From IMG/VR virus record IMGVR_UViG_3300020455_000616: DNA of 64,000 bases. One strand, written 5' to 3'. A model generated the notes under the pieces. The model saw only the letters and a program-made list of their open reading frames with translations. It ran no database searches and was not told where the DNA came from. A program made the position numbers and the translations under genes. Every line of letters begins with the position of its first letter. Position 1 is the first letter of the stretch. This DNA is from a virus. Of this stretch, positions 1 through 64,000 are shown in pieces.

Positions 1-323
1 CCTAATTGAAACCAACGCACAAGATCTCCCTGTGCTTCTGGTCCCCAAAGGAATAGAAGACTATGACCCATAGCATCACCAGGTGTGGAGACTGCTGCGG
101 TCAAAAAGTTTGCTCCCTCAAGATATGAGGATGCGATACCATGTGTGTACCAACTAGTAACGAATGTGGTTCCAACGAACCAACCACCAATTGCTAAGTA
201 AGCACAAGGTAAAAGGAGTAGTCCTGACCATCCGATGAATACAAACCGATCTCTTTTTAACCAGTCATCTAATGCGTCAAACCATCCTAGTTCTGTTTGT
301 CGTTGTAGTGTTGAAGCTACCAT
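1..323 (-). CDS. psbD: Photosystem II D2 protein, 5' part (truncated by window edge)
   Basis: Manual translation from ATG at 323: [48 protein letters not shown]...[15 protein letters not shown]; not in ORF track. Confidence 0.97.
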
Positions 324-337
324 TAATTTTTCCTATT

Positions 338-360
338 AAAAAGGGGTCATAAAGACCCCT
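338..360 (-). terminator. Intrinsic terminator after psbA
   Basis: Minus strand AGGGGTC-TTTAT-GACCCCT followed by TTTT. Confidence 0.8.
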
Positions 361-383
361 GTTTGCGATTATGGGTTAAATTA

Positions 384-1466
384 TTAACCGATAGAAGGTG
401 CAAGAAGTGCAACTTCAGATGTCTCAGCAGATGCTAAGTCAAGTGGGAAGTTGTGTGCATTTCTTTCGTGCATTACTTCCATACCAAGGTTTGCTCTGTT
501 AAGAACGTCACCCCAAGTAGGAACAACCTTACCAGATGCGTCTACGACAGACTGGTTGAAGTTAAATCCATTCAAGTTGAATGCCATTGTACAGATACCC
601 ATAGAGGTTAACCATACACATACAACTGGGAATGTTGCAAGGAAGAAGTGTAAACTTCTTGAGTTGTTGAATGAAGCATACTGGAAGATAAGTCTACCAA
701 AGTAACCGTGAGCGGCAACGATGTTGTATGTTTCTTCTTCTTGTCCGAACTTGTAGCCGTAGTTTTGACTCTCGTTTTCTGTTGTCTCTCTGATTAGAGA
801 AGATGTAACTAGAGAACCGTGCATTGCACTGAAGAGACTACCACCGAACATTCCTGCTACTCCTGCCATGTGGAAAGGGTGCATAAGAATGTTGTGTTCT
901 GCTTGGAACACGAACATAAAGTTGAACGTTCCTGATATACCTAAAGGCATTCCGTCTGAGAATGAACCCTGACCGAATGGGTATACTAAGAATACAGCAA
1001 ATGCTGCAGATACTGGTGCTGAATAAGCAACGCAGATCCAAGGACGCATACCTAAACGGTATGAAAGTTCCCACTGTCTACCCATGTAGGCAGAAATTCC
1101 AATAAGGAAGTGGAATATAACTAATTGATAAGGACCACCGTTATACAACCACTCATCTAGAGTTGCTGCTTCCCATATAGGGTAAAAATGTAAACCAATT
1201 GCGTTTGATGAAGGAACAACTGCACCAGAGATGATGTTGTTACCATACATGAATGAACCTGCTACAGGTTCACGGATTCCGTCGATATCGACAGGAGGTG
1301 CTGCAATGAATGCAACGATAAAACATGTTGCTGCTGCGAGCAAGCATGGGATCATGAGTACACCAAACCAACCAACATAAATTCTGTTGTTTGTTGAGGT
1401 TACCCACTGACAGAACTCAGACCAACCTGATAGTAAGCCTTGTTCCTTTCTTGAAAGAGTTGTCAT
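384..1466 (-). CDS. psbA: Photosystem II D1 protein, Prochlorococcus-like
   Basis: [30 protein letters not shown]; 360 aa, no intron. Confidence 0.99.
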
Positions 1467-1505
1467 GAGGACGTTAAATTTAAATAGGGCACAAGGGACG
1501 TGCGA

Positions 1506-1513
1506 TATTTATA
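1506..1513 (-). promoter_or_regulatory. T4-type late promoter upstream of psbA
   Basis: TATAAATA on minus strand about 40 nt before the ATG. Confidence 0.55.
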
Positions 1514-1515
1514 TT

Positions 1516-1588
1516 TCCATCAATCCCTTCACTGATGGATATTAGAGACGAAGTTTTATCCTCCCTTTAAAGGTCTCGGTTAAAGGAG
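1516..1588 (-). ncRNA. Structured psbA 5' UTR (PhotoRC-II-like motif)
   Basis: Hairpin CUCCUUUAA/UUAAAGGGAG whose loop GAGAC can pair with downstream GUCUC (pseudoknot), then hairpin UCCAUCA/UGAUGGA; family name is from recall. Confidence 0.6.
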
Positions 1589-1624
1589 CATATTAAATGT
1601 CAGCAAAAGCAGACGTTGTTATAT

Positions 1625-1653
1625 ATTATATAGTATTTGTAAAGTTTTGTCAA
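1625..1653 (-). promoter_or_regulatory. Sigma70 promoter of psbA with overlapping HLR1-like box
   Basis: Perfect TTGACA-N17-TATAAT; TTGACAAA-AC-TTTACAAA direct repeat covers the -35. Confidence 0.85.
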
Positions 1654-1658
1654 GCAGT

Positions 1659-2633
1659 TTATAAAATATTCACTACACCTACCATTCCACCGTGAGCTGT
1701 GCATTGATACACATAAGCAGTTCCAGCAGACAATGACTGTGCTGGTGTATAGAATAAGAATCCTGTTGTAGATCCACTAATACCATCAGTAACTGTTGCA
1801 CCACCATTACTTTCTCTAATCTCAAATGGATGAGAACCACCTGCCTGATTCTGGAATCTATAAGTAAATCCTCTGAATAAATTAATGGTTGGGTTATCAG
1901 TTGCAGGATTAGAACCACCACCTGATAGTCTGTAGGCAGATGATCCGTTATTAGTTACAACAAATGCTACATTGTGATCTGGTCTAGGAGTATCAACGAA
2001 ACTAAGCGTTGCCGATCCATTCGTAACAAGAACTTGATTGAGACTCCCGTCACTTGTAGGGTAGGTAAGTCCATTAAGAACTGCAGTACTGGTACTCTTA
2101 AGATTAACAGCAGTTACAATTCCACTAGCATTAACAGAACGATTATTAATATCTTGAACTGTAATATCTGGTGTTCCAGTTAATCCCTGAGAGGTTGTTG
2201 ATATTCCTGAAGTGGTTGCGTATCCTGCTGTCGTTGCTGAAGTTGCAGTGTCTGAGTTACCAGTTACATCACCAGTAACAGCACCCTTGAATGTAGTTGC
2301 TGTAATAACACCAGTAATATTTGCTCCACCTGATCCAGTTATATACTTACTATTAAGATCTAAGTCACCACCAAGTCTCGGTGTAGTGTCTAAGAATACA
2401 GAAGACAATCCACTAATACCAGTTAGTCCTGCACCATTACCGTAGTATGTACCACCAGTAACAACTCCGACTGTTGTTATACCGACAACAGTTAGGTTCC
2501 TACCTATACTTGCATCAGTACTGATCGCAACAGAGTGAGAATCTAAATTTATTGCGCCAGGACTTTCGATTGTAGGAGTTCCACCTGAACCTATAATCGC
2601 AATCTCTCTTACGCCAAAACTTCTATCTGCCAT
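1659..2633 (-). CDS. Fibre-like virion protein with C-terminal cupredoxin-like domain
   Basis: Gly/Thr-rich fibre motifs (YYGNGAGLTGI, PRLGGDLDLN); C-terminal SHPF...YQCTAHGGMVG. Confidence 0.7.
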   Translation of the reverse strand: MADRSFGVREIAIIGSGGTPTIESPGAINLDSHSVAISTDASIGRNLTVVGITTVGVVTGGTYYGNGAGLTGISGLSSVFLDTTPRLGGDLDLNSKYITGSGGANITGVITATTFKGAVTGDVTGNSDTATSATTAGYATTSGISTTSQGLTGTPDITVQDINNRSVNASGIVTAVNLKSTSTAVLNGLTYPTSDGSLNQVLVTNGSATLSFVDTPRPDHNVAFVVTNNGSSAYRLSGGGSNPATDNPTINLFRGFTYRFQNQAGGSHPFEIRESNGGATVTDGISGSTTGFLFYTPAQSLSAGTAYVYQCTAHGGMVGVVNIL

Positions 2634-2653
2634 TGGTATTTGTTTTTAGATAT

Positions 2654-4738
2654 TTATGAACGGTAGACTATTTTTAATCCACCACCCGTGAACTTCATTC
2701 CTTCACCACTAATTGTTTTAAAATTAGGGGTCTCAAATGTCTGGTCTTCATTACCAGTAGGAGCATCCCAAACAATGCAAGGGAATGCACCCTCTAGACT
2801 ATTTACATCTGACCATGAAGATGCATTAGCAGTACCAGAATCAACTCCATGATGAAACTCAGATGAAGGTTGTAGTCCAACTGTGGTAACACCCACAGGT
2901 TGACTATTACCCCTCAACCAATTCCTTACATCTTGCCAACCCCAGTTTCTATTGTACTGCATCTTGGTAGTAATCATACCTGCTGCTACAGGACAGGCAG
3001 CACTGGTTCCACTAAATGAACCATCAACCCATTCAGTATAAGTGCTATTACTATAAGTATCTCTTCGTGATTTACCTGAGGTAGAGTTAACTGCTGTAAC
3101 GATACCATCAGCAGAAGCAAAACAATCAATCTCATTACCCATGTCACTATAACTTACCTTACGTTCCTTATAACTTCCATCAAAAGTTCCATAAGAATCA
3201 TCAAGAGCACCAATATTAATTGCTCTGTAAGTATATACTGTTCCACCTATACCAGATCTTATCATACCTGCCTGTTGCGGGAACCCTCTTCTATTAGTAT
3301 AAGGATACTTTTGTCTTCCAAATTCAGAAAAATAATTCTGTCCCACAGTAACACCAGCACCAGTATTAAAGAAGTTATTAAAATCAGGATGATCTGAACT
3401 AACTTGCTTTTGATTACTATTACCAGCAGCACCAACAAATATAACACCAGCATCAATTAATTCATCAGCAGCTTGTGTCATACTGCTTGGTAATAATTCT
3501 CCCTTCATTCTATAAGAATCACCAAAATAACCAACCCACTTCATGAATCCAGGTTTAGTATTACTTCCATTATAAGGACTACGATTACCACCAACAGTAT
3601 AAGATATACCATTAGTGTCACCACGATAATAATAATATCCCTCATCAGATGGTACAGCACGGTATCCCCAACTGTTACTTGAGACAGTAGGATCTTGAGT
3701 ACCATACTTAGGATTATTTGGTTTCATTTGATGGAACAACTTTTGTGCATCAAACCCTGCTTCAATACCAGACCCATTAGTACCATATAAATTTAGATTC
3801 CATTTGTTAGCATTAAATGCCCAACCTTGTGTTCTACCACAACTAGCAGCCATGCATTGTGTGCCATGATAACTTCCATTCTGTGCTAATTGATTATTAT
3901 CTCCATTACAAGATGCTCTAGTATAACTTGTACTTACATTTGCAGTTCCAAATGTAGAGAATCCAACCGAACGATATGCTGAACTACTAAATCTCCACCA
4001 GTTCCTTGCTACCGATTCAACAGGAACAGTAGTTCCATCCCATCGAAGTTCTAATCTTGAGGCAGGATTTGCATTAAAAAAGTCTGGGTCAATATAATAA
4101 GGTGCTTCTAAAACCAAGTCACACAAATCACATGTACCACTGGTAGTTGATATACCACTTCTACTTAATATATTACCATCATTATAATTGTCAGGTCCGC
4201 CGCCAGTGGCATCAGTTTGAAACTCTACATGACCAAACCAACATCCCTCATCACATACAATAAGATCTACATCTCTACCATCACCTTCATGTAGAATTCT
4301 ATTCATTAATACTTCGTTATCACCAGCAGAACTATGAGTCCAAGGATCTGCTAACTGAGCATGTCTATAAATTTGATATCCAGTACGTTTTAAATCATCA
4401 TCCGTTAACGTACTAGGCATGAGATTATAATCTCTATGATTTTTTATTGCCTGTGCATATCTAAACGTCTGCCCTGCTACTAACTCATCAGCAGGAGGAG
4501 AGTAATCTTCCTGTGCTTCCTCAACATAAAGAACTTTAGGATGCTTTTTTAATTCTGTTGCTTCATCATCAGTGAGCATATAAACTGCTCTAGTTTTACT
4601 ATGTTCTTTTAAATCATCTACTGTGATTGATTCAGATGGTATATTATCTTCTAAAGATCCATCTTTACTTAATTCTTCATGGATGTAAGTCCAGTCTTCT
4701 GGAGCAGTACATCCAACGGCATAACGCTTTTTAGACAT
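2654..4738 (-). CDS. Subtilisin-like (S8) serine protease
   Basis: Triad motifs LIVCDEG, YHGTQC, FSGTSAACP; oxyanion AAGN; N-terminal propeptide-like region. Confidence 0.88.
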   Translation of the reverse strand: MSKKRYAVGCTAPEDWTYIHEELSKDGSLEDNIPSESITVDDLKEHSKTRAVYMLTDDEATELKKHPKVLYVEEAQEDYSPPADELVAGQTFRYAQAIKNHRDYNLMPSTLTDDDLKRTGYQIYRHAQLADPWTHSSAGDNEVLMNRILHEGDGRDVDLIVCDEGCWFGHVEFQTDATGGGPDNYNDGNILSRSGISTTSGTCDLCDLVLEAPYYIDPDFFNANPASRLELRWDGTTVPVESVARNWWRFSSSAYRSVGFSTFGTANVSTSYTRASCNGDNNQLAQNGSYHGTQCMAASCGRTQGWAFNANKWNLNLYGTNGSGIEAGFDAQKLFHQMKPNNPKYGTQDPTVSSNSWGYRAVPSDEGYYYYRGDTNGISYTVGGNRSPYNGSNTKPGFMKWVGYFGDSYRMKGELLPSSMTQAADELIDAGVIFVGAAGNSNQKQVSSDHPDFNNFFNTGAGVTVGQNYFSEFGRQKYPYTNRRGFPQQAGMIRSGIGGTVYTYRAINIGALDDSYGTFDGSYKERKVSYSDMGNEIDCFASADGIVTAVNSTSGKSRRDTYSNSTYTEWVDGSFSGTSAACPVAAGMITTKMQYNRNWGWQDVRNWLRGNSQPVGVTTVGLQPSSEFHHGVDSGTANASSWSDVNSLEGAFPCIVWDAPTGNEDQTFETPNFKTISGEGMKFTGGGLKIVYRS

Positions 4739-4742
4739 AAGA

Positions 4743-7700
4743 CTAGAGTAGTGTTCCTCTTACAAATCTGTAAGTTATAACTCCATTAATTCCTGATACA
4801 GGAGTTGCTTGAAGTGATACAGTTCCACTTGATATCGTTGAACCAACAGATACTATTGCTGAAGGAGAAGTCATAACTGCATACTCATTAGAGTAACAGT
4901 TTGTTCCATCCTGCATGAGTAGAACTTTTTGCGACTGTAAGAATGTACCAATACCAAGATGTAATGTGTACTCAGCAGTCTTAAAGTCAAGCGATGCTGT
5001 ATTGAATGAGTCTATAGTTACAGGAGTTCCAGCAACACCAGCGAAGGTTCCAATTCCAGACTCAACACCATAGTGACCACCAACTTGTAATTGAGTATTA
5101 GCTTTAGTTGTACTAATACCTGCCTTCGATATGGTATGAATACCAACAGCATCTGTCTCCCATAAACCTTGAGAAGCATTACTAACTGTGATAGTTGCTG
5201 TTCCAGAAGTAACACTTGCAGCAATACCAGCACCTACAAAGTTAAGTGTAGTAGCAGTGCCCGTAACAGATCCTTCATCTTTAATAATAACACCAGTTCC
5301 TGAAGCAACAACTCCAGTTAAACCCGAACCATCACCATAGAATTTATTAGCACCAGTTATAGAACCAGCAATAGATACTGCACCATTAATAGATACGGAT
5401 GCATTACCATCAGGTGTTGTCCTACCTATACTTAATGTACCTGAATTTTGTATAACAAGATGGTTCTTACCACTTGTATACAGAGCAGCATATGCATCAT
5501 GGGCATTCTCCATGACCAGACTTCCGCTGGAATTCCAAGGCATCCATATATGTCCACCATAGAATCTTGCATTACCAGTAGCATTGATTGAGTATGTGTT
5601 TGCCCATGTAGTTCCAATACCAATCTTACCGTCTACGTATAGGTTACTAGCAGTACTATCACCAAGATATAATTTAGCATTATCGGCAACATCATCTGCA
5701 ATCCCTGCTTTATTTGCATAGTCTTGAGTAGTCTCAATAGTAGCAATACCATTATTAACGGTAGCAGTAATACCAGTTCCAACAAAGTTAATTGTTGCAG
5801 CAATACCAAGAGCAGATCCTTCTTCTTGAAGGACAACACCAGATCCAGCAGCAGTAACCCCAGTTAGTAGTGAACCATCTCCAACAAACTTAGTTGCTGT
5901 AGTAACACCAAGAATAACATCAGGTGTACCACTCAATCCTGTTGCATTACCTGATAGATTACCAGTAATAGTATCTGTAAACCTAGCATCACCATGAACA
6001 TCAAGATAGTACTTAGGAATTGCACTGTTGATACCTACGTTACCGTAGTCAGCATTTGATGGATTACCACCAGTAATATTAAAGAAACTAGTACCTATAT
6101 TACCACTTGCTTCCGAGGCAATCTTAAAGTTACCTGCGTTGTTATCTAACCTAAGACCAATAGTTAAACCATCAGTTGTGTTACCATCCATATGGAGGGT
6201 AGCAGTCTTCTTAAAGTATTGATCATCTTCTAATTTTAATATTGGTGACTGACCAGTGATTTGAACATTATCTCTAACACCTAAGACACCACCAACATAC
6301 ATTGATCGTCCAGCACCAACATAAGCATCACCAGTTGTGTTGAGTTGATCAACAGTAATAGAAGGTGTACCTGTTATACCACCTGCAGATCCAGCAGTGT
6401 CTGCTACCAGTGCATTAGTAGCATATGCAGATGTACTTGCTACTCCACAATTGGTTGCATAACTCGCAGTTCCTGTAAGATCTCCTTTAAATCCAGCAAC
6501 AGAGGTAACAATTCCAGCAAAGTTAGCAGCACCAGTTGATACGGTATCTCCTTCTATAGAAATTCCTTCATCAGTAGTAGAGAACTTAAGTACATTATTA
6601 AAGAATAGATTTGCTGCACCATTAGGAATAAAGGATGCACCTAACTCACCATTATATCTGATGAATACTCCACCAGTACCAGTGTTAGTAAGATATAAAC
6701 CTCCATCACTATCACTATTAATTACATGAAGTCCAGTAGTAGAGTTATTAGTACCCCAGAATATATCACCATAATTATTTGCACCACTATTACCAAATCT
6801 AGCAACAGCAGATGAGTCATAGGTAAATGTATACCCATTACTCATTGATACATTCTGACTAATTGAATTAGTCAAGTAACTACTGAGATCTACAGGAGTA
6901 TATGTGAATACACCAGTTGAACTATTGTAATTAAAGGTTGCAATACCAGCAGGTGCTCCATTAGATGCAGACAATGATGTTAATGCAATACCTGAACCAC
7001 CAGCAGCAGTTAAGTCAGCAGCAGAAACCCACTTACCAGCAGAGTTATCCCACTTAAGAACATGACCATCAGTTGGTGATCCTGCATTAACATCTGTTAG
7101 ATCATTAAGAGCAAGAGTTGCAGCAATACCAGTTAGACTTGAACCATCACCAACAAACTTCTGTGCTGTAACTATTCCAGTAAAGTTTGCACTTGATAAA
7201 CCAACTACATCATGATTAAAGATTGCATCCTTATGGAATGTTGATACTCCACTAACCTTAAGGTTATTAACTATATCAACTAATGCATTATCAGAATCAA
7301 GATATAAATTACCAGATACACCGTAAATATTATTTGTTCCAAAGGTTCCTATTCTTAAGTTCCTTATCTGTGCTTGTGCAGCAGTAACAATTCCAAGAGC
7401 ATTGATGTCTGTAGCATTAAGATTACCTGTACCGATAAGTCCACCAGTTAAATCACCAGTCACATTACCTACAAGATTACCATAGAACTTATTAGCAGCA
7501 GTTATTGAACTACCACCAGATATATTACCAGTAATATCTAAGGTATCACCCTTTACTTGTCCAGTAGCACTAAGGATTCCTACAATATTAACGCCACTAT
7601 TACTCGTCTCAAATTTCTTAACATCCCCGTAGTACAATTCAGCGGCTCCTTGACCATTGAATACAGCAGACTTAAGATTACCTGCATTAGATATGACTAC

Positions 7701-10187
7701 ACTACCACCATTGGTATGTCTAACTCTTAATATAGTATCACCCCAAGCATGTCCTGCATCAATGTAACATGATCTATCTGTAACAGGATTACCTGTGGTT
7801 GCATATGATAATTGTAATGCAGAATCTGCTCCAATATAAACTCTCTCACTAGCATATAATCTACCAGTAATACCAGCAGTTGATGCAACACTAATATATC
7901 CAGTAGACGTTACATTTCCAGTGAAGGCTGCTCCAGCAAGGGATGCTTTTGTACCAATCAAATTGGTCATTGAAGTGCTGAAGTTTGGATCATCTCCCAA
8001 TGCTGCAGCTAATTCATTCAATGTATCCAAAGTTGCAGGTGCTGACGATACGATACCAGCAACAGCAGCATCAACATATCCTGGTGTAGCAATACCAGTT
8101 AATGTAGAACCATCTCCAGTATATGCACCACTAAATCTTGTCGCTGTAATGACACCACTGGTTACAACACTGGTATTACTTCCAATACCAATAGAAACAT
8201 TCTCCCATCCAGTAAGTTGTGAGGTATTAATTCCTGTTATACCAGAACCACCACCAACAAAACTACCTGCATAATGAGCACCGTAAGTAGTAGTACCACC
8301 ACCTAAAACTTCAAACTTCTCATTACCATTATGATATAAAGTTACACCCTGATCTATCTCAAACTTTGCACCAAACTCACTATTATTAAACTTAAGGTTT
8401 ATATTTGTTCCGTTAGAATTTAATGTTAGATCTCCATCACCTGTCTCTGAAATGTATGATCCTGCACCGTCATGATACACTTCTAGATCCGATCCATCTC
8501 CGAAGACTGCCTTCTTATTATCCTTCCATTGAGCATTATTATTAAAGGTTGTAATGCCAGTGAATACATTATCTCCAGAGAAGGTCAATCCAGTTAATCC
8601 AGATCCATCTCCAGCAAAACTTTGAGCAGTTACAACTCCTGTAAAGACTGCACTTGTAGCACCTATCGCAGCAACATTTATATTGGGTGTTCCTGTTACA
8701 CCTGATGCTAAACTTGCAGTACCAGTAACATCTCCATACAACATTGTTGCAGAAATTGTGCCAGCAGCAGAGACTGTTGTAAATGTACCAGCAGTACCAG
8801 TAATGTTACCACTAAATCCACCCAAGGATGTAACAATACCAGACGCATTTATATTATTAAAGACTGATTGACCTGTGGTATCAATACCAGCAAGTGCTCC
8901 TGTTCCAGCAGTACCGACATTATCTGTCAGACTAATTGTTGCTGTTCCACTATTAAATGTTGCGGTTACAGAAGTACCAACAAAATTAATTGTCGATGCA
9001 GTTCCAATAGTGCTACCTTCTTCTTGAATAATAACACCAGTTCCTGAAGCAGTAACCCCAGTTAATCCTGAACCATCACCAACAAATGCAGAAGCAGTTA
9101 TAATTCCTGAAGTATTAACACTTCCATTAGTTCCAATACCAGCAGCAGGAAGATTAGTTAAATTTGATCCATCTCCATAGTAAGTAGCACCAGTTACGAT
9201 ACCAACATTGTATGTCTCTGTTCCAGTACCAACTACACCATCTAATTCTTTATTAACTATCTCAATCCAAGAACCAGCATGAGCATAATATGCTCTACCT
9301 GTTGAATGAACATGAGCAAACGCACCATGATATGTTGTCGCAGATGGTAGATCACCAATAGTTGGATATAAGAATGGTAATATATTACTTGTTGCTGCAC
9401 CAACAACTCTTCCTTCAACATTTATATCGGTAAAGGTTGATGTACCTGTGGTATCAATACCAGCGATGCTTCCACCACCGCCACCACCAGATACAGTAGC
9501 GAATTCAAATCTCTCTGTAGTGTTATTATACTTTAAGAACTTACCATCATCATCAGCACCATTCCAATCAACATCATCCAAGTAACGGAAGTTAACTTCA
9601 CCGCCACCACCAAGGGTAGCCATCTGTTTGGATATTCTATTAATGAATAGACTGTAATGATTCCTAAGTTGTTCAAAGGTAACAAACTTCTGACCAAGTG
9701 GTGCTAATGGGTCACCATTTTGTGCAGACTCTGGTGGTTCATTTAATAAACCCTCATCTATTCTTTGATGAAGTTTACCATAGACACCTAAAACCTCATC
9801 TAATTTTGCTTCAATCTCACGTAAATTAAAATCTGTATTAATTTGCTCTACTAACTCATCACGAAGTCTATAAAATTCTACATTGACTCCTGCTAAATGC
9901 TTATCTACTCTCTGTAAATGTCTTAACTCTCTCTTATCTGCTACTGATTCACGTAGAGATTCTACCTCATTAGCAATTTGAGTTTTAATATCTTCTGTCT
10001 TATTAGCTTCAGGAAAATACTCCTCCCTCCAGCTAAACTTTTTAGACTCGGTGGAATCCTGTTCCTTTTCCTTATCTTCAGTTAAGACTGATTCAGTTCT
10101 CTTTAAATCTTTATTTAATTTCTTAAGGTTCTCAGATATCTGCCGAGAGTTTGCACCACCCTTAAGTGACTTACGGAAGGTTCCCAT
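4743..10187 (-). CDS. Large tail-fibre-like structural protein (1814 aa)
   Basis: N-terminal coiled coil, repeated FVGDGSGLTG and GVIIQEEGS...INFVG modules, APATLDTLNELAAALGDDPNF fibre motif. Confidence 0.8.
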   Translation of the reverse strand: MGTFRKSLKGGANSRQISENLKKLNKDLKRTESVLTEDKEKEQDSTESKKFSWREEYFPEANKTEDIKTQIANEVESLRESVADKRELRHLQRVDKHLAGVNVEFYRLRDELVEQINTDFNLREIEAKLDEVLGVYGKLHQRIDEGLLNEPPESAQNGDPLAPLGQKFVTFEQLRNHYSLFINRISKQMATLGGGGEVNFRYLDDVDWNGADDDGKFLKYNNTTERFEFATVSGGGGGGSIAGIDTTGTSTFTDINVEGRVVGAATSNILPFLYPTIGDLPSATTYHGAFAHVHSTGRAYYAHAGSWIEIVNKELDGVVGTGTETYNVGIVTGATYYGDGSNLTNLPAAGIGTNGSVNTSGIITASAFVGDGSGLTGVTASGTGVIIQEEGSTIGTASTINFVGTSVTATFNSGTATISLTDNVGTAGTGALAGIDTTGQSVFNNINASGIVTSLGGFSGNITGTAGTFTTVSAAGTISATMLYGDVTGTASLASGVTGTPNINVAAIGATSAVFTGVVTAQSFAGDGSGLTGLTFSGDNVFTGITTFNNNAQWKDNKKAVFGDGSDLEVYHDGAGSYISETGDGDLTLNSNGTNINLKFNNSEFGAKFEIDQGVTLYHNGNEKFEVLGGGTTTYGAHYAGSFVGGGSGITGINTSQLTGWENVSIGIGSNTSVVTSGVITATRFSGAYTGDGSTLTGIATPGYVDAAVAGIVSSAPATLDTLNELAAALGDDPNFSTSMTNLIGTKASLAGAAFTGNVTSTGYISVASTAGITGRLYASERVYIGADSALQLSYATTGNPVTDRSCYIDAGHAWGDTILRVRHTNGGSVVISNAGNLKSAVFNGQGAAELYYGDVKKFETSNSGVNIVGILSATGQVKGDTLDITGNISGGSSITAANKFYGNLVGNVTGDLTGGLIGTGNLNATDINALGIVTAAQAQIRNLRIGTFGTNNIYGVSGNLYLDSDNALVDIVNNLKVSGVSTFHKDAIFNHDVVGLSSANFTGIVTAQKFVGDGSSLTGIAATLALNDLTDVNAGSPTDGHVLKWDNSAGKWVSAADLTAAGGSGIALTSLSASNGAPAGIATFNYNSSTGVFTYTPVDLSSYLTNSISQNVSMSNGYTFTYDSSAVARFGNSGANNYGDIFWGTNNSTTGLHVINSDSDGGLYLTNTGTGGVFIRYNGELGASFIPNGAANLFFNNVLKFSTTDEGISIEGDTVSTGAANFAGIVTSVAGFKGDLTGTASYATNCGVASTSAYATNALVADTAGSAGGITGTPSITVDQLNTTGDAYVGAGRSMYVGGVLGVRDNVQITGQSPILKLEDDQYFKKTATLHMDGNTTDGLTIGLRLDNNAGNFKIASEASGNIGTSFFNITGGNPSNADYGNVGINSAIPKYYLDVHGDARFTDTITGNLSGNATGLSGTPDVILGVTTATKFVGDGSLLTGVTAAGSGVVLQEEGSALGIAATINFVGTGITATVNNGIATIETTQDYANKAGIADDVADNAKLYLGDSTASNLYVDGKIGIGTTWANTYSINATGNARFYGGHIWMPWNSSGSLVMENAHDAYAALYTSGKNHLVIQNSGTLSIGRTTPDGNASVSINGAVSIAGSITGANKFYGDGSGLTGVVASGTGVIIKDEGSVTGTATTLNFVGAGIAASVTSGTATITVSNASQGLWETDAVGIHTISKAGISTTKANTQLQVGGHYGVESGIGTFAGVAGTPVTIDSFNTASLDFKTAEYTLHLGIGTFLQSQKVLLMQDGTNCYSNEYAVMTSPSAIVSVGSTISSGTVSLQATPVSGINGVITYRFVRGTLL

Positions 10188-10281
10188 TAAGTGTATTCCG
10201 AATATGACTTCTTGTGTATATATTTATTATACATTAGATTAGGCATTCTGACTAATAAATAACTTTAGCAAAAGCAAACTC

Positions 10282-10539
10282 ATGGATGTACGAGATACAG
10301 TTACTAGTATTACTGCAGTCGCAGTTGTTGGAGCAGGTTCAGTTGTAGGTGGAGGACAAGTCCTTGACAATATGAATGACGGTCCAGCAAAAAGAAGAGA
10401 AGCAGAAATGACTGAACTACAATTAATAGTTAGAGAAGAAGTTCGCTCTGCTATTAAAGAAGCATGGCCTAAGACCTCTGGTCCTGTACAGGGTTTAGGT
10501 CCAAATCCTAATGGTAACTACCGAGACATAGTAAAATAA
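10282..10539 (+). CDS. Hypothetical protein with N-terminal hydrophobic anchor
   Basis: 85 aa; AATAAATA late-type motif just upstream; TAATG coupling to next gene. Confidence 0.75.
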   Translation: MDVRDTVTSITAVAVVGAGSVVGGGQVLDNMNDGPAKRREAEMTELQLIVREEVRSAIKEAWPKTSGPVQGLGPNPNGNYRDIVK

Positions 10540-11483
10540 TGCCAATTAATGATATATCAATTCGTAATCAAGAGATTCCTTACATTGGAATCAATGGTAC
10601 TGGCATACCTTTTATAAGACCTGTGGGTGGAAGTCTTAGGTACGTTGGTGTCAGAGGTATAGGTGTGAATCAGATTGCAGACAGTCGTATATGGGTGAAT
10701 GAATCACCACAAGCAATACCACCAGCAGTACCTGTCACTACAATCATAGGTACTCCCGTTATTAATATAGCTGGTTGTGTAAAAGTACACAAAGAGAATG
10801 CAAAGAGAGATCCATCTAAAAACAAAATGCTGGTCAATGATGACCCAAAAGGAAATACAGTTTTGTGCGACGCTGGTGCTCCCTACTATGAACCACCAAA
10901 CTATGATGCTAGAGAATTAACATGGCAGACAGTCTATCAAGAACAAGAAGAAGTTGATGAGGGTGTTGATACAGGAGACACAGGAGATCTTACTACACCA
11001 GAGACACCAGAACCTCCACCACAAGAACCAGAAGAGGGTGATCCAGATTGTCCTGGTCCTCTAGACCCAAGGATAGGAGCAGTTGGTCCTAATGAAAAAG
11101 AAAAAGTCATTGGTCACGAGTTACAAACCGATCCCAACAACTTTAATAAAAAAATATGTGTAGCGTTATATGAAGATATTGGTGTAGTAGAACAGTACCT
11201 ACCCTCTGCTCAAGTAGCAACTACTACTGCTGTGATTGCGTCTGTGGCAGCGTCATCTGCCCTACTTGCAAAACCTCTAGCTGATCTGCTCCTGAGGGTG
11301 GTGAAACCTGCTGTGAAGCAGGTGATGACCAAGGTAAACGCCATCCTAGGGAAAACCCCTTATCGGATAACTGAGGAAGAGAAGAAGACGAATGAGTACC
11401 GAGTGAAGAAAGGTCTACCTCCGATTCCTTTTGCGAAGAATCATCAGAAGAGGATGAAGGCTCAGAAGAAGAATCAAAATTAG
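10539..11483 (+). CDS. Cyanophage hypothetical membrane protein (Pro/Glu-rich linker, Cys residues, C-terminal TM)
   Basis: 314-aa ORF coupled to upstream gene. Confidence 0.8.
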   Translation: MPINDISIRNQEIPYIGINGTGIPFIRPVGGSLRYVGVRGIGVNQIADSRIWVNESPQAIPPAVPVTTIIGTPVINIAGCVKVHKENAKRDPSKNKMLVNDDPKGNTVLCDAGAPYYEPPNYDARELTWQTVYQEQEEVDEGVDTGDTGDLTTPETPEPPPQEPEEGDPDCPGPLDPRIGAVGPNEKEKVIGHELQTDPNNFNKKICVALYEDIGVVEQYLPSAQVATTTAVIASVAASSALLAKPLADLLLRVVKPAVKQVMTKVNAILGKTPYRITEEEKKTNEYRVKKGLPPIPFAKNHQKRMKAQKKNQN

Positions 11484-12588
11484 GTTGAGGTAACGAATGT
11501 GAGTGAGGAGTTATCTTACCACCTGGATTTGTTACTACAACATCAGCACATATAGTTGCATAAGGTGAGTTTGGGTGGAAAAATATTCCAGCTTTTTTTA
11601 ATTCACCACAATTTTTCAATCTTGCGATTTCAAAATCTAATCGCTTGTTAGCAATCAATTGATTTTGCATATCAACATTTGCTGATGCAGCTTCTTTACA
11701 TAAACGCTGCATACCTCTGTTCAATGGTATTGAAAGCGTAGCAGAAAGTCCTAGGTTGAAACTCTGGTTCGCTCTCATATCTGTCCTAACTGGTTTATAC
11801 CATGTAGGTGCTAACTGACCATCTTGTAAAGCATCTGGTACACCATCACCAGCAGGAACATCTTGAATTATAGTTATATCTTCTCCGTCTGGAAACCATC
11901 GTACTTCATTACCACTAGCATCTGTATATGTTCTAGTGTCATACCATGTCTCCCAAGGGTAGTTCTTAACAACAACACTTTGCTGTACTGTACTACCAGT
12001 TTTATCTGTTAAATTATATTGTGGTTCGTTATAAAAATCTTCCCAAGGATCTTTCCTTGAATCTGCAAACTGTAAGTACGGTGTCATGTTAAGAGTTGTA
12101 CCCTGACATGATACACCACCACCGTAAGTATTAGTTACGTATGGACCTTGTAGGACCTGTATAGCTTGGTTTGTGACACTTCCAGAACTGTTCGCAATCG
12201 GATTTGCAGTGGCACTAACTCCACCGACTCCCTGTGCTAATGATGCTGTTGGACTTACTAATGATAATAGTATACCACCTATTGCGTAAACGTTGAGGTT
12301 GTATCTGTGACACTTTTTATACTGGTTACCCTCTGGATTAGAGTTTGATTGGTCATCCCTGGTCCAGAATAACTCTGGGTAAATTGAAATGCTGCTCCAG
12401 GTTCGTGGATTGTAAAGTTGTTTGTCGCCGACATATCTAATGCATCGAACGAAGATGTTACCGTTCCTGTTATTGCGTCTTCTCCTACTCCTACGGTTGG
12501 GGAGACTTGTACTGTTGATGTTGCTGTTGGGGGATTTAAAGCCGCACCGTTGTTGTCGATGCCTACCCCAGTAACTGAGTATTCCCAT
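11224..12588 (-). CDS. Hypothetical secreted/membrane protein (start uncertain)
   Basis: Signal-like AIGGILLSLVSPTASLA|QGVGG then ordered domain; only ATG is at 12588, inside upstream gene. Confidence 0.75.
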   Translation of the reverse strand: MGILSYWGRHRQQRCGFKSPNSNINSTSLPNRRSRRRRNNRNGNIFVRCIRYVGDKQLYNPRTWSSISIYPELFWTRDDQSNSNPEGNQYKKCHRYNLNVYAIGGILLSLVSPTASLAQGVGGVSATANPIANSSGSVTNQAIQVLQGPYVTNTYGGGVSCQGTTLNMTPYLQFADSRKDPWEDFYNEPQYNLTDKTGSTVQQSVVVKNYPWETWYDTRTYTDASGNEVRWFPDGEDITIIQDVPAGDGVPDALQDGQLAPTWYKPVRTDMRANQSFNLGLSATLSIPLNRGMQRLCKEAASANVDMQNQLIANKRLDFEIARLKNCGELKKAGIFFHPNSPYATICADVVVTNPGGKITPHSHSLPQPNFDSSSEPSSSSDDSSQKESEVDLSSLGTHSSSSLPQLSDKGFSLGWRLPWSSPASQQVSPPSGADQLEVLQVGQMTLPQTQSQQ

Positions 12589-12746
12589 CCTGTCCTAAAG
12601 TCAATTGAGTTTATAGTTTCAGTGACCGTTGATTCGGTCTCAGTGTGGCTCGTCATCGAGCCCTGTTGAAAATTGGGGACCACTGGCACTGCTCTTGCAG
12701 CACCAGCACTACCTAATAACACTAATATAGTTATAAGAGTTTTCAT
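12279..12746 (-). CDS. Hypothetical secreted protein
   Basis: MKTLITILVLLGSAGAARA signal peptide, Thr/Ser-rich; start reassigned to ATG 12746. Confidence 0.85.
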   Translation of the reverse strand: MKTLITILVLLGSAGAARAVPVVPNFQQGSMTSHTETESTVTETINSIDFRTGWEYSVTGVGIDNNGAALNPPTATSTVQVSPTVGVGEDAITGTVTSSFDALDMSATNNFTIHEPGAAFQFTQSYSGPGMTNQTLIQRVTSIKSVTDTTSTFTQ

Positions 12747-12753
12747 ACCCTTT

Positions 12754-13275
12754 TTATCGTATTGAGAGCTCAGATACGAATTGACCCGTAGCCGATGTGC
12801 CAGCTCCACCAGCGGTTAGTGTCATAGCACCTTTGGTATCAATGGTTCCAGCTAGGTTTGCAACAGTTCCAGGAGCACTGGAAGCAACGTTAGAGTATCC
12901 AAGAACGTCTCCTACATCAGCAGCAGTAGTAACAATAGCGTCGCCAGTTGTTATATTCTGTGTGAATGAATACGCATTTCCTTGTGTGGTTTGAGCAACG
13001 TCTGGAAGTGCAAAAGTAGCAACCCCTGCTGTACTGACTGCTGAGATACCACCTAGGTTATTAGCAGCACTACCACCTGACGGTGTAATAGTTGTGCTCA
13101 CACCGTTACCAGATGTGCTATATGTATTTGCAGCTCTCGATACTGAAGTATAACCTGCGTCTACTTGAAGTTGTGTTGAGCTAGTTAGGCGATGGCTAAT
13201 ATCAGCCTTCGCTGTCAATGGTGTAGCAAGGATTCCTCCTAAGGCCAACATAACGAAAAGAAAATTCCTTTTCAT
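12754..13275 (-). CDS. Hypothetical secreted protein
   Basis: MKRNFLFVMLALGGILATPLTAKA signal peptide, Thr/Ser/Gly-rich. Confidence 0.85.
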   Translation of the reverse strand: MKRNFLFVMLALGGILATPLTAKADISHRLTSSTQLQVDAGYTSVSRAANTYSTSGNGVSTTITPSGGSAANNLGGISAVSTAGVATFALPDVAQTTQGNAYSFTQNITTGDAIVTTAADVGDVLGYSNVASSAPGTVANLAGTIDTKGAMTLTAGGAGTSATGQFVSELSIR

Positions 13276-13373
13276 ATCCTTCCTAGAATATTATTCTTAG
13301 TTATTTAGCAATAAGATTTGTTAAAACTAGCGGTTTATACCCAATTAAGGTACGCTACGCTACATTTAGGGGG

Positions 13374-13841
13374 TTATCCTTCGTTTAATGTACCAAAAGA
13401 TCTACGAATTTCTCGTAATGCTTCAAGATTCATGTCCTTAGTTCCTCCATCGTAAGCATGAGCATACCCTTCAGTAATCATCTGCTCATTTAGTGAAACA
13501 GTATCCTCGTTAATATAGAGCCAACCAAGAAGCCTACCGTACTTCCCAGTGCCACCCACAAGTTCTGTTCTAACAGTAAGTTCATCACCCTCACCTGCAA
13601 TAGTATCTTCTAATTTTTTCTTTAACCAGTTAGTAGCATCTATTCCTAATGCCTTCTCTTCTAGATTTCTAGTCCTCTTCTCTGGAGTATCAACTCCTGC
13701 AATTCTTACCCGTTCTTTTTTGAATAAATCGAATCCAAGATCTATGGTGACATCTATCGTATCTCCGTCTAGTACTCGGTTTATCTCCGTCACTCGGAAG
13801 TTGTAACAACTCTTCCTGCTTGGGGGTGTCATCGCTCCCAT
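13374..13841 (-). CDS. Staphylococcal nuclease (SNase/thermonuclease) family protein
   Basis: RVLDGDTIDV, RVRIAGVDTPE, GKYGRLLGWLY, LNEQMITEGYA. Confidence 0.92.
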   Translation of the reverse strand: MGAMTPPSRKSCYNFRVTEINRVLDGDTIDVTIDLGFDLFKKERVRIAGVDTPEKRTRNLEEKALGIDATNWLKKKLEDTIAGEGDELTVRTELVGGTGKYGRLLGWLYINEDTVSLNEQMITEGYAHAYDGGTKDMNLEALREIRRSFGTLNEG

Positions 13842-14004
13842 TGTCAATCTCCATTTCAGTTAGTGCATTATTTATAGAGTCTTCAGGGTCAGTTCTTGTC
13901 TTCTGTGCTTCGTGTTCCCTTATATTCTGTATCATCTCTCCTGCTGTCGGCCATGCTTGCACTGGTGTGCTCAACAACAGTAACGGGATTAGGATTTTTT
14001 TCAT
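13690..14004 (-). CDS. Hypothetical secreted protein overlapping the nuclease 5' end
   Basis: MKKILIPLLLLSTPVQA signal peptide. Confidence 0.55.
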   Translation of the reverse strand: MKKILIPLLLLSTPVQAWPTAGEMIQNIREHEAQKTRTDPEDSINNALTEMEIDNGSDDTPKQEELLQLPSDGDKPSTRRRYDRCHHRSWIRFIQKRTGKNCRS

Positions 14005-14092
14005 CGTAAGTAAATATCCAATATATTGTAACACCTACTCCTACCAGAAGTATAGCTATCATAATATTTACACTGTGAACTACTTCACTCAT
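13889..14092 (-). CDS. Small membrane protein
   Basis: TM segment IMIAILLVGVGVTIYWIF; ATGA coupling. Confidence 0.7.
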   Translation of the reverse strand: MSEVVHSVNIMIAILLVGVGVTIYWIFTYDEKNPNPVTVVEHTSASMADSRRDDTEYKGTRSTEDKN

Positions 14093-14373
14093 GATACATT
14101 TTCAATAACCTCCTTGTCAGGAAGGAGATCTAAATCTCCTACCACTCCACCTATAACAATAAAGGCAGTGAGTACAGCACCTGCACCCCATACCCATTTC
14201 TCAAGTGCTCTAATCCTCTCTCTTACATCTTCATTTAGTTTTGTGATTCTCTCGTCTGTCCTATCAATTCTTTTATGAATCAACTCCATCCTACGAGTAG
14301 CATTCTCAAGAGTACTATCAATGACAGCAATCTTTACATCCTGCTCTGAATCTTTATTTGATATATCAGTCAC
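14089..14373 (-). CDS. Coiled-coil protein with C-terminal TM (XhlA-like architecture)
   Basis: GGAGG SD before GTG 14373; heptads then KWVWGAGAVLTAFIVIGG. Confidence 0.7.
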   Translation of the reverse strand: MTDISNKDSEQDVKIAVIDSTLENATRRMELIHKRIDRTDERITKLNEDVRERIRALEKWVWGAGAVLTAFIVIGGVVGDLDLLPDKEVIENVS

Positions 14374-14665
14374 GTTGCCTCCAATCATCAGAACGTTCTT
14401 GATGGAACCAATCCACAACATCTTGTGGATCTCCGAAACCCCTACGATGATGAGTTGGATCGGGGTCTCCAATATTCAACTCATTCAGAAAAGAATCTGT
14501 AGGATTCGTACTCAGTCGTCTTGCCGTGTTCAACATACCTCTAGCAGCAGTATTTGCTTTTGCTAATTTGTTAGCCCAGATCATATCTTCTAAACCAACT
14601 TCCGCTCCAGAAGCAATGTCTTTACAGATTGCTTCTAGACGCAAACGATATTGTGTTGATAGCAT
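14366..14665 (-). CDS. Cyanophage hypothetical protein
   Basis: 99-aa ORF MLSTQYRLRLEAICK. Confidence 0.8.
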   Translation of the reverse strand: MLSTQYRLRLEAICKDIASGAEVGLEDMIWANKLAKANTAARGMLNTARRLSTNPTDSFLNELNIGDPDPTHHRRGFGDPQDVVDWFHQERSDDWRQRD

Positions 14666-14693
14666 AAGTTCTCAATAACTACTACTAGTTATA

Positions 14694-14807
14694 CTATACC
14701 CATGCTTGTGCTGCAAGTGTTGCCGCTAGTGATAGTGATACTCCCATAATGGTGAGTCTACTCATCCACCACATGATCTCATGTTTATTTTTTGTTATCG
14801 TACTCAT
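14694..14807 (-). CDS. Small membrane peptide (37 aa)
   Basis: Manual: MSTITKNKHEIMWWMSRLTIMGVSLSLAATLAAQAWV; ATGA-coupled. Confidence 0.7.
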   Translation of the reverse strand: MSTITKNKHEIMWWMSRLTIMGVSLSLAATLAAQAWV

Positions 14808-14974
14808 GATTCTAACATGCAATACTCACAAGAATGAGGATGCTCAGATAAACCTGGAACATCCTCCTTTGCATTCTTTATTGCTTCATATGCATCCACT
14901 GCATACTCACAAATTTCTACTGTATGATTTTGATTATCGTGATAACCAACCGTATAATGTCTAGTCAGGGGCAT
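14804..14974 (-). CDS. Small hypothetical protein (56 aa)
   Basis: Manual: MPLTRHYTVGYHDNQNHTVEICEYAVDAYEAIKNAKEDVP; TATAAATA at 15000-15007. Confidence 0.75.
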   Translation of the reverse strand: MPLTRHYTVGYHDNQNHTVEICEYAVDAYEAIKNAKEDVPGLSEHPHSCEYCMLES

Positions 14975-15024
14975 GATCTTTCAATCCCAATACTACTAGT
15001 ATTTATAGCACAGATTAAGTATTT

Positions 15025-16578
15025 TCACCCATATATGTGTTGACTCAAGAATATATCATGAGTCGGTAACTTTTCTATTTGTGTTGTTAAATGTTTAACT
15101 CTACGTCTCCAATTATTATACAAGTGTTCTACCTCATCCTCACTATAAGGTAATCCATATGATTGATACGCATTGTAATCTTGCTGACGTTTATGTGCAG
15201 GTATCTTATATCCATTACCTGCCATAACATATGTCCACCCACCAGCATATCCATATAAGTTTTGAGATAATCCTTGATACTTATCATCAAAAGTTATACC
15301 ATCATTGATTACATTATGCTTTATAAACTTACCACTACCTAGATTGACATAGGACTTCTCTTGAGTCTGATGTCTCCAGTATCGAGTATCATCTCTTGAT
15401 GATGCAGTATAATGAATAGCAACAAAGTCTCTCCAAGAATCCATATCATTTGCAGATGTTATATTATAGAGATCAATATCAAATCTATTAACACGACAAT
15501 TCCTATCTTTAAGAGTTCTAATTAATCTAAGAAGACATTCATGTGTTGATGCTAAAGAACTAGATTCTAAAGGTTCTACAAAAGAATATGATAATCCTAT
15601 TGCAACTACATTCTTAACCCATCCTTCCTTATGAATACCATGTTTTATGTTTATCTTACGAAAATCTATATCATCAACACCTACATGCTTCTTCAATTCC
15701 ATCTCTGCTGTATCATCATCAACAAAATCACTAGAGTAAACATAACCCACACCAAGACTATCCCATAGTGGAGTATTCCAAACCCAACCATTATCAATAG
15801 CAGTACACTTAGTATAGTTAACTAATTCTTCAGACCTATTTCTATATGGTATATGTGCTGCTAATGCTCTATCATTATCCAACCAAGGTTTATATGATAA
15901 GAACTCAGATCCCATCTCTTTCTCTAAAAGACGAGACTGGAATCCAGTGCAATCAATAAAAAGATCAGCAGTATAGTTACCATCTTCTCCATCAAGAGAA
16001 GTTATATAACCATACTCATCCTTGTTAACATCAACAATATTATCATAATGATGTTGCACACCAGTACAGAATTTTTTTAAAAACTCAGCAAAAAGTTTTG
16101 CATCAAAATGATATGCAGTATCATATCTAAAATCAAATGCATCTAACAATCCATCAGTATTCTTAGTACAACGATTGTACTTCATCAATAAACTATTATC
16201 ATTATGCCATTCATTATATGATTCATTAATAGGTAAGTTATAACAGTCCCTTACTGCTGCCCACTTATTCTTTATATCAATACGATCTCTACCACCAAAA
16301 GGATAATCATATGACGTACCTAGATCACTAAAATTATTAAACCTAATACCATTCTTATATGTTGCATTACACTCTGCCATCCAGTCTTCATCCTTAAGAC
16401 CTAACATGTCTAGAAAAATATTAAACTGACCAAGAGTTGATTCACCAACTCCTATGGTAGGAATACTTTTAGACTCTACTAAAGATACCTCAACATTAGG
16501 TAGTGTCTTGAAAATAGAAGCAGCGGTCATCCAACCAGATGTACCGCCACCAACGATTAATATTTTATTGATGTTCAT
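15025..16578 (-). CDS. Flavin-dependent halogenase, tryptophan halogenase (PrnA) family
   Basis: GGGTSG FAD motif, ATYKNGIRF catalytic Lys region, GWVWNTP, FVEPLES. Confidence 0.88.
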   Translation of the reverse strand: MNINKILIVGGGTSGWMTAASIFKTLPNVEVSLVESKSIPTIGVGESTLGQFNIFLDMLGLKDEDWMAECNATYKNGIRFNNFSDLGTSYDYPFGGRDRIDIKNKWAAVRDCYNLPINESYNEWHNDNSLLMKYNRCTKNTDGLLDAFDFRYDTAYHFDAKLFAEFLKKFCTGVQHHYDNIVDVNKDEYGYITSLDGEDGNYTADLFIDCTGFQSRLLEKEMGSEFLSYKPWLDNDRALAAHIPYRNRSEELVNYTKCTAIDNGWVWNTPLWDSLGVGYVYSSDFVDDDTAEMELKKHVGVDDIDFRKINIKHGIHKEGWVKNVVAIGLSYSFVEPLESSSLASTHECLLRLIRTLKDRNCRVNRFDIDLYNITSANDMDSWRDFVAIHYTASSRDDTRYWRHQTQEKSYVNLGSGKFIKHNVINDGITFDDKYQGLSQNLYGYAGGWTYVMAGNGYKIPAHKRQQDYNAYQSYGLPYSEDEVEHLYNNWRRRVKHLTTQIEKLPTHDIFLSQHIYG

Positions 16579-16596
16579 AACAAAAGAGCAAACGCC

Positions 16597-16674
16597 TTAT
16601 GGTAAATGTCTTACCATTTTTAATCCGTAACCTGTAGCAGCAATAATAGCAACAAGTATCATTAATTGCATCAT
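16597..16674 (-). CDS. Membrane micropeptide (25 aa)
   Basis: Manual: MMQLMILVAIIAATGYGLKMVRHLP; ATGA-coupled. Confidence 0.55.
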   Translation of the reverse strand: MMQLMILVAIIAATGYGLKMVRHLP

Positions 16675-16844
16675 AATATAATTGCTCCAATAATAAATCC
16701 TTTTGCAAAGGCAAGACAAAGCATTTGATAATCAGTCAAGTTAAACTTGTCCTGAATCTTCTTTGCCATTTTCTTGTCCCATTCTTTCACATGATATACA
16801 GCATGTGCAACAGGATTCATTTTTTCATGATCTTTACATGACAT
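16671..16844 (-). CDS. Small hypothetical protein (57 aa)
   Basis: Manual: MSCKDHEKMNPVAHAVYHVKEWDKK...QMLCLAFAKGFIIGAIIL. Confidence 0.7.
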   Translation of the reverse strand: MSCKDHEKMNPVAHAVYHVKEWDKKMAKKIQDKFNLTDYQMLCLAFAKGFIIGAIIL

Positions 16845-16847
16845 AAT

Positions 16848-17069
16848 TTAAATCTCCGTAGTGTCTTCTTGGTCTCTAGCCTCAATAAACTTCTTTCCTT
16901 TTTTAAGAAGTTTAGCAGATTTCTCATCGTAAATTGCTTGCTTTTGTGCCCAAGCTAATTCCCAGTCTTCATAGACTCCTTTCTTTTTAGACACTCTAGA
17001 AGCGATGTCTCTAAGTTTTGCTAAAGTAGGTTCGTTTAAAATACTTACTTCTTTTTTCTTAGTCATCAT
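16848..17069 (-). CDS. Hypothetical protein
   Basis: 73-aa charged ORF in operon. Confidence 0.7.
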   Translation of the reverse strand: MMTKKKEVSILNEPTLAKLRDIASRVSKKKGVYEDWELAWAQKQAIYDEKSAKLLKKGKKFIEARDQEDTTEI

Positions 17070-17090
17070 TCAAACCTTATACTGTAATAT

Positions 17091-17516
17091 TTATGTGGTA
17101 GGTGGTTTTTTATCTTTCTTTGGATCAAGGGTAGGAGGGATATCAGCAGCAATGATTTTTAATGGCATCTGTTCAATCTTAATTGTCTGAACAGTTCCAC
17201 TACCACCACTACCACCATTACCATTCATCTTCATAGTACCGTCACCCTTCTTAGATGCGGTCTGAATTCCAAAGCTAGCTAAAACTCCAGTAAAAACCGA
17301 AGCTATAAAAGTTGGATCTATCTTCTGTTGTGGCACTCCTGGAATTGCCACATAGTTTAAAGTCAGTATACCACCGCTCCAAACCAACACGCCCAATCTG
17401 ACTGCTGTCGAAATGATTGCTGCTTGTTCGTCTGCATCAGGTAGTATAGCATCTTTTGCTTTTTGGAACAACCCTTTTTTCTCTTTGGGTTGTTCTTTTT
17501 TAATTTCTTCTGTCAT
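17091..17516 (-). CDS. Two-TM membrane protein
   Basis: VRLGVLVWSGGILTLNY and IDPTFIASVFTGVLASFG. Confidence 0.8.
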   Translation of the reverse strand: MTEEIKKEQPKEKKGLFQKAKDAILPDADEQAAIISTAVRLGVLVWSGGILTLNYVAIPGVPQQKIDPTFIASVFTGVLASFGIQTASKKGDGTMKMNGNGGSGGSGTVQTIKIEQMPLKIIAADIPPTLDPKKDKKPPTT

Positions 17517-17551
17517 AGGGATTAGCACAACTAAGCCCTATTTAGAATACC

Positions 17552-17824
17552 TTAAAACTGTACAGGTGCTTGAGGTGCAGAAGGCATAGATGCTTGTGGA
17601 GAAGGAGAAGGAAGATCATTAGTTCCTAGAGGAAGAGATTCCAGAGCTCCTGTACCAGGTAATCCATCACCCAAACTACCCATTACAGATTCAATTGCTG
17701 CTTCTTTAATACCATCAATGATAGCATCTTTATTTGCATAAGTGTATACTCCTACACCTACAATACCAGCGAGAGTTACTCCTGATATAACGCTAATAGC
17801 ATTAGCAATATCGTTAAACTTCAT
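17552..17824 (-). CDS. Hypothetical membrane-anchored protein
   Basis: N-terminal TM, Pro-rich tail. Confidence 0.75.
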   Translation of the reverse strand: MKFNDIANAISVISGVTLAGIVGVGVYTYANKDAIIDGIKEAAIESVMGSLGDGLPGTGALESLPLGTNDLPSPSPQASMPSAPQAPVQF

Positions 17825-17845
17825 AATTTTTATTTAAAGCGTAAT

Positions 17846-18340
17846 CTATTTAGCAACTTTTTTTAGATATTCAAGAACCCTTTCAGGTTTAGAATTTTCA
17901 TAGGGATCTTTATCAGTGTTAGATCTTTGACCAGGTTCTACACCTTCCCATTCAATCTCACCACCATTGATAACAGCAGCGTAACGCCATGAACGATTGC
18001 CATAACCTAGATTAGTTTTAGCAACCAACATTCCCATACCTTTAGTAAAGTCACCATTACCATCAGGAAGCATCTTTACATTCTGAATGATAAGATCTTC
18101 CTTCCATGCTTCCATTACAAAGCAGTCATTAACTGCAATACAATAGACTTCATCTATACCTAGTTCTCTAAACTCCATATAGTTATCTTCATATGCTGGA
18201 AGCATTTTAGTAGAACATATAGGAGTAAATGCACCAGGTAGTGAGAATAAAACTACTCTCTTATTATCAAATATATCTCTAGAAGTTTTGATTAGCGGTC
18301 CGCCATCACCCTTCAAAAAGAATTTTACATTAGGTATCAT
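17846..18340 (-). CDS. Peroxiredoxin, Prx5/type II family
   Basis: LPGAFTPICS peroxidatic motif, VNDCFVM, PDGNGDFT, RSWRYA. Confidence 0.92.
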   Translation of the reverse strand: MIPNVKFFLKGDGGPLIKTSRDIFDNKRVVLFSLPGAFTPICSTKMLPAYEDNYMEFRELGIDEVYCIAVNDCFVMEAWKEDLIIQNVKMLPDGNGDFTKGMGMLVAKTNLGYGNRSWRYAAVINGGEIEWEGVEPGQRSNTDKDPYENSKPERVLEYLKKVAK

Positions 18341-18525
18341 GCTACTTTATTGGATTCCTTTATCTGATTATAGTATGCCTTATAGTAACTGACAAGTCCA
18401 GCAGTTGTGGATTGCTTCTTACACCACTCATCTGCACATGTGTATATTGTATCGTCTTGTCCAAAATTCTTATACAGGATTTTAATTGCCTGTTCTCTTA
18501 CGAGTGCTTGTTCTTCTGTCATCAC
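18337..18525 (-). CDS. Hypothetical protein
   Basis: 62-aa ORF, ATGA-coupled. Confidence 0.7.
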   Translation of the reverse strand: MMTEEQALVREQAIKILYKNFGQDDTIYTCADEWCKKQSTTAGLVSYYKAYYNQIKESNKVA

Positions 18526-18617
18526 TCATCCATCATGTAATACATCATAGTCATCCAGAGAGTTGTAAAAGATGCAACTGTCCCTAGTATCATCAAAGTC
18601 ATTTTAAATGTTTCCAT
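18522..18617 (-). CDS. Membrane micropeptide (31 aa)
   Basis: Manual: METFKMTLMILGTVASFTTLWMTMMYYMMDE; coupled at both ends. Confidence 0.65.
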   Translation of the reverse strand: METFKMTLMILGTVASFTTLWMTMMYYMMDE

Positions 18618-18718
18618 TAAATTAATCCGATTGAACCTGCTGTAATTCCTACTGCTAGGAAAAATAAAAATTCAAACACAGGCATAAAGCCTGCATTCTT
18701 TAGTAAAAATTGAGTCAT
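18617..18718 (-). CDS. Membrane micropeptide (33 aa)
   Basis: Manual: MTQFLLKNAGFMPVFEFLFFLAVGITAGSIGLI; GAGGAG SD. Confidence 0.7.
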   Translation of the reverse strand: MTQFLLKNAGFMPVFEFLFFLAVGITAGSIGLI

Positions 18719-18746
18719 TTAAGCTTGTGCTCCTCAGCTATGAGTG

Positions 18747-18821
18747 TTAGTTAAAAACGAATGGTAATCCGTTGACTGCAGTAAATGCTACTGCACATGC
18801 GAATGTTAGTGTATAGATCAT
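18747..18821 (-). CDS. Membrane micropeptide (24 aa)
   Basis: Manual: MIYTLTFACAVAFTAVNGLPFVFN; TAATG coupling. Confidence 0.6.
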   Translation of the reverse strand: MIYTLTFACAVAFTAVNGLPFVFN

Positions 18822-18994
18822 TATGCTCCTTGGTAAACTGGTGACATTACTCCACCTTCGGGATCATCATCGTCATCATCATTTGCAGCACGAAAAAATA
18901 ATTCGAGTCCTACTAAAATACCTATGGGGTAGAAACACCATAGGATTGCAGTAAAGGGTGAAATGCTGTCTGTTGCGGCTATAAAGTCGCCCAT
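18821..18994 (-). CDS. Small membrane protein with poly-Asp tail (57 aa)
   Basis: Manual: MGDFIAATDSISPFTAILWCFYPIGILVGLELFFRAANDDDDDDPEGG. Confidence 0.75.
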   Translation of the reverse strand: MGDFIAATDSISPFTAILWCFYPIGILVGLELFFRAANDDDDDDPEGGVMSPVYQGA

Positions 18995-19050
18995 GTTTTT
19001 ATTTGAAGATAAACGTCAGGAGTAATTATTTAGTTTTGTAAACTTTTGCG

Positions 19051-19170
19051 TTAGGTAATTATACTAACTATTGAACCTGCTGTAGCAGATACTGCTATCC
19101 AAGGTAAGTTTATTACTAATAATATTTTTGCAAGAGTAGATCTCTTGATTGTGAATAAGGTACAAGTCAT
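19051..19170 (-). CDS. Membrane micropeptide (39 aa)
   Basis: Manual: MTCTLFTIKRSTLAKILLVINLPWIAVSATAGSIVSIIT; ATGA coupling. Confidence 0.6.
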   Translation of the reverse strand: MTCTLFTIKRSTLAKILLVINLPWIAVSATAGSIVSIIT

Positions 19171-19253
19171 ACCAGTACCCCAGTAAAGGTACTGATGCTT
19201 GCTGCTACCATAAAGATATATGGTACGACCTTTAGGGGTACTGGATGTTTCAT
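19167..19253 (-). CDS. Membrane micropeptide (28 aa)
   Basis: Manual: MKHPVPLKVVPYIFMVAASISTFTGVLV; TAATG coupling. Confidence 0.6.
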   Translation of the reverse strand: MKHPVPLKVVPYIFMVAASISTFTGVLV

Positions 19254-19396
19254 TATACGAAACCAGGAATGATTTGACCTGATAGTGAGTAAGACACTAT
19301 AAGTGCTCCACATCCAACGATGGCAAAGATGCCATTCCATTTCTCAGCAATAGAGAAGTCTACCTTCTCTTCAGTTTTTGGTGTTTGCTTTGTCAT
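19253..19396 (-). CDS. hli: High-light inducible protein (47 aa)
   Basis: Manual: AEKWNGIFAIVG...SGQIIPGFV. Confidence 0.9.
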   Translation of the reverse strand: MTKQTPKTEEKVDFSIAEKWNGIFAIVGCGALIVSYSLSGQIIPGFV

Positions 19397-19509
19397 TAAA
19401 CGATACCAGGAATAAGGTTGCCAGTTGTTGCGTATGATGCACAGAGTACAATGAATCCAATCATTGCTGCTCTGCCGTTTGCTCTTAAAAAGATTTGCTT
19501 ATTGTTCAT
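19396..19509 (-). CDS. hli: High-light inducible protein (37 aa, lacks the AE Glu)
   Basis: MNNKQIFLRANGRAAMIGF...TGNLIPGIV; start corrected from ORF track. Confidence 0.88.
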   Translation of the reverse strand: MNNKQIFLRANGRAAMIGFIVLCASYATTGNLIPGIV

Positions 19510-19616
19510 TAGAATATACCAGGAATGATTTGACCTGTTGTTGCGTATGCTCCGATTGCTGCTACGAATCCTAGCATTGCCATCCATCCGTTAAACTTTT
19601 CTGCTTCGGGTGTCAT
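19509..19616 (-). CDS. hli: High-light inducible protein (35 aa)
   Basis: Manual: MTPEAEKFNGWMAMLGFVAAIGAYATTGQIIPGIF; AGGAG SD. Confidence 0.95.
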   Translation of the reverse strand: MTPEAEKFNGWMAMLGFVAAIGAYATTGQIIPGIF

Positions 19617-19687
19617 TTGTTTGCTCCTTTTTAAATTGTTAGGGGTAAAAGTGACTCGCTATTGCGAGTGGTGTAAAGACCTATAGG

Positions 19688-19801
19688 TCAAAAGATGCCA
19701 GGTATAACCCAGCCAGTAAAACCGTAGTTAACTACGGCAGCGAAGAAACCCATCATCGCAAGGCGACCATTGATTTGTTCTGCGTTCTTCCAGTAATTCA
19801 T
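19688..19801 (-). CDS. hli: High-light inducible protein (37 aa)
   Basis: Manual: MNYWKNAEQINGRLAMMGFFAAVVNYGFTGWVIPGIF. Confidence 0.93.
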   Translation of the reverse strand: MNYWKNAEQINGRLAMMGFFAAVVNYGFTGWVIPGIF

Positions 19802-19881
19802 TAGACGTATGCGATAGTTGGGGCGTATACAACTGTTGTTGCAACTATTCCTAGGAATAGAGTTTGGATAAGAACTTTCAT
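19801..19881 (-). CDS. Membrane micropeptide (26 aa) between hli genes
   Basis: Manual: MKVLIQTLFLGIVATTVVYAPTIAYV; TAATG coupling. Confidence 0.6.
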   Translation of the reverse strand: MKVLIQTLFLGIVATTVVYAPTIAYV

Positions 19882-19882
19882 T

Positions 19883-20098
19883 TTAAAATACACCTGGAAT
19901 GATTTGTCCAGTTGTAACGTATGCACCTAGTAGTGCTACGAAACCGATCATTGCCCAACGTCCGTTGGTTTTCTCAGCGTTCTTAGCATAACCTTCATAG
20001 GATGAATTCTCATCAACCCAAGGTTGTGTCTCCGCTGAAAACATATTCTGGCGACCACCTGATTCAGTTGTCGTGTACCTTGATGTTGTAGAAGTCAT
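19883..20098 (-). CDS. hli: High-light inducible protein (71 aa)
   Basis: AEKTNGRWAMIGF...TTGQIIPGVF. Confidence 0.95.
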   Translation of the reverse strand: MTSTTSRYTTTESGGRQNMFSAETQPWVDENSSYEGYAKNAEKTNGRWAMIGFVALLGAYVTTGQIIPGVF

Positions 20099-20106
20099 TG
20101 TTTCCT

Positions 20107-20169
20107 TGTGTAAAGTTTTGTTACGTACATAATTATATAGTAAACATAAAGTTTACACAACTTTACAAT
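20107..20169 (-). promoter_or_regulatory. hli operon promoter with HLR1-like boxes
   Basis: TATAAT at 20122-20127; GTAACAAA-AC-TTTACACA (minus, 20107-20124) and TTTACACA-AC-TTTACAAT (plus, 20152-20169). Confidence 0.6.
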
Positions 20170-20189
20170 TGTACGGTTCTCCGAACACC

Positions 20190-20225
20190 AAAAAGACCCC
20201 CTTATGGTAGTGATAAGGAGGTCTT
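20190..20225 (-). terminator. Intrinsic terminator
   Basis: AAGACCTCCTTAT...ATAAGGGGGTCTT followed by TTT. Confidence 0.75.
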
Positions 20226-20283
20226 ATTGAACTTATGTAAATATCTACTTTTCTATTCGGTCTACCGTACTTTTTGCCTTATA

Positions 20284-20463
20284 TTAATAATCGTCCTCTT
20301 TACTCTCAATGTACTCTTTGTTCTGCCTACAGATACCATGTACATCTATCTCTTGATGAAGATGTGCAGAGGTGTGAAGACCTTCTATCAGTAATAGTAC
20401 TGCTAACATCATGACTGGAGTAAACCATAATGGATTACCCATGACTTCACCTGCTGTTTTCAT
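20284..20463 (-). CDS. Small membrane protein (59 aa)
   Basis: Manual: MKTAGEVMGNPLWFTPVMMLAVLLLIEGLHTSAHLHQEIDVHGICRQ. Confidence 0.75.
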   Translation of the reverse strand: MKTAGEVMGNPLWFTPVMMLAVLLLIEGLHTSAHLHQEIDVHGICRQNKEYIESKEDDY

Positions 20464-20496
20464 TCATAGACACTTTCGTTACTGTATGTATAGCAT

Positions 20497-20521
20497 AAAA
20501 AAAGACCCCCGAAGGGGTCTT
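20497..20521 (-). terminator. Intrinsic terminator with UUCG loop
   Basis: AAGACCCC-TTCG-GGGGTCTT-TTTTT. Confidence 0.9.
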
Positions 20522-20542
20522 GTATAAAGTTGTTAATTAAAC

Positions 20543-20902
20543 TTAGAAAGTGAACTTAACACCTGCTTTAGCAGACCAGTCAATATTATCTTCAGCAGTT
20601 ACACCGTAGATCTCTCCGTAGAACTTATCATAAGAACCACCAAGGTATCCAGCAAGTTCTACATCACCGAACTCATCAGCAGTTTCTGTGTGAGTCACTG
20701 TAGGACCACCAGATACGTACCATCCAAGTCCAGAAGGTGTTTCTCCTTCGTATCCAACCTGTGCTTCTAGTCCACCAGATGTGTACTCACCATCAGGATA
20801 TGAACCATTAGCTTCCAAATTGACGTATGGACCAGCAAAAGCTGCACCAGCGAAGAGGAATGGAGATGCTGCTACTGCAGCGATTGTTGATTTAATAGAC
20901 AT
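20543..20902 (-). CDS. Exported protein with outer-membrane beta-strand signature
   Basis: Signal peptide ending AAFA, alternating aromatic strands, C-terminal AGVKFTF. Confidence 0.75.
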   Translation of the reverse strand: MSIKSTIAAVAASPFLFAGAAFAGPYVNLEANGSYPDGEYTSGGLEAQVGYEGETPSGLGWYVSGGPTVTHTETADEFGDVELAGYLGGSYDKFYGEIYGVTAEDNIDWSAKAGVKFTF

Positions 20903-20931
20903 GTTTGTATTTAATTATCTCGCATGGGCAT

Positions 20932-20993
20932 AAAAAATCCCTGCGGATGATAGCACCCCCGACATGGGGTACTTTTTGAACATCTACACAGGG
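20932..20993 (-). ncRNA. Structured 5' leader / attenuator-like element
   Basis: Outer stem CCCUGUG/CGCAGGG, GAUG/CAUC, inner hairpin AGUACCCC/GGGGUGCU, followed by AUUUUUU. Confidence 0.5.
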
Positions 20994-21063
20994 TTACGAT
21001 TATTTCGAGTCCTTTGTATCAGTATTATTTATACAACTGGCACATGTGACAGTTGCGAATACA

Positions 21064-21092
21064 TCTTAACACTCACACAAAGACCTGTCAAG
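21064..21092 (-). promoter_or_regulatory. Sigma70-type promoter
   Basis: TTGACA-N17-TAAGAT; TATAAATA late motif also at 21026-21033. Confidence 0.65.
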
Positions 21093-21106
21093 CACCTAGA
21101 ATACGG

Positions 21107-21898
21107 TTAACCGCCTGGATTACTTACTTTCCCTAGGTATGGATCATAATCAGTTAAAGTCTTAACGTCAAGAGTTGCTCCCTGTTGCTGCCACCAGTTC
21201 AATATACCATCATGACTTGCTCTATGGAATGAATCTATATGCTCTGGATGTATAGAAGATCCTAACTCTAATCTATAGAGTAAGATAGGTGTAGAGAATG
21301 TTGCACCAGAATTATAAATCAAATCATCTGCAACTGGTCTTGGTTTAACACCATTATCTAAACGATACTTATCAACTCCCTTCACATGATGCTTAAGCAA
21401 CTTAGCAGCATGATGTCTTGTAATCATATAGCAAGCAGTAGAGAAGTCATTGACAAATCTCCTATGCAACTTAACATGTATATCTCCAGTACATATGATT
21501 GCTAGTTGTACCACATCATAATCATATGGAAGATGTGCTACAAAATCATTCCAATTAAAATTCCAAAATTGTACTGTATCTAAATTACAATCATCTTCCA
21601 TCATGATTGCATATGGTTTATCAGTCTCCTCATAGAAGTGTTTGATTGCTTTGAGGTGTGATGTAATACATCCTATCTCACCACCAGACATCATATCAGG
21701 ATAACGACCCTTAATAATATCACTAAGGTCATCATCACGCCCATCATAAGCAGAGACACGTTGATAATCAGTTATCTCCCAGTACTTAAACTGAGACTCC
21801 ATGTGTTGCCATCTCTCTGGTTGTTCATCAAGATTAAGACAATAGACTGGACCAAATCCATCCAGTTTATATGCTGATTTATTAGTGTCTAAGACCAT
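21107..21898 (-). CDS. Glycosyltransferase family 25
   Basis: YCLNL...R, SAYDG, GEIGCITSH, IMMEDD. Confidence 0.85.
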   Translation of the reverse strand: MVLDTNKSAYKLDGFGPVYCLNLDEQPERWQHMESQFKYWEITDYQRVSAYDGRDDDLSDIIKGRYPDMMSGGEIGCITSHLKAIKHFYEETDKPYAIMMEDDCNLDTVQFWNFNWNDFVAHLPYDYDVVQLAIICTGDIHVKLHRRFVNDFSTACYMITRHHAAKLLKHHVKGVDKYRLDNGVKPRPVADDLIYNSGATFSTPILLYRLELGSSIHPEHIDSFHRASHDGILNWWQQQGATLDVKTLTDYDPYLGKVSNPGG

Positions 21899-22839
21899 CT
21901 TTCAATAACCTTTTCGATTGCAGGAATGTAATTTTTTTCTAGTACGTTCTTCCACTCAAAAGTTTTAGAATATTCAAGGATCTCATCTCTATGTGTAATA
22001 GAATATTCTCTGTTCTTAACTATCTCACTCTCAACAAATTCAATATCATTAATCTTATCCTCAGGGATGACAGTAATAAATTCTTTATCAAGATCTAAGT
22101 TTGCCTTACCCCACTCACATACAACTACACCTAGTCCAGCACAGAATGCTTCCATACAGACCAGTGGATGTGCTTCACCGTCTGATAAGAGGCAAAGGTT
22201 ACCATAGTTAGTTAACTCTTTATATAACTTCTCCTTGCTCCATTCACCAAGATAGTTCTTATTCCTATCAAAATTATTATCAGCAAGATTACCAGCATAC
22301 CAAAGAGAATCAATGTTCTGGAATAGATGTTGTCTCTTACGATAATCAATCTTTGCTAGATAGATGCTACGATCAGGATACTTTGCTTCACTCTCAAATT
22401 CAAAGTTATTTGTATTCACACCATTAGGAGTTACATAAGTATTCTCCTTTGGTATATCAAACATCAAATTATATACCTTCTCAATTCCTGGTGATAAACA
22501 GAATACATTTGGTTTAACATCTCTAAATTGATTTGCTACATTAATATAACCACCAAACATCTTTGGTCTTTCTAAGTATCCAAAATGACTAGTAATAGCA
22601 TTTGGATATTGTATGAACGGAATAATATCAATAAACTCATCATAATGAACATGCACAAAATCAGGAACAAATGAATTGATCCCATTAATTATGTGACGAT
22701 AGTCTTTTGTGTTAAGGATTTGAACTTCATGACCTAAATCCTCCAGTGCATTTTTAGTATCCCATACTAATATCTCAACAGCACCCCACCCTGTAGGTGG
22801 TATAGGCATAATGCCAGGTCCGACTAAAGTAATTTTCAT
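21889..22839 (-). CDS. Glycosyltransferase, GT-B (GT4-like)
   Basis: PIPPTGWGAVE, EAHPLVCMEA (ExFxxxxxE-like). Confidence 0.75.
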   Translation of the reverse strand: MKITLVGPGIMPIPPTGWGAVEILVWDTKNALEDLGHEVQILNTKDYRHIINGINSFVPDFVHVHYDEFIDIIPFIQYPNAITSHFGYLERPKMFGGYINVANQFRDVKPNVFCLSPGIEKVYNLMFDIPKENTYVTPNGVNTNNFEFESEAKYPDRSIYLAKIDYRKRQHLFQNIDSLWYAGNLADNNFDRNKNYLGEWSKEKLYKELTNYGNLCLLSDGEAHPLVCMEAFCAGLGVVVCEWGKANLDLDKEFITVIPEDKINDIEFVESEIVKNREYSITHRDEILEYSKTFEWKNVLEKNYIPAIEKVIERWS

Positions 22840-23408
22840 TTTAATTTTTCAGGGTAATCAGTGCAAATGCCATAACAACGTAAAACTTGTAGTGATCCCC
22901 AATCTAACTTATTCCATTCTGGCATTACTATTACGGTGTTAGATAGGTTTGGAGTTTGCTGAAGCATCTTAATATCAGAATAAGGTTTGCCAGGATATGC
23001 CCAAATGATATTGTTACTGGTTATAGTATAATGATCCTCCTGATGCCAGAAGTAATTACATCCACCAGTGTCTACATCATATCCTCTTTCTTTAGGTAAT
23101 GTTTGATCAGATAATTCGCAGAGAGTATTGTAAGTTTTACAATGAACCCAAAGGTATCTAATCCTCTGTGCTAACCAATACCAAGTTACCTTATAATCTG
23201 GTGAATCATGACCTAACCAAAGAGTTTTAGTTAAGTCATCATACCTCAAATCTATCTCTACATCATAACCCTCAGCTATACATTTGTCAATCTGCTCTGG
23301 GTTATTCTCAACCTCAGGATTTGATCCTCCAATGTTACCTCTATGTGCAATTATCCTAGCTAATGTTCTCTGATTACTAGGAATATTAATAAGAGAATCT
23401 ACAACCAT
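22836..23408 (-). CDS. Glycerophosphodiester phosphodiesterase-like protein
   Basis: IAHRG, VEIDLR, LGHD, GICTDYP. Confidence 0.75.
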   Translation of the reverse strand: MVVDSLINIPSNQRTLARIIAHRGNIGGSNPEVENNPEQIDKCIAEGYDVEIDLRYDDLTKTLWLGHDSPDYKVTWYWLAQRIRYLWVHCKTYNTLCELSDQTLPKERGYDVDTGGCNYFWHQEDHYTITSNNIIWAYPGKPYSDIKMLQQTPNLSNTVIVMPEWNKLDWGSLQVLRCYGICTDYPEKLK

Positions 23409-23409
23409 A

Positions 23410-24135
23410 TTAACCTCTTATACAAGCAGCATCCATTGACAATCCAACAAGATCAGATGAACTGAACCTTCTTAAGAATGCCCCATACTTAAATGCTTCT
23501 GGAGATGGTTCCCATATACCCTCATATACATTATCAACCTCATCAAAAGCAGTCTCTGCCCATGTCAAGAACTTAGGTCCAAAGAACTGAATAGTATCAG
23601 GGAACCTTGGATGATGTCCTGGTAGATAAAACTTATACTTATCAAGTTGTTCTAAATTTGGGAACCTCAACATGACAGTATCATATCTTGCTAGAACTAT
23701 AAAATCATAACTGATATTATTCTCAATAGAATATTGTCTTACAATATTAGATACATGTTGAATAGACTTCAACTGTGACATCACATTACTATAGTTCTTA
23801 TCATTCCAATGAGGACCATCAGGATGTTTATCTGTAAACTTCTCATCAACATACTTTTTAGCATTAGGTGGAAGTTCAAATGTTCGAGGATCTTCTATAG
23901 CAAGTATAAGAGGATTATAATTGTCAGTAACAATCTTTGGAGCATCGGGTGGGACTGGACAATTACTAATTTTAGACCATGAAGAATAATCAAACTCTCC
24001 ACCATCTTCCTGCCACCACATATGACCAAATACATCACAGTCATACTTGTCTAGTAAGACTTCTTTGTAAGTATTAATGATCTGTGGATTACCAACGTAT
24101 CGTGGTTGACCAAAAAATGCTACTGCGACTTTCAT
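23410..24135 (-). CDS. Putative glycan-modifying protein (paralog of 25505..26209)
   Basis: KVAVAFFGQPR, DFIVLARYD. Confidence 0.65.
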   Translation of the reverse strand: MKVAVAFFGQPRYVGNPQIINTYKEVLLDKYDCDVFGHMWWQEDGGEFDYSSWSKISNCPVPPDAPKIVTDNYNPLILAIEDPRTFELPPNAKKYVDEKFTDKHPDGPHWNDKNYSNVMSQLKSIQHVSNIVRQYSIENNISYDFIVLARYDTVMLRFPNLEQLDKYKFYLPGHHPRFPDTIQFFGPKFLTWAETAFDEVDNVYEGIWEPSPEAFKYGAFLRRFSSSDLVGLSMDAACIRG

Positions 24136-25508
24136 CAGAACTCTCCGTTGTAGTGCTCTAGGAAATAATTAAGATCTTCAGGAGTACCTATACCCCACAT
24201 ACCTTCCTTCTCTATCTCTTTAATACGTACCTTCTTACCATCTCCAATTGCTTCATTGAAGACAGGGCAAACATAATATTCGTTATTAACACGAATATCT
24301 TTTTCAATCATCTGCTCTGCATACTTAACATAATCAGATCCTTTTGCCCACCAATAGATACCAACTGTTGCATGCTCAGAGATTGGTTTCTTCTCAGCAA
24401 CTTCAGATACATATCCATCATCACCTAGTTTTGCATAACTCCACTTAGGATGAGTAGCAGGGAAGGTAATGATACCTCCATCACAATCACCATTAGAGAA
24501 TGCATAGAGAGTTTCATTTGAATCCCACTCAACAAACTGATCTGAGTTTGCCATCAAGAGTGGTTCATCATTATCAATGAACTCCTTAGCAAGTAATGTG
24601 GTACATGCAGCACCTTCTGTAATACCATCTACCTGAACAATATTGCAATTAGGTGCAATAAGATTTAATAGATGTTGAAGACTATACTTCTCATAGTGTT
24701 CCTTCTGAACAATGAAGGTAAAGTTTGCTTTGATATTCAGATTCTCTGTGACCACCTGAATCATTGGTTTACCCTTAACATCAATAAGAGGTTTAGGGAA
24801 TGTATATCCTTGAGTAGCAAAACGACTTCCACGTCCTGCCATAGGAATTAATACGTTCATAGTTTTGCTCTCCCAAGCGACTTTTTGTTTTTCACTCTGA
24901 AGGATTCTTTTAATCCTATCAATCTTTACTTGATTTAAATCACTCCTATTTTCAATAGGAACTAAATGACACTTACTATCTAAAGCACCCTGCCTACCAA
25001 TATGACTATCCTCAAGGATAACCGTATCATCAGGTAAAGCACCTAATGCCATCATACACTTCCAGTACATAGATGGGAATGGTTTATTCCTAACTACGTC
25101 CTCGTTAGACACATAGATGTCAACGAACTCTAGAAGTCCTAAACGTAGTAGAATAATTTTTACAGTATTACGAATACTATTAGAAGCAACTGCGACCTTA
25201 TATCCTTCCTCAACAAGTTGTTGGAAGTATCCCATCAACTCATAATCTTTATCAACTTTTGTTTTAAAGATGTGAAGTGTATTCTCTTGCTTTGCTCTCC
25301 AGATCTCCTCATATCTTTCTGCAGGAAGACCTTTGTTCTTACTCAATAATTCTAACTTTGCTGTAGTAGGAAGACCATCATAGGTACTAACATGTTCTTC
25401 TCTACTGATAGCATACTCTTCTCCGAGTGCTTCATTCAGTGCATCATAATGATAATCTTTACTATCAATTAATACACCGTCTAAATCAAAAATAACAAGT
25501 TTGGTCAT
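24135..25508 (-). CDS. HAD phosphatase - sugar nucleotidyltransferase fusion
   Basis: IFDLDGVL, KPFP, ILEDS; then IPMAGRGSRF, PKPLIDV, EKKPIS. Confidence 0.88.
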   Translation of the reverse strand: MTKLVIFDLDGVLIDSKDYHYDALNEALGEEYAISREEHVSTYDGLPTTAKLELLSKNKGLPAERYEEIWRAKQENTLHIFKTKVDKDYELMGYFQQLVEEGYKVAVASNSIRNTVKIILLRLGLLEFVDIYVSNEDVVRNKPFPSMYWKCMMALGALPDDTVILEDSHIGRQGALDSKCHLVPIENRSDLNQVKIDRIKRILQSEKQKVAWESKTMNVLIPMAGRGSRFATQGYTFPKPLIDVKGKPMIQVVTENLNIKANFTFIVQKEHYEKYSLQHLLNLIAPNCNIVQVDGITEGAACTTLLAKEFIDNDEPLLMANSDQFVEWDSNETLYAFSNGDCDGGIITFPATHPKWSYAKLGDDGYVSEVAEKKPISEHATVGIYWWAKGSDYVKYAEQMIEKDIRVNNEYYVCPVFNEAIGDGKKVRIKEIEKEGMWGIGTPEDLNYFLEHYNGEF

Positions 25509-26209
25509 TTCTTATCCCTCCATAATACATACTTCCAATCATTCTTTGTGACGGGTAATTTGTGTCTGATTTGAGCATTAAATCCAATGATACATTCTGG
25601 ATTAATTTCTGCTCCCATCTCCGCAATCTCTACGAAGTTCTCATATACGTCCAGATATTTATCCATCAATTCAGACGACCCAAATGCAAAGTGATCGTTG
25701 ATTCCATGCTCAACATGTGCCCATTCTTTTAACACATTAACACTATCAAGATTGTATTCATTGATAGGACCAATAGGTCTTTGGAAGTACTCGTCAGTTC
25801 TTAAACGAACTACAACATCATACTTAAAATTATTCTCATCTTCATATTTTTTCTTCAAGTTATTTGCCTGAGAGATACTATAGAACTGTGAGATAATATT
25901 ATTAACTGGATGTGGGAATCTAGGATCAGGTACAATATCCTCTGGTTCAAATTCTTTTGGTTCCTCAAACGTAATTGCTTTTGGATTCCAGTTGTCTTGC
26001 ATAAACTCTTTAAGATCTGCTTCCCATCTTCCACGATCTTTGTATTGATCCCAGAAGTAATTACCAATCCACTTCTCGTCATACCACATGTGTGCAAACA
26101 CATCTATCTGATATGAATTATTTGGTTTCCAAAATGTATCGTGGTGATTCGGGAACGCTTCTTTTAAATGTCTGGGTTGTCCAGAATATAATAGTGCAAT
26201 CTTAAACAT
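25505..26209 (-). CDS. Putative glycan-modifying protein
   Basis: KIALLYSGQPR, DVVVRLRTD, NDHFAFG. Confidence 0.65.
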   Translation of the reverse strand: MFKIALLYSGQPRHLKEAFPNHHDTFWKPNNSYQIDVFAHMWYDEKWIGNYFWDQYKDRGRWEADLKEFMQDNWNPKAITFEEPKEFEPEDIVPDPRFPHPVNNIISQFYSISQANNLKKKYEDENNFKYDVVVRLRTDEYFQRPIGPINEYNLDSVNVLKEWAHVEHGINDHFAFGSSELMDKYLDVYENFVEIAEMGAEINPECIIGFNAQIRHKLPVTKNDWKYVLWRDKK

Positions 26210-26921
26210 GGTACTTACTATTGTCTTTTGCTAGATGGACAATCTTTGGATCGAAGGTACATGCAGATGCAAATACTTCTGGATAGGCACAACTAGGAGA
26301 TACGGTATGAACCTCATCTCTATGCTCAATATAAAATTTATTCAAATGACTCTCATCATGCCACTGAGCAATGATGTCTTTATCATGATCCTCATCTGTT
26401 CTACTATCAAGTTCCTTAACCATGTCAAGAACATGTGGGAGTTTACCACCCCAAAGACATCCCTGATAATATACATCCATTAACTCATCTTCTGTTACAG
26501 CAGCACGGGATACTGGACGAACTTCAAATGCACCAGGTGCTTTGTTATGAGGTTCCATTCCAAGATAATGACATGGATGATGAACACCAATATAATTCTT
26601 AGTATCATCAATAAGATCTTCTGTAGTTACCTTATCAACTACACGCATATCTGCATCTAAGAAGAGTAAATAATCACAATCTTTAATATCATCAAATGAT
26701 TGCATAATCATTTTAAATCTATACAAAGTAATGTAAGGCCACTCTAAATGTTCTTGTTGATATACAATAACATTCTCTGGTGGTTCTGGTATCTCACCAT
26801 TAGTAAATACCAAATACTTCTTCTCAACATCTGGAAGAAGATACTCTTCACAACTCTCATACCACTTAGGTAAGAAGTCAAGATACTTATCAGTACCTAT
26901 AAAAACAACAGCAACTTTCAT
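26202..26921 (-). CDS. Glycosyltransferase family 6 (ABO-type alpha-1,3-Gal/GalNAc transferase)
   Basis: FIGTDKY, LFLDADM, WHDESHLNKF; TAATG-coupled to GT11. Confidence 0.88.
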   Translation of the reverse strand: MKVAVVFIGTDKYLDFLPKWYESCEEYLLPDVEKKYLVFTNGEIPEPPENVIVYQQEHLEWPYITLYRFKMIMQSFDDIKDCDYLLFLDADMRVVDKVTTEDLIDDTKNYIGVHHPCHYLGMEPHNKAPGAFEVRPVSRAAVTEDELMDVYYQGCLWGGKLPHVLDMVKELDSRTDEDHDKDIIAQWHDESHLNKFYIEHRDEVHTVSPSCAYPEVFASACTFDPKIVHLAKDNSKYHV

Positions 26922-27715
26922 TATACTACCTCCCATTCAGGACAATAAAGATCTGTAGTATCTTGTTCTTCAAGATGACCACTAAACCAATTCTTAGGTG
27001 CTATAACTTTCTTACTATTAGATAACCATGCTCCCCACCAAGAGAATGAAGAATTAGCAATAATATGTCCAGTACATAATGTCATGAGACATAAGTCAAC
27101 ATAGTTAATATTACCTTCTGCAACTAAAAATCTATCACCATCAAATAACTTTTGTTCTTTACACCACTCTGCATCATCAGAGAAAATAATAATAGTGCGA
27201 TCACTATCAAATTCTCCAAGTGCCTTCTCATAATAATCTAATCCAAGACTATTATGATGATCTAATTTTAAATAGTCAGTCCTACGAATATGAAGTGCAA
27301 CTGGTTCTTCTACAGTAGCAATCATATCTCTAGATGGTTTGGCAAACTCTTCTTTAAAAGCAAAGTCTTCCTTAATCTCTTTCTCAATATTTTTAAAGTA
27401 CTTCTCACTTTGAAGATACCCTTCTATGTTTACCCACTTAGGGCAATTATTAAAAAGGTCTTTATCAAAAGCAAATGATTTTTCTTTTACTGTAGGTCTT
27501 TCACCATCAGTATATTGAACATTAAGGTTGTGAAGATTCTTTAATTCAAATGGATAAAACAATTGATGATCTTGCCACTCCTTAAAGTTACCTTCTGGTG
27601 GTGGTGGAATCATCCAGTTATAACCATTGTTAGCAGCAATGCCTTTTAACGAAGCATACTGGAACATCTGATTACCCAGTCTTCCTAATAGTCCTAAGCG
27701 ATTAAACCCGATCAT
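26921..27715 (-). CDS. Alpha-1,2-fucosyltransferase, GT11
   Basis: GRLGNQMFQYA, ALHIRRTDY, IIANSSFSWWGAWL; start reassigned to 27715. Confidence 0.92.
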   Translation of the reverse strand: MIGFNRLGLLGRLGNQMFQYASLKGIAANNGYNWMIPPPPEGNFKEWQDHQLFYPFELKNLHNLNVQYTDGERPTVKEKSFAFDKDLFNNCPKWVNIEGYLQSEKYFKNIEKEIKEDFAFKEEFAKPSRDMIATVEEPVALHIRRTDYLKLDHHNSLGLDYYEKALGEFDSDRTIIIFSDDAEWCKEQKLFDGDRFLVAEGNINYVDLCLMTLCTGHIIANSSFSWWGAWLSNSKKVIAPKNWFSGHLEEQDTTDLYCPEWEVV

Positions 27716-28637
27716 GATTCTCTTTATACCATTCAAAAGTTTTTTGTAGTCCTTCTTTGAGATCCAAGGTTGGTTCCCATCCAAGAGACTTAATTTTATC
27801 CACGTTGAGAACCTTCCTAGGTGTACCGTTAGGTTTACTAGTGTCCCAAACAATCTTGCCAGTGTAACCAACTACATCAGCAATAAGACCTGTGAGTTCT
27901 TTGATAGTCACATCAACGCCACTACCAACATTAATAATCTCATCAGAGTCATACTTATCCATGCAAGTATAACATGCCTCAGCAAGATCATCAATGTAAA
28001 GGAATTCTCTCATAGCAGATCCATCACCCCAACAAGCAAACTCAGGATCACCATTCTGTTTTGCATCATACATTCTACGCATGATACCTGGAATTACATG
28101 ACCGTGTTCTGGATGGAAGTTATCATTCTCACCATACAAGTTTGTTGGTTGTAATGCTATAGCATTGAATCCATATTGCTCACGATAAGCACGACACATC
28201 CTGATACCTGCTATCTTAGCAATAGCATAAGCATCATTAGTTGGTTCCAAAGTACCAGTCATCAACTGATCCTCTGTTATTGGTTGCTTTGCCATCTTAG
28301 GATAGATACAAGATGATCCTAAGAATACAAGTTTTTTAACACCGTGACGATAAGCAGCGTCTATGACATTTGTCTGAATCATCAGATTGTCATAGATGAA
28401 TTCTGCAGGGAATTTTTTATTACCTATAATACCACCGACCTTTGCGGCAGCAAGAAAAACATACTCTGGTTTTGATTGATCGAAGTAATGATCAACCTGA
28501 TTTCTATTTGTCAGGTCACAATTTTTTCTTCGTACCCAGAAAATGTTATTGTAATGTTTTGACTCTAGACTTCTAATAATGGCAGAACCAACTAGACCGT
28601 TGTGTCCTGCAACGAATACTTTAGAACTACTGTCCAT
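27702..28637 (-). CDS. fcl: GDP-L-fucose synthase
   Basis: [39 protein letters not shown]. Confidence 0.96.
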
Positions 28638-29628
28638 AGATACACATATCCTCAATTAATTCATCAAAAGAGATCTTAGGTTCCCAACCCAATTCATCTT
28701 TTGCTTTACGAGCATCACCTAATAAAGTCTCAACTTCAGCAGGTCGATAATATTTATCACTGCATCGGATGACGGTTTTCCCACTAGCTTTGTCTATACC
28801 AACCTCATCTAATCCTTCTCCTTCCCACCTAAGATTGATTCCAAAATATACTGCTGCTTTCTCAGCAAACTCTTTAACACTATAGTCATGACCTGTAGCA
28901 ATAACATAATCTTTAGGTTGATCTTGTTGTAACATCAACCACATTGCTTCAACATAATCCTTAGCATGACCCCAGTCACGTCTTGCATTGATATTACCTA
29001 AGACAAGTTCCTTCTGTAAACCACATGAGATTTGAGATAAACCACGAGTAATCTTACGAGTTACAAAGGTCTCACCTCTACGTGGAGACTCATGATTAAA
29101 CAGAATACCAGAGCAAGCATACATTCCATATGACTCTCTATAATTCTTGATGATCCAATATCCATATAACTTTGCTACACCATAAGGTGAACGTGGATAG
29201 AATGGAGTCTCCTCAGTTTGTGGAGTCTCTTGAACCAATCCATATAATTCTGAAGTTGATGCCTGATAAACTTTGCAATTATCTTGCATCTCAAGAATCC
29301 TTACTGCTTCAAGAACTCTCAGAGTTCCCATAGCATCAACTAAACCTGTATACTCAGGCATCTCAAAAGATACTTTGACATGACTCTGTGCTGCGAGATT
29401 ATAAATTTCGTCTGGTTTAACTTTCTGTATTACGTGAATGATATTACCAGAGTCAGTCATGTCACCGAAGTGAAGAGTAATCTTGTCAAAGATATGATCT
29501 ATCCTATCTGTATTAATCATCGAAGAACGACGAACAATACCATGAACATCATATCCCTTCTCTAGAAGTAACTCCGCAAGGTAAGATCCATCCTGACCCG
29601 TGATTCCAGTTATTAAAGCTGTCTTCAT
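28627..29628 (-). CDS. gmd: GDP-mannose 4,6-dehydratase
   Basis: [45 protein letters not shown]. Confidence 0.98.
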
Positions 29629-29687
29629 AGTATGGGCATTATATGATCTAAGTATAGCATAAATATCTCTACATAACAATTCATAAA

Positions 29688-30362
29688 GTGAGTAAAGTAA
29701 AGAGTATTGAAGTTGACGGATATCACTTCTATAAAGTTACTGATATATTTCCTAAGACTTTTTTAAAAAAGTTATACAAGTCTTCTGCTTATTGGTTAGA
29801 AAAAACTAGGAAGGATACTACAGAAGAAGTCTTCCCACCTGAAGCATCGGGAAGACTTTTTGAGCATGAAGAATTTAAGAACGATCCTATATGGATAAGA
29901 TATTATAATACCCTTGATGATATAGTAAAAGAATATAGTAAGTTAGTAGATATCCCTATGGATTATCTAAGTCGTCATGCCTCTTGGATTACTAGAGTTA
30001 AAGATTTAAACTTTCCTCATAAGATGGAAGTAGATTTAGTTGATAGACTAAGAAGACATTCTACTGAAGGCAACATGCATGCACATCTTGACTGTGATCC
30101 AGTAACTAGTGTATTCTATTTAAAGAATCCAGATAAAAAATATGGTACACTAATAAAAAAAGCAGGTGGAAAAAATATGTTAAACTTTGGTGAAGAGAAC
30201 TCAATAATTATATTTGATGGTCGATTATTCCATAGTGCAGTTTATCCTCCTATGACAATAACAAAAAAGTATCCTAGATATACTATCATAGCAGACTATG
30301 AATTTAAATATAGTATGCATGTTAGAGGAGAATCATTTAAACGGAGTAAACCAGCAGCATGA
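29688..30362 (+). CDS. Putative 2OG-Fe(II) oxygenase-like protein
   Basis: MHAH...FYLKNPD...[12 protein letters not shown]. Confidence 0.6.
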
Positions 30363-30373
30363 CATTATTATTA

Positions 30374-30481
30374 ATGTTTAAGAATAGAAAATTAAAAAAT
30401 TTATTACAAAAATCATTTCCAAAGAAGAAAATAACTATAATAGATAATAAGGACGGATCACAAACAATTTTAATATTATGA
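30374..30481 (+). CDS. Small basic protein (35 aa)
   Basis: Manual: MFKNRKLKNLLQKSFPKKKITIIDNKDGSQTILIL; ATGA-coupled. Confidence 0.55.
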   Translation: MFKNRKLKNLLQKSFPKKKITIIDNKDGSQTILIL

Positions 30482-30753
30482 ACGATTGGAGAGAATGGGG
30501 ATTATTATCCTCTATGTTAATAGTGGCAATCATGTGGGTACAAGTACCACAATGGGCAGATGACTGGGCAGTTTGTGCTGTAGATATACCTGACGCTCAG
30601 TGTCATTGGTATGTTATGTCACCCGACAATACATTTGGCGAAGGATTTGATTGGGAAGAAGCACCTTGGTTTGATGCCAATGGTCTTAATGATATAGCAC
30701 CAATAGGAAAGACAACTGTAATGGAAAAATTGCAAGATCAAGATGACATCTAA
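30478..30753 (+). CDS. Cyanophage hypothetical protein (Trp/Cys-rich)
   Basis: WVQVPQWADDWAVCAVDIPDAQCHWY. Confidence 0.75.
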   Translation: MNDWREWGLLSSMLIVAIMWVQVPQWADDWAVCAVDIPDAQCHWYVMSPDNTFGEGFDWEEAPWFDANGLNDIAPIGKTTVMEKLQDQDDI

Positions 30754-31420
30754 AGTACAAGTAAAAAAGTTTAATGATAATTATTTCTTAAACATACAAA
30801 ACTTCCTTCCAGAAGAAATCATAGAAGGACTACTAGGGGGTTGCGATGAACTAATTACAAAAATTAAAAAAGATCCTACTATTGAAGTGTTCCCTCCAGA
30901 AGCAACTTTGAATATTTTAAATGAAGTCAAAGATCAATATGTATGGAATACTTTATATGATAGAGTTAGATCAGGTATAGTTCAATATTGTAAGTTAGCA
31001 GATTTAAATTATAAGTATGTAAATTTTCATTCATCATGGGTCACAAGATATAATGGTCTACCAGAAGATGATCCCCTTGCAAAGAATAAAATAGATACCT
31101 TTACCCCATATAAAAATCTCCATAACCATGATAACAATCCTATAGGAGTAATCATCTATTTAAAAAATCCAGATCCAAAATATGGAACAATGGTTAAGGT
31201 AAGTGATAAGCAAATCTATATGCATCAAGGTGTAGAGAATACTGCTCTCATATATGATGCTAGACTATACCATAGTGCAATATATCCACCACTAAATGTT
31301 GTAGAAAAATATCCAAGGTATACAGTTGTTGTAGATACATTTATGAAGAAAACATATCATCCAACAAAAAGTTATGATAGGGAGTTTGATCCTACGGTAG
31401 TACCCAGTCAGGTGATCTAA
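30743..31420 (+). CDS. Putative 2OG-Fe(II) oxygenase-like protein (paralog of 29688)
   Basis: LHNHD...YLKNPDPKYG...YDARLYHSAIYP. Confidence 0.6.
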   Translation: MTSKVQVKKFNDNYFLNIQNFLPEEIIEGLLGGCDELITKIKKDPTIEVFPPEATLNILNEVKDQYVWNTLYDRVRSGIVQYCKLADLNYKYVNFHSSWVTRYNGLPEDDPLAKNKIDTFTPYKNLHNHDNNPIGVIIYLKNPDPKYGTMVKVSDKQIYMHQGVENTALIYDARLYHSAIYPPLNVVEKYPRYTVVVDTFMKKTYHPTKSYDREFDPTVVPSQVI

Positions 31421-32153
31421 GTTTTTGTCCAAAACCTTTAGCACCTTTAGGAAGAAGATCCCAAATATACCATTCAAATATAATATTAGTTGGTGGAGAA
31501 GTCTCTATATATTCTGGGTTATGTGGTAATACATTATAAGAAGGGAGGTTTGGATATATTAATATAGAATTCTCTTTCCCAATATGTCTGTATGTTTCTT
31601 TTCCGTTTTCAATATGAGTTCCATATGCTTGATCTTTATTTTGTAAGTAAAATACTGTTCTTATAAAAGGACACTTAACTTGTTTGTCAGTAAGAACTTT
31701 AGTATTACCTCTATTTTTATATCCTGTAATCATACCAGCATCTTTATTAACTCTCCATTCTTTAAGATCATATGAATCTCCAGACTCATACATTCTTCTC
31801 CATATAGTATGCTTCCAAGTTTGAGGATCTAAACCATCAAACATAGAATAACTTAATCGTTCAGCATAGCAAGAGAACGGTATCATAGAACTAGGATTTA
31901 TACCAACCTGTTCAGCATACTCATGAATACAATCTCTTACCTTTAAAACAAATATATTCCAACACCTATCAACATAAGGAAAATAAGAACTAGGACTTAA
32001 TGCTAATCCATGACAATCAATAATGCATTGTGTAACTTGTAGTATACCATTATCTGCATCATATAAGTTCTCTTCAAAATGTCTTTCTAATTTGTCAATT
32101 AGTTCTAATCTTATACCCTCAGAGAATAGATCACTTTTATTATAAAATTCCAT
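31392..32153 (-). CDS. Divergent paralog of the 29688/30743 family
   Basis: TVFYLQNKDQAYGT...ENSILIYP; His motifs absent. Confidence 0.55.
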   Translation of the reverse strand: MEFYNKSDLFSEGIRLELIDKLERHFEENLYDADNGILQVTQCIIDCHGLALSPSSYFPYVDRCWNIFVLKVRDCIHEYAEQVGINPSSMIPFSCYAERLSYSMFDGLDPQTWKHTIWRRMYESGDSYDLKEWRVNKDAGMITGYKNRGNTKVLTDKQVKCPFIRTVFYLQNKDQAYGTHIENGKETYRHIGKENSILIYPNLPSYNVLPHNPEYIETSPPTNIIFEWYIWDLLPKGAKGFGQKLRSPDWVLP

Positions 32154-32952
32154 AATGTTTAGGAGAATATAATGGAGATGGTTTTTTAAATCGACCTGAT
32201 TTCTTGGGGCACATTGCACAAACAGTCTCTGCCTTTCTGGAGAAGAACTTCTCTATATCTCCATCAGGACTTAATGGTATGTATTTAAGATATGGTTCCC
32301 ATTTATCTGAGAGATTATACTTTTCTTTTTGTAGAGGTAGGTATGCTAAAGGAGCACACTTATATATTTTATCTCTATACAGTTGGAAGTTCTCTTGTCC
32401 TGTAGGACAATTATCCCAACTCTCTTTGAAGTCATCACTTCCTATTGGTTCAATCGTAGGACCATAACCTACATATGCCTTTAACCAATAGTCAACTGCA
32501 TCATGTATAATATATTCCACACCCCAAGATTTAATTTTATCAATACATTTATCAAATAATTTTATATAATTATCATCATCAGAATGTTTTGTAATTGTAA
32601 GAACACAATTAGTATCAGATAATGCCTTGGGAAGATCAGGATGTTTATCAATCAATAAAGCATTAGTTACCAATTCAAATAACTGATCAGATTCTATACT
32701 CCAAATCTCTTTTGTCATATAGATGATTTCTATAATATCTTTATTCAATAATGGTTCACCACCAAGCATAGATAACTCCCTCGGTCTGATCTTATCAATC
32801 CAAGGGAGATACCAAGACTTTAATTCATCTACTGTAAAATTTTCTTTATAACCATCGTTAGTAAAATGTCCACATCCCTGACAAGTAAAGTTGCAGGAAT
32901 GTGTTACGTGCCATTCTAAATGTGGTACATCAATTACCTTGAACCTTTCCAT
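32140..32952 (-). CDS. Radical SAM protein
   Basis: CNFTCQGC, LGGEPLL, TNAL; extra C-terminal Cys (CPTG, YKCA, CAMCP). Confidence 0.9.
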   Translation of the reverse strand: MERFKVIDVPHLEWHVTHSCNFTCQGCGHFTNDGYKENFTVDELKSWYLPWIDKIRPRELSMLGGEPLLNKDIIEIIYMTKEIWSIESDQLFELVTNALLIDKHPDLPKALSDTNCVLTITKHSDDDNYIKLFDKCIDKIKSWGVEYIIHDAVDYWLKAYVGYGPTIEPIGSDDFKESWDNCPTGQENFQLYRDKIYKCAPLAYLPLQKEKYNLSDKWEPYLKYIPLSPDGDIEKFFSRKAETVCAMCPKKSGRFKKPSPLYSPKHYGIL

Positions 32953-33535
32953 TTTGTCCAGGTTTAAAATAATTCATACCACCATCTCCAGCATACCACC
33001 CAGTAGCAATATACTTAGTTTTGTTAGGTGGATTACCTCTATGTAAATGAGTAAAAGAACCTGGCCATATAGCGATCCTACCTTTCTTAGGAGTTACTTT
33101 AGTTTGTTGATATAAAAATTCTGTTTCACCACTATCATTAATATCATTAAAGTATACTGTCCAAGCAAGAGTACGAAGTTGTGCTTCCCATGTACTATCT
33201 TCAGCATGCCACGCATGATACCCTTCCATAGGTTCAGTCTTTTGAAGTAAAACTAATCCACTATAGAAATTGAAATTAGAAAGATATGGGTACTTATCCA
33301 TGTACATACCAAAGCAGTCATCAACACGTTCTTGTATATAATTTGCCTCACCAGGAGAAAAACTATTCAGTGCGATTTGTTTGTCTTGTTGTACTGGGTT
33401 ATTCCTATTAGCAATATATTTTGTAGTCTTCCAATAATCAATAATCCATTTAGAAAAATCGGGATCAAAGGCATTATCCCAGATCCCGATAAACTTATCC
33501 AAGTATGTTGTTTCTATCTCAGTTTTTTTATTCAT
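32930..33535 (-). CDS. 2OG-Fe(II) oxygenase
   Basis: YHAWHAE, YFNDINDSGETEF, FTHLHRG. Confidence 0.88.
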   Translation of the reverse strand: MNKKTEIETTYLDKFIGIWDNAFDPDFSKWIIDYWKTTKYIANRNNPVQQDKQIALNSFSPGEANYIQERVDDCFGMYMDKYPYLSNFNFYSGLVLLQKTEPMEGYHAWHAEDSTWEAQLRTLAWTVYFNDINDSGETEFLYQQTKVTPKKGRIAIWPGSFTHLHRGNPPNKTKYIATGWYAGDGGMNYFKPGQNGKVQGN

Positions 33536-33744
33536 ATCACTCCAATAAGATCCTCTGCAATACACTCCATAATATTATTGTAGTCTGCATCAGGATCTTC
33601 TCCTGATAATTCTACACCTTCACTCACATAATATCTCATAACTTTTTTATATAGTTTTGGATTTTTTATATCTAAATAAATTTCTTTGTTTGCAGCAGCA
33701 CGTAGAGTGCTTAGATCTTTTTTGAATTTAGAAGTGAGTGTCAT
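33532..33744 (-). CDS. Cyanophage hypothetical protein
   Basis: MTLTSKFKKDLSTLRAAAN; start reassigned. Confidence 0.75.
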   Translation of the reverse strand: MTLTSKFKKDLSTLRAAANKEIYLDIKNPKLYKKVMRYYVSEGVELSGEDPDADYNNIMECIAEDLIGVI

Positions 33745-33791
33745 TTCCTCGATGACTCTTTGTTTACTTTTATATATTATAGACGATACCG

Positions 33792-34016
33792 TTAGATATC
33801 GCAAGATGGTTCCCAACCCAAATGATTAGTATCTGCAGGTGGCCATTCTGGTTTTACTAATTTCCTTTCTACTACTCCAATGTTCCTCAACTCAAGGACT
33901 TCAAAGTCTCCTTCAATTTGATAAGTTCGTCCACGTCCACATTGACTCCATATTTCTTGGAAATTATCTTTGAAGTACTCCAAAGAAATTTTTTCAGTCT
34001 GTACTTGTGCGTTCAT
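33792..34016 (-). CDS. Hypothetical protein
   Basis: 74-aa ORF, ATGA-coupled. Confidence 0.65.
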   Translation of the reverse strand: MNAQVQTEKISLEYFKDNFQEIWSQCGRGRTYQIEGDFEVLELRNIGVVERKLVKPEWPPADTNHLGWEPSCDI

Positions 34017-34738
34017 TGTTCGATCTCCTCATCGAGAACTTCCTGCATGCAGGAGTATTTACATTTTTGACCTAGGTACTCTGTACTATTCCAATCGACA
34101 GGTCGCCAATGGAAGTACATGTTCCTATAAAACTTACCCAAGAATGGTGTATTTCTTGAGTGAGGACATAAGCTTTCATAAAAAAGCATATCTCCTTTTT
34201 CAAATGTTACCCTATGTATAACTTTATCATGATCAACAAATTCCAAAGGCCACTTAGTTTCTTCAGGACTCTCATCAATAAAAATTATAATACTGATAAC
34301 ATGAGTCTCTGCCTTATCTCTATGAATTGATAGAATGGAATTTGGAATGTATTCCCTTATACCATATCCAGCAGAGAACTCAAGGTCTACCCCACTCCAC
34401 TCTTCCATTAATGGTTGTAATTGCTTACTCCATTTTTGAATAAGATCTTGTGGTAGTGTAGACCTCTTATAATACACCTCTTCTGGTTTTTTTGCAAACC
34501 TAACTGCTATAGATCCACCAACAACATACTCACCATAATCCTCATCAAATCCTCTCTCATCATTAATCTCTTCTCCAAACTTACACCTACTATAATGCTC
34601 CATGATATCTGCGTAGATATCATCAGGAATTTTTACTTTCTTAAATCCTTCTTTAGTAAACCGAGGCCATTTAACTGAAGGTCTCCAATTACTTTTTTTA
34701 CCTTCCCAACCTTGATTCTCACCAAAAAATTCAGGCAT
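34013..34738 (-). CDS. 2OG-Fe(II) oxygenase (prolyl-hydroxylase-like)
   Basis: LSIHRD, GDMLFYES...HSR. Confidence 0.8.
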   Translation of the reverse strand: MPEFFGENQGWEGKKSNWRPSVKWPRFTKEGFKKVKIPDDIYADIMEHYSRCKFGEEINDERGFDEDYGEYVVGGSIAVRFAKKPEEVYYKRSTLPQDLIQKWSKQLQPLMEEWSGVDLEFSAGYGIREYIPNSILSIHRDKAETHVISIIIFIDESPEETKWPLEFVDHDKVIHRVTFEKGDMLFYESLCPHSRNTPFLGKFYRNMYFHWRPVDWNSTEYLGQKCKYSCMQEVLDEEIEQ

Positions 34739-34740
34739 GA

Positions 34741-35355
34741 CTACCTCAACTTAGGACCATACATCCAAGTTACAAGAGACACTCTTCTACCTTTAGTTAC
34801 TTTCTTTACCTTATGAGGAACTCTAGAATCAAAAACTATAATAGTACCTTTTTCTTTTGGAGTATTAATTTCATTACCATGATAATCTATGAAGACTAAA
34901 TCACCACCATCATACTCACTAGGATCTGTTACTAAAACACTGGCACTTAACTTACGTGTCCAGTTCTGTTTAGTAGATGTTCCATAATCACTATGCCATC
35001 CATAGTGACCACCCTCCTGATACACAGAGATTTGAATACTCTCAAGAGTATTTAAATCGTATTGCCACGTTCTTTTATTTGCTAGATTTATATAATGTGA
35101 TATAACACTATTTGCCCAGTGATCTTCATACCACCAATTAACTTTAGAATTACGTACAGTAAGATCATTTCTTCCATACTGGTCACCACCAACACCAGCA
35201 TCCTCAAATGGAACTCTATCTTCTTCCATCTGTTTAAGTTCCTTTACCATGAGATCCACTAACTCAGGTGGAAGTTTCTCTTGCCAAAAAACTACTGGGG
35301 AATCCGCAACTACATGAGGCTCAATACTTAAACCATGCTCTCGATCACTTGCCAT
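34741..35355 (-). CDS. 2OG-Fe(II) oxygenase, PKHD/P4H type
   Basis: YGWHSD, RKLS, YDGGDL, FDSRVPHKV, RRVSLVTW. Confidence 0.92.
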   Translation of the reverse strand: MASDREHGLSIEPHVVADSPVVFWQEKLPPELVDLMVKELKQMEEDRVPFEDAGVGGDQYGRNDLTVRNSKVNWWYEDHWANSVISHYINLANKRTWQYDLNTLESIQISVYQEGGHYGWHSDYGTSTKQNWTRKLSASVLVTDPSEYDGGDLVFIDYHGNEINTPKEKGTIIVFDSRVPHKVKKVTKGRRVSLVTWMYGPKLR

Positions 35356-35394
35356 ATCATACCTTAATATAACGATATTTTACATTCAAGATTG

Positions 35395-35979
35395 TTACTT
35401 GTCAATCTCTGCTTTTATATATGAGACGATAAGGACTCCTCTTCTACCACTACTTTTATTATATGCATAATGCTCTCCTTCCTCATCAAATATATTTAAA
35501 TCACCGTTGCCTAGTAATCTAGTCTCACCACCACATATCAATGCACTATCACCATCCTCTGGTATGTCTAAAGATAGATGAAATTTATATACTGTAGAAT
35601 CCATATACTGAGGATCTATTCTCTTATCTCCATCAGCATGAGGATCTAACTCTGCACCTGGTTCTAGTATAGAGAAGACTGCAAGAATTGGTTTTATATC
35701 CTGTGCTAAGAGTAAATCAGTGGTAAAGGAATGTCTTACTTCTAATGGTGTAAGTTTGATTTCTTTACGACTAAAAACTAAAGGACATACTTGCCACATG
35801 TATCCAGTATACTCTGGAATAAAAGATTCAAAATCAGTAGCGTCGGCAGTAAGATTATAATTATGAGAGTAATCAAAAAAGTATTGCATATCCCTGAATC
35901 GGATATAGTCCTGTTTAATCTTGTCTAGATTATCGGTAAAGATCTTAGGATCTATTTTTGTTACTTCGTTAATAAACAT
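35395..35979 (-). CDS. Asp/Asn beta-hydroxylase-like oxygenase
   Basis: FSILEPGAELDPHAD, FDEEGEHYAYN, RGVLIV. Confidence 0.8.
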   Translation of the reverse strand: MFINEVTKIDPKIFTDNLDKIKQDYIRFRDMQYFFDYSHNYNLTADATDFESFIPEYTGYMWQVCPLVFSRKEIKLTPLEVRHSFTTDLLLAQDIKPILAVFSILEPGAELDPHADGDKRIDPQYMDSTVYKFHLSLDIPEDGDSALICGGETRLLGNGDLNIFDEEGEHYAYNKSSGRRGVLIVSYIKAEIDK

Positions 35980-35980
35980 T

Positions 35981-36583
35981 TTAGATTGGTTGTAAATTGT
36001 AATCCTCATCATAGATGGCATACTGCATACCATCTTCTTTAACATCACCAAAATTGAATACTTTTTTTGATAGAACGCTTCTCTGAATAGTTCCTTGCTG
36101 TTCAGATTCTTTGGTGTGACCTAAATCAAATTTAATCCCAAGTGGATCAGAGACAATTATATCTCCAGGTTCTCCCTTAAGTCCTGCCATACCAGAGTCA
36201 GTTCCTATTAACAACTCTTTCATTTTTCTAAAACTACTGATAGCAATTTTAGCACGTTCTTTGGGGGTGAACTCCCTTGGATCTACAAGGTATTTAACAT
36301 CCCATCCAACGTCACCAACTCTACCTGGTTCTGGATACCTAATATTTTGGATTAGATGTTTAATCTTATCCGTAACTTTAGAAGGAGAATGTTTAGATCT
36401 TAACTGTTCATATTCAAGGTTGATATAAGTTAATTTATTCTTATACTCAATTACATAAGGACAAACAACTATTCCATTACCCCTAAACTCAAAGGCAAAC
36501 TTTGTCCCAACCTTAAGTTGAACTCCTTCAATTGGTGAATCATCTTCATACCCTAGGGTCTTTATATAATCATGAATATTCAT
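35981..36583 (-). CDS. Hypothetical protein
   Basis: 200-aa ORF in operon. Confidence 0.75.
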   Translation of the reverse strand: MNIHDYIKTLGYEDDSPIEGVQLKVGTKFAFEFRGNGIVVCPYVIEYKNKLTYINLEYEQLRSKHSPSKVTDKIKHLIQNIRYPEPGRVGDVGWDVKYLVDPREFTPKERAKIAISSFRKMKELLIGTDSGMAGLKGEPGDIIVSDPLGIKFDLGHTKESEQQGTIQRSVLSKKVFNFGDVKEDGMQYAIYDEDYNLQPI

Positions 36584-36825
36584 CGTACTTCAAAATCCAA
36601 TCGTTTAACTTTTCTTCTCTTCCTATTTTCTTGCCACTCTAATTCTTCTTTACTGAGTGTGGTCTCTTCCACGCCATGAATGTGGTTAAGCATAACAACA
36701 CTACTAAGATCCTTAGCACTCACACTCTCGTCACTCACAATCATTTGATTGGAACAACCGCAGCACTGAGGTTTCTTAGAACTTGCTAATTCCACTCCAC
36801 ACATCTTACACCTAACTAACATCAT
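36580..36825 (-). CDS. Zn-finger-like protein
   Basis: CKMC...CCGC. Confidence 0.75.
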   Translation of the reverse strand: MMLVRCKMCGVELASSKKPQCCGCSNQMIVSDESVSAKDLSSVVMLNHIHGVEETTLSKEELEWQENRKRRKVKRLDFEVR

Positions 36826-37021
36826 CTTCTTCTACCTCCGTTTCAAACTCTGTGATAGCATCAACAGGAACTTCTGCTTTTCCTATACGATACCAATGAA
36901 CCATATCACCTGTTTTATAACTAGGACGCTCTCCAATATATTCTAAATCAGGAAAATTATTCTCCCTGAGTACTGCTTGAAGTCGGTAGTGTAGTAGATC
37001 TTCTCTTGTTGGCATACCCAA
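36812..37021 (-). CDS. Hypothetical protein
   Basis: 69-aa ORF. Confidence 0.7.
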   Translation of the reverse strand: MGMPTREDLLHYRLQAVLRENNFPDLEYIGERPSYKTGDMVHWYRIGKAEVPVDAITEFETEVEEDDVS

Positions 37022-37457
37022 AACTCAAACTAATTCGTGGACCTTTATTACATATCGGATTATGATATGTATACGCAGGAATAAAAAGACTATCACCTGG
37101 TTCTAGATGTGCATATGTACCATCATCAAAACCATATGTCATTTTACCTCTTGCTTGTACTATAATAACATCCGTATCATCATTGTGTCTACCATAGGTA
37201 GGTGCTCCTCTAATGAATGAAGCGTACACATGCATGCTATTGATACCAGATTCCTGAAGATCAACCTCTTCAAGAGCAGGATAAAGTGTACCAGGAAAAT
37301 AATTCTCACTGAAAGTAAAAAGAGAAGGAAACGTACCGCTTCCTTCACCAACAATTCTACAACGATCAGAGGAAAGATCGTGATCCATTTTATCAATCAC
37401 ATCATCCCATGTTACCTTCTTACACTTTTGGAACCTATTTTTAGTTAGTTCGTACAT
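36957..37457 (-). CDS. Cupin/JmjC-like oxygenase
   Basis: YGRHNDD, IVQARG, LEPGDSLFIP...YHNP. Confidence 0.8.
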   Translation of the reverse strand: MYELTKNRFQKCKKVTWDDVIDKMDHDLSSDRCRIVGEGSGTFPSLFTFSENYFPGTLYPALEEVDLQESGINSMHVYASFIRGAPTYGRHNDDTDVIIVQARGKMTYGFDDGTYAHLEPGDSLFIPAYTYHNPICNKGPRISLSFGYANKRRSTTLPTSSSTQGE

Positions 37458-37474
37458 GTTTAAAAAGAGTGTGT

Positions 37475-37644
37475 GGGAGGTTGGATTTCTGTATTACCAA
37501 CAAAGAACGGGCATTACTACAGTAGTAAATTTTACGTCCTTGCTTGAGACCCGACTGGTAAGTCGATTCTGCTCTCGCAGCAGCACCACCTGTGTCTCAT
37601 CACCTTAACCAGCTATATGCCAGAAAGTTTATTCAGTCACTCCC
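37475..37644 (-). ncRNA. Large structured RNA, manA-motif-like
   Basis: Terminal GGGAG/CUCCC helix; internal CUGGCAU/AUGCC, CUGC-GAGA-GCAG, GAGAC/GUCUC, GUUGG/CCAAC pairings; name from recall of the cyanophage manA RNA. Confidence 0.7.
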
Positions 37645-37672
37645 TTGTCAAGACCGTCGCCTCAACAAATGT

Positions 37673-37701
37673 ATTATATCAGGGTGTCTACTGGTTGTCA
37701 A
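37673..37701 (-). promoter_or_regulatory. Sigma70 promoter for the structured RNA
   Basis: Perfect TTGACA-N17-TATAAT. Confidence 0.85.
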
Positions 37702-37993
37702 GCCATTCTTTTTTTTCACGTTTGGGCATGAAGTGATCTTCAAACTTCTGTGTCTTCTTCCTGCCTGTAGGCATTCCAGTGACAACATCTAGTTCTCCAC
37801 TATGTGCTTCAGAATGCTTGTATAAAAATTCCGATTGAGCATTCTTCTCCATTACCTGAGGTAAGATAGAATTCTCATCATCTCCAATCTGTTGTGCAAT
37901 ATATTTTTGGAACCCAGAAATATTATCAGCACCAAAATCTCCGAGGTCTTCCCTGTTGACGTGCTTAATACCTTGCTGTTTGTCTAAATCCAT
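37688..37993 (-). CDS. Hypothetical protein
   Basis: 101-aa ORF. Confidence 0.7.
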   Translation of the reverse strand: MDLDKQQGIKHVNREDLGDFGADNISGFQKYIAQQIGDDENSILPQVMEKNAQSEFLYKHSEAHSGELDVVTGMPTGRKKTQKFEDHFMPKREKKEWLDNQ

Positions 37994-37998
37994 AATTG

Positions 37999-38403
37999 TC
38001 AGTGATGGTAAAAATTTCCATTAGGATGGAACATAGGGTCCTCTTCAGGAACCCTATTATATAGTAGTGATTGTCCCTTAAAATACTTACGTCCTTCCAA
38101 TTTATTCAGAGCATTACAAACACCGAGTTGTCCTTTAGGTGATGATAATTTTGCGACTAATTCTGGATCTATCTTCTTATTCGGAAATCTTTTTAATCCA
38201 TCGTATTGATGGGGTTGCTTGGTAACTCCCTGTATAGAATCTGGGAAGTCGTCAGATGCAACTCGGTTCATAATGTTAGCAGCAACACCGTATTCATCAT
38301 TAGAATGACGGTATGCCTCAACTTGTACTACTCTTGCTATTTCTACATACTCAGCGGGATCGAGAGTAGAGTACATTAAACATACTAAAGGAATTGGAAT
38401 CAT
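37999..38403 (-). CDS. Cell wall hydrolase, SleB/Hydrolase_2 family
   Basis: VVQVEA, VAANIMNRV, FPDSI...QPHQY. Confidence 0.8.
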   Translation of the reverse strand: MIPIPLVCLMYSTLDPAEYVEIARVVQVEAYRHSNDEYGVAANIMNRVASDDFPDSIQGVTKQPHQYDGLKRFPNKKIDPELVAKLSSPKGQLGVCNALNKLEGRKYFKGQSLLYNRVPEEDPMFHPNGNFYHH

Positions 38404-38415
38404 AACAAAAGAATT

Positions 38416-38625
38416 TTAAGGTGTTAGTTGACTTAGTGTGATAGCAGTCTTTTGTATTTTATTATACATGAAGATTAAATCTTCTGAAGAAACATGCTCC
38501 CATTTATGATACAAATCTTTGAGTTGACTGACATAGGTTTTGTTACCTATAGTTGATCCTATACCAGACATGTGATTTGCAACTATGGACTTGACTAGCA
38601 TGTCCCTAGTATACTTACTTGTCAT
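38416..38625 (-). CDS. Hypothetical protein
   Basis: 69-aa ORF. Confidence 0.65.
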   Translation of the reverse strand: MTSKYTRDMLVKSIVANHMSGIGSTIGNKTYVSQLKDLYHKWEHVSSEDLIFMYNKIQKTAITLSQLTP

Positions 38626-38754
38626 TAAGTTGTACTAGTAACCCAACATAGAAAAATGCGTACATGAAACAGAAAATGTGGCAGCAAATAAGTTGCATCC
38701 ACATCGTCAAATTCTTCTACTTGGCTGGTTTTTACCTGTTAAGGTAGTAATTAT

Positions 38755-39204
38755 TTAGGAAAAAAGAGTTCCTTCGTAGTAGTCTTTCTTGTAGTAGCGT
38801 CCTAAAACATTACTATTATAGTATGCAGGAGTGCCATCGTCAAGAGATTCTGTTAAGACATTATGTAAAAATAATTGTCTCGTTTCTTCGTAGTTTACTT
38901 TTCCTTGAGTTTTATAGAGTCCGAGGATTTCTCTTGAGAAGGAACTATTCCCCAGAAGTTTCCTGTCCTCGTTAAGTTCTTTAGAACTTCCGTAGTATGC
39001 TTTCCAGTTACTCTCACTCGTCCGTTTGCGTCTGCTACCTCTAGGCTTTCGATGCTGTTGGAAGTTCTTCCTTCCGATGTACTTCCTACCCGATTTAAGA
39101 TTAGTAATGAGGTAGACGAAACCGAACTGATCGCCAATATCGTCAGTAGTGAAAGGTTCACCCTCATATATCCAGGGGTTTTCATAAACTCCTGTTTTAG
39201 CCAT
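38755..39204 (-). CDS. GIY-YIG nuclease
   Basis: GFVYLIT...KYIGRK, YYGSS, catalytic-type E in YEETRQ, YYN. Confidence 0.85.
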   Translation of the reverse strand: MAKTGVYENPWIYEGEPFTTDDIGDQFGFVYLITNLKSGRKYIGRKNFQQHRKPRGSRRKRTSESNWKAYYGSSKELNEDRKLLGNSSFSREILGLYKTQGKVNYEETRQLFLHNVLTESLDDGTPAYYNSNVLGRYYKKDYYEGTLFS

Positions 39205-39225
39205 GTCATAAATTTAATTTTCATA

Positions 39226-39930
39226 TCAAATATTTAGCAACAATTTTTGAGTCTCTTTATAGTCGCTTACATTGTAACAAGTTCCCATCATATTATCTAA
39301 TATTGCCATTGCTAAAGGATAATCATTCTGTCCTTCCTCCATCATGTCACCAAAGAAGTGTAGGTCATCAGTTTTATCAAAGTCTCTTAAGATTTGACTT
39401 TTGTTACTTCCCTTTGGTGCTAGATCTAATCCAGTCTGACCTCCTACCTGTACCTCTAGGTCTGGGAACTGGGTCTTAAGTCTCTCTGCTATATCAACTC
39501 TCTCTAATCTCTCCTTATCCCACTTAACATACTCTTCTCTTCCATTCAAGGTATCTTTACCTCTACCTAAAATGCTGAAGTTTACTCCACCAGGTCTTCT
39601 CTCAATGTGTAAACCATTCCTAATAGGGAAGCAACTATATGCTAACTCATCTTCTAAAAATTTTTCCACCTGCTTAGGTAGTTCCCAAGCATCCCTATAA
39701 ACATTTTTATTCTTTTCATATACATCACTACCAGAACAATTGTATACTCGTTTAGCAGTGTAGCATATATCAAGTCCTAACTGCTCTACAGTCTTCTCAC
39801 GGTCACTACCAGTAACCAGAGAGACGTGATTGTTACGACAGAATATAAGGAACGGAGCCCAAAACTCATGCTCAATTTTTTTGCGACTAGGAGTTAGAGT
39901 TCCGTCAACATCAAAAATATATTTACGCAT
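39226..39930 (-). CDS. HAD-IIB phosphomannomutase-like enzyme
   Basis: FDVDGTLTPSR, VTGSD, ERRPGGVNFS, GGQTGLD, FFGD...GQND. Confidence 0.78.
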   Translation of the reverse strand: MRKYIFDVDGTLTPSRKKIEHEFWAPFLIFCRNNHVSLVTGSDREKTVEQLGLDICYTAKRVYNCSGSDVYEKNKNVYRDAWELPKQVEKFLEDELAYSCFPIRNGLHIERRPGGVNFSILGRGKDTLNGREEYVKWDKERLERVDIAERLKTQFPDLEVQVGGQTGLDLAPKGSNKSQILRDFDKTDDLHFFGDMMEEGQNDYPLAMAILDNMMGTCYNVSDYKETQKLLLNI

Positions 39931-39996
39931 TGTTGATTGTATTTTTCAAAAATATGTACAACAGAATTGTAATACATACCCATACTATAAATGTGG

Positions 39997-41190
39997 TCAT
40001 AATTTAAATCCTGAGAAGGTGTCCTTCTTAACGTCTTGTTTAATACCACCAACAACATAAGACTCAACCTCAGTCTCTTGTGGTGCTACCTGTAATCCCT
40101 TAGAAGAGATCCAATGCTCTGTCCAAGGTAATGGATTGTTTTTAGCAGGAATGTCATACACTGGTTTTAAACCAATAGACCTCATGCGACGGTTTGCAAT
40201 CCACTCAACATACTTCTGTAAAAGTTTATCATTCAATCCAATCATACTTCCATCCTTAAATAAATACTCTGCCCATTTTCTCTCCTCATTCACAGCACGA
40301 TCAAACATTTGGTATGTCCAATCTTCTTCCTCCTTTGCAATCTGTGCCATCTCAGGATCATCATGACCCTTCCTCCAATAGTTTAATATGTTTTGGGTGA
40401 TGGCGAGGTGTTGATTCTCATCTCTTGCAATAAGGGATATGATCTTAGCTGACCCTTCCATAAGTTTAAGTTCACCAAAGGCAAAACTACAAGCGAAACT
40501 AACATAAAAACGAATACCTTCCAGTATATTGACATTGGCAACTGCTCTATAAAGTGAACGCTTTAAATCTTTTCTTGTCCATTGCGAATTGGGATGGTCT
40601 CTCATGTCATCTGTCCAAGCAGTGCTCTGACCATACTCCTGTGCATATGCAATGAAGTTATCGTAAGACTCAGTAACACTAGCAGCACGTTCTAAAATCT
40701 TTTCATCTCTAAGAATAGTATCAAATACATCAGAAGCCTTTGGATATACATTCTTAACAATATAAGTATATGATCTACTATGAATCATTTCCATAAAAGA
40801 CCAGCACTCCATGCATGCTTCTAACTCAGGTAAAGAACAATAAGGAATGAATGCCATACCAGGTGCTCTACCTTGAACTGAGTCAAGCATAGTCTGGTAC
40901 TTTAAGTTAGATGTAAATATATGTTTTTGTTCTGGACGTAAAGATTGGAAGTCTCCACGATCCTTTTGTAAGGATACCTCTTCTGGTCTCCAAAAATATC
41001 CTAACTGTTGCTTTGTTAAATTCTCAAACTGTGGATACTTAAAACTATCATATCTTTGAACCCCAAGAGGAGCACCAAAGAACATTGGTTGCTTTTTAGT
41101 ATCTACTTCATTTGTGTTGAAGACAGTCATCCCCTTCACTTTTTTATCCATAGTTGTACCTGATGACTGTTGAAAATTGAATTGATTCAT
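39997..41190 (-). CDS. nrdB: Ribonucleotide reductase class Ia beta subunit
   Basis: FWRPEE, EMIHSRSY, EGIRFYVSF, RDENQH, PQETE. Confidence 0.98.
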   Translation of the reverse strand: MNQFNFQQSSGTTMDKKVKGMTVFNTNEVDTKKQPMFFGAPLGVQRYDSFKYPQFENLTKQQLGYFWRPEEVSLQKDRGDFQSLRPEQKHIFTSNLKYQTMLDSVQGRAPGMAFIPYCSLPELEACMECWSFMEMIHSRSYTYIVKNVYPKASDVFDTILRDEKILERAASVTESYDNFIAYAQEYGQSTAWTDDMRDHPNSQWTRKDLKRSLYRAVANVNILEGIRFYVSFACSFAFGELKLMEGSAKIISLIARDENQHLAITQNILNYWRKGHDDPEMAQIAKEEEDWTYQMFDRAVNEERKWAEYLFKDGSMIGLNDKLLQKYVEWIANRRMRSIGLKPVYDIPAKNNPLPWTEHWISSKGLQVAPQETEVESYVVGGIKQDVKKDTFSGFKL

Positions 41191-41196
41191 TATACC

Positions 41197-43536
41197 TTAA
41201 ATTTTGCATGACTCACAATCATCATCATCAATCTCACATAACTCATTAAGTAAATCGTGTCCCTCACCTTGAATACCAACTTCCGATACATTATCGTGCC
41301 ATCCTACAGGATGTGATGGTTCAGTCTCATCATGTTTATTATCATAAGTATTCTGATAATAAGATGTCTTCCAACCTAATTTATAAGTCGTCAAAAGATC
41401 CTGTGCCATTTGTGATACAGGTACATCAGAGTCTTCAAAGTGAGTGGGATTATATGACCAGTTACCACTGATCGCCTGATCAAAAAACTTTTGCATTACT
41501 GCAACCACGTTGATATACCCATTGTTACTAGGCATATCCCATAATAAAGTATAGTTATTCTTCAGGGTGTTATAAGACGGAACAATCTGCTTAAGAGGTC
41601 CTTTCTTTGACTTCTTAATGGACAAGTAATCTCTAGGAGGTTCGATTCCATTGGTTGCGTTTGACACAACGGAACTGCTCTCCGAAGGCATTTGTGCGGA
41701 CAGAGTACTGTGCCTGAGTCCATGCTGCTTGATAGATGTCCTAAGACTATCCCAATCATGTGTAAGTGGTTGAGAACAAATCTCGTCTACGTCTTTTTTA
41801 TATGTATCTATTGGAAGAATTCCATCAGCATACTTAGTCTGACTAAAGTATCTACACTTACCTTTTTCCTTAGCAATCTCATTAGATGACTTAAGTAGAT
41901 AGTATTGGAATGATTCAGAAAGTCCATGAACAGCATCCCATGCCTCCTGTGAGTCGTAGTTAAAACCTAACTTAGCAAGATAATGTGCAAGTCCAATGAA
42001 CCCTACTCCAAGGGATCTACGTGCCTTGGTAGCAATCTCTGCTGCAATGACAGGATAATTCTGGTAATCAATTAATTCTTCTAGTCCACGAACTGATAGA
42101 TCACAAAGATCCTCAAGTTCAGTATCAGATCTTACCTTACCTACATTGACAGCAGAGAGAATGCAAAGGGCAATCTCTCCTTCTGGATCATCAATGTGTT
42201 GTAATGGTTTAGTAGGTAGAGTGATCTCTTGACAAAGGTTACTCATCTCAACCTTATCTTTAAATGAACTATGACTATTACAATGGTCAAGGTTCATAAT
42301 ATAGATACGACCAGTCTCTGCTCTCTCCTTAAGAAGATCAAGTATTAGTTCTTGTGCTGAGACGGTAGTTCTTGGGATTGATTCATCAGATTCGTAACGG
42401 CAATATAACTCATCAAACTCAGGGGTCCCAAAACTCTCAAACAAGTTAGGACAATTATGAGGGGAAAATAACGAGATTTCCTTATCTTGGATAAAACGTT
42501 CATAGAATATTTTACTTAACTGGATACTGTAGTCGAGTTTTCTGACTCTGTTGTCTTCGGTTCCTTTGTTGTTTTTGAGGACGAGGATGTCTCTGATTTC
42601 TTGATGCCAAATAGGGAAGTGGACAGTTGCTGAACCGCCTCTGATCCCGTTTTGAGTGCAGCATCGGACAGTTGACTCAAACTTTTTGAGAAAGGGGACC
42701 ACTCCTGTGTGTTGTACTTCGCCGCCACGGATTCTACTGTTGATCCCTCTGATTCGTCCTGCGTTAATGCCGATACCAGCCCTCTGTGCAACGTATTTGC
42801 CAATAGCCACATCAGAGCTAAAGATACTATCGAGGGTGTCATCAATATCAACCAGAACACAAGATGCAAATTGACGAATTGGGGTCCGTACCCCCGCCAT
42901 GATCGGGGTTGGGATGTTGATTCTGTGTTTTGAGATTGCGTTGTAGTATCGTTTGACATAATCGAGCCTCGTTTCTATAGGATATTTTGCAAAAATGGTT
43001 AGAGATATCATCATGTACATGAACTGAGGTGTCTCATAAACCTCATTAGTACTTCTATCTTGAACTAAGTACTTGTCAACTACCTGACGCAAACCTGCGT
43101 AGGTAAAGATATAGTCACGATCATGATCTATAAAAGAATTAACTAACTCAAACTCATCTTCTGTATAGTTATCTAAAATCGCAGGGTCATAGATACCTTT
43201 TTCAATACAGGTCTTAACATGTGGTAGTAAATCAGGGAGATCTCTAAGTCTACCAAAGATCTGTTTACGAACGGAGAATAGAAGAAGTTTTGATGCAACA
43301 AACTGATAGTTGGGATGATCTAAATCAATTAGATCACTAGCAGACTTAATAAGGATCTCCTGTATATCAGAAGTAGACATACCATCATAGAATTGAATCC
43401 CTGACTGTATCTCAACCTGACTCGCAGAGACACCTGCAAGACCCTTAGTTGCTTCTTCCACCATGACATGGATCTTGTTAAGATTAATAGGTTCTATATG
43501 ACCCTTTCTCTTAACTACCTTAATGCCGTTACTCAT
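41197..43536 (-). CDS. nrdA: Ribonucleotide reductase class Ia alpha subunit
   Basis: ATP cone, FASCVL, SNLCQEITLP, CILS, MPSESSS, C-terminal CESCKI. Confidence 0.99.
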   Translation of the reverse strand: MSNGIKVVKRKGHIEPINLNKIHVMVEEATKGLAGVSASQVEIQSGIQFYDGMSTSDIQEILIKSASDLIDLDHPNYQFVASKLLLFSVRKQIFGRLRDLPDLLPHVKTCIEKGIYDPAILDNYTEDEFELVNSFIDHDRDYIFTYAGLRQVVDKYLVQDRSTNEVYETPQFMYMMISLTIFAKYPIETRLDYVKRYYNAISKHRINIPTPIMAGVRTPIRQFASCVLVDIDDTLDSIFSSDVAIGKYVAQRAGIGINAGRIRGINSRIRGGEVQHTGVVPFLKKFESTVRCCTQNGIRGGSATVHFPIWHQEIRDILVLKNNKGTEDNRVRKLDYSIQLSKIFYERFIQDKEISLFSPHNCPNLFESFGTPEFDELYCRYESDESIPRTTVSAQELILDLLKERAETGRIYIMNLDHCNSHSSFKDKVEMSNLCQEITLPTKPLQHIDDPEGEIALCILSAVNVGKVRSDTELEDLCDLSVRGLEELIDYQNYPVIAAEIATKARRSLGVGFIGLAHYLAKLGFNYDSQEAWDAVHGLSESFQYYLLKSSNEIAKEKGKCRYFSQTKYADGILPIDTYKKDVDEICSQPLTHDWDSLRTSIKQHGLRHSTLSAQMPSESSSVVSNATNGIEPPRDYLSIKKSKKGPLKQIVPSYNTLKNNYTLLWDMPSNNGYINVVAVMQKFFDQAISGNWSYNPTHFEDSDVPVSQMAQDLLTTYKLGWKTSYYQNTYDNKHDETEPSHPVGWHDNVSEVGIQGEGHDLLNELCEIDDDDCESCKI

Positions 43537-44519
43537 AACTTCTTCCAGTTGTTAAATTTAAGTTTTGCTTCTAAACCTTGATATGTATTAGATTCTACCA
43601 TATTCTGAACGTCATGCCCAGCTAATACCATATCATTTATATCTTTTTGTATCACATGACTTGGGAAGATGACAACTCTTCCACCTGCGTTGATGGTGTT
43701 GGAGATTCTTGTTGTAATCTCCTTATTCCTCGGCTCGTTATCATAAACCCAAATAGGATCGCTAACACCCCACTTCCTAACATCACCGTCTGCACCACAC
43801 ATAGCGATGCTATTGCAAACGAACGAGCTGTCGAACGGTCCTTCTGTAACGAAGACTGGAGCATCTGCTCTGATGTTATCCAGTCCGTAGATCTTTGGTG
43901 CTTCATCATCAATCATTATAGTAATGTATTTAACCTTGCTAGGAACCAGTGCTCTGCCTTGGAATCCAACTAGATTATTTTGATAATACAAAGGAATAAT
44001 TATCCTTGGTTCATCATATTTTAAATCACTCTGTCCAAAAGTATTACGAACTTTGGTATTAGTCCATCTTTTGAAATTGTCCGCATAATAAAATTTATTC
44101 GGATCAATCTTTCTACGCTCCAAGTATGTTGTTGCTGCAACATTTGCACTTGCTTTGGGTAGATCTAACTCAGGTGCTTTAGGTTTAAATTTTGGTTTCT
44201 CAAAATGAAAGTCGGGTTCCTTGACGACAAAATTGCCACCAGCGTTACCCGACTTAAACTTCTCTAGGACGTACTGTTTGTGTAGAGTAACATCCATCTC
44301 TTTGAGAAAATTATTTAAAGACAAACTTGCACCACAGTTATGGCACTTGAAGTTTGTATTATTTTTGACAGCATAAAGATAACCTCTAGCTTTATTCTTA
44401 TGCTTCTTTGAATCTCCACACACAGGACACCTGAAGTTATAAAGGTCAGGTTTAACCTTTTTAAACTTCTGCAATCTTGACGATACTAGATTTATAAACC
44501 TAGTGTCAATGTAATCCAT
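43533..44519 (-). CDS. 61: DNA primase, T4 gp61-like
   Basis: CPVCGDS...CHNC Zn finger, TEGPFDS toprim, YDNEPRN, DIND. Confidence 0.96.
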   Translation of the reverse strand: MDYIDTRFINLVSSRLQKFKKVKPDLYNFRCPVCGDSKKHKNKARGYLYAVKNNTNFKCHNCGASLSLNNFLKEMDVTLHKQYVLEKFKSGNAGGNFVVKEPDFHFEKPKFKPKAPELDLPKASANVAATTYLERRKIDPNKFYYADNFKRWTNTKVRNTFGQSDLKYDEPRIIIPLYYQNNLVGFQGRALVPSKVKYITIMIDDEAPKIYGLDNIRADAPVFVTEGPFDSSFVCNSIAMCGADGDVRKWGVSDPIWVYDNEPRNKEITTRISNTINAGGRVVIFPSHVIQKDINDMVLAGHDVQNMVESNTYQGLEAKLKFNNWKKL

Positions 44520-44543
44520 TCAAATGCCAGTGTGTACCACTAG

Positions 44544-44572
44544 ATACTAGCACTGCCAAAACTTCCTGTCAA
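44544..44572 (-). promoter_or_regulatory. Sigma70-type promoter for primase-nrdA-nrdB
   Basis: TTGACA-N17-TAGTAT. Confidence 0.55.
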
Positions 44573-44694
44573 CGTTTGACTCCCATAAACAGGCAGTCAT
44601 AAGTCCAGTGTATAGTATGACTTGGTTTGTAACCGTTAACCAATGATATACACTCTCTGATCTAATCATGGTTGCTCTATGCAATCAAGATTAT

Positions 44695-45072
44695 TTATTT
44701 TGATATATTTTCTACTTGCGTTGCTGGTAAAAAACCTTTGATAACTACTTGTCCGACTGGACTAACGATGAAAGATATAATACTAAGAGCACCAAATATA
44801 GTCCACATCTTCTTCTCCATGATACGGAGTCTGTCGTCAACTTTACGTATATCTCTTTCACATCCTTTTTTGATTTCATCTGTCTTACGGGTTACTTCTC
44901 TATGTAATGATTCCACCTTCTCAAATAATACAGCATCTATTCTATCTTGTTTATCTAACTTCTCATTATGAACCGCAAGCAGTTGCCCCATCTTCGTGGA
45001 ATTATCCTGAAGGGTGCTAACTACTTTTTCTAATCTCTCTAGGATAGCAGCGTTGATACTTTCGTCAGGCAT
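44695..45072 (-). CDS. Coiled-coil protein with C-terminal TM
   Basis: Heptads then MWTIFGALSIISFIV. Confidence 0.75.
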   Translation of the reverse strand: MPDESINAAILERLEKVVSTLQDNSTKMGQLLAVHNEKLDKQDRIDAVLFEKVESLHREVTRKTDEIKKGCERDIRKVDDRLRIMEKKMWTIFGALSIISFIVSPVGQVVIKGFLPATQVENISK

Positions 45073-45281
45073 TATCCTACAGTCCAATTCTTACGGGTGT
45101 TCTTAGCATAGATATATCTCTTCTTCTTTTTACGTACTGGAGGATCATCTCCTGCCTGTATAGATCCAGCGATCTGACCACCACCAATACTATTAGTAAT
45201 AGCTCCTGCAGCACCACCTTCCTCTTCGACCTTACCGAGAGTCCTAATCATTTGGATTATGCGATCAAGGTTTGTCGCCAT
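45072..45281 (-). CDS. Hypothetical protein
   Basis: 69 aa; VEEE then Gly-rich segment and basic tail. Confidence 0.7.
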   Translation of the reverse strand: MATNLDRIIQMIRTLGKVEEEGGAAGAITNSIGGGQIAGSIQAGDDPPVRKKKKRYIYAKNTRKNWTVG

Positions 45282-45657
45282 CTTTGTATACCTTATGTAA
45301 TTCTGCTAAACATTCCAAGTCAACTGGAATATCATGTATATGTGATTTAGGATAATCAGGCATTTTGTTTAAGAATATAACGAATGTCTTCATTACATCC
45401 CACAACTCTTTCTCAATTTTGTAAAACAACATAGGAGTTGTTGCATCACCAAATATATTATATAACACTATAAAGTGATTGATAAGTAAATGAGTCTTAA
45501 GTTGACCTGTATTCTTATATCTCTTTAATAGTCTTTTTATATACTTAAAATGATTTAGATCTTTATCGAAATCCTCTTTGGTCACTGCCTGAGGATTCTC
45601 ATAATTACGAATGGCAAATAATAAAAAATTACCGTCATTCAATTCATTAAATATCAT
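45265..45657 (-). CDS. T4-like phage hypothetical protein
   Basis: FLLFAIRNYENP, HLLINHFIVLYN. Confidence 0.8.
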   Translation of the reverse strand: MIFNELNDGNFLLFAIRNYENPQAVTKEDFDKDLNHFKYIKRLLKRYKNTGQLKTHLLINHFIVLYNIFGDATTPMLFYKIEKELWDVMKTFVIFLNKMPDYPKSHIHDIPVDLECLAELHKVYKDGDKP

Positions 45658-45676
45658 ATCATATTAATGCAGTTTT

Positions 45677-46222
45677 TTAGACTGTTGGGTTTGTATCGTA
45701 TATAGGTACGTTACCAGTTGTAATTCCAGACATAGCAACTAGAGTCTCTTTCTTAACTCTTAGGTTACCGTGCTGATCGACATAAGTTGTAACACCAACC
45801 CATCCACCATGAGTTACTTCATAAGCAGAAGCAGCAGTATTAGTTACTCCTTCAGCAGCAACACCATATGTCAATGTATCAGTTACACCATAAGCAGTGT
45901 TCTCACTCTGGGTTGAATCGAGTACAGTATACTTAGGTTGTTGTGTTACAGTAAAGTCAGTATTTGCAATTGCAACACCGCTAAGACCAGCAGTAGATCC
46001 AATTGTTAATTGTGTAGCACTTGCGATGCTTACAATTACTGCGTCACCAAAATATGTACCAATACCCGTCTGGGTTATGTTACCAAATCTTATAACGTCT
46101 CCTTCCTGTGCTGAACCTGCTGCACCAAATGCTGTGCCAGTTGCAGTCACAATACCAGTGGCATAATTCAACCATACCTGTCCAGCAGAAGTCACGTTAT
46201 CGCTATTACCCCAGAGTGCCAT
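45677..46222 (-). CDS. Putative virion structural protein
   Basis: MALWG start, HGGWV...RVKKETLVAMS; late-type motif upstream. Confidence 0.7.
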   Translation of the reverse strand: MALWGNSDNVTSAGQVWLNYATGIVTATGTAFGAAGSAQEGDVIRFGNITQTGIGTYFGDAVIVSIASATQLTIGSTAGLSGVAIANTDFTVTQQPKYTVLDSTQSENTAYGVTDTLTYGVAAEGVTNTAASAYEVTHGGWVGVTTYVDQHGNLRVKKETLVAMSGITTGNVPIYDTNPTV

Positions 46223-46277
46223 TTGTTTACGTCCGTAATGAAATTGTGTTTTGCCTGTTTTTATTTATGTCTTGAGC

Positions 46278-46312
46278 AACCTTAGACTGGGCACAGTCTA
46301 AGGTTTTTTTTT
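46278..46312 (+). terminator. Intrinsic terminator oriented on the plus strand
   Basis: AACCTTAGACTG-GGCA-CAGTCTAAGGTT then a T run. Confidence 0.7.
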
Positions 46313-46322
46313 ACCTATAAGA

Positions 46323-46508
46323 TCAGGATAGAAGTGCTTTCTCTAAAGCTTCTACTAACTGATCATCTACCTTATTCCCTGACTTAGCAGCAGCCTTTTT
46401 GAGTAGTCCGATAACAAACTCTTTAAGTTTTGTCTCTAGATCCTCTGGGATCTTATCTACCGCTTTATTAATAACGTTGATAGCGATAGGAAGTAAAAAT
46501 TTAGTCAT
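46323..46508 (-). CDS. Small amphipathic helical protein
   Basis: 61 aa. Confidence 0.75.
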   Translation of the reverse strand: MTKFLLPIAINVINKAVDKIPEDLETKLKEFVIGLLKKAAAKSGNKVDDQLVEALEKALLS

Positions 46509-46548
46509 AATAATACCATGTGCGTGTATTATTTAGCAATCAAAGCAC

Positions 46549-46875
46549 TTAATCATACTTCTTCTTGCCGCCCTTCATATATCCTGTTCCTTTTTTATCG
46601 TAAAATTTGACACCCTTCTCTGTCATTCTAGGTTTTTGTGTTTCCATTTCTGCTCTCCTTTTCTTCCAAGTTCTGTAAGTCTCACTGTCTTTTGATTGTC
46701 CAACCTTCTTCTTACCGTGCATCATACGGTCTTTATTATACTTATTCTCTGCCTCGTGATCGTCTCTCTTCTTCTTATCATTTTCATTATCAAAGGTATT
46801 ACCATACTTCGCTTCATCCAACCAAGGTTGGTGCTTACTGGCATAAAATGCATCTGGTAGGAATCTAAATGTCAT
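46549..46875 (-). CDS. Basic hypothetical protein (candidate internal head protein)
   Basis: Lys/Arg-rich after WLDE. Confidence 0.65.
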   Translation of the reverse strand: MTFRFLPDAFYASKHQPWLDEAKYGNTFDNENDKKKRDDHEAENKYNKDRMMHGKKKVGQSKDSETYRTWKKRRAEMETQKPRMTEKGVKFYDKKGTGYMKGGKKKYD

Positions 46876-47135
46876 GACGCAAGTTTGTTTGCAGTATTAT
46901 ACATGACATCCTTATGTCTTTTACCGTACAAATTCTTAAATCTTCCTAAAGATTTACGTTCCATACCCCTAACAATCCTTTCTGCCTCTGGACTATTTGC
47001 TTTTAGTTCAGGTTCGTCAGGTTTTGTAACGCCTCTTTTATTTTTAATGGCAGACTTATTCCTCTCAGCAGCGGCTGCTACCCTGTCTGCGAGACTCTCT
47101 TCTTGGAATTGTTTAAATGTTTTTAACACTTCCAT
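46872..47135 (-). CDS. Candidate capsid-internal protein
   Basis: LKTFKQFQEE resembles the T4 capsid-targeting sequence. Confidence 0.65.
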   Translation of the reverse strand: MEVLKTFKQFQEESLADRVAAAAERNKSAIKNKRGVTKPDEPELKANSPEAERIVRGMERKSLGRFKNLYGKRHKDVMYNTANKLAS

Positions 47136-47503
47136 TTTCTTAATGCCAATGCTTTACGAGTTGGTTCACCATTTGGTTTTTTCATTGGTCCTTTTACACC
47201 ACCCATTCTAGCACAGAATGATTTCTTTCTAGGACCTCCCTCTGGTTGGGGTCTCTTTAAATCACTACCAGGATTCTCACGTTCATAGGACTTACGTCCC
47301 TTCTCGTTTAAACCACCTTCTTTATTCTTACCTGCTTTCTTTGTCCAAGCAGCACCTTCACTTGTTGTTGTGGTGTGCTTCTCATCAGGTTCATTCTTTG
47401 CAAGATTTTTCTTCAGTTTTTTTGCAGAGAGTTTAGGTCCACCAATTATATCACCATACTCATCTCTCTTAGTTGCTTCTTGGAATTCGTTAAAAGTCTT
47501 CAT
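47123..47503 (-). CDS. Candidate capsid-internal protein
   Basis: MKTFNEFQE N-terminus; C-terminal KKSFCARM...ALRKWKC. Confidence 0.7.
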   Translation of the reverse strand: MKTFNEFQEATKRDEYGDIIGGPKLSAKKLKKNLAKNEPDEKHTTTTSEGAAWTKKAGKNKEGGLNEKGRKSYERENPGSDLKRPQPEGGPRKKSFCARMGGVKGPMKKPNGEPTRKALALRKWKC

Positions 47504-47505
47504 GG

Positions 47506-50500
47506 TTAAGTTCCTAATCCTTTACCTTTTTTATAGTTGTCTTCACTACCATATCTTGCGACGGTATTAGTATAGTCTTGAGTATTTTTAAATCCTGCTT
47601 TTTTTGCACGATCAGCATACTCTTTCTTTGACTTCTGCTTTTCAAGGTACTTACCAGTTCCAGCAGTAGATTTAACACCCTTTGCTTTCTTCACTTGTCC
47701 CTCTGGTTTACCAGTGTCCTTACGGATACTAGTTCTAACTGCTCTCATTACACGACTGGAAGTTCCACCCTTCTCGGTTGGTCTACCTTTAGGCATGTTC
47801 ATAGAACCAGATGACTTACCAGTCTCCTTTTCATACCTGTTCAATTCAACTACTGTCTCTTCTTTAGATACTGTAGCACGTCCACCACCTTTTTTGATAC
47901 TGTCAGCAAATTTCTTCGCTGTCTTCTCATCTTGATAGGAGAACTGTGAAGGTTTATTGTCCTTATCAGTCTTAGCAAGTACTCTATATGCTTCAAAATG
48001 AGGGTTCTTCATCTTAGGACCTTTCATAAGATCCTTACGTGCCTTCTCATTATTTGCCTTACGCTTTTCCCAATTAGGTTCATCGTAAGTATCATCCTTC
48101 TTCTTACCTTCAAGAACTTGACCTTCAGGTTCAAAGTGAGCAACAACATCACCTCCAGCACCTGCCCTTACAGCCTGTACCTTTTTCTGAAGAATCTGTC
48201 GCTTCATTACAGCAACCTTCTTCTCCTTCCTTTCAATCTGCTTATTCATACCCTCTGCTTTTTTATCTGCAGGAGCAGAACCTGCATCATCCTTTTTTAA
48301 ATCTAATGCTTCGTTCGCTTTTTTGTTTTTTACGTATGCAGTATAGGTAGGACTCTTTGCCTTTACCTTTTCACCTGCTCTTCTCTTTGCTTTGTTACCT
48401 TCACCTCTATCAGAGTCTTCCCAATCACCAGTTGATTTTTGAGATGGAGGATGAATAGATGACTTCATAGCAGCTTTGGAATAACCTTTACCACCAAGTC
48501 TTTCATCAATTTCAACTTCTTCACGAGCAGTATGACCACTAGGTTGTCTACCCATTGATACGTCTTGTTGACGCATCTTTGCTAATAATTCACGTTGCTT
48601 GCGTATCTTTTCTCTTTGAGACTCAGTTTGTTTACGCTCAGTATTCTGTTGTTTATTAGACAAATCAGGGTTTACACCACCACCTTTGGGGTCTATGGCT
48701 TCTTTATTGAGTTTTTTTTTATTCCAAGAATCAAGTGCGTCTACTGGACGACCACCTTTAGCAAGAGTTGCTTTCTTATGTGCTTGGAATGCAGCAGCAC
48801 TTTTTTCTCTAGCAGACTTATCTGCAGAAGCTTTTGCTGCTTGCTTTGCTACGTTCGCTTTACTCATAGCATCAATTTTTTTGACACTTGGATGTAGTTC
48901 TTCACTTACTTCATCTTCTTTAACACAATTAGGAACAACCTTTCCACCCTTCTTCTTTGTACCCTTTGCCTTGTAACCATCCCAACAAGAGTCTGCACCC
49001 ACATTCTTACGTGCTTGCTTCATCTTACCTTCAACATTTAATGTCTTAGGATAGTCCTTGTCACCTTTCTTAGCAGGTGCTTCTCCTCTCTTTCTCTTAG
49101 CATGGATGTTATCCCAGAGACCTTTCTTCTCCTCGACTTCCTCTACTTCTTCCCTCTGCTGTCCACCTTCGATTGCTCGGATTGCTAGTTTACTACCTGC
49201 TTTACTAATTCCCTTTGCTCTCTTCCATGCTTTGTCACGTTTCTGTGTAGCTTTTTTACTATCTGCACCATCAAAAGCAGAATGAACACCACTACTAGAT
49301 GCTTTTTGTAAACTATCAGCAGTAGCTTTGTTGATATAACTTGATAGAGTTGTGGATTTTAGTTCTTCAATGTTTGCAACTTGTTCATTAGTTAATTCAT
49401 CAACACCTAATACGTATCCCCCAAGGGTTTCAATTCCTTCTTCTAGTTTAGGATTAATGATAATAGTGTTTTTACCCTTGAGTTCCTGTATCTTTTTTGG
49501 CGTAGACTCCTTCTTAATAATTTCAGTTAAGTCAAACTCTTCCTTCCAATTAGAGAACTCTTCCTTCTTAACCTTCTTACCCATTGCCTTTTTAATGGCT
49601 CTATCTTTAGAACCTTTATACTCTGCCTTTGGAGATTCTAACTTACCATCCTTATCGAAGTCCTTCTTCGCCTTTTTTTGTGCGGGGAACTTACCAGGAT
49701 TCTTTTTATCTTCAGGTTTCTCATCATATGTTGTACCATATGAAGTACCTGTTACAGAACTAATCTGAGGATTCTTCCGTAATTCATACTTCTTCTTGGC
49801 ATCTGCATACCTACGGTATTGCTTACCTTGACCTTTTACTGGGGTAACAAGAACTTTATCCTTACCCTTCTTTTTAGAAGGAGTTGATACTTTCTTTGCC
49901 TTTGCTTCTTCTATAGAACTAGGTGCAGTATCCTCTATATCATGCTCTATAACTTTACCTTCTGCATCCTTTTCATGATGCTCATTTGCTTTTCTTTGAC
50001 CTTTTTGAGCTTGCTTCTTAAGTCCTTTCTTAAGACCTGCAACATATCCTACCGCTTTAACTGGTAATTTAATTGCTGTATCAGCAACTTCACCTGCTGC
50101 ACTAAAAGTCTTATCAACTGCTGATCCAATGGATTCCTGTTGTGTCTCTTCGTTTGCTTTTCTTTGACCTTTTTGAGCTTGCTTCTTAAGTCCTTTCTTA
50201 AGACCTGCGACATATCCAACTGCCTTTACAGGTAGTTTAATTGCTGTATCAGCAACTTCACCTGCTGCACTAAAACTCTTATCAATTGCGGAACCGATAG
50301 ATTCTTTTGCAACCTTCTTCTTCATACCATATCCTTCCTTCTTATCTAAAGGTCCTGGTCTTGTATCACCTTTAGACTTACGCTTCTTCTCTAATCTTTG
50401 TAATGCTGCAAATACTTCAGGGGGAAGTTGTGGTGCTTCAGATATCCTTTCAACCTCTTCCTTCTGTCCACCACCAAAAAGCATTCCTTTAGCAAGTTCT

Positions 50501-50766
50501 TTAACAGGACTAGGCGCACTAGAATTTTGAAGGGTTTGTGTAAACGCCTTCTCCAAAGGAATATCATCCCGTCTTGCCTTATAACGAGTGTCATATGCTA
50601 GCTGTCTTGCAGCCTTTTTAGTTTGATCTTCCGCAGTACCACCTTCGCTACCACCAGATGCTTTAGAATCTGATCCAGCTCCAGCAGTAGATTTTGGCTT
50701 GATCTTTGCTTCCATCTCAGTAAGATATACTTTATGGAGATCTGTTACTACATGCTTTAAAGTCAT
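47506..50766 (-). CDS. 1086-aa Lys-rich modular protein (candidate internal-head polyprotein)
   Basis: Basic modules separated by short acidic E motifs; internal 56-aa-period duplication. Confidence 0.75.
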   Translation of the reverse strand: MTLKHVVTDLHKVYLTEMEAKIKPKSTAGAGSDSKASGGSEGGTAEDQTKKAARQLAYDTRYKARRDDIPLEKAFTQTLQNSSAPSPVKELAKGMLFGGGQKEEVERISEAPQLPPEVFAALQRLEKKRKSKGDTRPGPLDKKEGYGMKKKVAKESIGSAIDKSFSAAGEVADTAIKLPVKAVGYVAGLKKGLKKQAQKGQRKANEETQQESIGSAVDKTFSAAGEVADTAIKLPVKAVGYVAGLKKGLKKQAQKGQRKANEHHEKDAEGKVIEHDIEDTAPSSIEEAKAKKVSTPSKKKGKDKVLVTPVKGQGKQYRRYADAKKKYELRKNPQISSVTGTSYGTTYDEKPEDKKNPGKFPAQKKAKKDFDKDGKLESPKAEYKGSKDRAIKKAMGKKVKKEEFSNWKEEFDLTEIIKKESTPKKIQELKGKNTIIINPKLEEGIETLGGYVLGVDELTNEQVANIEELKSTTLSSYINKATADSLQKASSSGVHSAFDGADSKKATQKRDKAWKRAKGISKAGSKLAIRAIEGGQQREEVEEVEEKKGLWDNIHAKRKRGEAPAKKGDKDYPKTLNVEGKMKQARKNVGADSCWDGYKAKGTKKKGGKVVPNCVKEDEVSEELHPSVKKIDAMSKANVAKQAAKASADKSAREKSAAAFQAHKKATLAKGGRPVDALDSWNKKKLNKEAIDPKGGGVNPDLSNKQQNTERKQTESQREKIRKQRELLAKMRQQDVSMGRQPSGHTAREEVEIDERLGGKGYSKAAMKSSIHPPSQKSTGDWEDSDRGEGNKAKRRAGEKVKAKSPTYTAYVKNKKANEALDLKKDDAGSAPADKKAEGMNKQIERKEKKVAVMKRQILQKKVQAVRAGAGGDVVAHFEPEGQVLEGKKKDDTYDEPNWEKRKANNEKARKDLMKGPKMKNPHFEAYRVLAKTDKDNKPSQFSYQDEKTAKKFADSIKKGGGRATVSKEETVVELNRYEKETGKSSGSMNMPKGRPTEKGGTSSRVMRAVRTSIRKDTGKPEGQVKKAKGVKSTAGTGKYLEKQKSKKEYADRAKKAGFKNTQDYTNTVARYGSEDNYKKGKGLGT
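49981..50304. repeat. Tandem duplication, 168-nt period (49981-50136, 50149-50304)
   Basis: ESIGSA(I/V)DK(S/T)FSAAGEVADTAIKLPVKAVGYVAGLKKGLKKQAQKGQRKANE twice. Confidence 0.95.
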
Positions 50767-50800
50767 TATTCTTATTAAAGAAACCTACTTTTTCCTATAT

Positions 50801-51442
50801 TTATTTATAATTAGGGAAGTTGTGAATTTTTTTAGTGTTAGTTAAACGCATTACATACTTTCTGAATGCGTCAGTACCTACTTCTCTTTTACGAGAATCA
50901 GGTTCACCAGACTGATCAGTCCATTCTACAACATCTCTAATCCAACATTTAAACATTTCAGGGTCTGCACTCTCACTAAATCCAAACTCATCATATTCTC
51001 CAGGTTCTCCAGTAAGACATATCAAATGATTAGTTCCCCTGCGAATTACCTTACCAGACTGACCTGTTACAGTATGACGAATATAAGAACCTTCTTTAAA
51101 AATAGCACCAGAGATGTAGAGTTCTCTTAACTCATCTTCTCTTTGCCTATCTCTAAGTTCAATACTTTCTTTATTTGCCTTTGCCTTTTTCCTAAAAGTT
51201 TGAGTAGCAACTGGTCGTTGGTTTGCTGTGGTTCTAACTTGCTTTGGATCTTGTGCTCCAATAACTTGGTTCTGATTATAGAACTTCAGTTTACCATTAG
51301 AACTTTTTGCAATAAACTCACCAGTCTTTTTATCATGGTATCCACCATGACCATCAGGAACTAACCCAAGTCTTCTACCTTGTAATGCAGCAATAGACTT
51401 TATCTGCCCAGCTTCTTTTAAGAATTTGGAAAAAGTTTTCAT
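50801..51442 (-). CDS. Hypothetical protein with capsid-targeting-like N-terminus
   Basis: MKTFSKFLKE; DGHGGY; GKVIRRGTNHL. Confidence 0.75.
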   Translation of the reverse strand: MKTFSKFLKEAGQIKSIAALQGRRLGLVPDGHGGYHDKKTGEFIAKSSNGKLKFYNQNQVIGAQDPKQVRTTANQRPVATQTFRKKAKANKESIELRDRQREDELRELYISGAIFKEGSYIRHTVTGQSGKVIRRGTNHLICLTGEPGEYDEFGFSESADPEMFKCWIRDVVEWTDQSGEPDSRKREVGTDAFRKYVMRLTNTKKIHNFPNYK

Positions 51443-51484
51443 AATACTAGATCTAGTTTTATCATCAATATAAGATATATTTAT

Positions 51485-52597
51485 TTATGTGTTGTTTGAA
51501 GTGCGTTCTTCAGACCCACGACGACTACTCATATACTCTTTAGTAAAGATACCACCACGGACACCTCTAGAACTACCACTTTTACCTGGTGCTTTTACAT
51601 CTGCACTAACTTTTCTATTTGCTTCTCCTTTACGAGCACCTAACGTAGGTGCATAATTACCTGTTAGATCACCTACATGATGTATACTATGCTTTGTAAA
51701 GTGAATATCTAATACATCAGAAGGACCACCACTAAAATTAATCTCACCCTGAGCAAAGACAGAACATTTATTCTTTCCTTGACTTGACTTATTACCAATT
51801 CCTTCATGACCAAAGACTGCCTTCTCCTTTAAACCTTTATCACTAATAGATCTATAAACATCATGACCTATATCATCCCAGTTATTACCAATAAGATTTC
51901 TCCAATCAACAACTTCCTTATGTTTATTAATACTAGAACCAGCATTAGCAGATATACCAGAATACTGTTGGAATGAAGTAGCACTCTCACCCTTCTTATA
52001 AGTTATGAATGCTTTCTCATCGCCTTTACTATTAACTAATATAATATCAGCATGCGATAATGATTCACCACCTATTGCTCCAATGATATCATCATAGGTT
52101 CCACTTGCTAATCTTACCTTACATGGTGCAATATCTTTTAACTTCTGATTAATCTTTGTTATTATATTAACTTCGTCTCTATTCCTAGGTGTTCTCTTTA
52201 ACTTAGGTTTACGTTTAAATACATTAAGTAATTGTTTATTCCACATTCTAGTAGTGTCAACAGATTTACCATCTGCATATTTAAAAAATATTATACATCC
52301 TACTTCATTCCTTCCTTCAGTAATATAACCAGTCACTAATAAAGACTCAAAAGTAGAACTTGCATGTTTAGTTTGTTTAACCTTTAACTTCAAGTCATTA
52401 GTCATTATAGATTTTACAAATCTCCTATTACCAGTACGATCATCACCCAATACTTTTATCTGAAGGTGTTTACCTGTATTAATATTACCAGGCATCTTCT
52501 CATATTTGACATCAAATATACCTTCGTCTTTAGAACCACTAATATTTTGTTTTAATATTTTAAAAATTCTATCTCTAGCAATAGTAGGATTTGCCAT
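51485..52597 (-). CDS. Hypothetical protein, possible PD-(D/E)xK nuclease fold
   Basis: HADIILV...ITYKK...FQQYSG. Confidence 0.45.
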   Translation of the reverse strand: MANPTIARDRIFKILKQNISGSKDEGIFDVKYEKMPGNINTGKHLQIKVLGDDRTGNRRFVKSIMTNDLKLKVKQTKHASSTFESLLVTGYITEGRNEVGCIIFFKYADGKSVDTTRMWNKQLLNVFKRKPKLKRTPRNRDEVNIITKINQKLKDIAPCKVRLASGTYDDIIGAIGGESLSHADIILVNSKGDEKAFITYKKGESATSFQQYSGISANAGSSINKHKEVVDWRNLIGNNWDDIGHDVYRSISDKGLKEKAVFGHEGIGNKSSQGKNKCSVFAQGEINFSGGPSDVLDIHFTKHSIHHVGDLTGNYAPTLGARKGEANRKVSADVKAPGKSGSSRGVRGGIFTKEYMSSRRGSEERTSNNT

Positions 52598-52617
52598 TCA
52601 TCTTCCCCCATACAAAT

Positions 52618-53076
52618 CTATTTAGAGAAGCTTAATGTAATTCTTGGATTACTTGCTATAGGGTTATGCCATGTTCCTTTATGAATACGAAGACTATCTC
52701 CAGGTTCTAGAGTTACAGTCTCTATCTCCCCAACTTCATATGGTGTTCCAATATCAAGTTCATATGTTATCGTACCATATGATTGAACAATCAAAACTTC
52801 TACAGGATCTTGATGTCTACCATAGGTTACAGACTTCTCTCCAAAAGAATAATATATGTGTAGTGTAGGTACATCATATGTCTGATTAACATAATCTCTT
52901 ACCTCACTAATAGTTCCAGGATAAAACTCACTAAAACAAATAAAAGTTGGCAATGTAGTCTCATCATACAATGCCGTTAAAGTATTATACTTATGCTCTT
53001 CACAAGTTTTTATTATAACATCTTCCCATGATACCATGTCGGATTTTGGGAATTCGTTTCTAGTTAAAGTATACAT
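52618..53076 (-). CDS. Cupin/JmjC-like oxygenase (paralog of 36957)
   Basis: YGRHQDP, LEPGDSL...WHNP, RITLSF. Confidence 0.8.
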   Translation of the reverse strand: MYTLTRNEFPKSDMVSWEDVIIKTCEEHKYNTLTALYDETTLPTFICFSEFYPGTISEVRDYVNQTYDVPTLHIYYSFGEKSVTYGRHQDPVEVLIVQSYGTITYELDIGTPYEVGEIETVTLEPGDSLRIHKGTWHNPIASNPRITLSFSK

Positions 53077-53693
53077 GTTGAATGTGATGGTACATAATCA
53101 AGACACAAAAGAGTCCTAGAAGACTTCATATTATTCTCAACCCTATGTTCTGACATAGGATGGAATATATAAAACTCTTTATTCTGCATCTTCTTAGTTT
53201 CAACTTGACCAGATTCATTCCTGATTTGAATAATAGAATCATTATCATCATCAGGATCAATATCTAATCCCCATAGTATACGTAGTAATTGTACACCAGG
53301 AATATAATCAGTATCTAAATGCCAATCTAAATTCTGACCAGCATCTAAAACATTTAAAGCACATACAGATAAGATACCAATCTCATATAAGGTATCAGCA
53401 AGGGTTGGTAATACCTCTGTGTTAGATCTGTATTCATTCTCCTCCACATATAAAGGGGCAATATGCCAACCCTTCTCACTAAAATTCCTATGCTTTGCTT
53501 TAGCATAGGAGTCATAGTTTATTGGGTATCCTCTAGAATTAGTTTCAATAAATCCTTTTTGTTCTTTAGTAAAATCCTTGAACTCCAAATAGGATTCATG
53601 ATTTTTATATTCAGTATGAATAAATTCATGCCTATCATTTAATAGAGATAGTTTAGGTTCTATATCTTGATAGTCTATGAATTTAGTCATCAT
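53064..53693 (-). CDS. Asp/Asn beta-hydroxylase-like oxygenase
   Basis: VLDAGQNLDWHLD, SEHRVEN, RTLLCLD. Confidence 0.75.
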   Translation of the reverse strand: MMTKFIDYQDIEPKLSLLNDRHEFIHTEYKNHESYLEFKDFTKEQKGFIETNSRGYPINYDSYAKAKHRNFSEKGWHIAPLYVEENEYRSNTEVLPTLADTLYEIGILSVCALNVLDAGQNLDWHLDTDYIPGVQLLRILWGLDIDPDDDNDSIIQIRNESGQVETKKMQNKEFYIFHPMSEHRVENNMKSSRTLLCLDYVPSHSTCIL

Positions 53694-53738
53694 GCATTCC
53701 CCAATCCCAGATTTTTTTTAGGAACTCTAGTATTTTTT

Positions 53739-54122
53739 TCATACCCAAACAGTAGCAGTTATTTCAAGAGACATATCATCCATCTCCCATTCCTCCTCAA
53801 CTTGGAATCCCAGTTCTTTGACAGTATTATAAACTGTCATCCTAGCATACTGTTGAGTAACCTTATCAATAAACCTATTTACAGGAACATCCAAATTCCA
53901 AGTCTCTTGATCAGCAACTAACTCATAAGTTCCTGTGTTCTTATTCAATCTAAATCCAATATCATCACTAATAGCAACATCAACATTCCACTGTTTATGT
54001 TGATGATCAAGAGGATTTTCTAATTTAGAATCCTGAATTACATCATACTGTAGGAGTTCTAATGCTTCTATAAGTTCAGGTTTATTCTTGATTTTGGTCT
54101 TGATTGTGCTGAAGTGTGACAT
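53739..54122 (-). CDS. ycf35: DUF1257/Ycf35 family protein
   Basis: MSHFSTIKTKI, IGF, YELVAD, VTQQYA, GFQVEEE. Confidence 0.85.
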   Translation of the reverse strand: MSHFSTIKTKIKNKPELIEALELLQYDVIQDSKLENPLDHQHKQWNVDVAISDDIGFRLNKNTGTYELVADQETWNLDVPVNRFIDKVTQQYARMTVYNTVKELGFQVEEEWEMDDMSLEITATVWV

Positions 54123-54306
54123 TTTTCTGTGTGTTTTGTTGATAGTATTCTGGTTTATGAACTCTATTTTCTAAAGTACCCAACTTCTTCTCAATCTCTG
54201 CAGTGAGATTCTCACAGACCTCACCAGTAAATCCTATAACTTCTTCAGTTACAGTACCGTCTTGTCTAATATTAAACTTAAGAATCTTCTTACTCATTGA
54301 AATCAT
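54082..54306 (-). CDS. DUF2997 family protein
   Basis: IRQDGTVTEEVIGFTGEVC...IEKKLG, KPEYYQ. Confidence 0.85.
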   Translation of the reverse strand: MISMSKKILKFNIRQDGTVTEEVIGFTGEVCENLTAEIEKKLGTLENRVHKPEYYQQNTQKNVTLQHNQDQNQE

Positions 54307-54713
54307 AGATCCCCTTCTTTACGATTTTCTGATTTATGTACATCAAACTCTCCACCAGGATATCTAGATTTAAGTTTGTCTACATTCATCTCAATAATTT
54401 CATTAAAGTTAGTATTTAGTGCCATGCAAGCTTGAGCAAGATACCAACAAATATCTCCCAACTCTCTCTTCATATGGAAGACATTCTCTTCACTATAAGG
54501 TTTACCTTGGAAGATAATTTTTTTAACAACTTCAGTAAACTCTCCAGACTCAGCAGATAATCCAACAGCAGCAGTAAGGAGACGTTCAATATTAGCACTT
54601 TTACCATTCAATTCTTGAAGTCTATAAATGAATGCATCAAAGTCTTGTGATGGAGAACTTGTTACACCATCTACAAATTGAGCATATCTATCAAAATCAA
54701 TTTCTTTTGTCAT
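54303..54713 (-). CDS. mazG: MazG-like NTP pyrophosphohydrolase
   Basis: GLSAESGEFTEVVKK, ELGDICWY, NVDKLKSRYP. Confidence 0.93.
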   Translation of the reverse strand: MTKEIDFDRYAQFVDGVTSSPSQDFDAFIYRLQELNGKSANIERLLTAAVGLSAESGEFTEVVKKIIFQGKPYSEENVFHMKRELGDICWYLAQACMALNTNFNEIIEMNVDKLKSRYPGGEFDVHKSENRKEGDL

Positions 54714-55936
54714 CTAGTATTACCGTAATGAATAACCTTTAAAGTATCTGAACTAAACTTCCTCCAAGGATCAACAACTATACTACCTTCTGGAATCTCA
54801 CAATATAGTTCATCACTATCTGGATTGTCCCAATATCGGTAGGTTGTCGTTGCACTATGAGCAAGTAAAAACACAGCAGGTTTGTTGCTATCATACGTGT
54901 CTCCAGTGCATTTGTCAACGTAAGATACAGAAATATTCTCTGTGTACGGTGCTGCTACTTCTTTACAAAAATGACCAACTAATAAACTATAACTTCCTTC
55001 CGTATATGATACTCTTGGTTTATATGCTTTACCATGAATTACAATAGGCATATTATTATCCCATGCAAGTTCAACTAATTTTAATGCCATGTTCCTTGCT
55101 TGCTCTTCTCTAGATAACATAATACCGTTAAAGAAATCATATCCAAGTCTTAACTTCTTTGCTAAAAATCTAAGAGCAATATTATCTCTAGGATGACAAG
55201 CACCACCATCACCCATACCTGCCTTCATATAAGAAGAATTTATAATCCTAGTTCCTGCTTTACACAAAGCACCAGTTACAACATCAACATTGATATTCCC
55301 TTGCCTCTCAGCAACATCTTGAATCATGTTAACAAAACTAATCTTATTACTAATAAAGGTATTGTAAAAAACTTTTATACATTCACATTCATCCCATGTG
55401 CCAACAATATATGGGGGATCATTCTGTGCAATAGATTTATAAAGTTGAATCAACTCTTTAGCATCACCAGTCTCAGTACCATCTTCAGTACCAATCATTA
55501 CTATCTCTGGATTTGTAAAATCAAATGCAACAGTACCCATAGCAATTAGATAAGGATTATAAACAAACCTACCCTTCATTGGTGTAAATCTTTCTCTTGT
55601 AGTACCAGGTAAAACTGTAGAGATTAAAACAATTAATTGATTATCTACGTACTTATTAACTTCATCTAATACACTCTCAACAATACTATAATTAAAATCT
55701 TTTGGTTCCAAATTCATACATGGTTGACTACCATCATACTCCTTATCATGTGGTGTAGGAACAGCAATAAAAATTATTTGAGATTTACTTACAACATCTT
55801 TAATTGAAGATTGAATGTCTACTAAAGATGTATCTCTAGGTTCAACATCATAACCAAATACAAAATGACCTGCCTTAGCAATCTCCTCAGCACAAGGCAT
55901 GCCAAGTTTACCAAGACCAATAAAACCTATATTCAT
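54710..55936 (-). CDS. UDP-glucose/GDP-mannose dehydrogenase family
   Basis: GLGKLG, IAVPTP, STVLPGT, KVFYNTF, GGACHPRD, GKAYKP. Confidence 0.9.
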   Translation of the reverse strand: MNIGFIGLGKLGMPCAEEIAKAGHFVFGYDVEPRDTSLVDIQSSIKDVVSKSQIIFIAVPTPHDKEYDGSQPCMNLEPKDFNYSIVESVLDEVNKYVDNQLIVLISTVLPGTTRERFTPMKGRFVYNPYLIAMGTVAFDFTNPEIVMIGTEDGTETGDAKELIQLYKSIAQNDPPYIVGTWDECECIKVFYNTFISNKISFVNMIQDVAERQGNINVDVVTGALCKAGTRIINSSYMKAGMGDGGACHPRDNIALRFLAKKLRLGYDFFNGIMLSREEQARNMALKLVELAWDNNMPIVIHGKAYKPRVSYTEGSYSLLVGHFCKEVAAPYTENISVSYVDKCTGDTYDSNKPAVFLLAHSATTTYRYWDNPDSDELYCEIPEGSIVVDPWRKFSSDTLKVIHYGNTR

Positions 55937-56943
55937 TCTCGCTCCAAATCAAGAGTTACACAATGGAATCCACCACTCAAAGTTCTTTGTTGTCTCATTG
56001 GTAACATTGCACATTCTATAGCATGACTCTCAAGTAACTTCCTAGTTGGTTCTTGATTCTCTTCAAGAGCAACTAAGTTTGGATTGATACTAAAAAGATT
56101 CATATTAGTCCACACTGACATATTATTATATCCATTATATGATCCAATATCAACTGCCTCTGGTGCATAGATAACATCCCATTTTTTAAATGGACCTGGC
56201 AACTGATCTTTATCTTTTAATCTAGAAGGATTTGCAAGTATAAGTCCTTCTCTCAAAAATACTAACGTAGTATCAATATGAGAGTATGAATAAACATCTC
56301 TGAGTAAATGAACATCTGCATCACATCCTGCGTCATGTAATTGTTGTTGCAATAACTCAGCACCTAATACATTACCACTATTAGATACTAAGTAGATAAT
56401 ATTATTATCTGCTCTAAGAGTATTAGCAGCATCAAATGCTGGAGTAACTTCATTCAATGCTAAGACATCTGGATTACCAATACAATCCTCATTATATAAT
56501 TCCTCAATATAAGAACAAGGTATCTCTACAGTCTCTGGTAGACAATGCTTCATTGCTCTCCAGTTACCTCTTCTAGATCTTAAAGGCATAGGAGTTGCTA
56601 AAGATAAATTCCTATGGACAAAAACACAATCTCTAGGACAGTAATTATAATATGTTGTTGGTTCTCTTTTTGGACGTACTACCTCTACACCTTCACCCTC
56701 TAAGAACTTAACAAAAACTTCTAAGTCCTCATTCGCTTCATCAATAACTTGTTCAGGAAATGCTCCAACTTTTATAGGTAGATACTCTTCATCACCATAA
56801 CCAAATAACTTCTTCTTTGGTTTAACACCAGCATAGTTAATAGTACGAGAAGACGTATCAACTGGTGGCATAACTGCATGGTCAGCAACACCAACTATAA
56901 CCTTCTTTAATTTTCCCCATTCATTAGAAGCAAGCATTGTCAT
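55933..56943 (-). CDS. Amidinotransferase (AGAT/StrB1 family)
   Basis: NEWGKLKKVIVG, CPRD, FDAAN (Asp), HIDT (His), GGFHC (Cys). Confidence 0.9.
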   Translation of the reverse strand: MTMLASNEWGKLKKVIVGVADHAVMPPVDTSSRTINYAGVKPKKKLFGYGDEEYLPIKVGAFPEQVIDEANEDLEVFVKFLEGEGVEVVRPKREPTTYYNYCPRDCVFVHRNLSLATPMPLRSRRGNWRAMKHCLPETVEIPCSYIEELYNEDCIGNPDVLALNEVTPAFDAANTLRADNNIIYLVSNSGNVLGAELLQQQLHDAGCDADVHLLRDVYSYSHIDTTLVFLREGLILANPSRLKDKDQLPGPFKKWDVIYAPEAVDIGSYNGYNNMSVWTNMNLFSINPNLVALEENQEPTRKLLESHAIECAMLPMRQQRTLSGGFHCVTLDLERE

Positions 56944-57743
56944 AACGTAGAGATTACCATTTTGTGATCATTTTCTTTTCCATAGGTAAAGAACTCATCT
57001 AAACTAAATTTTTTATGTTCCTTCGCCCACCAATGATAATAAGCATTCCTAGACTTAGTATGGTGTATTCTGTTTATTGTAACACTATTTTCTCCACTTG
57101 TCAGTTTATCGTTAGTAGTAATTAGTGGAATAGAATATGTACGACCAGTATGACCTATAAAATAATCAACTGTAGCAGCAGTATTATTAAATTTACTATC
57201 ACCTATCTTACCTAAAAATCTCCACTTATCACCAGATGAATGAAGGTCTAATATCTTCTCAACATAATCTCTTTGTAAGATAACAGGTCCAAAATAACTA
57301 TGATTTAATTTTGGATGTAAAAAGAATGGTATAAACTTTGTGGACTCAAATCCAATTTGAAGACAGTCCCAATCATAAGGAACTCTATTCATCAAATAGT
57401 CCCAATTAAAATTCCAATATTGAATAAGATTTAAATCATAATCATCTTCCATTAAACACAAGAAAGGATCAGTTGATGTACTCAACCAATCCTTCATAAA
57501 CTCTAGATGTGTAATAGCATTACCAACAACATAGACTGGAAGATTTTTACACTTACCATCTATTTTATGAGACCAATCTTTTACTTTAGATTCTGCATAC
57601 TTACTTGAAGACACCCTAGTATATTCCAACCTCCATTGTTGGAATTGATCTTCCATATAAATTCTCCTATCTTTTCTATTATCAAGATTAACGTAATAGA
57701 TATGTGGAAAATTTCTTAATCGTCCTTTATCATACTCAAGCAT
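56940..57743 (-). CDS. GT25-like glycosyltransferase, paralog 1
   Basis: YYVNL...RR, ITH, LMEDD, YDWDCLQ. Confidence 0.75.
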   Translation of the reverse strand: MLEYDKGRLRNFPHIYYVNLDNRKDRRIYMEDQFQQWRLEYTRVSSSKYAESKVKDWSHKIDGKCKNLPVYVVGNAITHLEFMKDWLSTSTDPFLCLMEDDYDLNLIQYWNFNWDYLMNRVPYDWDCLQIGFESTKFIPFFLHPKLNHSYFGPVILQRDYVEKILDLHSSGDKWRFLGKIGDSKFNNTAATVDYFIGHTGRTYSIPLITTNDKLTSGENSVTINRIHHTKSRNAYYHWWAKEHKKFSLDEFFTYGKENDHKMVISTL

Positions 57744-58554
57744 AATAATTCATGGTCTTCCTAACCATACTAATATCATTACCTTTACCATAAGTAAAGA
57801 TCTCATCTAATGAATACTTCCTAGCATCATTAGACCACCAATCATGATATGCTATTTTACATGCTCTAACCATTTTAAACTTCTTACTTTCTCTAGGATA
57901 AAACTTTGGATCACTAGGGAATAAAGGAATACAATAAGTCTTACCATTATGACCTATAAAATAATCAATCGTTCCTGACTTTAATCCAAAATTTAAATTA
58001 GCAATATTACCAGTTAAATCATACTTATCTTCTTTACAATGTAACCTAACAAGTTTTTTAACATACCTTCTATTCAGCAATGAAGGACCAAAGGTGCTTG
58101 CTGGCATTATTTGATGTAGATAAAAAGGAATATAATGTACATTCTCAAATCCAAATTGAAAGCAATCCCAATCATATGGAAGTCTTGTCATCATATACTT
58201 CCAATCAAAATCCCAATTATATTGTAGAGTAGTTGAACAAAGATCAAAGTCAACAGTATCTCTCATGATAACCAATTGATTATCATCAGTTGTGTTTAAC
58301 CAATCTTTTAAGAATTCAAGAACAGTTATAGAATAACCAGCAACACCAACAGGAAGTTTATAGTTATTCTTATTTGAAAGCAGATGCTTCCACTCACTAA
58401 CATTCTCTTGCGTATACTTAGATGTGCTTATTCTATCATAGTCAATATCTAAATTACTTAGACACCGATCCATATGTTCATTTTTAAAATCATCAGAATC
58501 TTTATTAAAATAATAGACTCTGGGAATACCAAATAACTTATCCTTTAATTCCAT
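57736..58554 (-). CDS. GT25-like paralog 2 (EDD replaced by RDT)
   Basis: LPYDWDCFQ, GTIDYFIG, IFTYGK. Confidence 0.7.
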   Translation of the reverse strand: MELKDKLFGIPRVYYFNKDSDDFKNEHMDRCLSNLDIDYDRISTSKYTQENVSEWKHLLSNKNNYKLPVGVAGYSITVLEFLKDWLNTTDDNQLVIMRDTVDFDLCSTTLQYNWDFDWKYMMTRLPYDWDCFQFGFENVHYIPFYLHQIMPASTFGPSLLNRRYVKKLVRLHCKEDKYDLTGNIANLNFGLKSGTIDYFIGHNGKTYCIPLFPSDPKFYPRESKKFKMVRACKIAYHDWWSNDARKYSLDEIFTYGKGNDISMVRKTMNYYA

Positions 58555-59515
58555 GATTGTCCATCACCGCTCCATTTTCATAGAGAAAATCTCTTCTCTC
58601 TTGTTCAGCTTTATCTAAAAAATATTTATCACTCCACTGAGAGATATCTCTCTGCATAAGAATATCAGTATCTTTACCATAAGTGAAAAATTCATCAATA
58701 GTAAAATTATCTCTATCCTGAGTCCACCACTCAACATATGCTTTATAACATTTTAAAAAACTAGGTCTTGGTTGCCAAGAACCATCACTCTTACCACCAT
58801 GATCACTGACTCCAGAGAAGTATGGAACTATAGGTATCATAGGAATAGAATAACAATTACCAGACTGTGCTATAAAATAATCAGGTGATCCTGAAGTCTG
58901 ATCATAACTCATTCCATCATGTATTCCAGAATCTCTATTCATATACACAGAGTTGGCAATAGTATAATCAAACTTATACTTACCATTAATGTAATGCAGA
59001 TCTAATAATTTCTCAGCGTAATGCCTACTCATTAAAGTTGCACCTAAAGAATACTCAGGTCTAGTTGGATGCAAATAAAATGGAACTACATCTGGAGACT
59101 CAAAACCTAACTGAATACTATCCCATCCATATGGCAATCTCTCCATCATATACTCCCAACTAAAATGCCAGAAGTCTTGAAGTCTCAACTCATAATCATC
59201 TTCCATTAAAATGATATAAGGTTCACCAGTACCTTTAGTATCCTCCAACCATTTACGTAGAAGATCTAATAATTGAGATGAATACCAATTAATTATTATA
59301 GAACTTTTATCACAATAATCTCCAACTAACTTCTTATGAAAATCATTAGGCATCTCTCTAATAGGAGGTTGTTCTATCCTAGTAAATCTAATACCTTGAA
59401 CTCTCATATTATATTCCATCCAATGCTTTCTACCAGTTTCACCCCTCACATTGGTATACAATACATGTGGCATGTGCTTTAATTTATCAGCAAAAGCAAA
59501 TTTCTTAACAGTCAT
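58538..59515 (-). CDS. GT25-like paralog 3
   Basis: LMEDDY, LPYGWDSIQ, FFTYGK. Confidence 0.72.
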   Translation of the reverse strand: MTVKKFAFADKLKHMPHVLYTNVRGETGRKHWMEYNMRVQGIRFTRIEQPPIREMPNDFHKKLVGDYCDKSSIIINWYSSQLLDLLRKWLEDTKGTGEPYIILMEDDYELRLQDFWHFSWEYMMERLPYGWDSIQLGFESPDVVPFYLHPTRPEYSLGATLMSRHYAEKLLDLHYINGKYKFDYTIANSVYMNRDSGIHDGMSYDQTSGSPDYFIAQSGNCYSIPMIPIVPYFSGVSDHGGKSDGSWQPRPSFLKCYKAYVEWWTQDRDNFTIDEFFTYGKDTDILMQRDISQWSDKYFLDKAEQERRDFLYENGAVMDNHGIKG

Positions 59516-60417
59516 TTTGTCCTGTAACGGTTTAAATATGGTTCCCCGTAAAGTTTATACATTTCACCACTTATATCATAATGCAAAAACTTGTCTGTGT
59601 CTAGTGTCATCTTAGAATCTATAGCATTTCCATAAGTAAAAAAATCATCTAAGGTAAACCTATCTCTCTCATGTGTCCACCAAAAATAATAAGCATTCCT
59701 TGCTTTCAAATCTCCACCATCACGATAATAACTTTGAATTAAACTATTATCCTCAAAACTACCAAAACTTGTATTAATTGATATTAATGGTATGCAATAT
59801 GTTCTACCAGGATGAACCATAAAATAATCTACAGTTCCAGATCCAGCAACTGCTTCACCAGAATTCCAAGCAGCATTAGCAACAGTATTTAATAATGTAT
59901 ATCTATCCCCATCACAATGAAGACTCATAAGTTTTTCAACATATTCTCTATGGATTAAAATTGGTCCAAAATCATGTGCAGATTGTATGGGATGAAGATA
60001 CATTGGCAAACCTTCTGGATTCTCAAACCCCATATGAAGACAGTCCCAATCATAGGGAAGTCTCTCCATTAAATAATCCCAATCAAAATGCCACCTTGAT
60101 ATAAGACTTAGATCATAATCATCTTCCATTAATATTAGATGTGGTTCATCAGTCTCGTTATACCACTTCTTTAAAAACTCAAGATGTGATATTGCATTAG
60201 CAGCAATAGCAGGTAACAAAGTATATTCATCAAAATCCACAATCAAATGATTCCATTCATCTATCTTAGATCCCAAATACTTTGTGCCAGATAATCTACT
60301 ATACTCAATACCAAAATTATCAAACTGTCTCTCCATATACTTCCTTCTATCTGTTCTATTATCCAGATTAAAGTAATATACCTTTGGCATACTTTTTAAT
60401 TTATTATCTAAATCCAT
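59512..60417 (-). CDS. GT25-like paralog 4
   Basis: YYFNL...RR, ISH, LMEDDY, LPYDWDC. Confidence 0.75.
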   Translation of the reverse strand: MDLDNKLKSMPKVYYFNLDNRTDRRKYMERQFDNFGIEYSRLSGTKYLGSKIDEWNHLIVDFDEYTLLPAIAANAISHLEFLKKWYNETDEPHLILMEDDYDLSLISRWHFDWDYLMERLPYDWDCLHMGFENPEGLPMYLHPIQSAHDFGPILIHREYVEKLMSLHCDGDRYTLLNTVANAAWNSGEAVAGSGTVDYFMVHPGRTYCIPLISINTSFGSFEDNSLIQSYYRDGGDLKARNAYYFWWTHERDRFTLDDFFTYGNAIDSKMTLDTDKFLHYDISGEMYKLYGEPYLNRYRTK

Positions 60418-61310
60418 AACAATATCTTTTCTCTAGTCTTATGAACATGATCTGCTCTCATATCAAATGTCACTTCCATCTCATATTCATTATCTCTACC
60501 ATAGCTGAATTGCTCATCTAAAGAATAATTACCAGCAACTTGAGACCACCAATAATCAATAGCATCTGAGGATAATTTATCTCTACATAATCTTACATCA
60601 TATTCATTATCATACTGTAAAAAATTCTCATCCAAATTAAATAAAGGCAACAAATATGTATTACCTAAATTAAACAAAGTAGTTTCAATATTACCATAAT
60701 CATTAGCAGGAATTGATTTATCTCTACATCTATAATGAAGTTTAAATTTACCATCAGGATAATGGAATCTCTTAATCTTCTTAGCAAACAATCTACTAAT
60801 CATATAACATCTAGTAGATCTATGTTCACGTTGCCAAGGATGTAAATTCATAGGAATTTTCTGACTAGCAGAATTAACAAACAATTGAATACAATCCCAA
60901 TTGTAAGGAAGTCTTTTATATGCATACTCCCAATCAAACATCCAATAATTAGACGTATGTAATCTAACAATGTCATCCATTATAATACAGACTTCATCAT
61001 CAGTATTTTCATACCAATTAACTATTGCATCATAATTATCCAGAGTTAATGCAAGTTCATTTTCAAGTAAATATGAATGATCAAAAGACCCCGTAACAAA
61101 TCTACAAGCACCATCATCAGAATAATCATCTGATAATATATCATTCCAGTTTATAGAAGATGAATCTTTAACCTGAGTAGTATATTTCTTTTCATGTCTG
61201 ATATAATCTTTTATGCCATAATGATCAAAGTGCTCAATCATTAATTGATTTTGAGCACTATCTTGTTTAGCATTTAGATATACTATTTTTGGTAATCCTT
61301 TTAACTTCAT
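60408..61310 (-). CDS. GT25-like paralog 5 (MDDI variant)
   Basis: LPKIVYLN, LPYNWDCIQ, FSYGR. Confidence 0.68.
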   Translation of the reverse strand: MKLKGLPKIVYLNAKQDSAQNQLMIEHFDHYGIKDYIRHEKKYTTQVKDSSSINWNDILSDDYSDDGACRFVTGSFDHSYLLENELALTLDNYDAIVNWYENTDDEVCIIMDDIVRLHTSNYWMFDWEYAYKRLPYNWDCIQLFVNSASQKIPMNLHPWQREHRSTRCYMISRLFAKKIKRFHYPDGKFKLHYRCRDKSIPANDYGNIETTLFNLGNTYLLPLFNLDENFLQYDNEYDVRLCRDKLSSDAIDYWWSQVAGNYSLDEQFSYGRDNEYEMEVTFDMRADHVHKTREKILLWI

Positions 61311-62179
61311 ATCTTCTTATCATACTGTGGTAGTTTTAATATCATTTCATTATGCACAGGAGAACCCCAACTTAAAATATCATCCGCATTAAATTTACTA
61401 CTCTGAGTTTCCCACCATTTTCTAGTACATGTTGTTGCCAGTATATCATAGATCTTATTATGATATTGAGCAACTACTTCATCATATACTTCTTCATCTT
61501 TATTTGCTTCTTGTCTATTATCTGGTCTAGTTGCAAGTCTTTGATTTAAAGCAAGAAGAGGTAATGTATATGACTTACCAACTTGATATATTAACCAGTC
61601 ATCACTACTATAACATTCTGGTGGAACAGTAACATCTCTTAGACTATTCTTCAATTTAAATGATCCATCTGGTTGAAGATGTAACTTCTTTAACTTCTCA
61701 ACAAAGTGTCTGTTAATAAGAATACATGCAGCAGATGAACTCTCACCAATCCTAGGTGATAAATGCATTCTTAGATAATCATTATGACAATAATATAGTT
61801 GTACTATATCCCAATCATACGGTAGATTATTATATAAAGTCTTCCAATCAAATGGCCAATGATCTATTAGATCCAATGCCAAGTCATCTTGTATTAGAAG
61901 CATATTTTCTGATATACCAGAATCATACCAATCAATAAATGTCCAGAACTCATTCATTACAATTGATGCATCAGATGGAGCAAGAAGCATCAAGTCTAAT
62001 TTTTTTCCCCACTCATTTATTTTACTAGTATGAAATCTATTAGCAGATACCCTAGTATAATCTGTGATATCCCACTTACTAAATTCATTCTCAAGGTGTG
62101 CCTTCCTCTCAGTTCTATGATCCATATTAAGATAATAGATGGGAGGTAGTCCCTTCAATTTATCATCAAACTTTGTCAT
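61307..62179 (-). CDS. GT25-like paralog 6 (QDD variant)
   Basis: LPPIYYLN...R, IQDD, LPYDWDIVQ. Confidence 0.72.
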   Translation of the reverse strand: MTKFDDKLKGLPPIYYLNMDHRTERKAHLENEFSKWDITDYTRVSANRFHTSKINEWGKKLDLMLLAPSDASIVMNEFWTFIDWYDSGISENMLLIQDDLALDLIDHWPFDWKTLYNNLPYDWDIVQLYYCHNDYLRMHLSPRIGESSSAACILINRHFVEKLKKLHLQPDGSFKLKNSLRDVTVPPECYSSDDWLIYQVGKSYTLPLLALNQRLATRPDNRQEANKDEEVYDEVVAQYHNKIYDILATTCTRKWWETQSSKFNADDILSWGSPVHNEMILKLPQYDKKI

Positions 62180-62804
62180 GTTTAAATACTGTCAAACTTG
62201 GTAGATAAGGATAATCTAAAGAACACCATTTTAGAGTTGGTGCGTTTACTGCTGTTTGAAATTTTTCTAATCCCTCAGAAGCCTTCTCTGGTGTCATATA
62301 ATAATGATAACCCATAACATCTATATCTTGATCTCTCCAAGGTCTATAAAAATCCCTACCATCACATGACATCTTCTTTAGATAATAATGTGCTGTGGGA
62401 TTATCAGTAAGAATCATACCACCACGTCCTAATGATAAATGTTTTCTTTGTTGAAAACTTAAACAAAAATATGTATTAGGAATATAAGAATCCTTCTTCC
62501 AATAAACAGCAGCATCAATTATATTTGTCTCTTTAATATAATAAAAATCACTCCAAGTAGAATCATCCCACTTCCATTCAATACCACCTATCTTCTTCAT
62601 TATCAAAGGTACTGATAAGTAAGTATGAGTAGGAATAACAGCACGATCAAACCTCTCATATCTCATACACAATTCTATAGCATGAGTACATGAGTCAACT
62701 GCTATCGCATAAGGAGCACCATAAAAATTAGCAATAGTTTGTTCAAACTGATATACTGCTGAATCTCTTTCTACTTGATCATTCTGCGGAATTGTATAAC
62801 TCAT
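62166..62804 (-). CDS. Short DegT/DnrJ/EryC1/StrS PLP aminotransferase
   Basis: FEQ...AVDSCTHA, IDAA, SFQQRK (PLP Lys), GGMILTD, GYHY. Confidence 0.82.
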   Translation of the reverse strand: MSYTIPQNDQVERDSAVYQFEQTIANFYGAPYAIAVDSCTHAIELCMRYERFDRAVIPTHTYLSVPLIMKKIGGIEWKWDDSTWSDFYYIKETNIIDAAVYWKKDSYIPNTYFCLSFQQRKHLSLGRGGMILTDNPTAHYYLKKMSCDGRDFYRPWRDQDIDVMGYHYYMTPEKASEGLEKFQTAVNAPTLKWCSLDYPYLPSLTVFKHDKV

Positions 62805-63501
62805 AATCTAAAGAATAAAATTTATTAAAAGCATCCATGTCAGGTTCAATGTATCTATGGAATACCTTCTTAGCTAACATAGTACAATTTGGCACAAAAT
62901 ATTTAGAGTCTCTTAAATGACCTATATCTAGATCCTTATGTTGCCTACCTTTAAAACTTTTCAAAAAATTATTAACCTTTTCATTTAAATGATTATCTAA
63001 TTTTAATAACTTTATATTACCATTATAGTCTGTACATAGTCTTAAAAATAAATGCTGCGGAGCAGTATGCTCATCAAATACATACTTCTTATTTTGAACT
63101 TGTTTGATTACCCATTCAGTAGGTGCTTTATATCTACACATAAATTCATTAAGTCCAGAAATCCATCTACTAATAGGATCTCTAGACATTGAAAAAAATG
63201 TATATCCACTATCAACTAAAAAGTTTGCCATGTGGTCATAATCATTTGCTTTAGGAAACTTCTCAAGAGGAATAAAACTTTCTCCCTCCATTTTAAATGC
63301 TGATGTTATTGATGTACTACCACACTTATCAACATGCAAGTAAACTAATTGTCTTCTAACATCTAGATAACAATTAATAAAACCATCTCTATGAATTGCT
63401 TGATCTGGCAACCCCTTATGTAATTTAAAAGTAAAGGTAGAACAGTACTCAGGATACTCATCAACCAAATAATCAATAACAGCTTTTCTTAATTTAACCA
63501 T
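62779..63501 (-). CDS. Sulfotransferase family 2 (CHST-like)
   Basis: HVDKCGSTS (5'-PSB), RDPISRWISG (3'-PB), EHTAPQ. Confidence 0.78.
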   Translation of the reverse strand: MVKLRKAVIDYLVDEYPEYCSTFTFKLHKGLPDQAIHRDGFINCYLDVRRQLVYLHVDKCGSTSITSAFKMEGESFIPLEKFPKANDYDHMANFLVDSGYTFFSMSRDPISRWISGLNEFMCRYKAPTEWVIKQVQNKKYVFDEHTAPQHLFLRLCTDYNGNIKLLKLDNHLNEKVNNFLKSFKGRQHKDLDIGHLRDSKYFVPNCTMLAKKVFHRYIEPDMDAFNKFYSLDYELYNSAE

Positions 63502-63842
63502 GGCTTAGGTACAGTCGGCATCTTCTTAACTGTATCTTGAATCAAAGGTAACATATCATTTTCAACTCTCTCTGCAATCTTATCAATAACATTAACATCT
63601 ATATCCATAAACGGTGGAATGATTCCTAAAATTCTTAATAAACCATCTACAAATAATGCTAATGCTGTAAACCCAAGTATCATACTAATAATAGTGGCAT
63701 CACGATTATGTTTTGCCATTGAAGCTTCATCAATTGCTTTTGCTTCGTCCACGGCAGACTTAATTAGGAGATCTACTTCTTTCTTTGTATAAAATCCACC
63801 TATTCCAGGTATGTCGTGTATGTCATATCTTCTTGGACTCAT
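63489..63842 (-). CDS. Cyanophage membrane protein
   Basis: HNRDATIISMILGFTALALFVDGLLRILGIIPPF; GGAGG SD. Confidence 0.8.
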   Translation of the reverse strand: MSPRRYDIHDIPGIGGFYTKKEVDLLIKSAVDEAKAIDEASMAKHNRDATIISMILGFTALALFVDGLLRILGIIPPFMDIDVNVIDKIAERVENDMLPLIQDTVKKMPTVPKPWLN

Positions 63843-63851
63843 AAACCTCCT

Positions 63852-64000
63852 TTAGTATATTGGTGTAAGAGGATTCGTTGGGTGGTATAAAGCGTCCTCT
63901 CTTTCCCAAGAATCTATCATGTCGGGAATTTCTGATCTTGGCACATACATTGGATGATCATAAGGATCAGGTCCAATTAACTCAAAGCGAACAGCATCCA
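63852..64000 (-). CDS. Hypothetical protein, 3' end (truncated by window)
   Basis: Open frame ...DAVRFELIGPDPYDHPMYVPRSEIPDMIDSW...TPIY*. Confidence 0.6.
   Translation of the reverse strand, partial: DAVRFELIGPDPYDHPMYVPRSEIPDMIDSWEREDALYHPTNPLTPIY

Follow-up and report, generated by a model that had tools for sequence, protein, structure and literature searches.

We describe an operon of an uncultured T4-like marine cyanophage that, at a probability of roughly 55%, encodes a cytoplasmic pathway to a guanidino sugar, which six glycosyltransferases (GTs) build into a short sulfated glycan. The operon lies in a stretch of 64,000 nucleotides (IMG/VR record IMGVR_UViG_3300020455_000616; hereafter, the window) and is read as an auxiliary operon conserved among uncultured T4-like cyanophages. 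Sequence comparison establishes which families the enzymes belong to, that their catalytic motifs are intact, and that the genes are conserved and co-occur.

Ten ORFs, all on the minus strand, fill positions 54710-63501 (Table 1) and, in the ORF listing of the window, have lengths of 408, 336, 267, 272, 325, 301, 300, 290, 212, and 240 aa across this region. A first-pass annotation of the same DNA had described ten overlapping, co-oriented, AT-rich genes between mazG and a membrane gene, and both observations hold: overlaps of 4-26 nt are found at all junctions, including those to mazG and the 117-aa transmembrane protein gene, and the GC content is 32.0%, compared to 37.2% in the remainder of the window. 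Only 2 of 277 windows of equal length have a GC content as low, and the operon is the most AT-rich stretch of the window. The enzyme families listed in that annotation were correct but were given in the reverse of transcription order, which runs from the sulfotransferase to the dehydrogenase. The operon is positioned between uvsX/gp41 and mazG, and the late-promoter motif TATAAATA was not found within 50810-64000. The enzymes would work in the cytoplasm of the infected cell and be co-expressed with the surrounding replication genes, a timing taken from gene position only. A flippase, polymerase, initiating transferase, or obvious acceptor gene is absent from the operon.

Table 1. Genes of the operon and associated features, by position in the window.
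Feature	Position	Strand	Basis
117-aa single-pass membrane protein, upstream	63489..63842	-	13-nt overlap with sulfotransferase start
Sulfotransferase (ST), Sulfotransfer_2 family, first of ten	62779..63501	-	Pfam PF03567
Mini-DegT, 212-aa PLP sugar-aminotransferase-like protein without C-terminal domain	62166..62804	-	Pfam PF01041
GT25-like paralogue 6	61307..62179	-	acidic motif QDDL; phrog_2835 E 4e-33
GT25-like paralogue 5	60408..61310	-	acidic motif MDDIV; most divergent; phrog_2835 E 2e-30
GT25-like paralogue 4	59512..60417	-	canonical acidic motif MEDDYDL; phrog_2835 E 2e-41
GT25-like paralogue 3	58538..59515	-	MEDDYEL, long insertion and C-terminal tail; phrog_2835 E 1e-23
GT25-like paralogue 2	57736..58554	-	altered motif RDTVDF; phrog_2835 E 1e-24
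GT25-like paralogue 1	56940..57743	-	canonical acidic motif MEDDYDL; phrog_2835 E 5e-45
StrB1-type L-arginine amidinotransferase (AmT)	55933..56943	-	full-length match to PDB 1bwd
NDP-sugar 6-dehydrogenase (UGDH/GMD family), last of ten	54710..55936	-	Pfam PF03721, PF00984
mazG pyrophosphatase, downstream boundary and conserved anchor of insertion site	54303..54713	-	matches annotated mazG of P-SSM7, S-SSM5
Short radical SAM protein	32140..32952	-	Pfam Radical_SAM 38 bits

The amidinotransferase assigned in the first pass was upheld over its full length: residues 5-335 match inosamine-phosphate amidinotransferase StrB1 (PDB 1bwd; E 8e-53), with weaker matches to SxtG, HsvA, and AGAT (E ~1e-24 to 1e-27) and none in Pfam. 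At the level of sequence, this supports a StrB1 (streptidine) type rather than a glycine type. Relatives are encoded on 189 IMG/VR contigs, and the motifs CPRD, FDAAN, and HID occur in 61/61 homologues, with FHC in 60/61. The gene overlaps its neighbors by 4 nt on both sides and, on this basis, appears translationally coupled to each. It is very improbable that AmT acts independently to produce a small guanidino compound such as guanidinoacetate or homoarginine, or to free ornithine from host arginine. Superfamily members AGAT, AmtA, and CyrA do act on amino acids, and the proteome of a CsCl-purified virion preparation of S-SCSM2R included another, distant 'glycine amidinotransferase' of that phage (PMC12801897); however, the coupling on both sides of the gene, its location near mini-DegT in three differing architectures and in bacteria, and the far better match to StrB1 than to AGAT (E ~1e-24) all argue against such a role.

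The neighboring aminotransferase belongs to the DegT family, as first annotated (62 bits against PF01041, split in two pieces), but it is not of canonical size. It is a conserved miniature of ~200 aa with ~40% of the canonical protein missing, and its profile aligns to only residues ~35-100 and ~168-255 of 370-aa enzymes. The homologues are 194-227 aa long in 27/27 cases, with D97, S116-F-Q, and K121 invariant. Top Foldseek matches of the AF2 model (pLDDT 91, seven strands) were only sugar aminotransferases, namely GDP-perosamine synthase, ArnB, WbpE, and BtrR (TMq 0.61-0.70). Since the missing ~40% includes a domain that ordinarily contributes to closure of the active site, mini-DegT may not use an NDP-sugar at all. 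In relatives without AmT, a hexapeptide or 'pilin glycosylation' acyltransferase adjoins mini-DegT or sits one gene off. This replacement of AmT by an N-acyltransferase suggests that mini-DegT produces an amine for subsequent capping, which fits a scheme of 'make an amine, then cap it'.

The synteny check suggested in the first pass showed that the genes co-occur in dozens of viral contigs and one bacterial chromosome. A complete mini-DegT ORF is found in 74 of 81 viral AmT loci, and five of the other seven are truncated contigs. The core is common to three gene architectures, and AmT adjoins or neighbors mini-DegT in each. The whole order ST-DegT-GTs-AmT-UGDH-mazG is kept in 30 loci at 50-70% identity, and mazG adjoins the cluster in type-A loci; the type-A form (UGDH, six ordered paralogues, and sulfotransferase) occurs in no isolate. 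In type B, additional genes encode a NodU/TobZ-type carbamoyltransferase and a radical SAM protein, and UGDH is missing from the cluster. Among cyanophage isolates, AmT and mini-DegT are absent from all except S-SCSM2R, whose block comprises GTs, mini-DegT, radical SAM, oxygenase, AmT, and GT, with a UGDH relative of only 32% identity elsewhere in the genome. The UGDH, mini-DegT, and AmT trio is also present in the chromosome of Bdellovibrio sp. HCB2-146, where an SDR between UGDH and mini-DegT gives the order of Ugd/ArnA/ArnB, and the UGDH and mini-DegT pair occurs in a 642-kb uncultured phage and a Marinimicrobia MAG.

The NDP-sugar dehydrogenase named in the first pass was borne out by N-terminal and central domains above their Pfam cut-offs (PF03721, 61 bits; PF00984, 55 bits). 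The protein scored 142 bits against TIGR03026, under its 189.8 cut-off, and matched PDB UGDH entries with E down to 6e-19, while Pfam did not detect the C-terminal UDP-binding domain. In 35/35 homologues, the motif GG(A/S)C(H/L)P(R/K)D retains its catalytic Cys and the K...N residues are present. The streptidine-like logic originally proposed is supported by the coupling of a StrB1-type AmT with an aminotransferase. The operon lacks a keto-sugar-forming enzyme (4,6-dehydratase, SDR, or GFO oxidoreductase). The GMD of the window is located 25 kb from the operon, and the complete S-SCSM2R genome has no GMD, although it has the DegT/AmT pair.

Genes outside the operon could contribute to this step. 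While the ten genes stand as first delimited, the system extends past 54710-63501 to a small cupin oxygenase just beyond the window end, upstream of the operon, and, as a candidate, to the radical SAM protein. The cupin is conserved: in locus L013, an orthologue of 59% identity is directly upstream of the sulfotransferase, and type B has a homologue placed between DegT and AmT. With S-SCSM2R ORF306, which directly adjoins mini-DegT in that genome, the radical SAM protein shares 39% identity (E 2e-68); its homologues lie within the module in 8 loci and 22-25 kb off in 3/3 type-A records tested, and are absent from two type-B fragments checked. By these comparisons, it may be a distal partner of the module. 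The 117-aa membrane protein has homologues in the closest relatives only (L002-L010) and is probably not a core part.

All six transferases matched phrog_2835 (E 1e-23 to 5e-45), so the 'six GT25-like paralogs' of the first pass hold as phrog_2835 relatives but not as bona fide Pfam GT25 members, a profile matched by two of the six and under its cut-off of 24 (paralogue 4, 19.8 bits; paralogue 1, 18.4 bits). They are a divergent sister group of GT25, and the paralogues are ancient. In the tree, they form six orthogroups whose order is maintained and whose acidic-motif variants are orthogroup-specific. Paralogue 1 orthologues share 56-69% identity; the paralogue 2 variant, (R/K)D(T/I)x(D)F, is kept across its orthogroup; paralogue 3 is fast-evolving within the clade of the present phage; paralogue 5 has long branches and a motif, M(E/D)Dx(V/I), that varies inside the group; and paralogue 6 forms its own orthogroup, inside which QDDL is kept. 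These patterns indicate that the variants are not random decay. Nevertheless, with non-canonical motifs in 3/6 and all six under the Pfam cut-off, some may be non-catalytic. Paralogue 4, which has relatives in 98 phage records, is predicted to adopt a GT-A fold nearest to GT25 members: its AF2 model (pLDDT 94.6) had Mimivirus R655, human COLGALT1, and a bacterial beta-1,4-galactosyltransferase as top Foldseek matches, and the family profile matched R655 in the PDB (E 1e-4). The sulfotransferase assignment was likewise sound (32.9 bits, cut-off 22). Its 5'-PSB loop KC(G/A)STS and 3'-PB motif (S/T)R(D/E)P..RW(I/V)S occur in 25/25 distinct homologues, orthologues in type-A loci share 37-56% identity, and there was no PDB sequence match.

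Taken together, the enzymes could act as follows. First, the UGDH-family enzyme would convert an NDP-hexose to an NDP-uronic acid. Second, a ketone would be put on the sugar, with the upstream cupin/2OG-type oxygenase, the distal radical SAM protein, or a host enzyme as candidates. Mini-DegT would then transaminate the ketone to an amine, to which AmT would transfer the amidino group of L-arginine, and the resulting guanidino sugar would most likely be an unusual, positively charged product. The six GT25-like GT-A transferases would add sugars in turn to yield a short hetero-oligosaccharide and, finally, the sulfotransferase would sulfate it with PAPS. We infer the step order, the substrates, and a single product for all enzymes. 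The product may be zwitterionic, as the first pass proposed, and may carry the uronic acid and the guanidino group within a single glycan.

The acceptor is the less certain part. A host envelope glycolipid or glycoconjugate, such as an LOS-like core, is favored at slightly under even odds; a phage or host protein is a tentative choice, and an acceptor of some other kind is unlikely. One specific alternative is protein glycosylation as in giant viruses, in which oxygenases hydroxylate residues of virion or host proteins and the GT25-like enzymes O-glycosylate them. This alternative, which we consider rather doubtful, departs from the preferred explanation in the acceptor only; it is modeled on galactosylation of collagen hydroxylysine, and its outcome would be a charged glycan coat on virions. 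Virion glycosylation by phage-encoded GTs in mycobacteriophages and by virus-encoded GTs in chloroviruses sets a precedent. The structures closest to paralogue 4 are COLGALT1 and R655, the latter proposed as a collagen-modifying enzyme (PMC9546862). Hydroxylase-like genes also flank the island (Asp_Arg_Hydrox at 53064-53693, JmjC_2 at 52618-53076, and the upstream cupin), and a 2OG-FeII_Oxy_5 gene lies between UGDH and mazG in L013, but 2OG oxygenases are found all over cyanophage genomes, which makes adjacency weak evidence. Moreover, no collagen-like G-X-Y run was found in any window ORF of at least 90 aa, the genes lie in the replication block where the late promoter motif is absent, and LOS is the target of bacterial GT25 enzymes.

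It is unlikely that the product is a free small molecule, that is, an aminoglycoside- or pseudo-oligosaccharide-like metabolite ('antibiotic') directed against competitors or host physiology rather than a glycoconjugate. The StsC/BtrR-type aminotransferase and StrB1 resemble streptidine and 2-deoxystreptamine logic, type B has the NodU/TobZ-type carbamoyltransferase and radical SAM protein, and three of the genes were named 'antibiotic synthesis genes' by the S-SCSM2R authors (PMC12801897; 2025). However, the enzyme at the head of the trio belongs to the NDP-sugar dehydrogenases and not to the inositol dehydrogenases; genes for a cyclitol synthase, an exporter, or resistance are absent; and a lytic phage would gain only within minutes to hours. 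Aminoglycoside pathways are known to use GT-B enzymes, whereas a set of six GT-A GT25-like transferases is typically seen in LOS or protein glycosylation.

Least probable as an acceptor is DNA, which the first-pass annotation had kept as a less likely target and which our results disfavor. In T-even phages, hydroxymethylcytosine is glycosylated by early enzymes, and the island lies among replication and nucleotide genes (uvsX, gp41, mazG), as might be expected if a charged sugar hypermodified the phage DNA and so let it escape restriction. DNA glucosylation was also raised as a possibility by the S-SCSM2R authors. Against this, a ThyA/dCMP- or dUMP-hydroxymethylase gene (PF00303) is absent from two complete carriers, G001 and S-SCSM2R, a test that covers the hydroxymethylase route, with a TET-type route from 5-methylcytosine as a possible alternative, and a chain of six transferases and a sulfotransferase is out of scale for base modification. 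The known DNA glucosyltransferases belong to GT-B and are not GT25-like.

Several known systems resemble the module in part. Giant viruses (Mimivirus R655/R699/L230 and L136 aminotransferase; chlorovirus PBCV-1 A64R) likewise encode nucleotide-sugar tailoring and GT-A transferases, with R655 as the closest PDB entry to the phage GT family, but their hosts are eukaryotic, the target is the virion fibrils or capsid, and their glycosylation systems are not known to include an amidinotransferase or sulfotransferase. Cyanophage glycan islands and single genes of the module are already known, and the module as a whole was uncharacterised before. The 'LPS / cell-wall modification' islands of the T4-like cyanophages P-SSM2, S-SCSM1, and S-SCSM2R, together with the single-copy GT25-like gene phrog_2835, resemble the module in phage lineage, in their place within a hypervariable island, and in the GT25-like family, and function has been demonstrated for none of these islands. 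The first-pass statement that no phage pathway of this kind is characterised holds, but parts had been annotated in S-SCSM2R (2025) and CP220 (2010). The T4-like Campylobacter phages CP220 and CPt10 carry an uncharacterised module, described as interchangeable, of radical SAM and 'glycine amidinotransferase' genes (Timms et al., 2010; PMC2853527). There, an amidinotransferase of the same superfamily lies beside GT-A-fold proteins, but AmT identity is only about 23%, the CP220 genes include five for radical SAM proteins and one for a PAP2 phosphatase, and the inspected stretch carries no annotation of an aminotransferase, an NDP-sugar dehydrogenase, or a sulfotransferase.

The Ugd/ArnA/ArnB route to UDP-4-amino-4-deoxy-L-arabinose of lipid A and the WbpA/WbpB/WbpE route to 3-amino uronic acids both proceed from a UGDH-family enzyme through a keto step to a DegT-family enzyme, and both ArnB and WbpE rank high among the structural matches to mini-DegT. 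The cyanophage operon differs in having no SDR or GFO oxidoreductase, and its amine is proposed to be amidinated rather than left free, formylated, or acetylated, with lipid A a putative target at most. With the streptidine branch of Streptomyces griseus (StsC and StrB1), the module would share the logic of alcohol oxidation, DegT-family transamination, and amidination from L-arginine, and the phage AmT aligns with StrB1 end to end with its Asp/His/Cys catalytic motifs kept. In contrast to that branch, the first phage enzyme is an NDP-sugar 6-dehydrogenase instead of an inositol dehydrogenase, the set includes neither a kinase nor a phosphatase that would serve a phosphorylated cyclitol, the aminotransferase has the miniature size of 200 aa, and the module resides in a phage, where six GT-A transferases and a sulfotransferase are linked to it.

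The ten overlapping, co-oriented and AT-rich genes described in the first-pass annotation are borne out by an ORF listing, which returned exactly ten ORFs on the minus strand of 54710-63501. Overlaps of 4-26 nt occur at all junctions, those with mazG below and with a 117-aa membrane gene above among them, and the GC content of the island (32.0% vs 37.2% elsewhere) is among the lowest for stretches of equal length. The phage itself is a T4-like cyanomyovirus, whose first 25 kb resemble, piecewise and at 80-87%, the Prochlorococcus/Synechococcus myoviruses P-SSM7, P-HM1/2 and MED4-213. When the 54-64 kb stretch was compared by megablast with 50,697 phage records, mazG alone was matched and no near-identical isolate was found. 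Sequence upstream of the window end was taken from an IMG/VR contig with 100% identity (L002), in which uvsX, the gp41 helicase, a 166-aa cupin, a 121-aa ORF and the membrane gene precede the block. The strongest terminator-like site of the region, a 14-pair hairpin with a T-rich run behind it, lies within the coding sequence of the first glycosyltransferase paralogue (Table).

With the amidinotransferase as query, IMG/VR yielded 189 contigs, and all ten proteins were compared across the best 80 of these 189 loci together with the cultured cyanophage S-SCSM2R (81 in total). A complete ORF for the aminotransferase-like protein, hereafter mini-DegT, was present in 74 of the 81 amidinotransferase loci, and five of the other seven are cut-short contigs. 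Thus the co-occurrence that the first-pass annotation had proposed to check by synteny is found across viral genomes, in three gene architectures, and also on a bacterial chromosome. Type A (30 loci, 50-70% identity) has the arrangement of the window, namely cupin, sulfotransferase, mini-DegT, five or six glycosyltransferases, amidinotransferase and NDP-sugar dehydrogenase, followed by mazG; in every case the gp41 helicase and mazG flank the island. Type B, seen in about 40 loci and in the isolate S-SCSM2R, comprises glycosyltransferases, mini-DegT, often a radical SAM gene, a small cupin oxygenase, the amidinotransferase, a further glycosyltransferase and a carbamoyltransferase of the NodU/TobZ type. 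Type C (5 loci) combines three radical SAM genes, a methyltransferase, the dehydrogenase, mini-DegT and the amidinotransferase, with no GT25-like genes, and is the same cluster as that on the chromosome of the cultured isolate Bdellovibrio sp. HCB2-146. In that isolate the order is twitch-radical-SAM, dehydrogenase, SDR and mini-DegT, with the amidinotransferase nearby, and the 468-aa unknown of its cluster recurs in type-C viral contigs. Taken as a whole, the operon is real and conserved and apparently functional, and it is a form of an already known kind of phage island, that for glycan biosynthesis.

Features of the window and of two compared records
Feature	Position	Strand	Content
Ten-gene island	54710-63501	minus	sulfotransferase to dehydrogenase, as transcribed
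Glycosyltransferase paralogue 4	59512-60417	minus	member of the island
Hairpin in paralogue 1	57463-57495	minus	terminator-like
Cupin, 166 aa	L002:2300-2800 (~64144-64644 in window numbering)		just past window end; HxD...H motif; weak Asp_Arg_Hydrox match
Oxygenase-like pair	52618-53693	minus	Asp_Arg_Hydrox (209 aa, 39 bits) and JmjC_2/cupin (152 aa)
Radical SAM protein, 270 aa	32140-32952	minus	extra C-terminal cysteines; 39% identical to S-SCSM2R ORF306
Radical SAM region	31392-33565		radical SAM gene with both neighbours
2OG-FeII_Oxy_3	32930-33565		2OG-Fe(II) oxygenase
2OG-FeII_Oxy_3	34741-35355		further oxygenase gene
Second glycan island	21107-29679	minus	ten overlapping genes: bona fide GT25, weak GT4-like, two unknowns, DUF7796, GT6, GT11, GDP-fucose-synthase-like SDR, GDP-mannose 4,6-dehydratase, and a 457-aa HAD-phosphatase/sugar-nucleotidyltransferase fusion
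Bona fide GT25	21107-21898	minus	within second island
GDP-mannose 4,6-dehydratase	28627-29679	minus	within second island
Bdellovibrio sp. HCB2-146 cluster (L104)	NZ_JBLEQP010000001.1, 1856429-1876899		three N_Twi_rSAM, PP-loop ATPase, dehydrogenase-SDR-mini-DegT, amidinotransferase, 468-aa unknown

The original designation of mini-DegT as a DegT aminotransferase stands as far as its Pfam score and PLP residues are concerned, but not as regards the full two-domain architecture. The protein matches PF01041 at 62 bits (cut-off 19.8) as two separated profile pieces, and the Schiff-base lysine K121, S116-F117 (within S-F-Q) and the PLP-N1 aspartate D97 are invariant among 27 aligned homologues. It is only 212 aa long (194-227 aa in the homologues), and the architecture of about 360-400 aa, with a large PLP domain and a C-terminal small domain, is absent: the profile covers only about positions 35-100 and 168-255 of the 370-aa enzymes, and the protein has lost its C-terminal domain and some of the large one. 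An AlphaFold model (pLDDT 91, seven strands) retrieved sugar aminotransferases only in Foldseek (GDP-perosamine synthase, ArnB, WbpE and BtrR), with TM-scores, normalised to the targets, of only 0.32-0.41. Because of the short length, the partial profile cover and these low scores, we regard mini-DegT as a miniature sister form rather than a canonical member of the family.

At least 8000 protein clusters of mini-DegT, of about 196 aa each, were present in metagenomes. The family also occurs outside cyanophages, in Flavobacterium phage immuto and in a 642-kb uncultured phage. In the latter (LR756502) a homologue of the dehydrogenase lies 4 kb from mini-DegT, and in immuto (NC_055915) the glycan cluster that contains mini-DegT also encodes a full-length aminotransferase, several glycosyltransferases and an acetyltransferase-like protein. 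Three Prochlorococcus single-cell contigs (AG-402-I21, AG-402-M18 and AG-363-M17) encode mini-DegT at 54-58% identity, without an amidinotransferase and without GT25-like genes; the contigs probably stem from phages that had infected the sequenced cells, a hint that Prochlorococcus is the natural host. Where the amidinotransferase is missing, as in a Marinimicrobia MAG and in immuto, a gene of the N-acyltransferase type lies beside mini-DegT or one gene off. On the simplest reading, mini-DegT makes an amine, and an acyl or an amidino group then caps it.

The first-pass family calls for the dehydrogenase, the amidinotransferase and the sulfotransferase all held, by Pfam score or by alignment with StrB1 and by conservation of the catalytic motifs. 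The dehydrogenase exceeds the Pfam cut-offs for its N-terminal NAD and central domains (PF03721, 61 bits; PF00984, 55 bits) and retains the catalytic cysteine (GGACHPRD) and the K..N residues in 35 of 35 homologues. Its C-terminal UDP-binding domain (PF03720) was undetected by Pfam, and no subfamily or equivalog model that would name a substrate reached its cut-off (TIGR03026, 142 bits vs 189.8; equivalogs far lower). The sulfotransferase passes Sulfotransfer_2 at 32.9 bits (cut-off 22), and its PAPS-binding motifs KCGSTS and SRDPISRWIS are both kept in all homologues. The amidinotransferase had no match in Pfam-A or NCBIfam at E 0.01 or better; it aligns with StrB1 (1bwd) at E 8e-53 over residues 5-335 of 336, and far more weakly with SxtG, HsvA and AGAT (E 1e-22 to 1e-27). 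Its G-x-F-H-C, H-I-D and F-D-A-A-N motifs align to those of StrB1, and 60-61 of 61 distinct homologues retain them. By sequence it is a member of the StrB1/AGAT-type amidinotransferases of the 'pentein' fold, predicted to carry out an arginine-dependent amidino transfer to an amine acceptor. Two other identities were considered and set aside: the queuosine-type 'amidinotransferases' of papers on phage DNA modification are unrelated enzymes, and the entry in the ocean AMG catalogue that would suggest a creatine role is GAMT, a different gene.

Describing the six transferases as GT25-like is apt for the modelled fold, although all six fall below the Pfam cut-off for that family. All belong to phrog_2835; two reach 18.4 and 19.8 bits against the PF01755 gathering score of 24 bits and four are unmatched, compared with 49 bits for the bona fide GT25 of the second glycan island. 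Modelled structurally (pLDDT 94.6), paralogue 4 has a GT-A fold nearest to GT25 structures, its best Foldseek matches being Mimivirus R655, human COLGALT1 and a bacterial beta-1,4-galactosyltransferase (probability 1.00, TMq 0.38-0.48). The six share a private C-terminal signature, WW..(F/Y)(S/T)L(D/E)(D/E)FFTYGK.ND. In a tree of 81 representatives they form six orthogroups whose gene order is kept across type-A phages, and the acidic motif after the fourth strand differs between orthogroups and is conserved inside each: it is canonical (MEDDYDL, MEDDYD) in orthogroups 1, 3 and 4 and altered in 2 ((R/K)DTxDF; RDTVD in the window), 5 (M(E/D)Dx(V/I); MDDIV) and 6 (QDDL). Since the orthogroups are ordered and the motif variants are specific to them, the differences reflect old functional divergence, neither recent duplication nor decay. 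The set fits an assembly line of different linkages, and some members could be non-catalytic partners.

Two neighbours bear on the chemistry of the island. We count the small cupin as part of the system: type-A loci keep it upstream of the sulfotransferase gene, a 59% orthologue lies immediately upstream of that gene in the compared locus L013, and a homologue lies between mini-DegT and the amidinotransferase in type B. A search of the ESM Atlas with this protein gave virus-only hypothetical clusters and nothing else. Either the ketone formation that is missing from the operon or a modification of the guanidine is a candidate role for this cupin, whose family is virus-only. The radical SAM protein, flanked in the window by a 2OG-Fe(II) oxygenase and a 275-aa unknown, may possibly be linked to the island as well. 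Its counterpart ORF306 abuts mini-DegT in S-SCSM2R. Eight loci have a homologue within the module, and in all three type-A records tested homologues lie 22-25 kb away from it; none was found in two type-B fragments. No curated radical SAM family fits the window protein and, unlike the bacterial partners, it falls outside NF033640. A BtrN- or BlsE-like identity was sought, and only generic similarity, to CteB and MoaA, was recovered.

A second glycan island, likewise on the minus strand, lies in the same genome, and the two islands jointly occupy about 17 kb. GT11 is a fucosyltransferase family, and in combination with GT6 and a supply of GDP-fucose it resembles the enzyme complement of a fucosylated, histo-blood-group-like epitope.

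A pathway can be proposed in which we infer the substrates and the order of the steps, the families, motifs and gene associations being those observed in the loci. The dehydrogenase would first produce an NDP-uronic acid, on which an oxidant (the cupin, the radical SAM protein or a host enzyme are candidates) would form a ketone; mini-DegT would aminate that ketone and the StrB1-type amidinotransferase would amidinate the resulting amine, with arginine as donor. The six GT-A enzymes would then build a short glycan, which the sulfotransferase would decorate. GDP-perosamine synthase is a top structural match of mini-DegT, and for this reason the GDP-mannose 4,6-dehydratase of the second island was considered as the source of the keto-sugar. 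The gene is present in a complete type-A carrier genome and absent from the complete S-SCSM2R genome, and so is not an obligatory partner. We put at roughly one in three the chance that marine T4-like cyanophages, together with the bacteria and phages that have the trio of dehydrogenase, mini-DegT and StrB1-type amidinotransferase, make a previously undescribed nucleotide-activated guanidino sugar of the (deoxy)hexuronic type by way of a new miniature class of PLP aminotransferase, and that the phage installs it in a sulfated glycan of about hexasaccharide scale on the envelope of the infected cell or on its own virion.

As regards the acceptor of such a glycan, the ten operon proteins look soluble on inspection of their sequences, and flippases, polymerases and initiating transferases are all absent. 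The block has replication genes around it, and 50810-64000 contains no late promoter motif of the T4 type. GT25 enzymes extend LOS cores in bacteria and galactosylate hydroxylysine in collagen, and protein-hydroxylase-like oxygenases surround the island, including a pair just downstream of mazG. No G-X-Y runs that would mark collagen-like acceptors occur in the ORFs of the window. Sugar-modified hydroxymethyl bases in DNA are argued against by the lack of any ThyA/hydroxymethylase-family gene (PF00303) in the two complete carrier genomes. We place a host envelope glycoconjugate slightly ahead of a protein as the acceptor, with a free metabolite and DNA well behind.

Parts of this gene set have been reported under other names. 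Timms et al. (2010; PMC2853527) described an interchangeable module of a radical SAM gene and a 'glycine amidinotransferase' in Campylobacter phages; that of CP220 was confirmed here, with two GT-A-fold genes and a PAP2 phosphatase alongside. The 2025 paper on S-SCSM2R (PMC12801897) presented mini-DegT, the radical SAM gene and the amidinotransferase as 'antibiotic synthesis genes' new to cyanophages and listed the adjacent glycosyltransferases apart, a label that the present reading of the island corrects. Our literature search returned no account of these genes as one glycan pathway and none of a viral guanidino sugar, and the type-A form, with its dehydrogenase, six ordered paralogues and sulfotransferase, was found in no isolate. 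Mini-DegT represents a new miniature family of sugar aminotransferases, of very high abundance in metagenomes.

Cyanomyoviruses kill a large share of the Prochlorococcus and Synechococcus of the ocean, and to our knowledge the 'LPS gene' islands of cyanophages have been without a functional explanation since 2005. The chemistry proposed here, a positively charged guanidino sugar within a sulfated glycan, is specific and testable, and laboratory work is feasible since S-SCSM2R and the Bdellovibrio isolate carry versions of the module, the latter being a genetically tractable place in which to find the product. If the reading is true, this would be a new sugar for glycobiology and the first guanidino-glycan known from any virus, and, given more than 8000 metagenomic mini-DegT clusters, the modification could be common among carbohydrates of the surface ocean; should the glycan alter the cell surface or the virion, it would bear on superinfection exclusion, host range and grazing.

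The individual steps have counterparts in known systems. In the BtrN/BtrR pair, the radical SAM enzyme acts first, on an aminocyclitol alcohol, and the DegT-family transaminase follows; BlsE is a radical SAM enzyme that acts on a glucuronide (PMC3715490). The formation of amino sugars from uronic acids has precedents in Ugd/ArnA/ArnB and in WbpA/B/E, and StsC/StrB1 of streptidine synthesis provides a precedent for part of the proposed chain.
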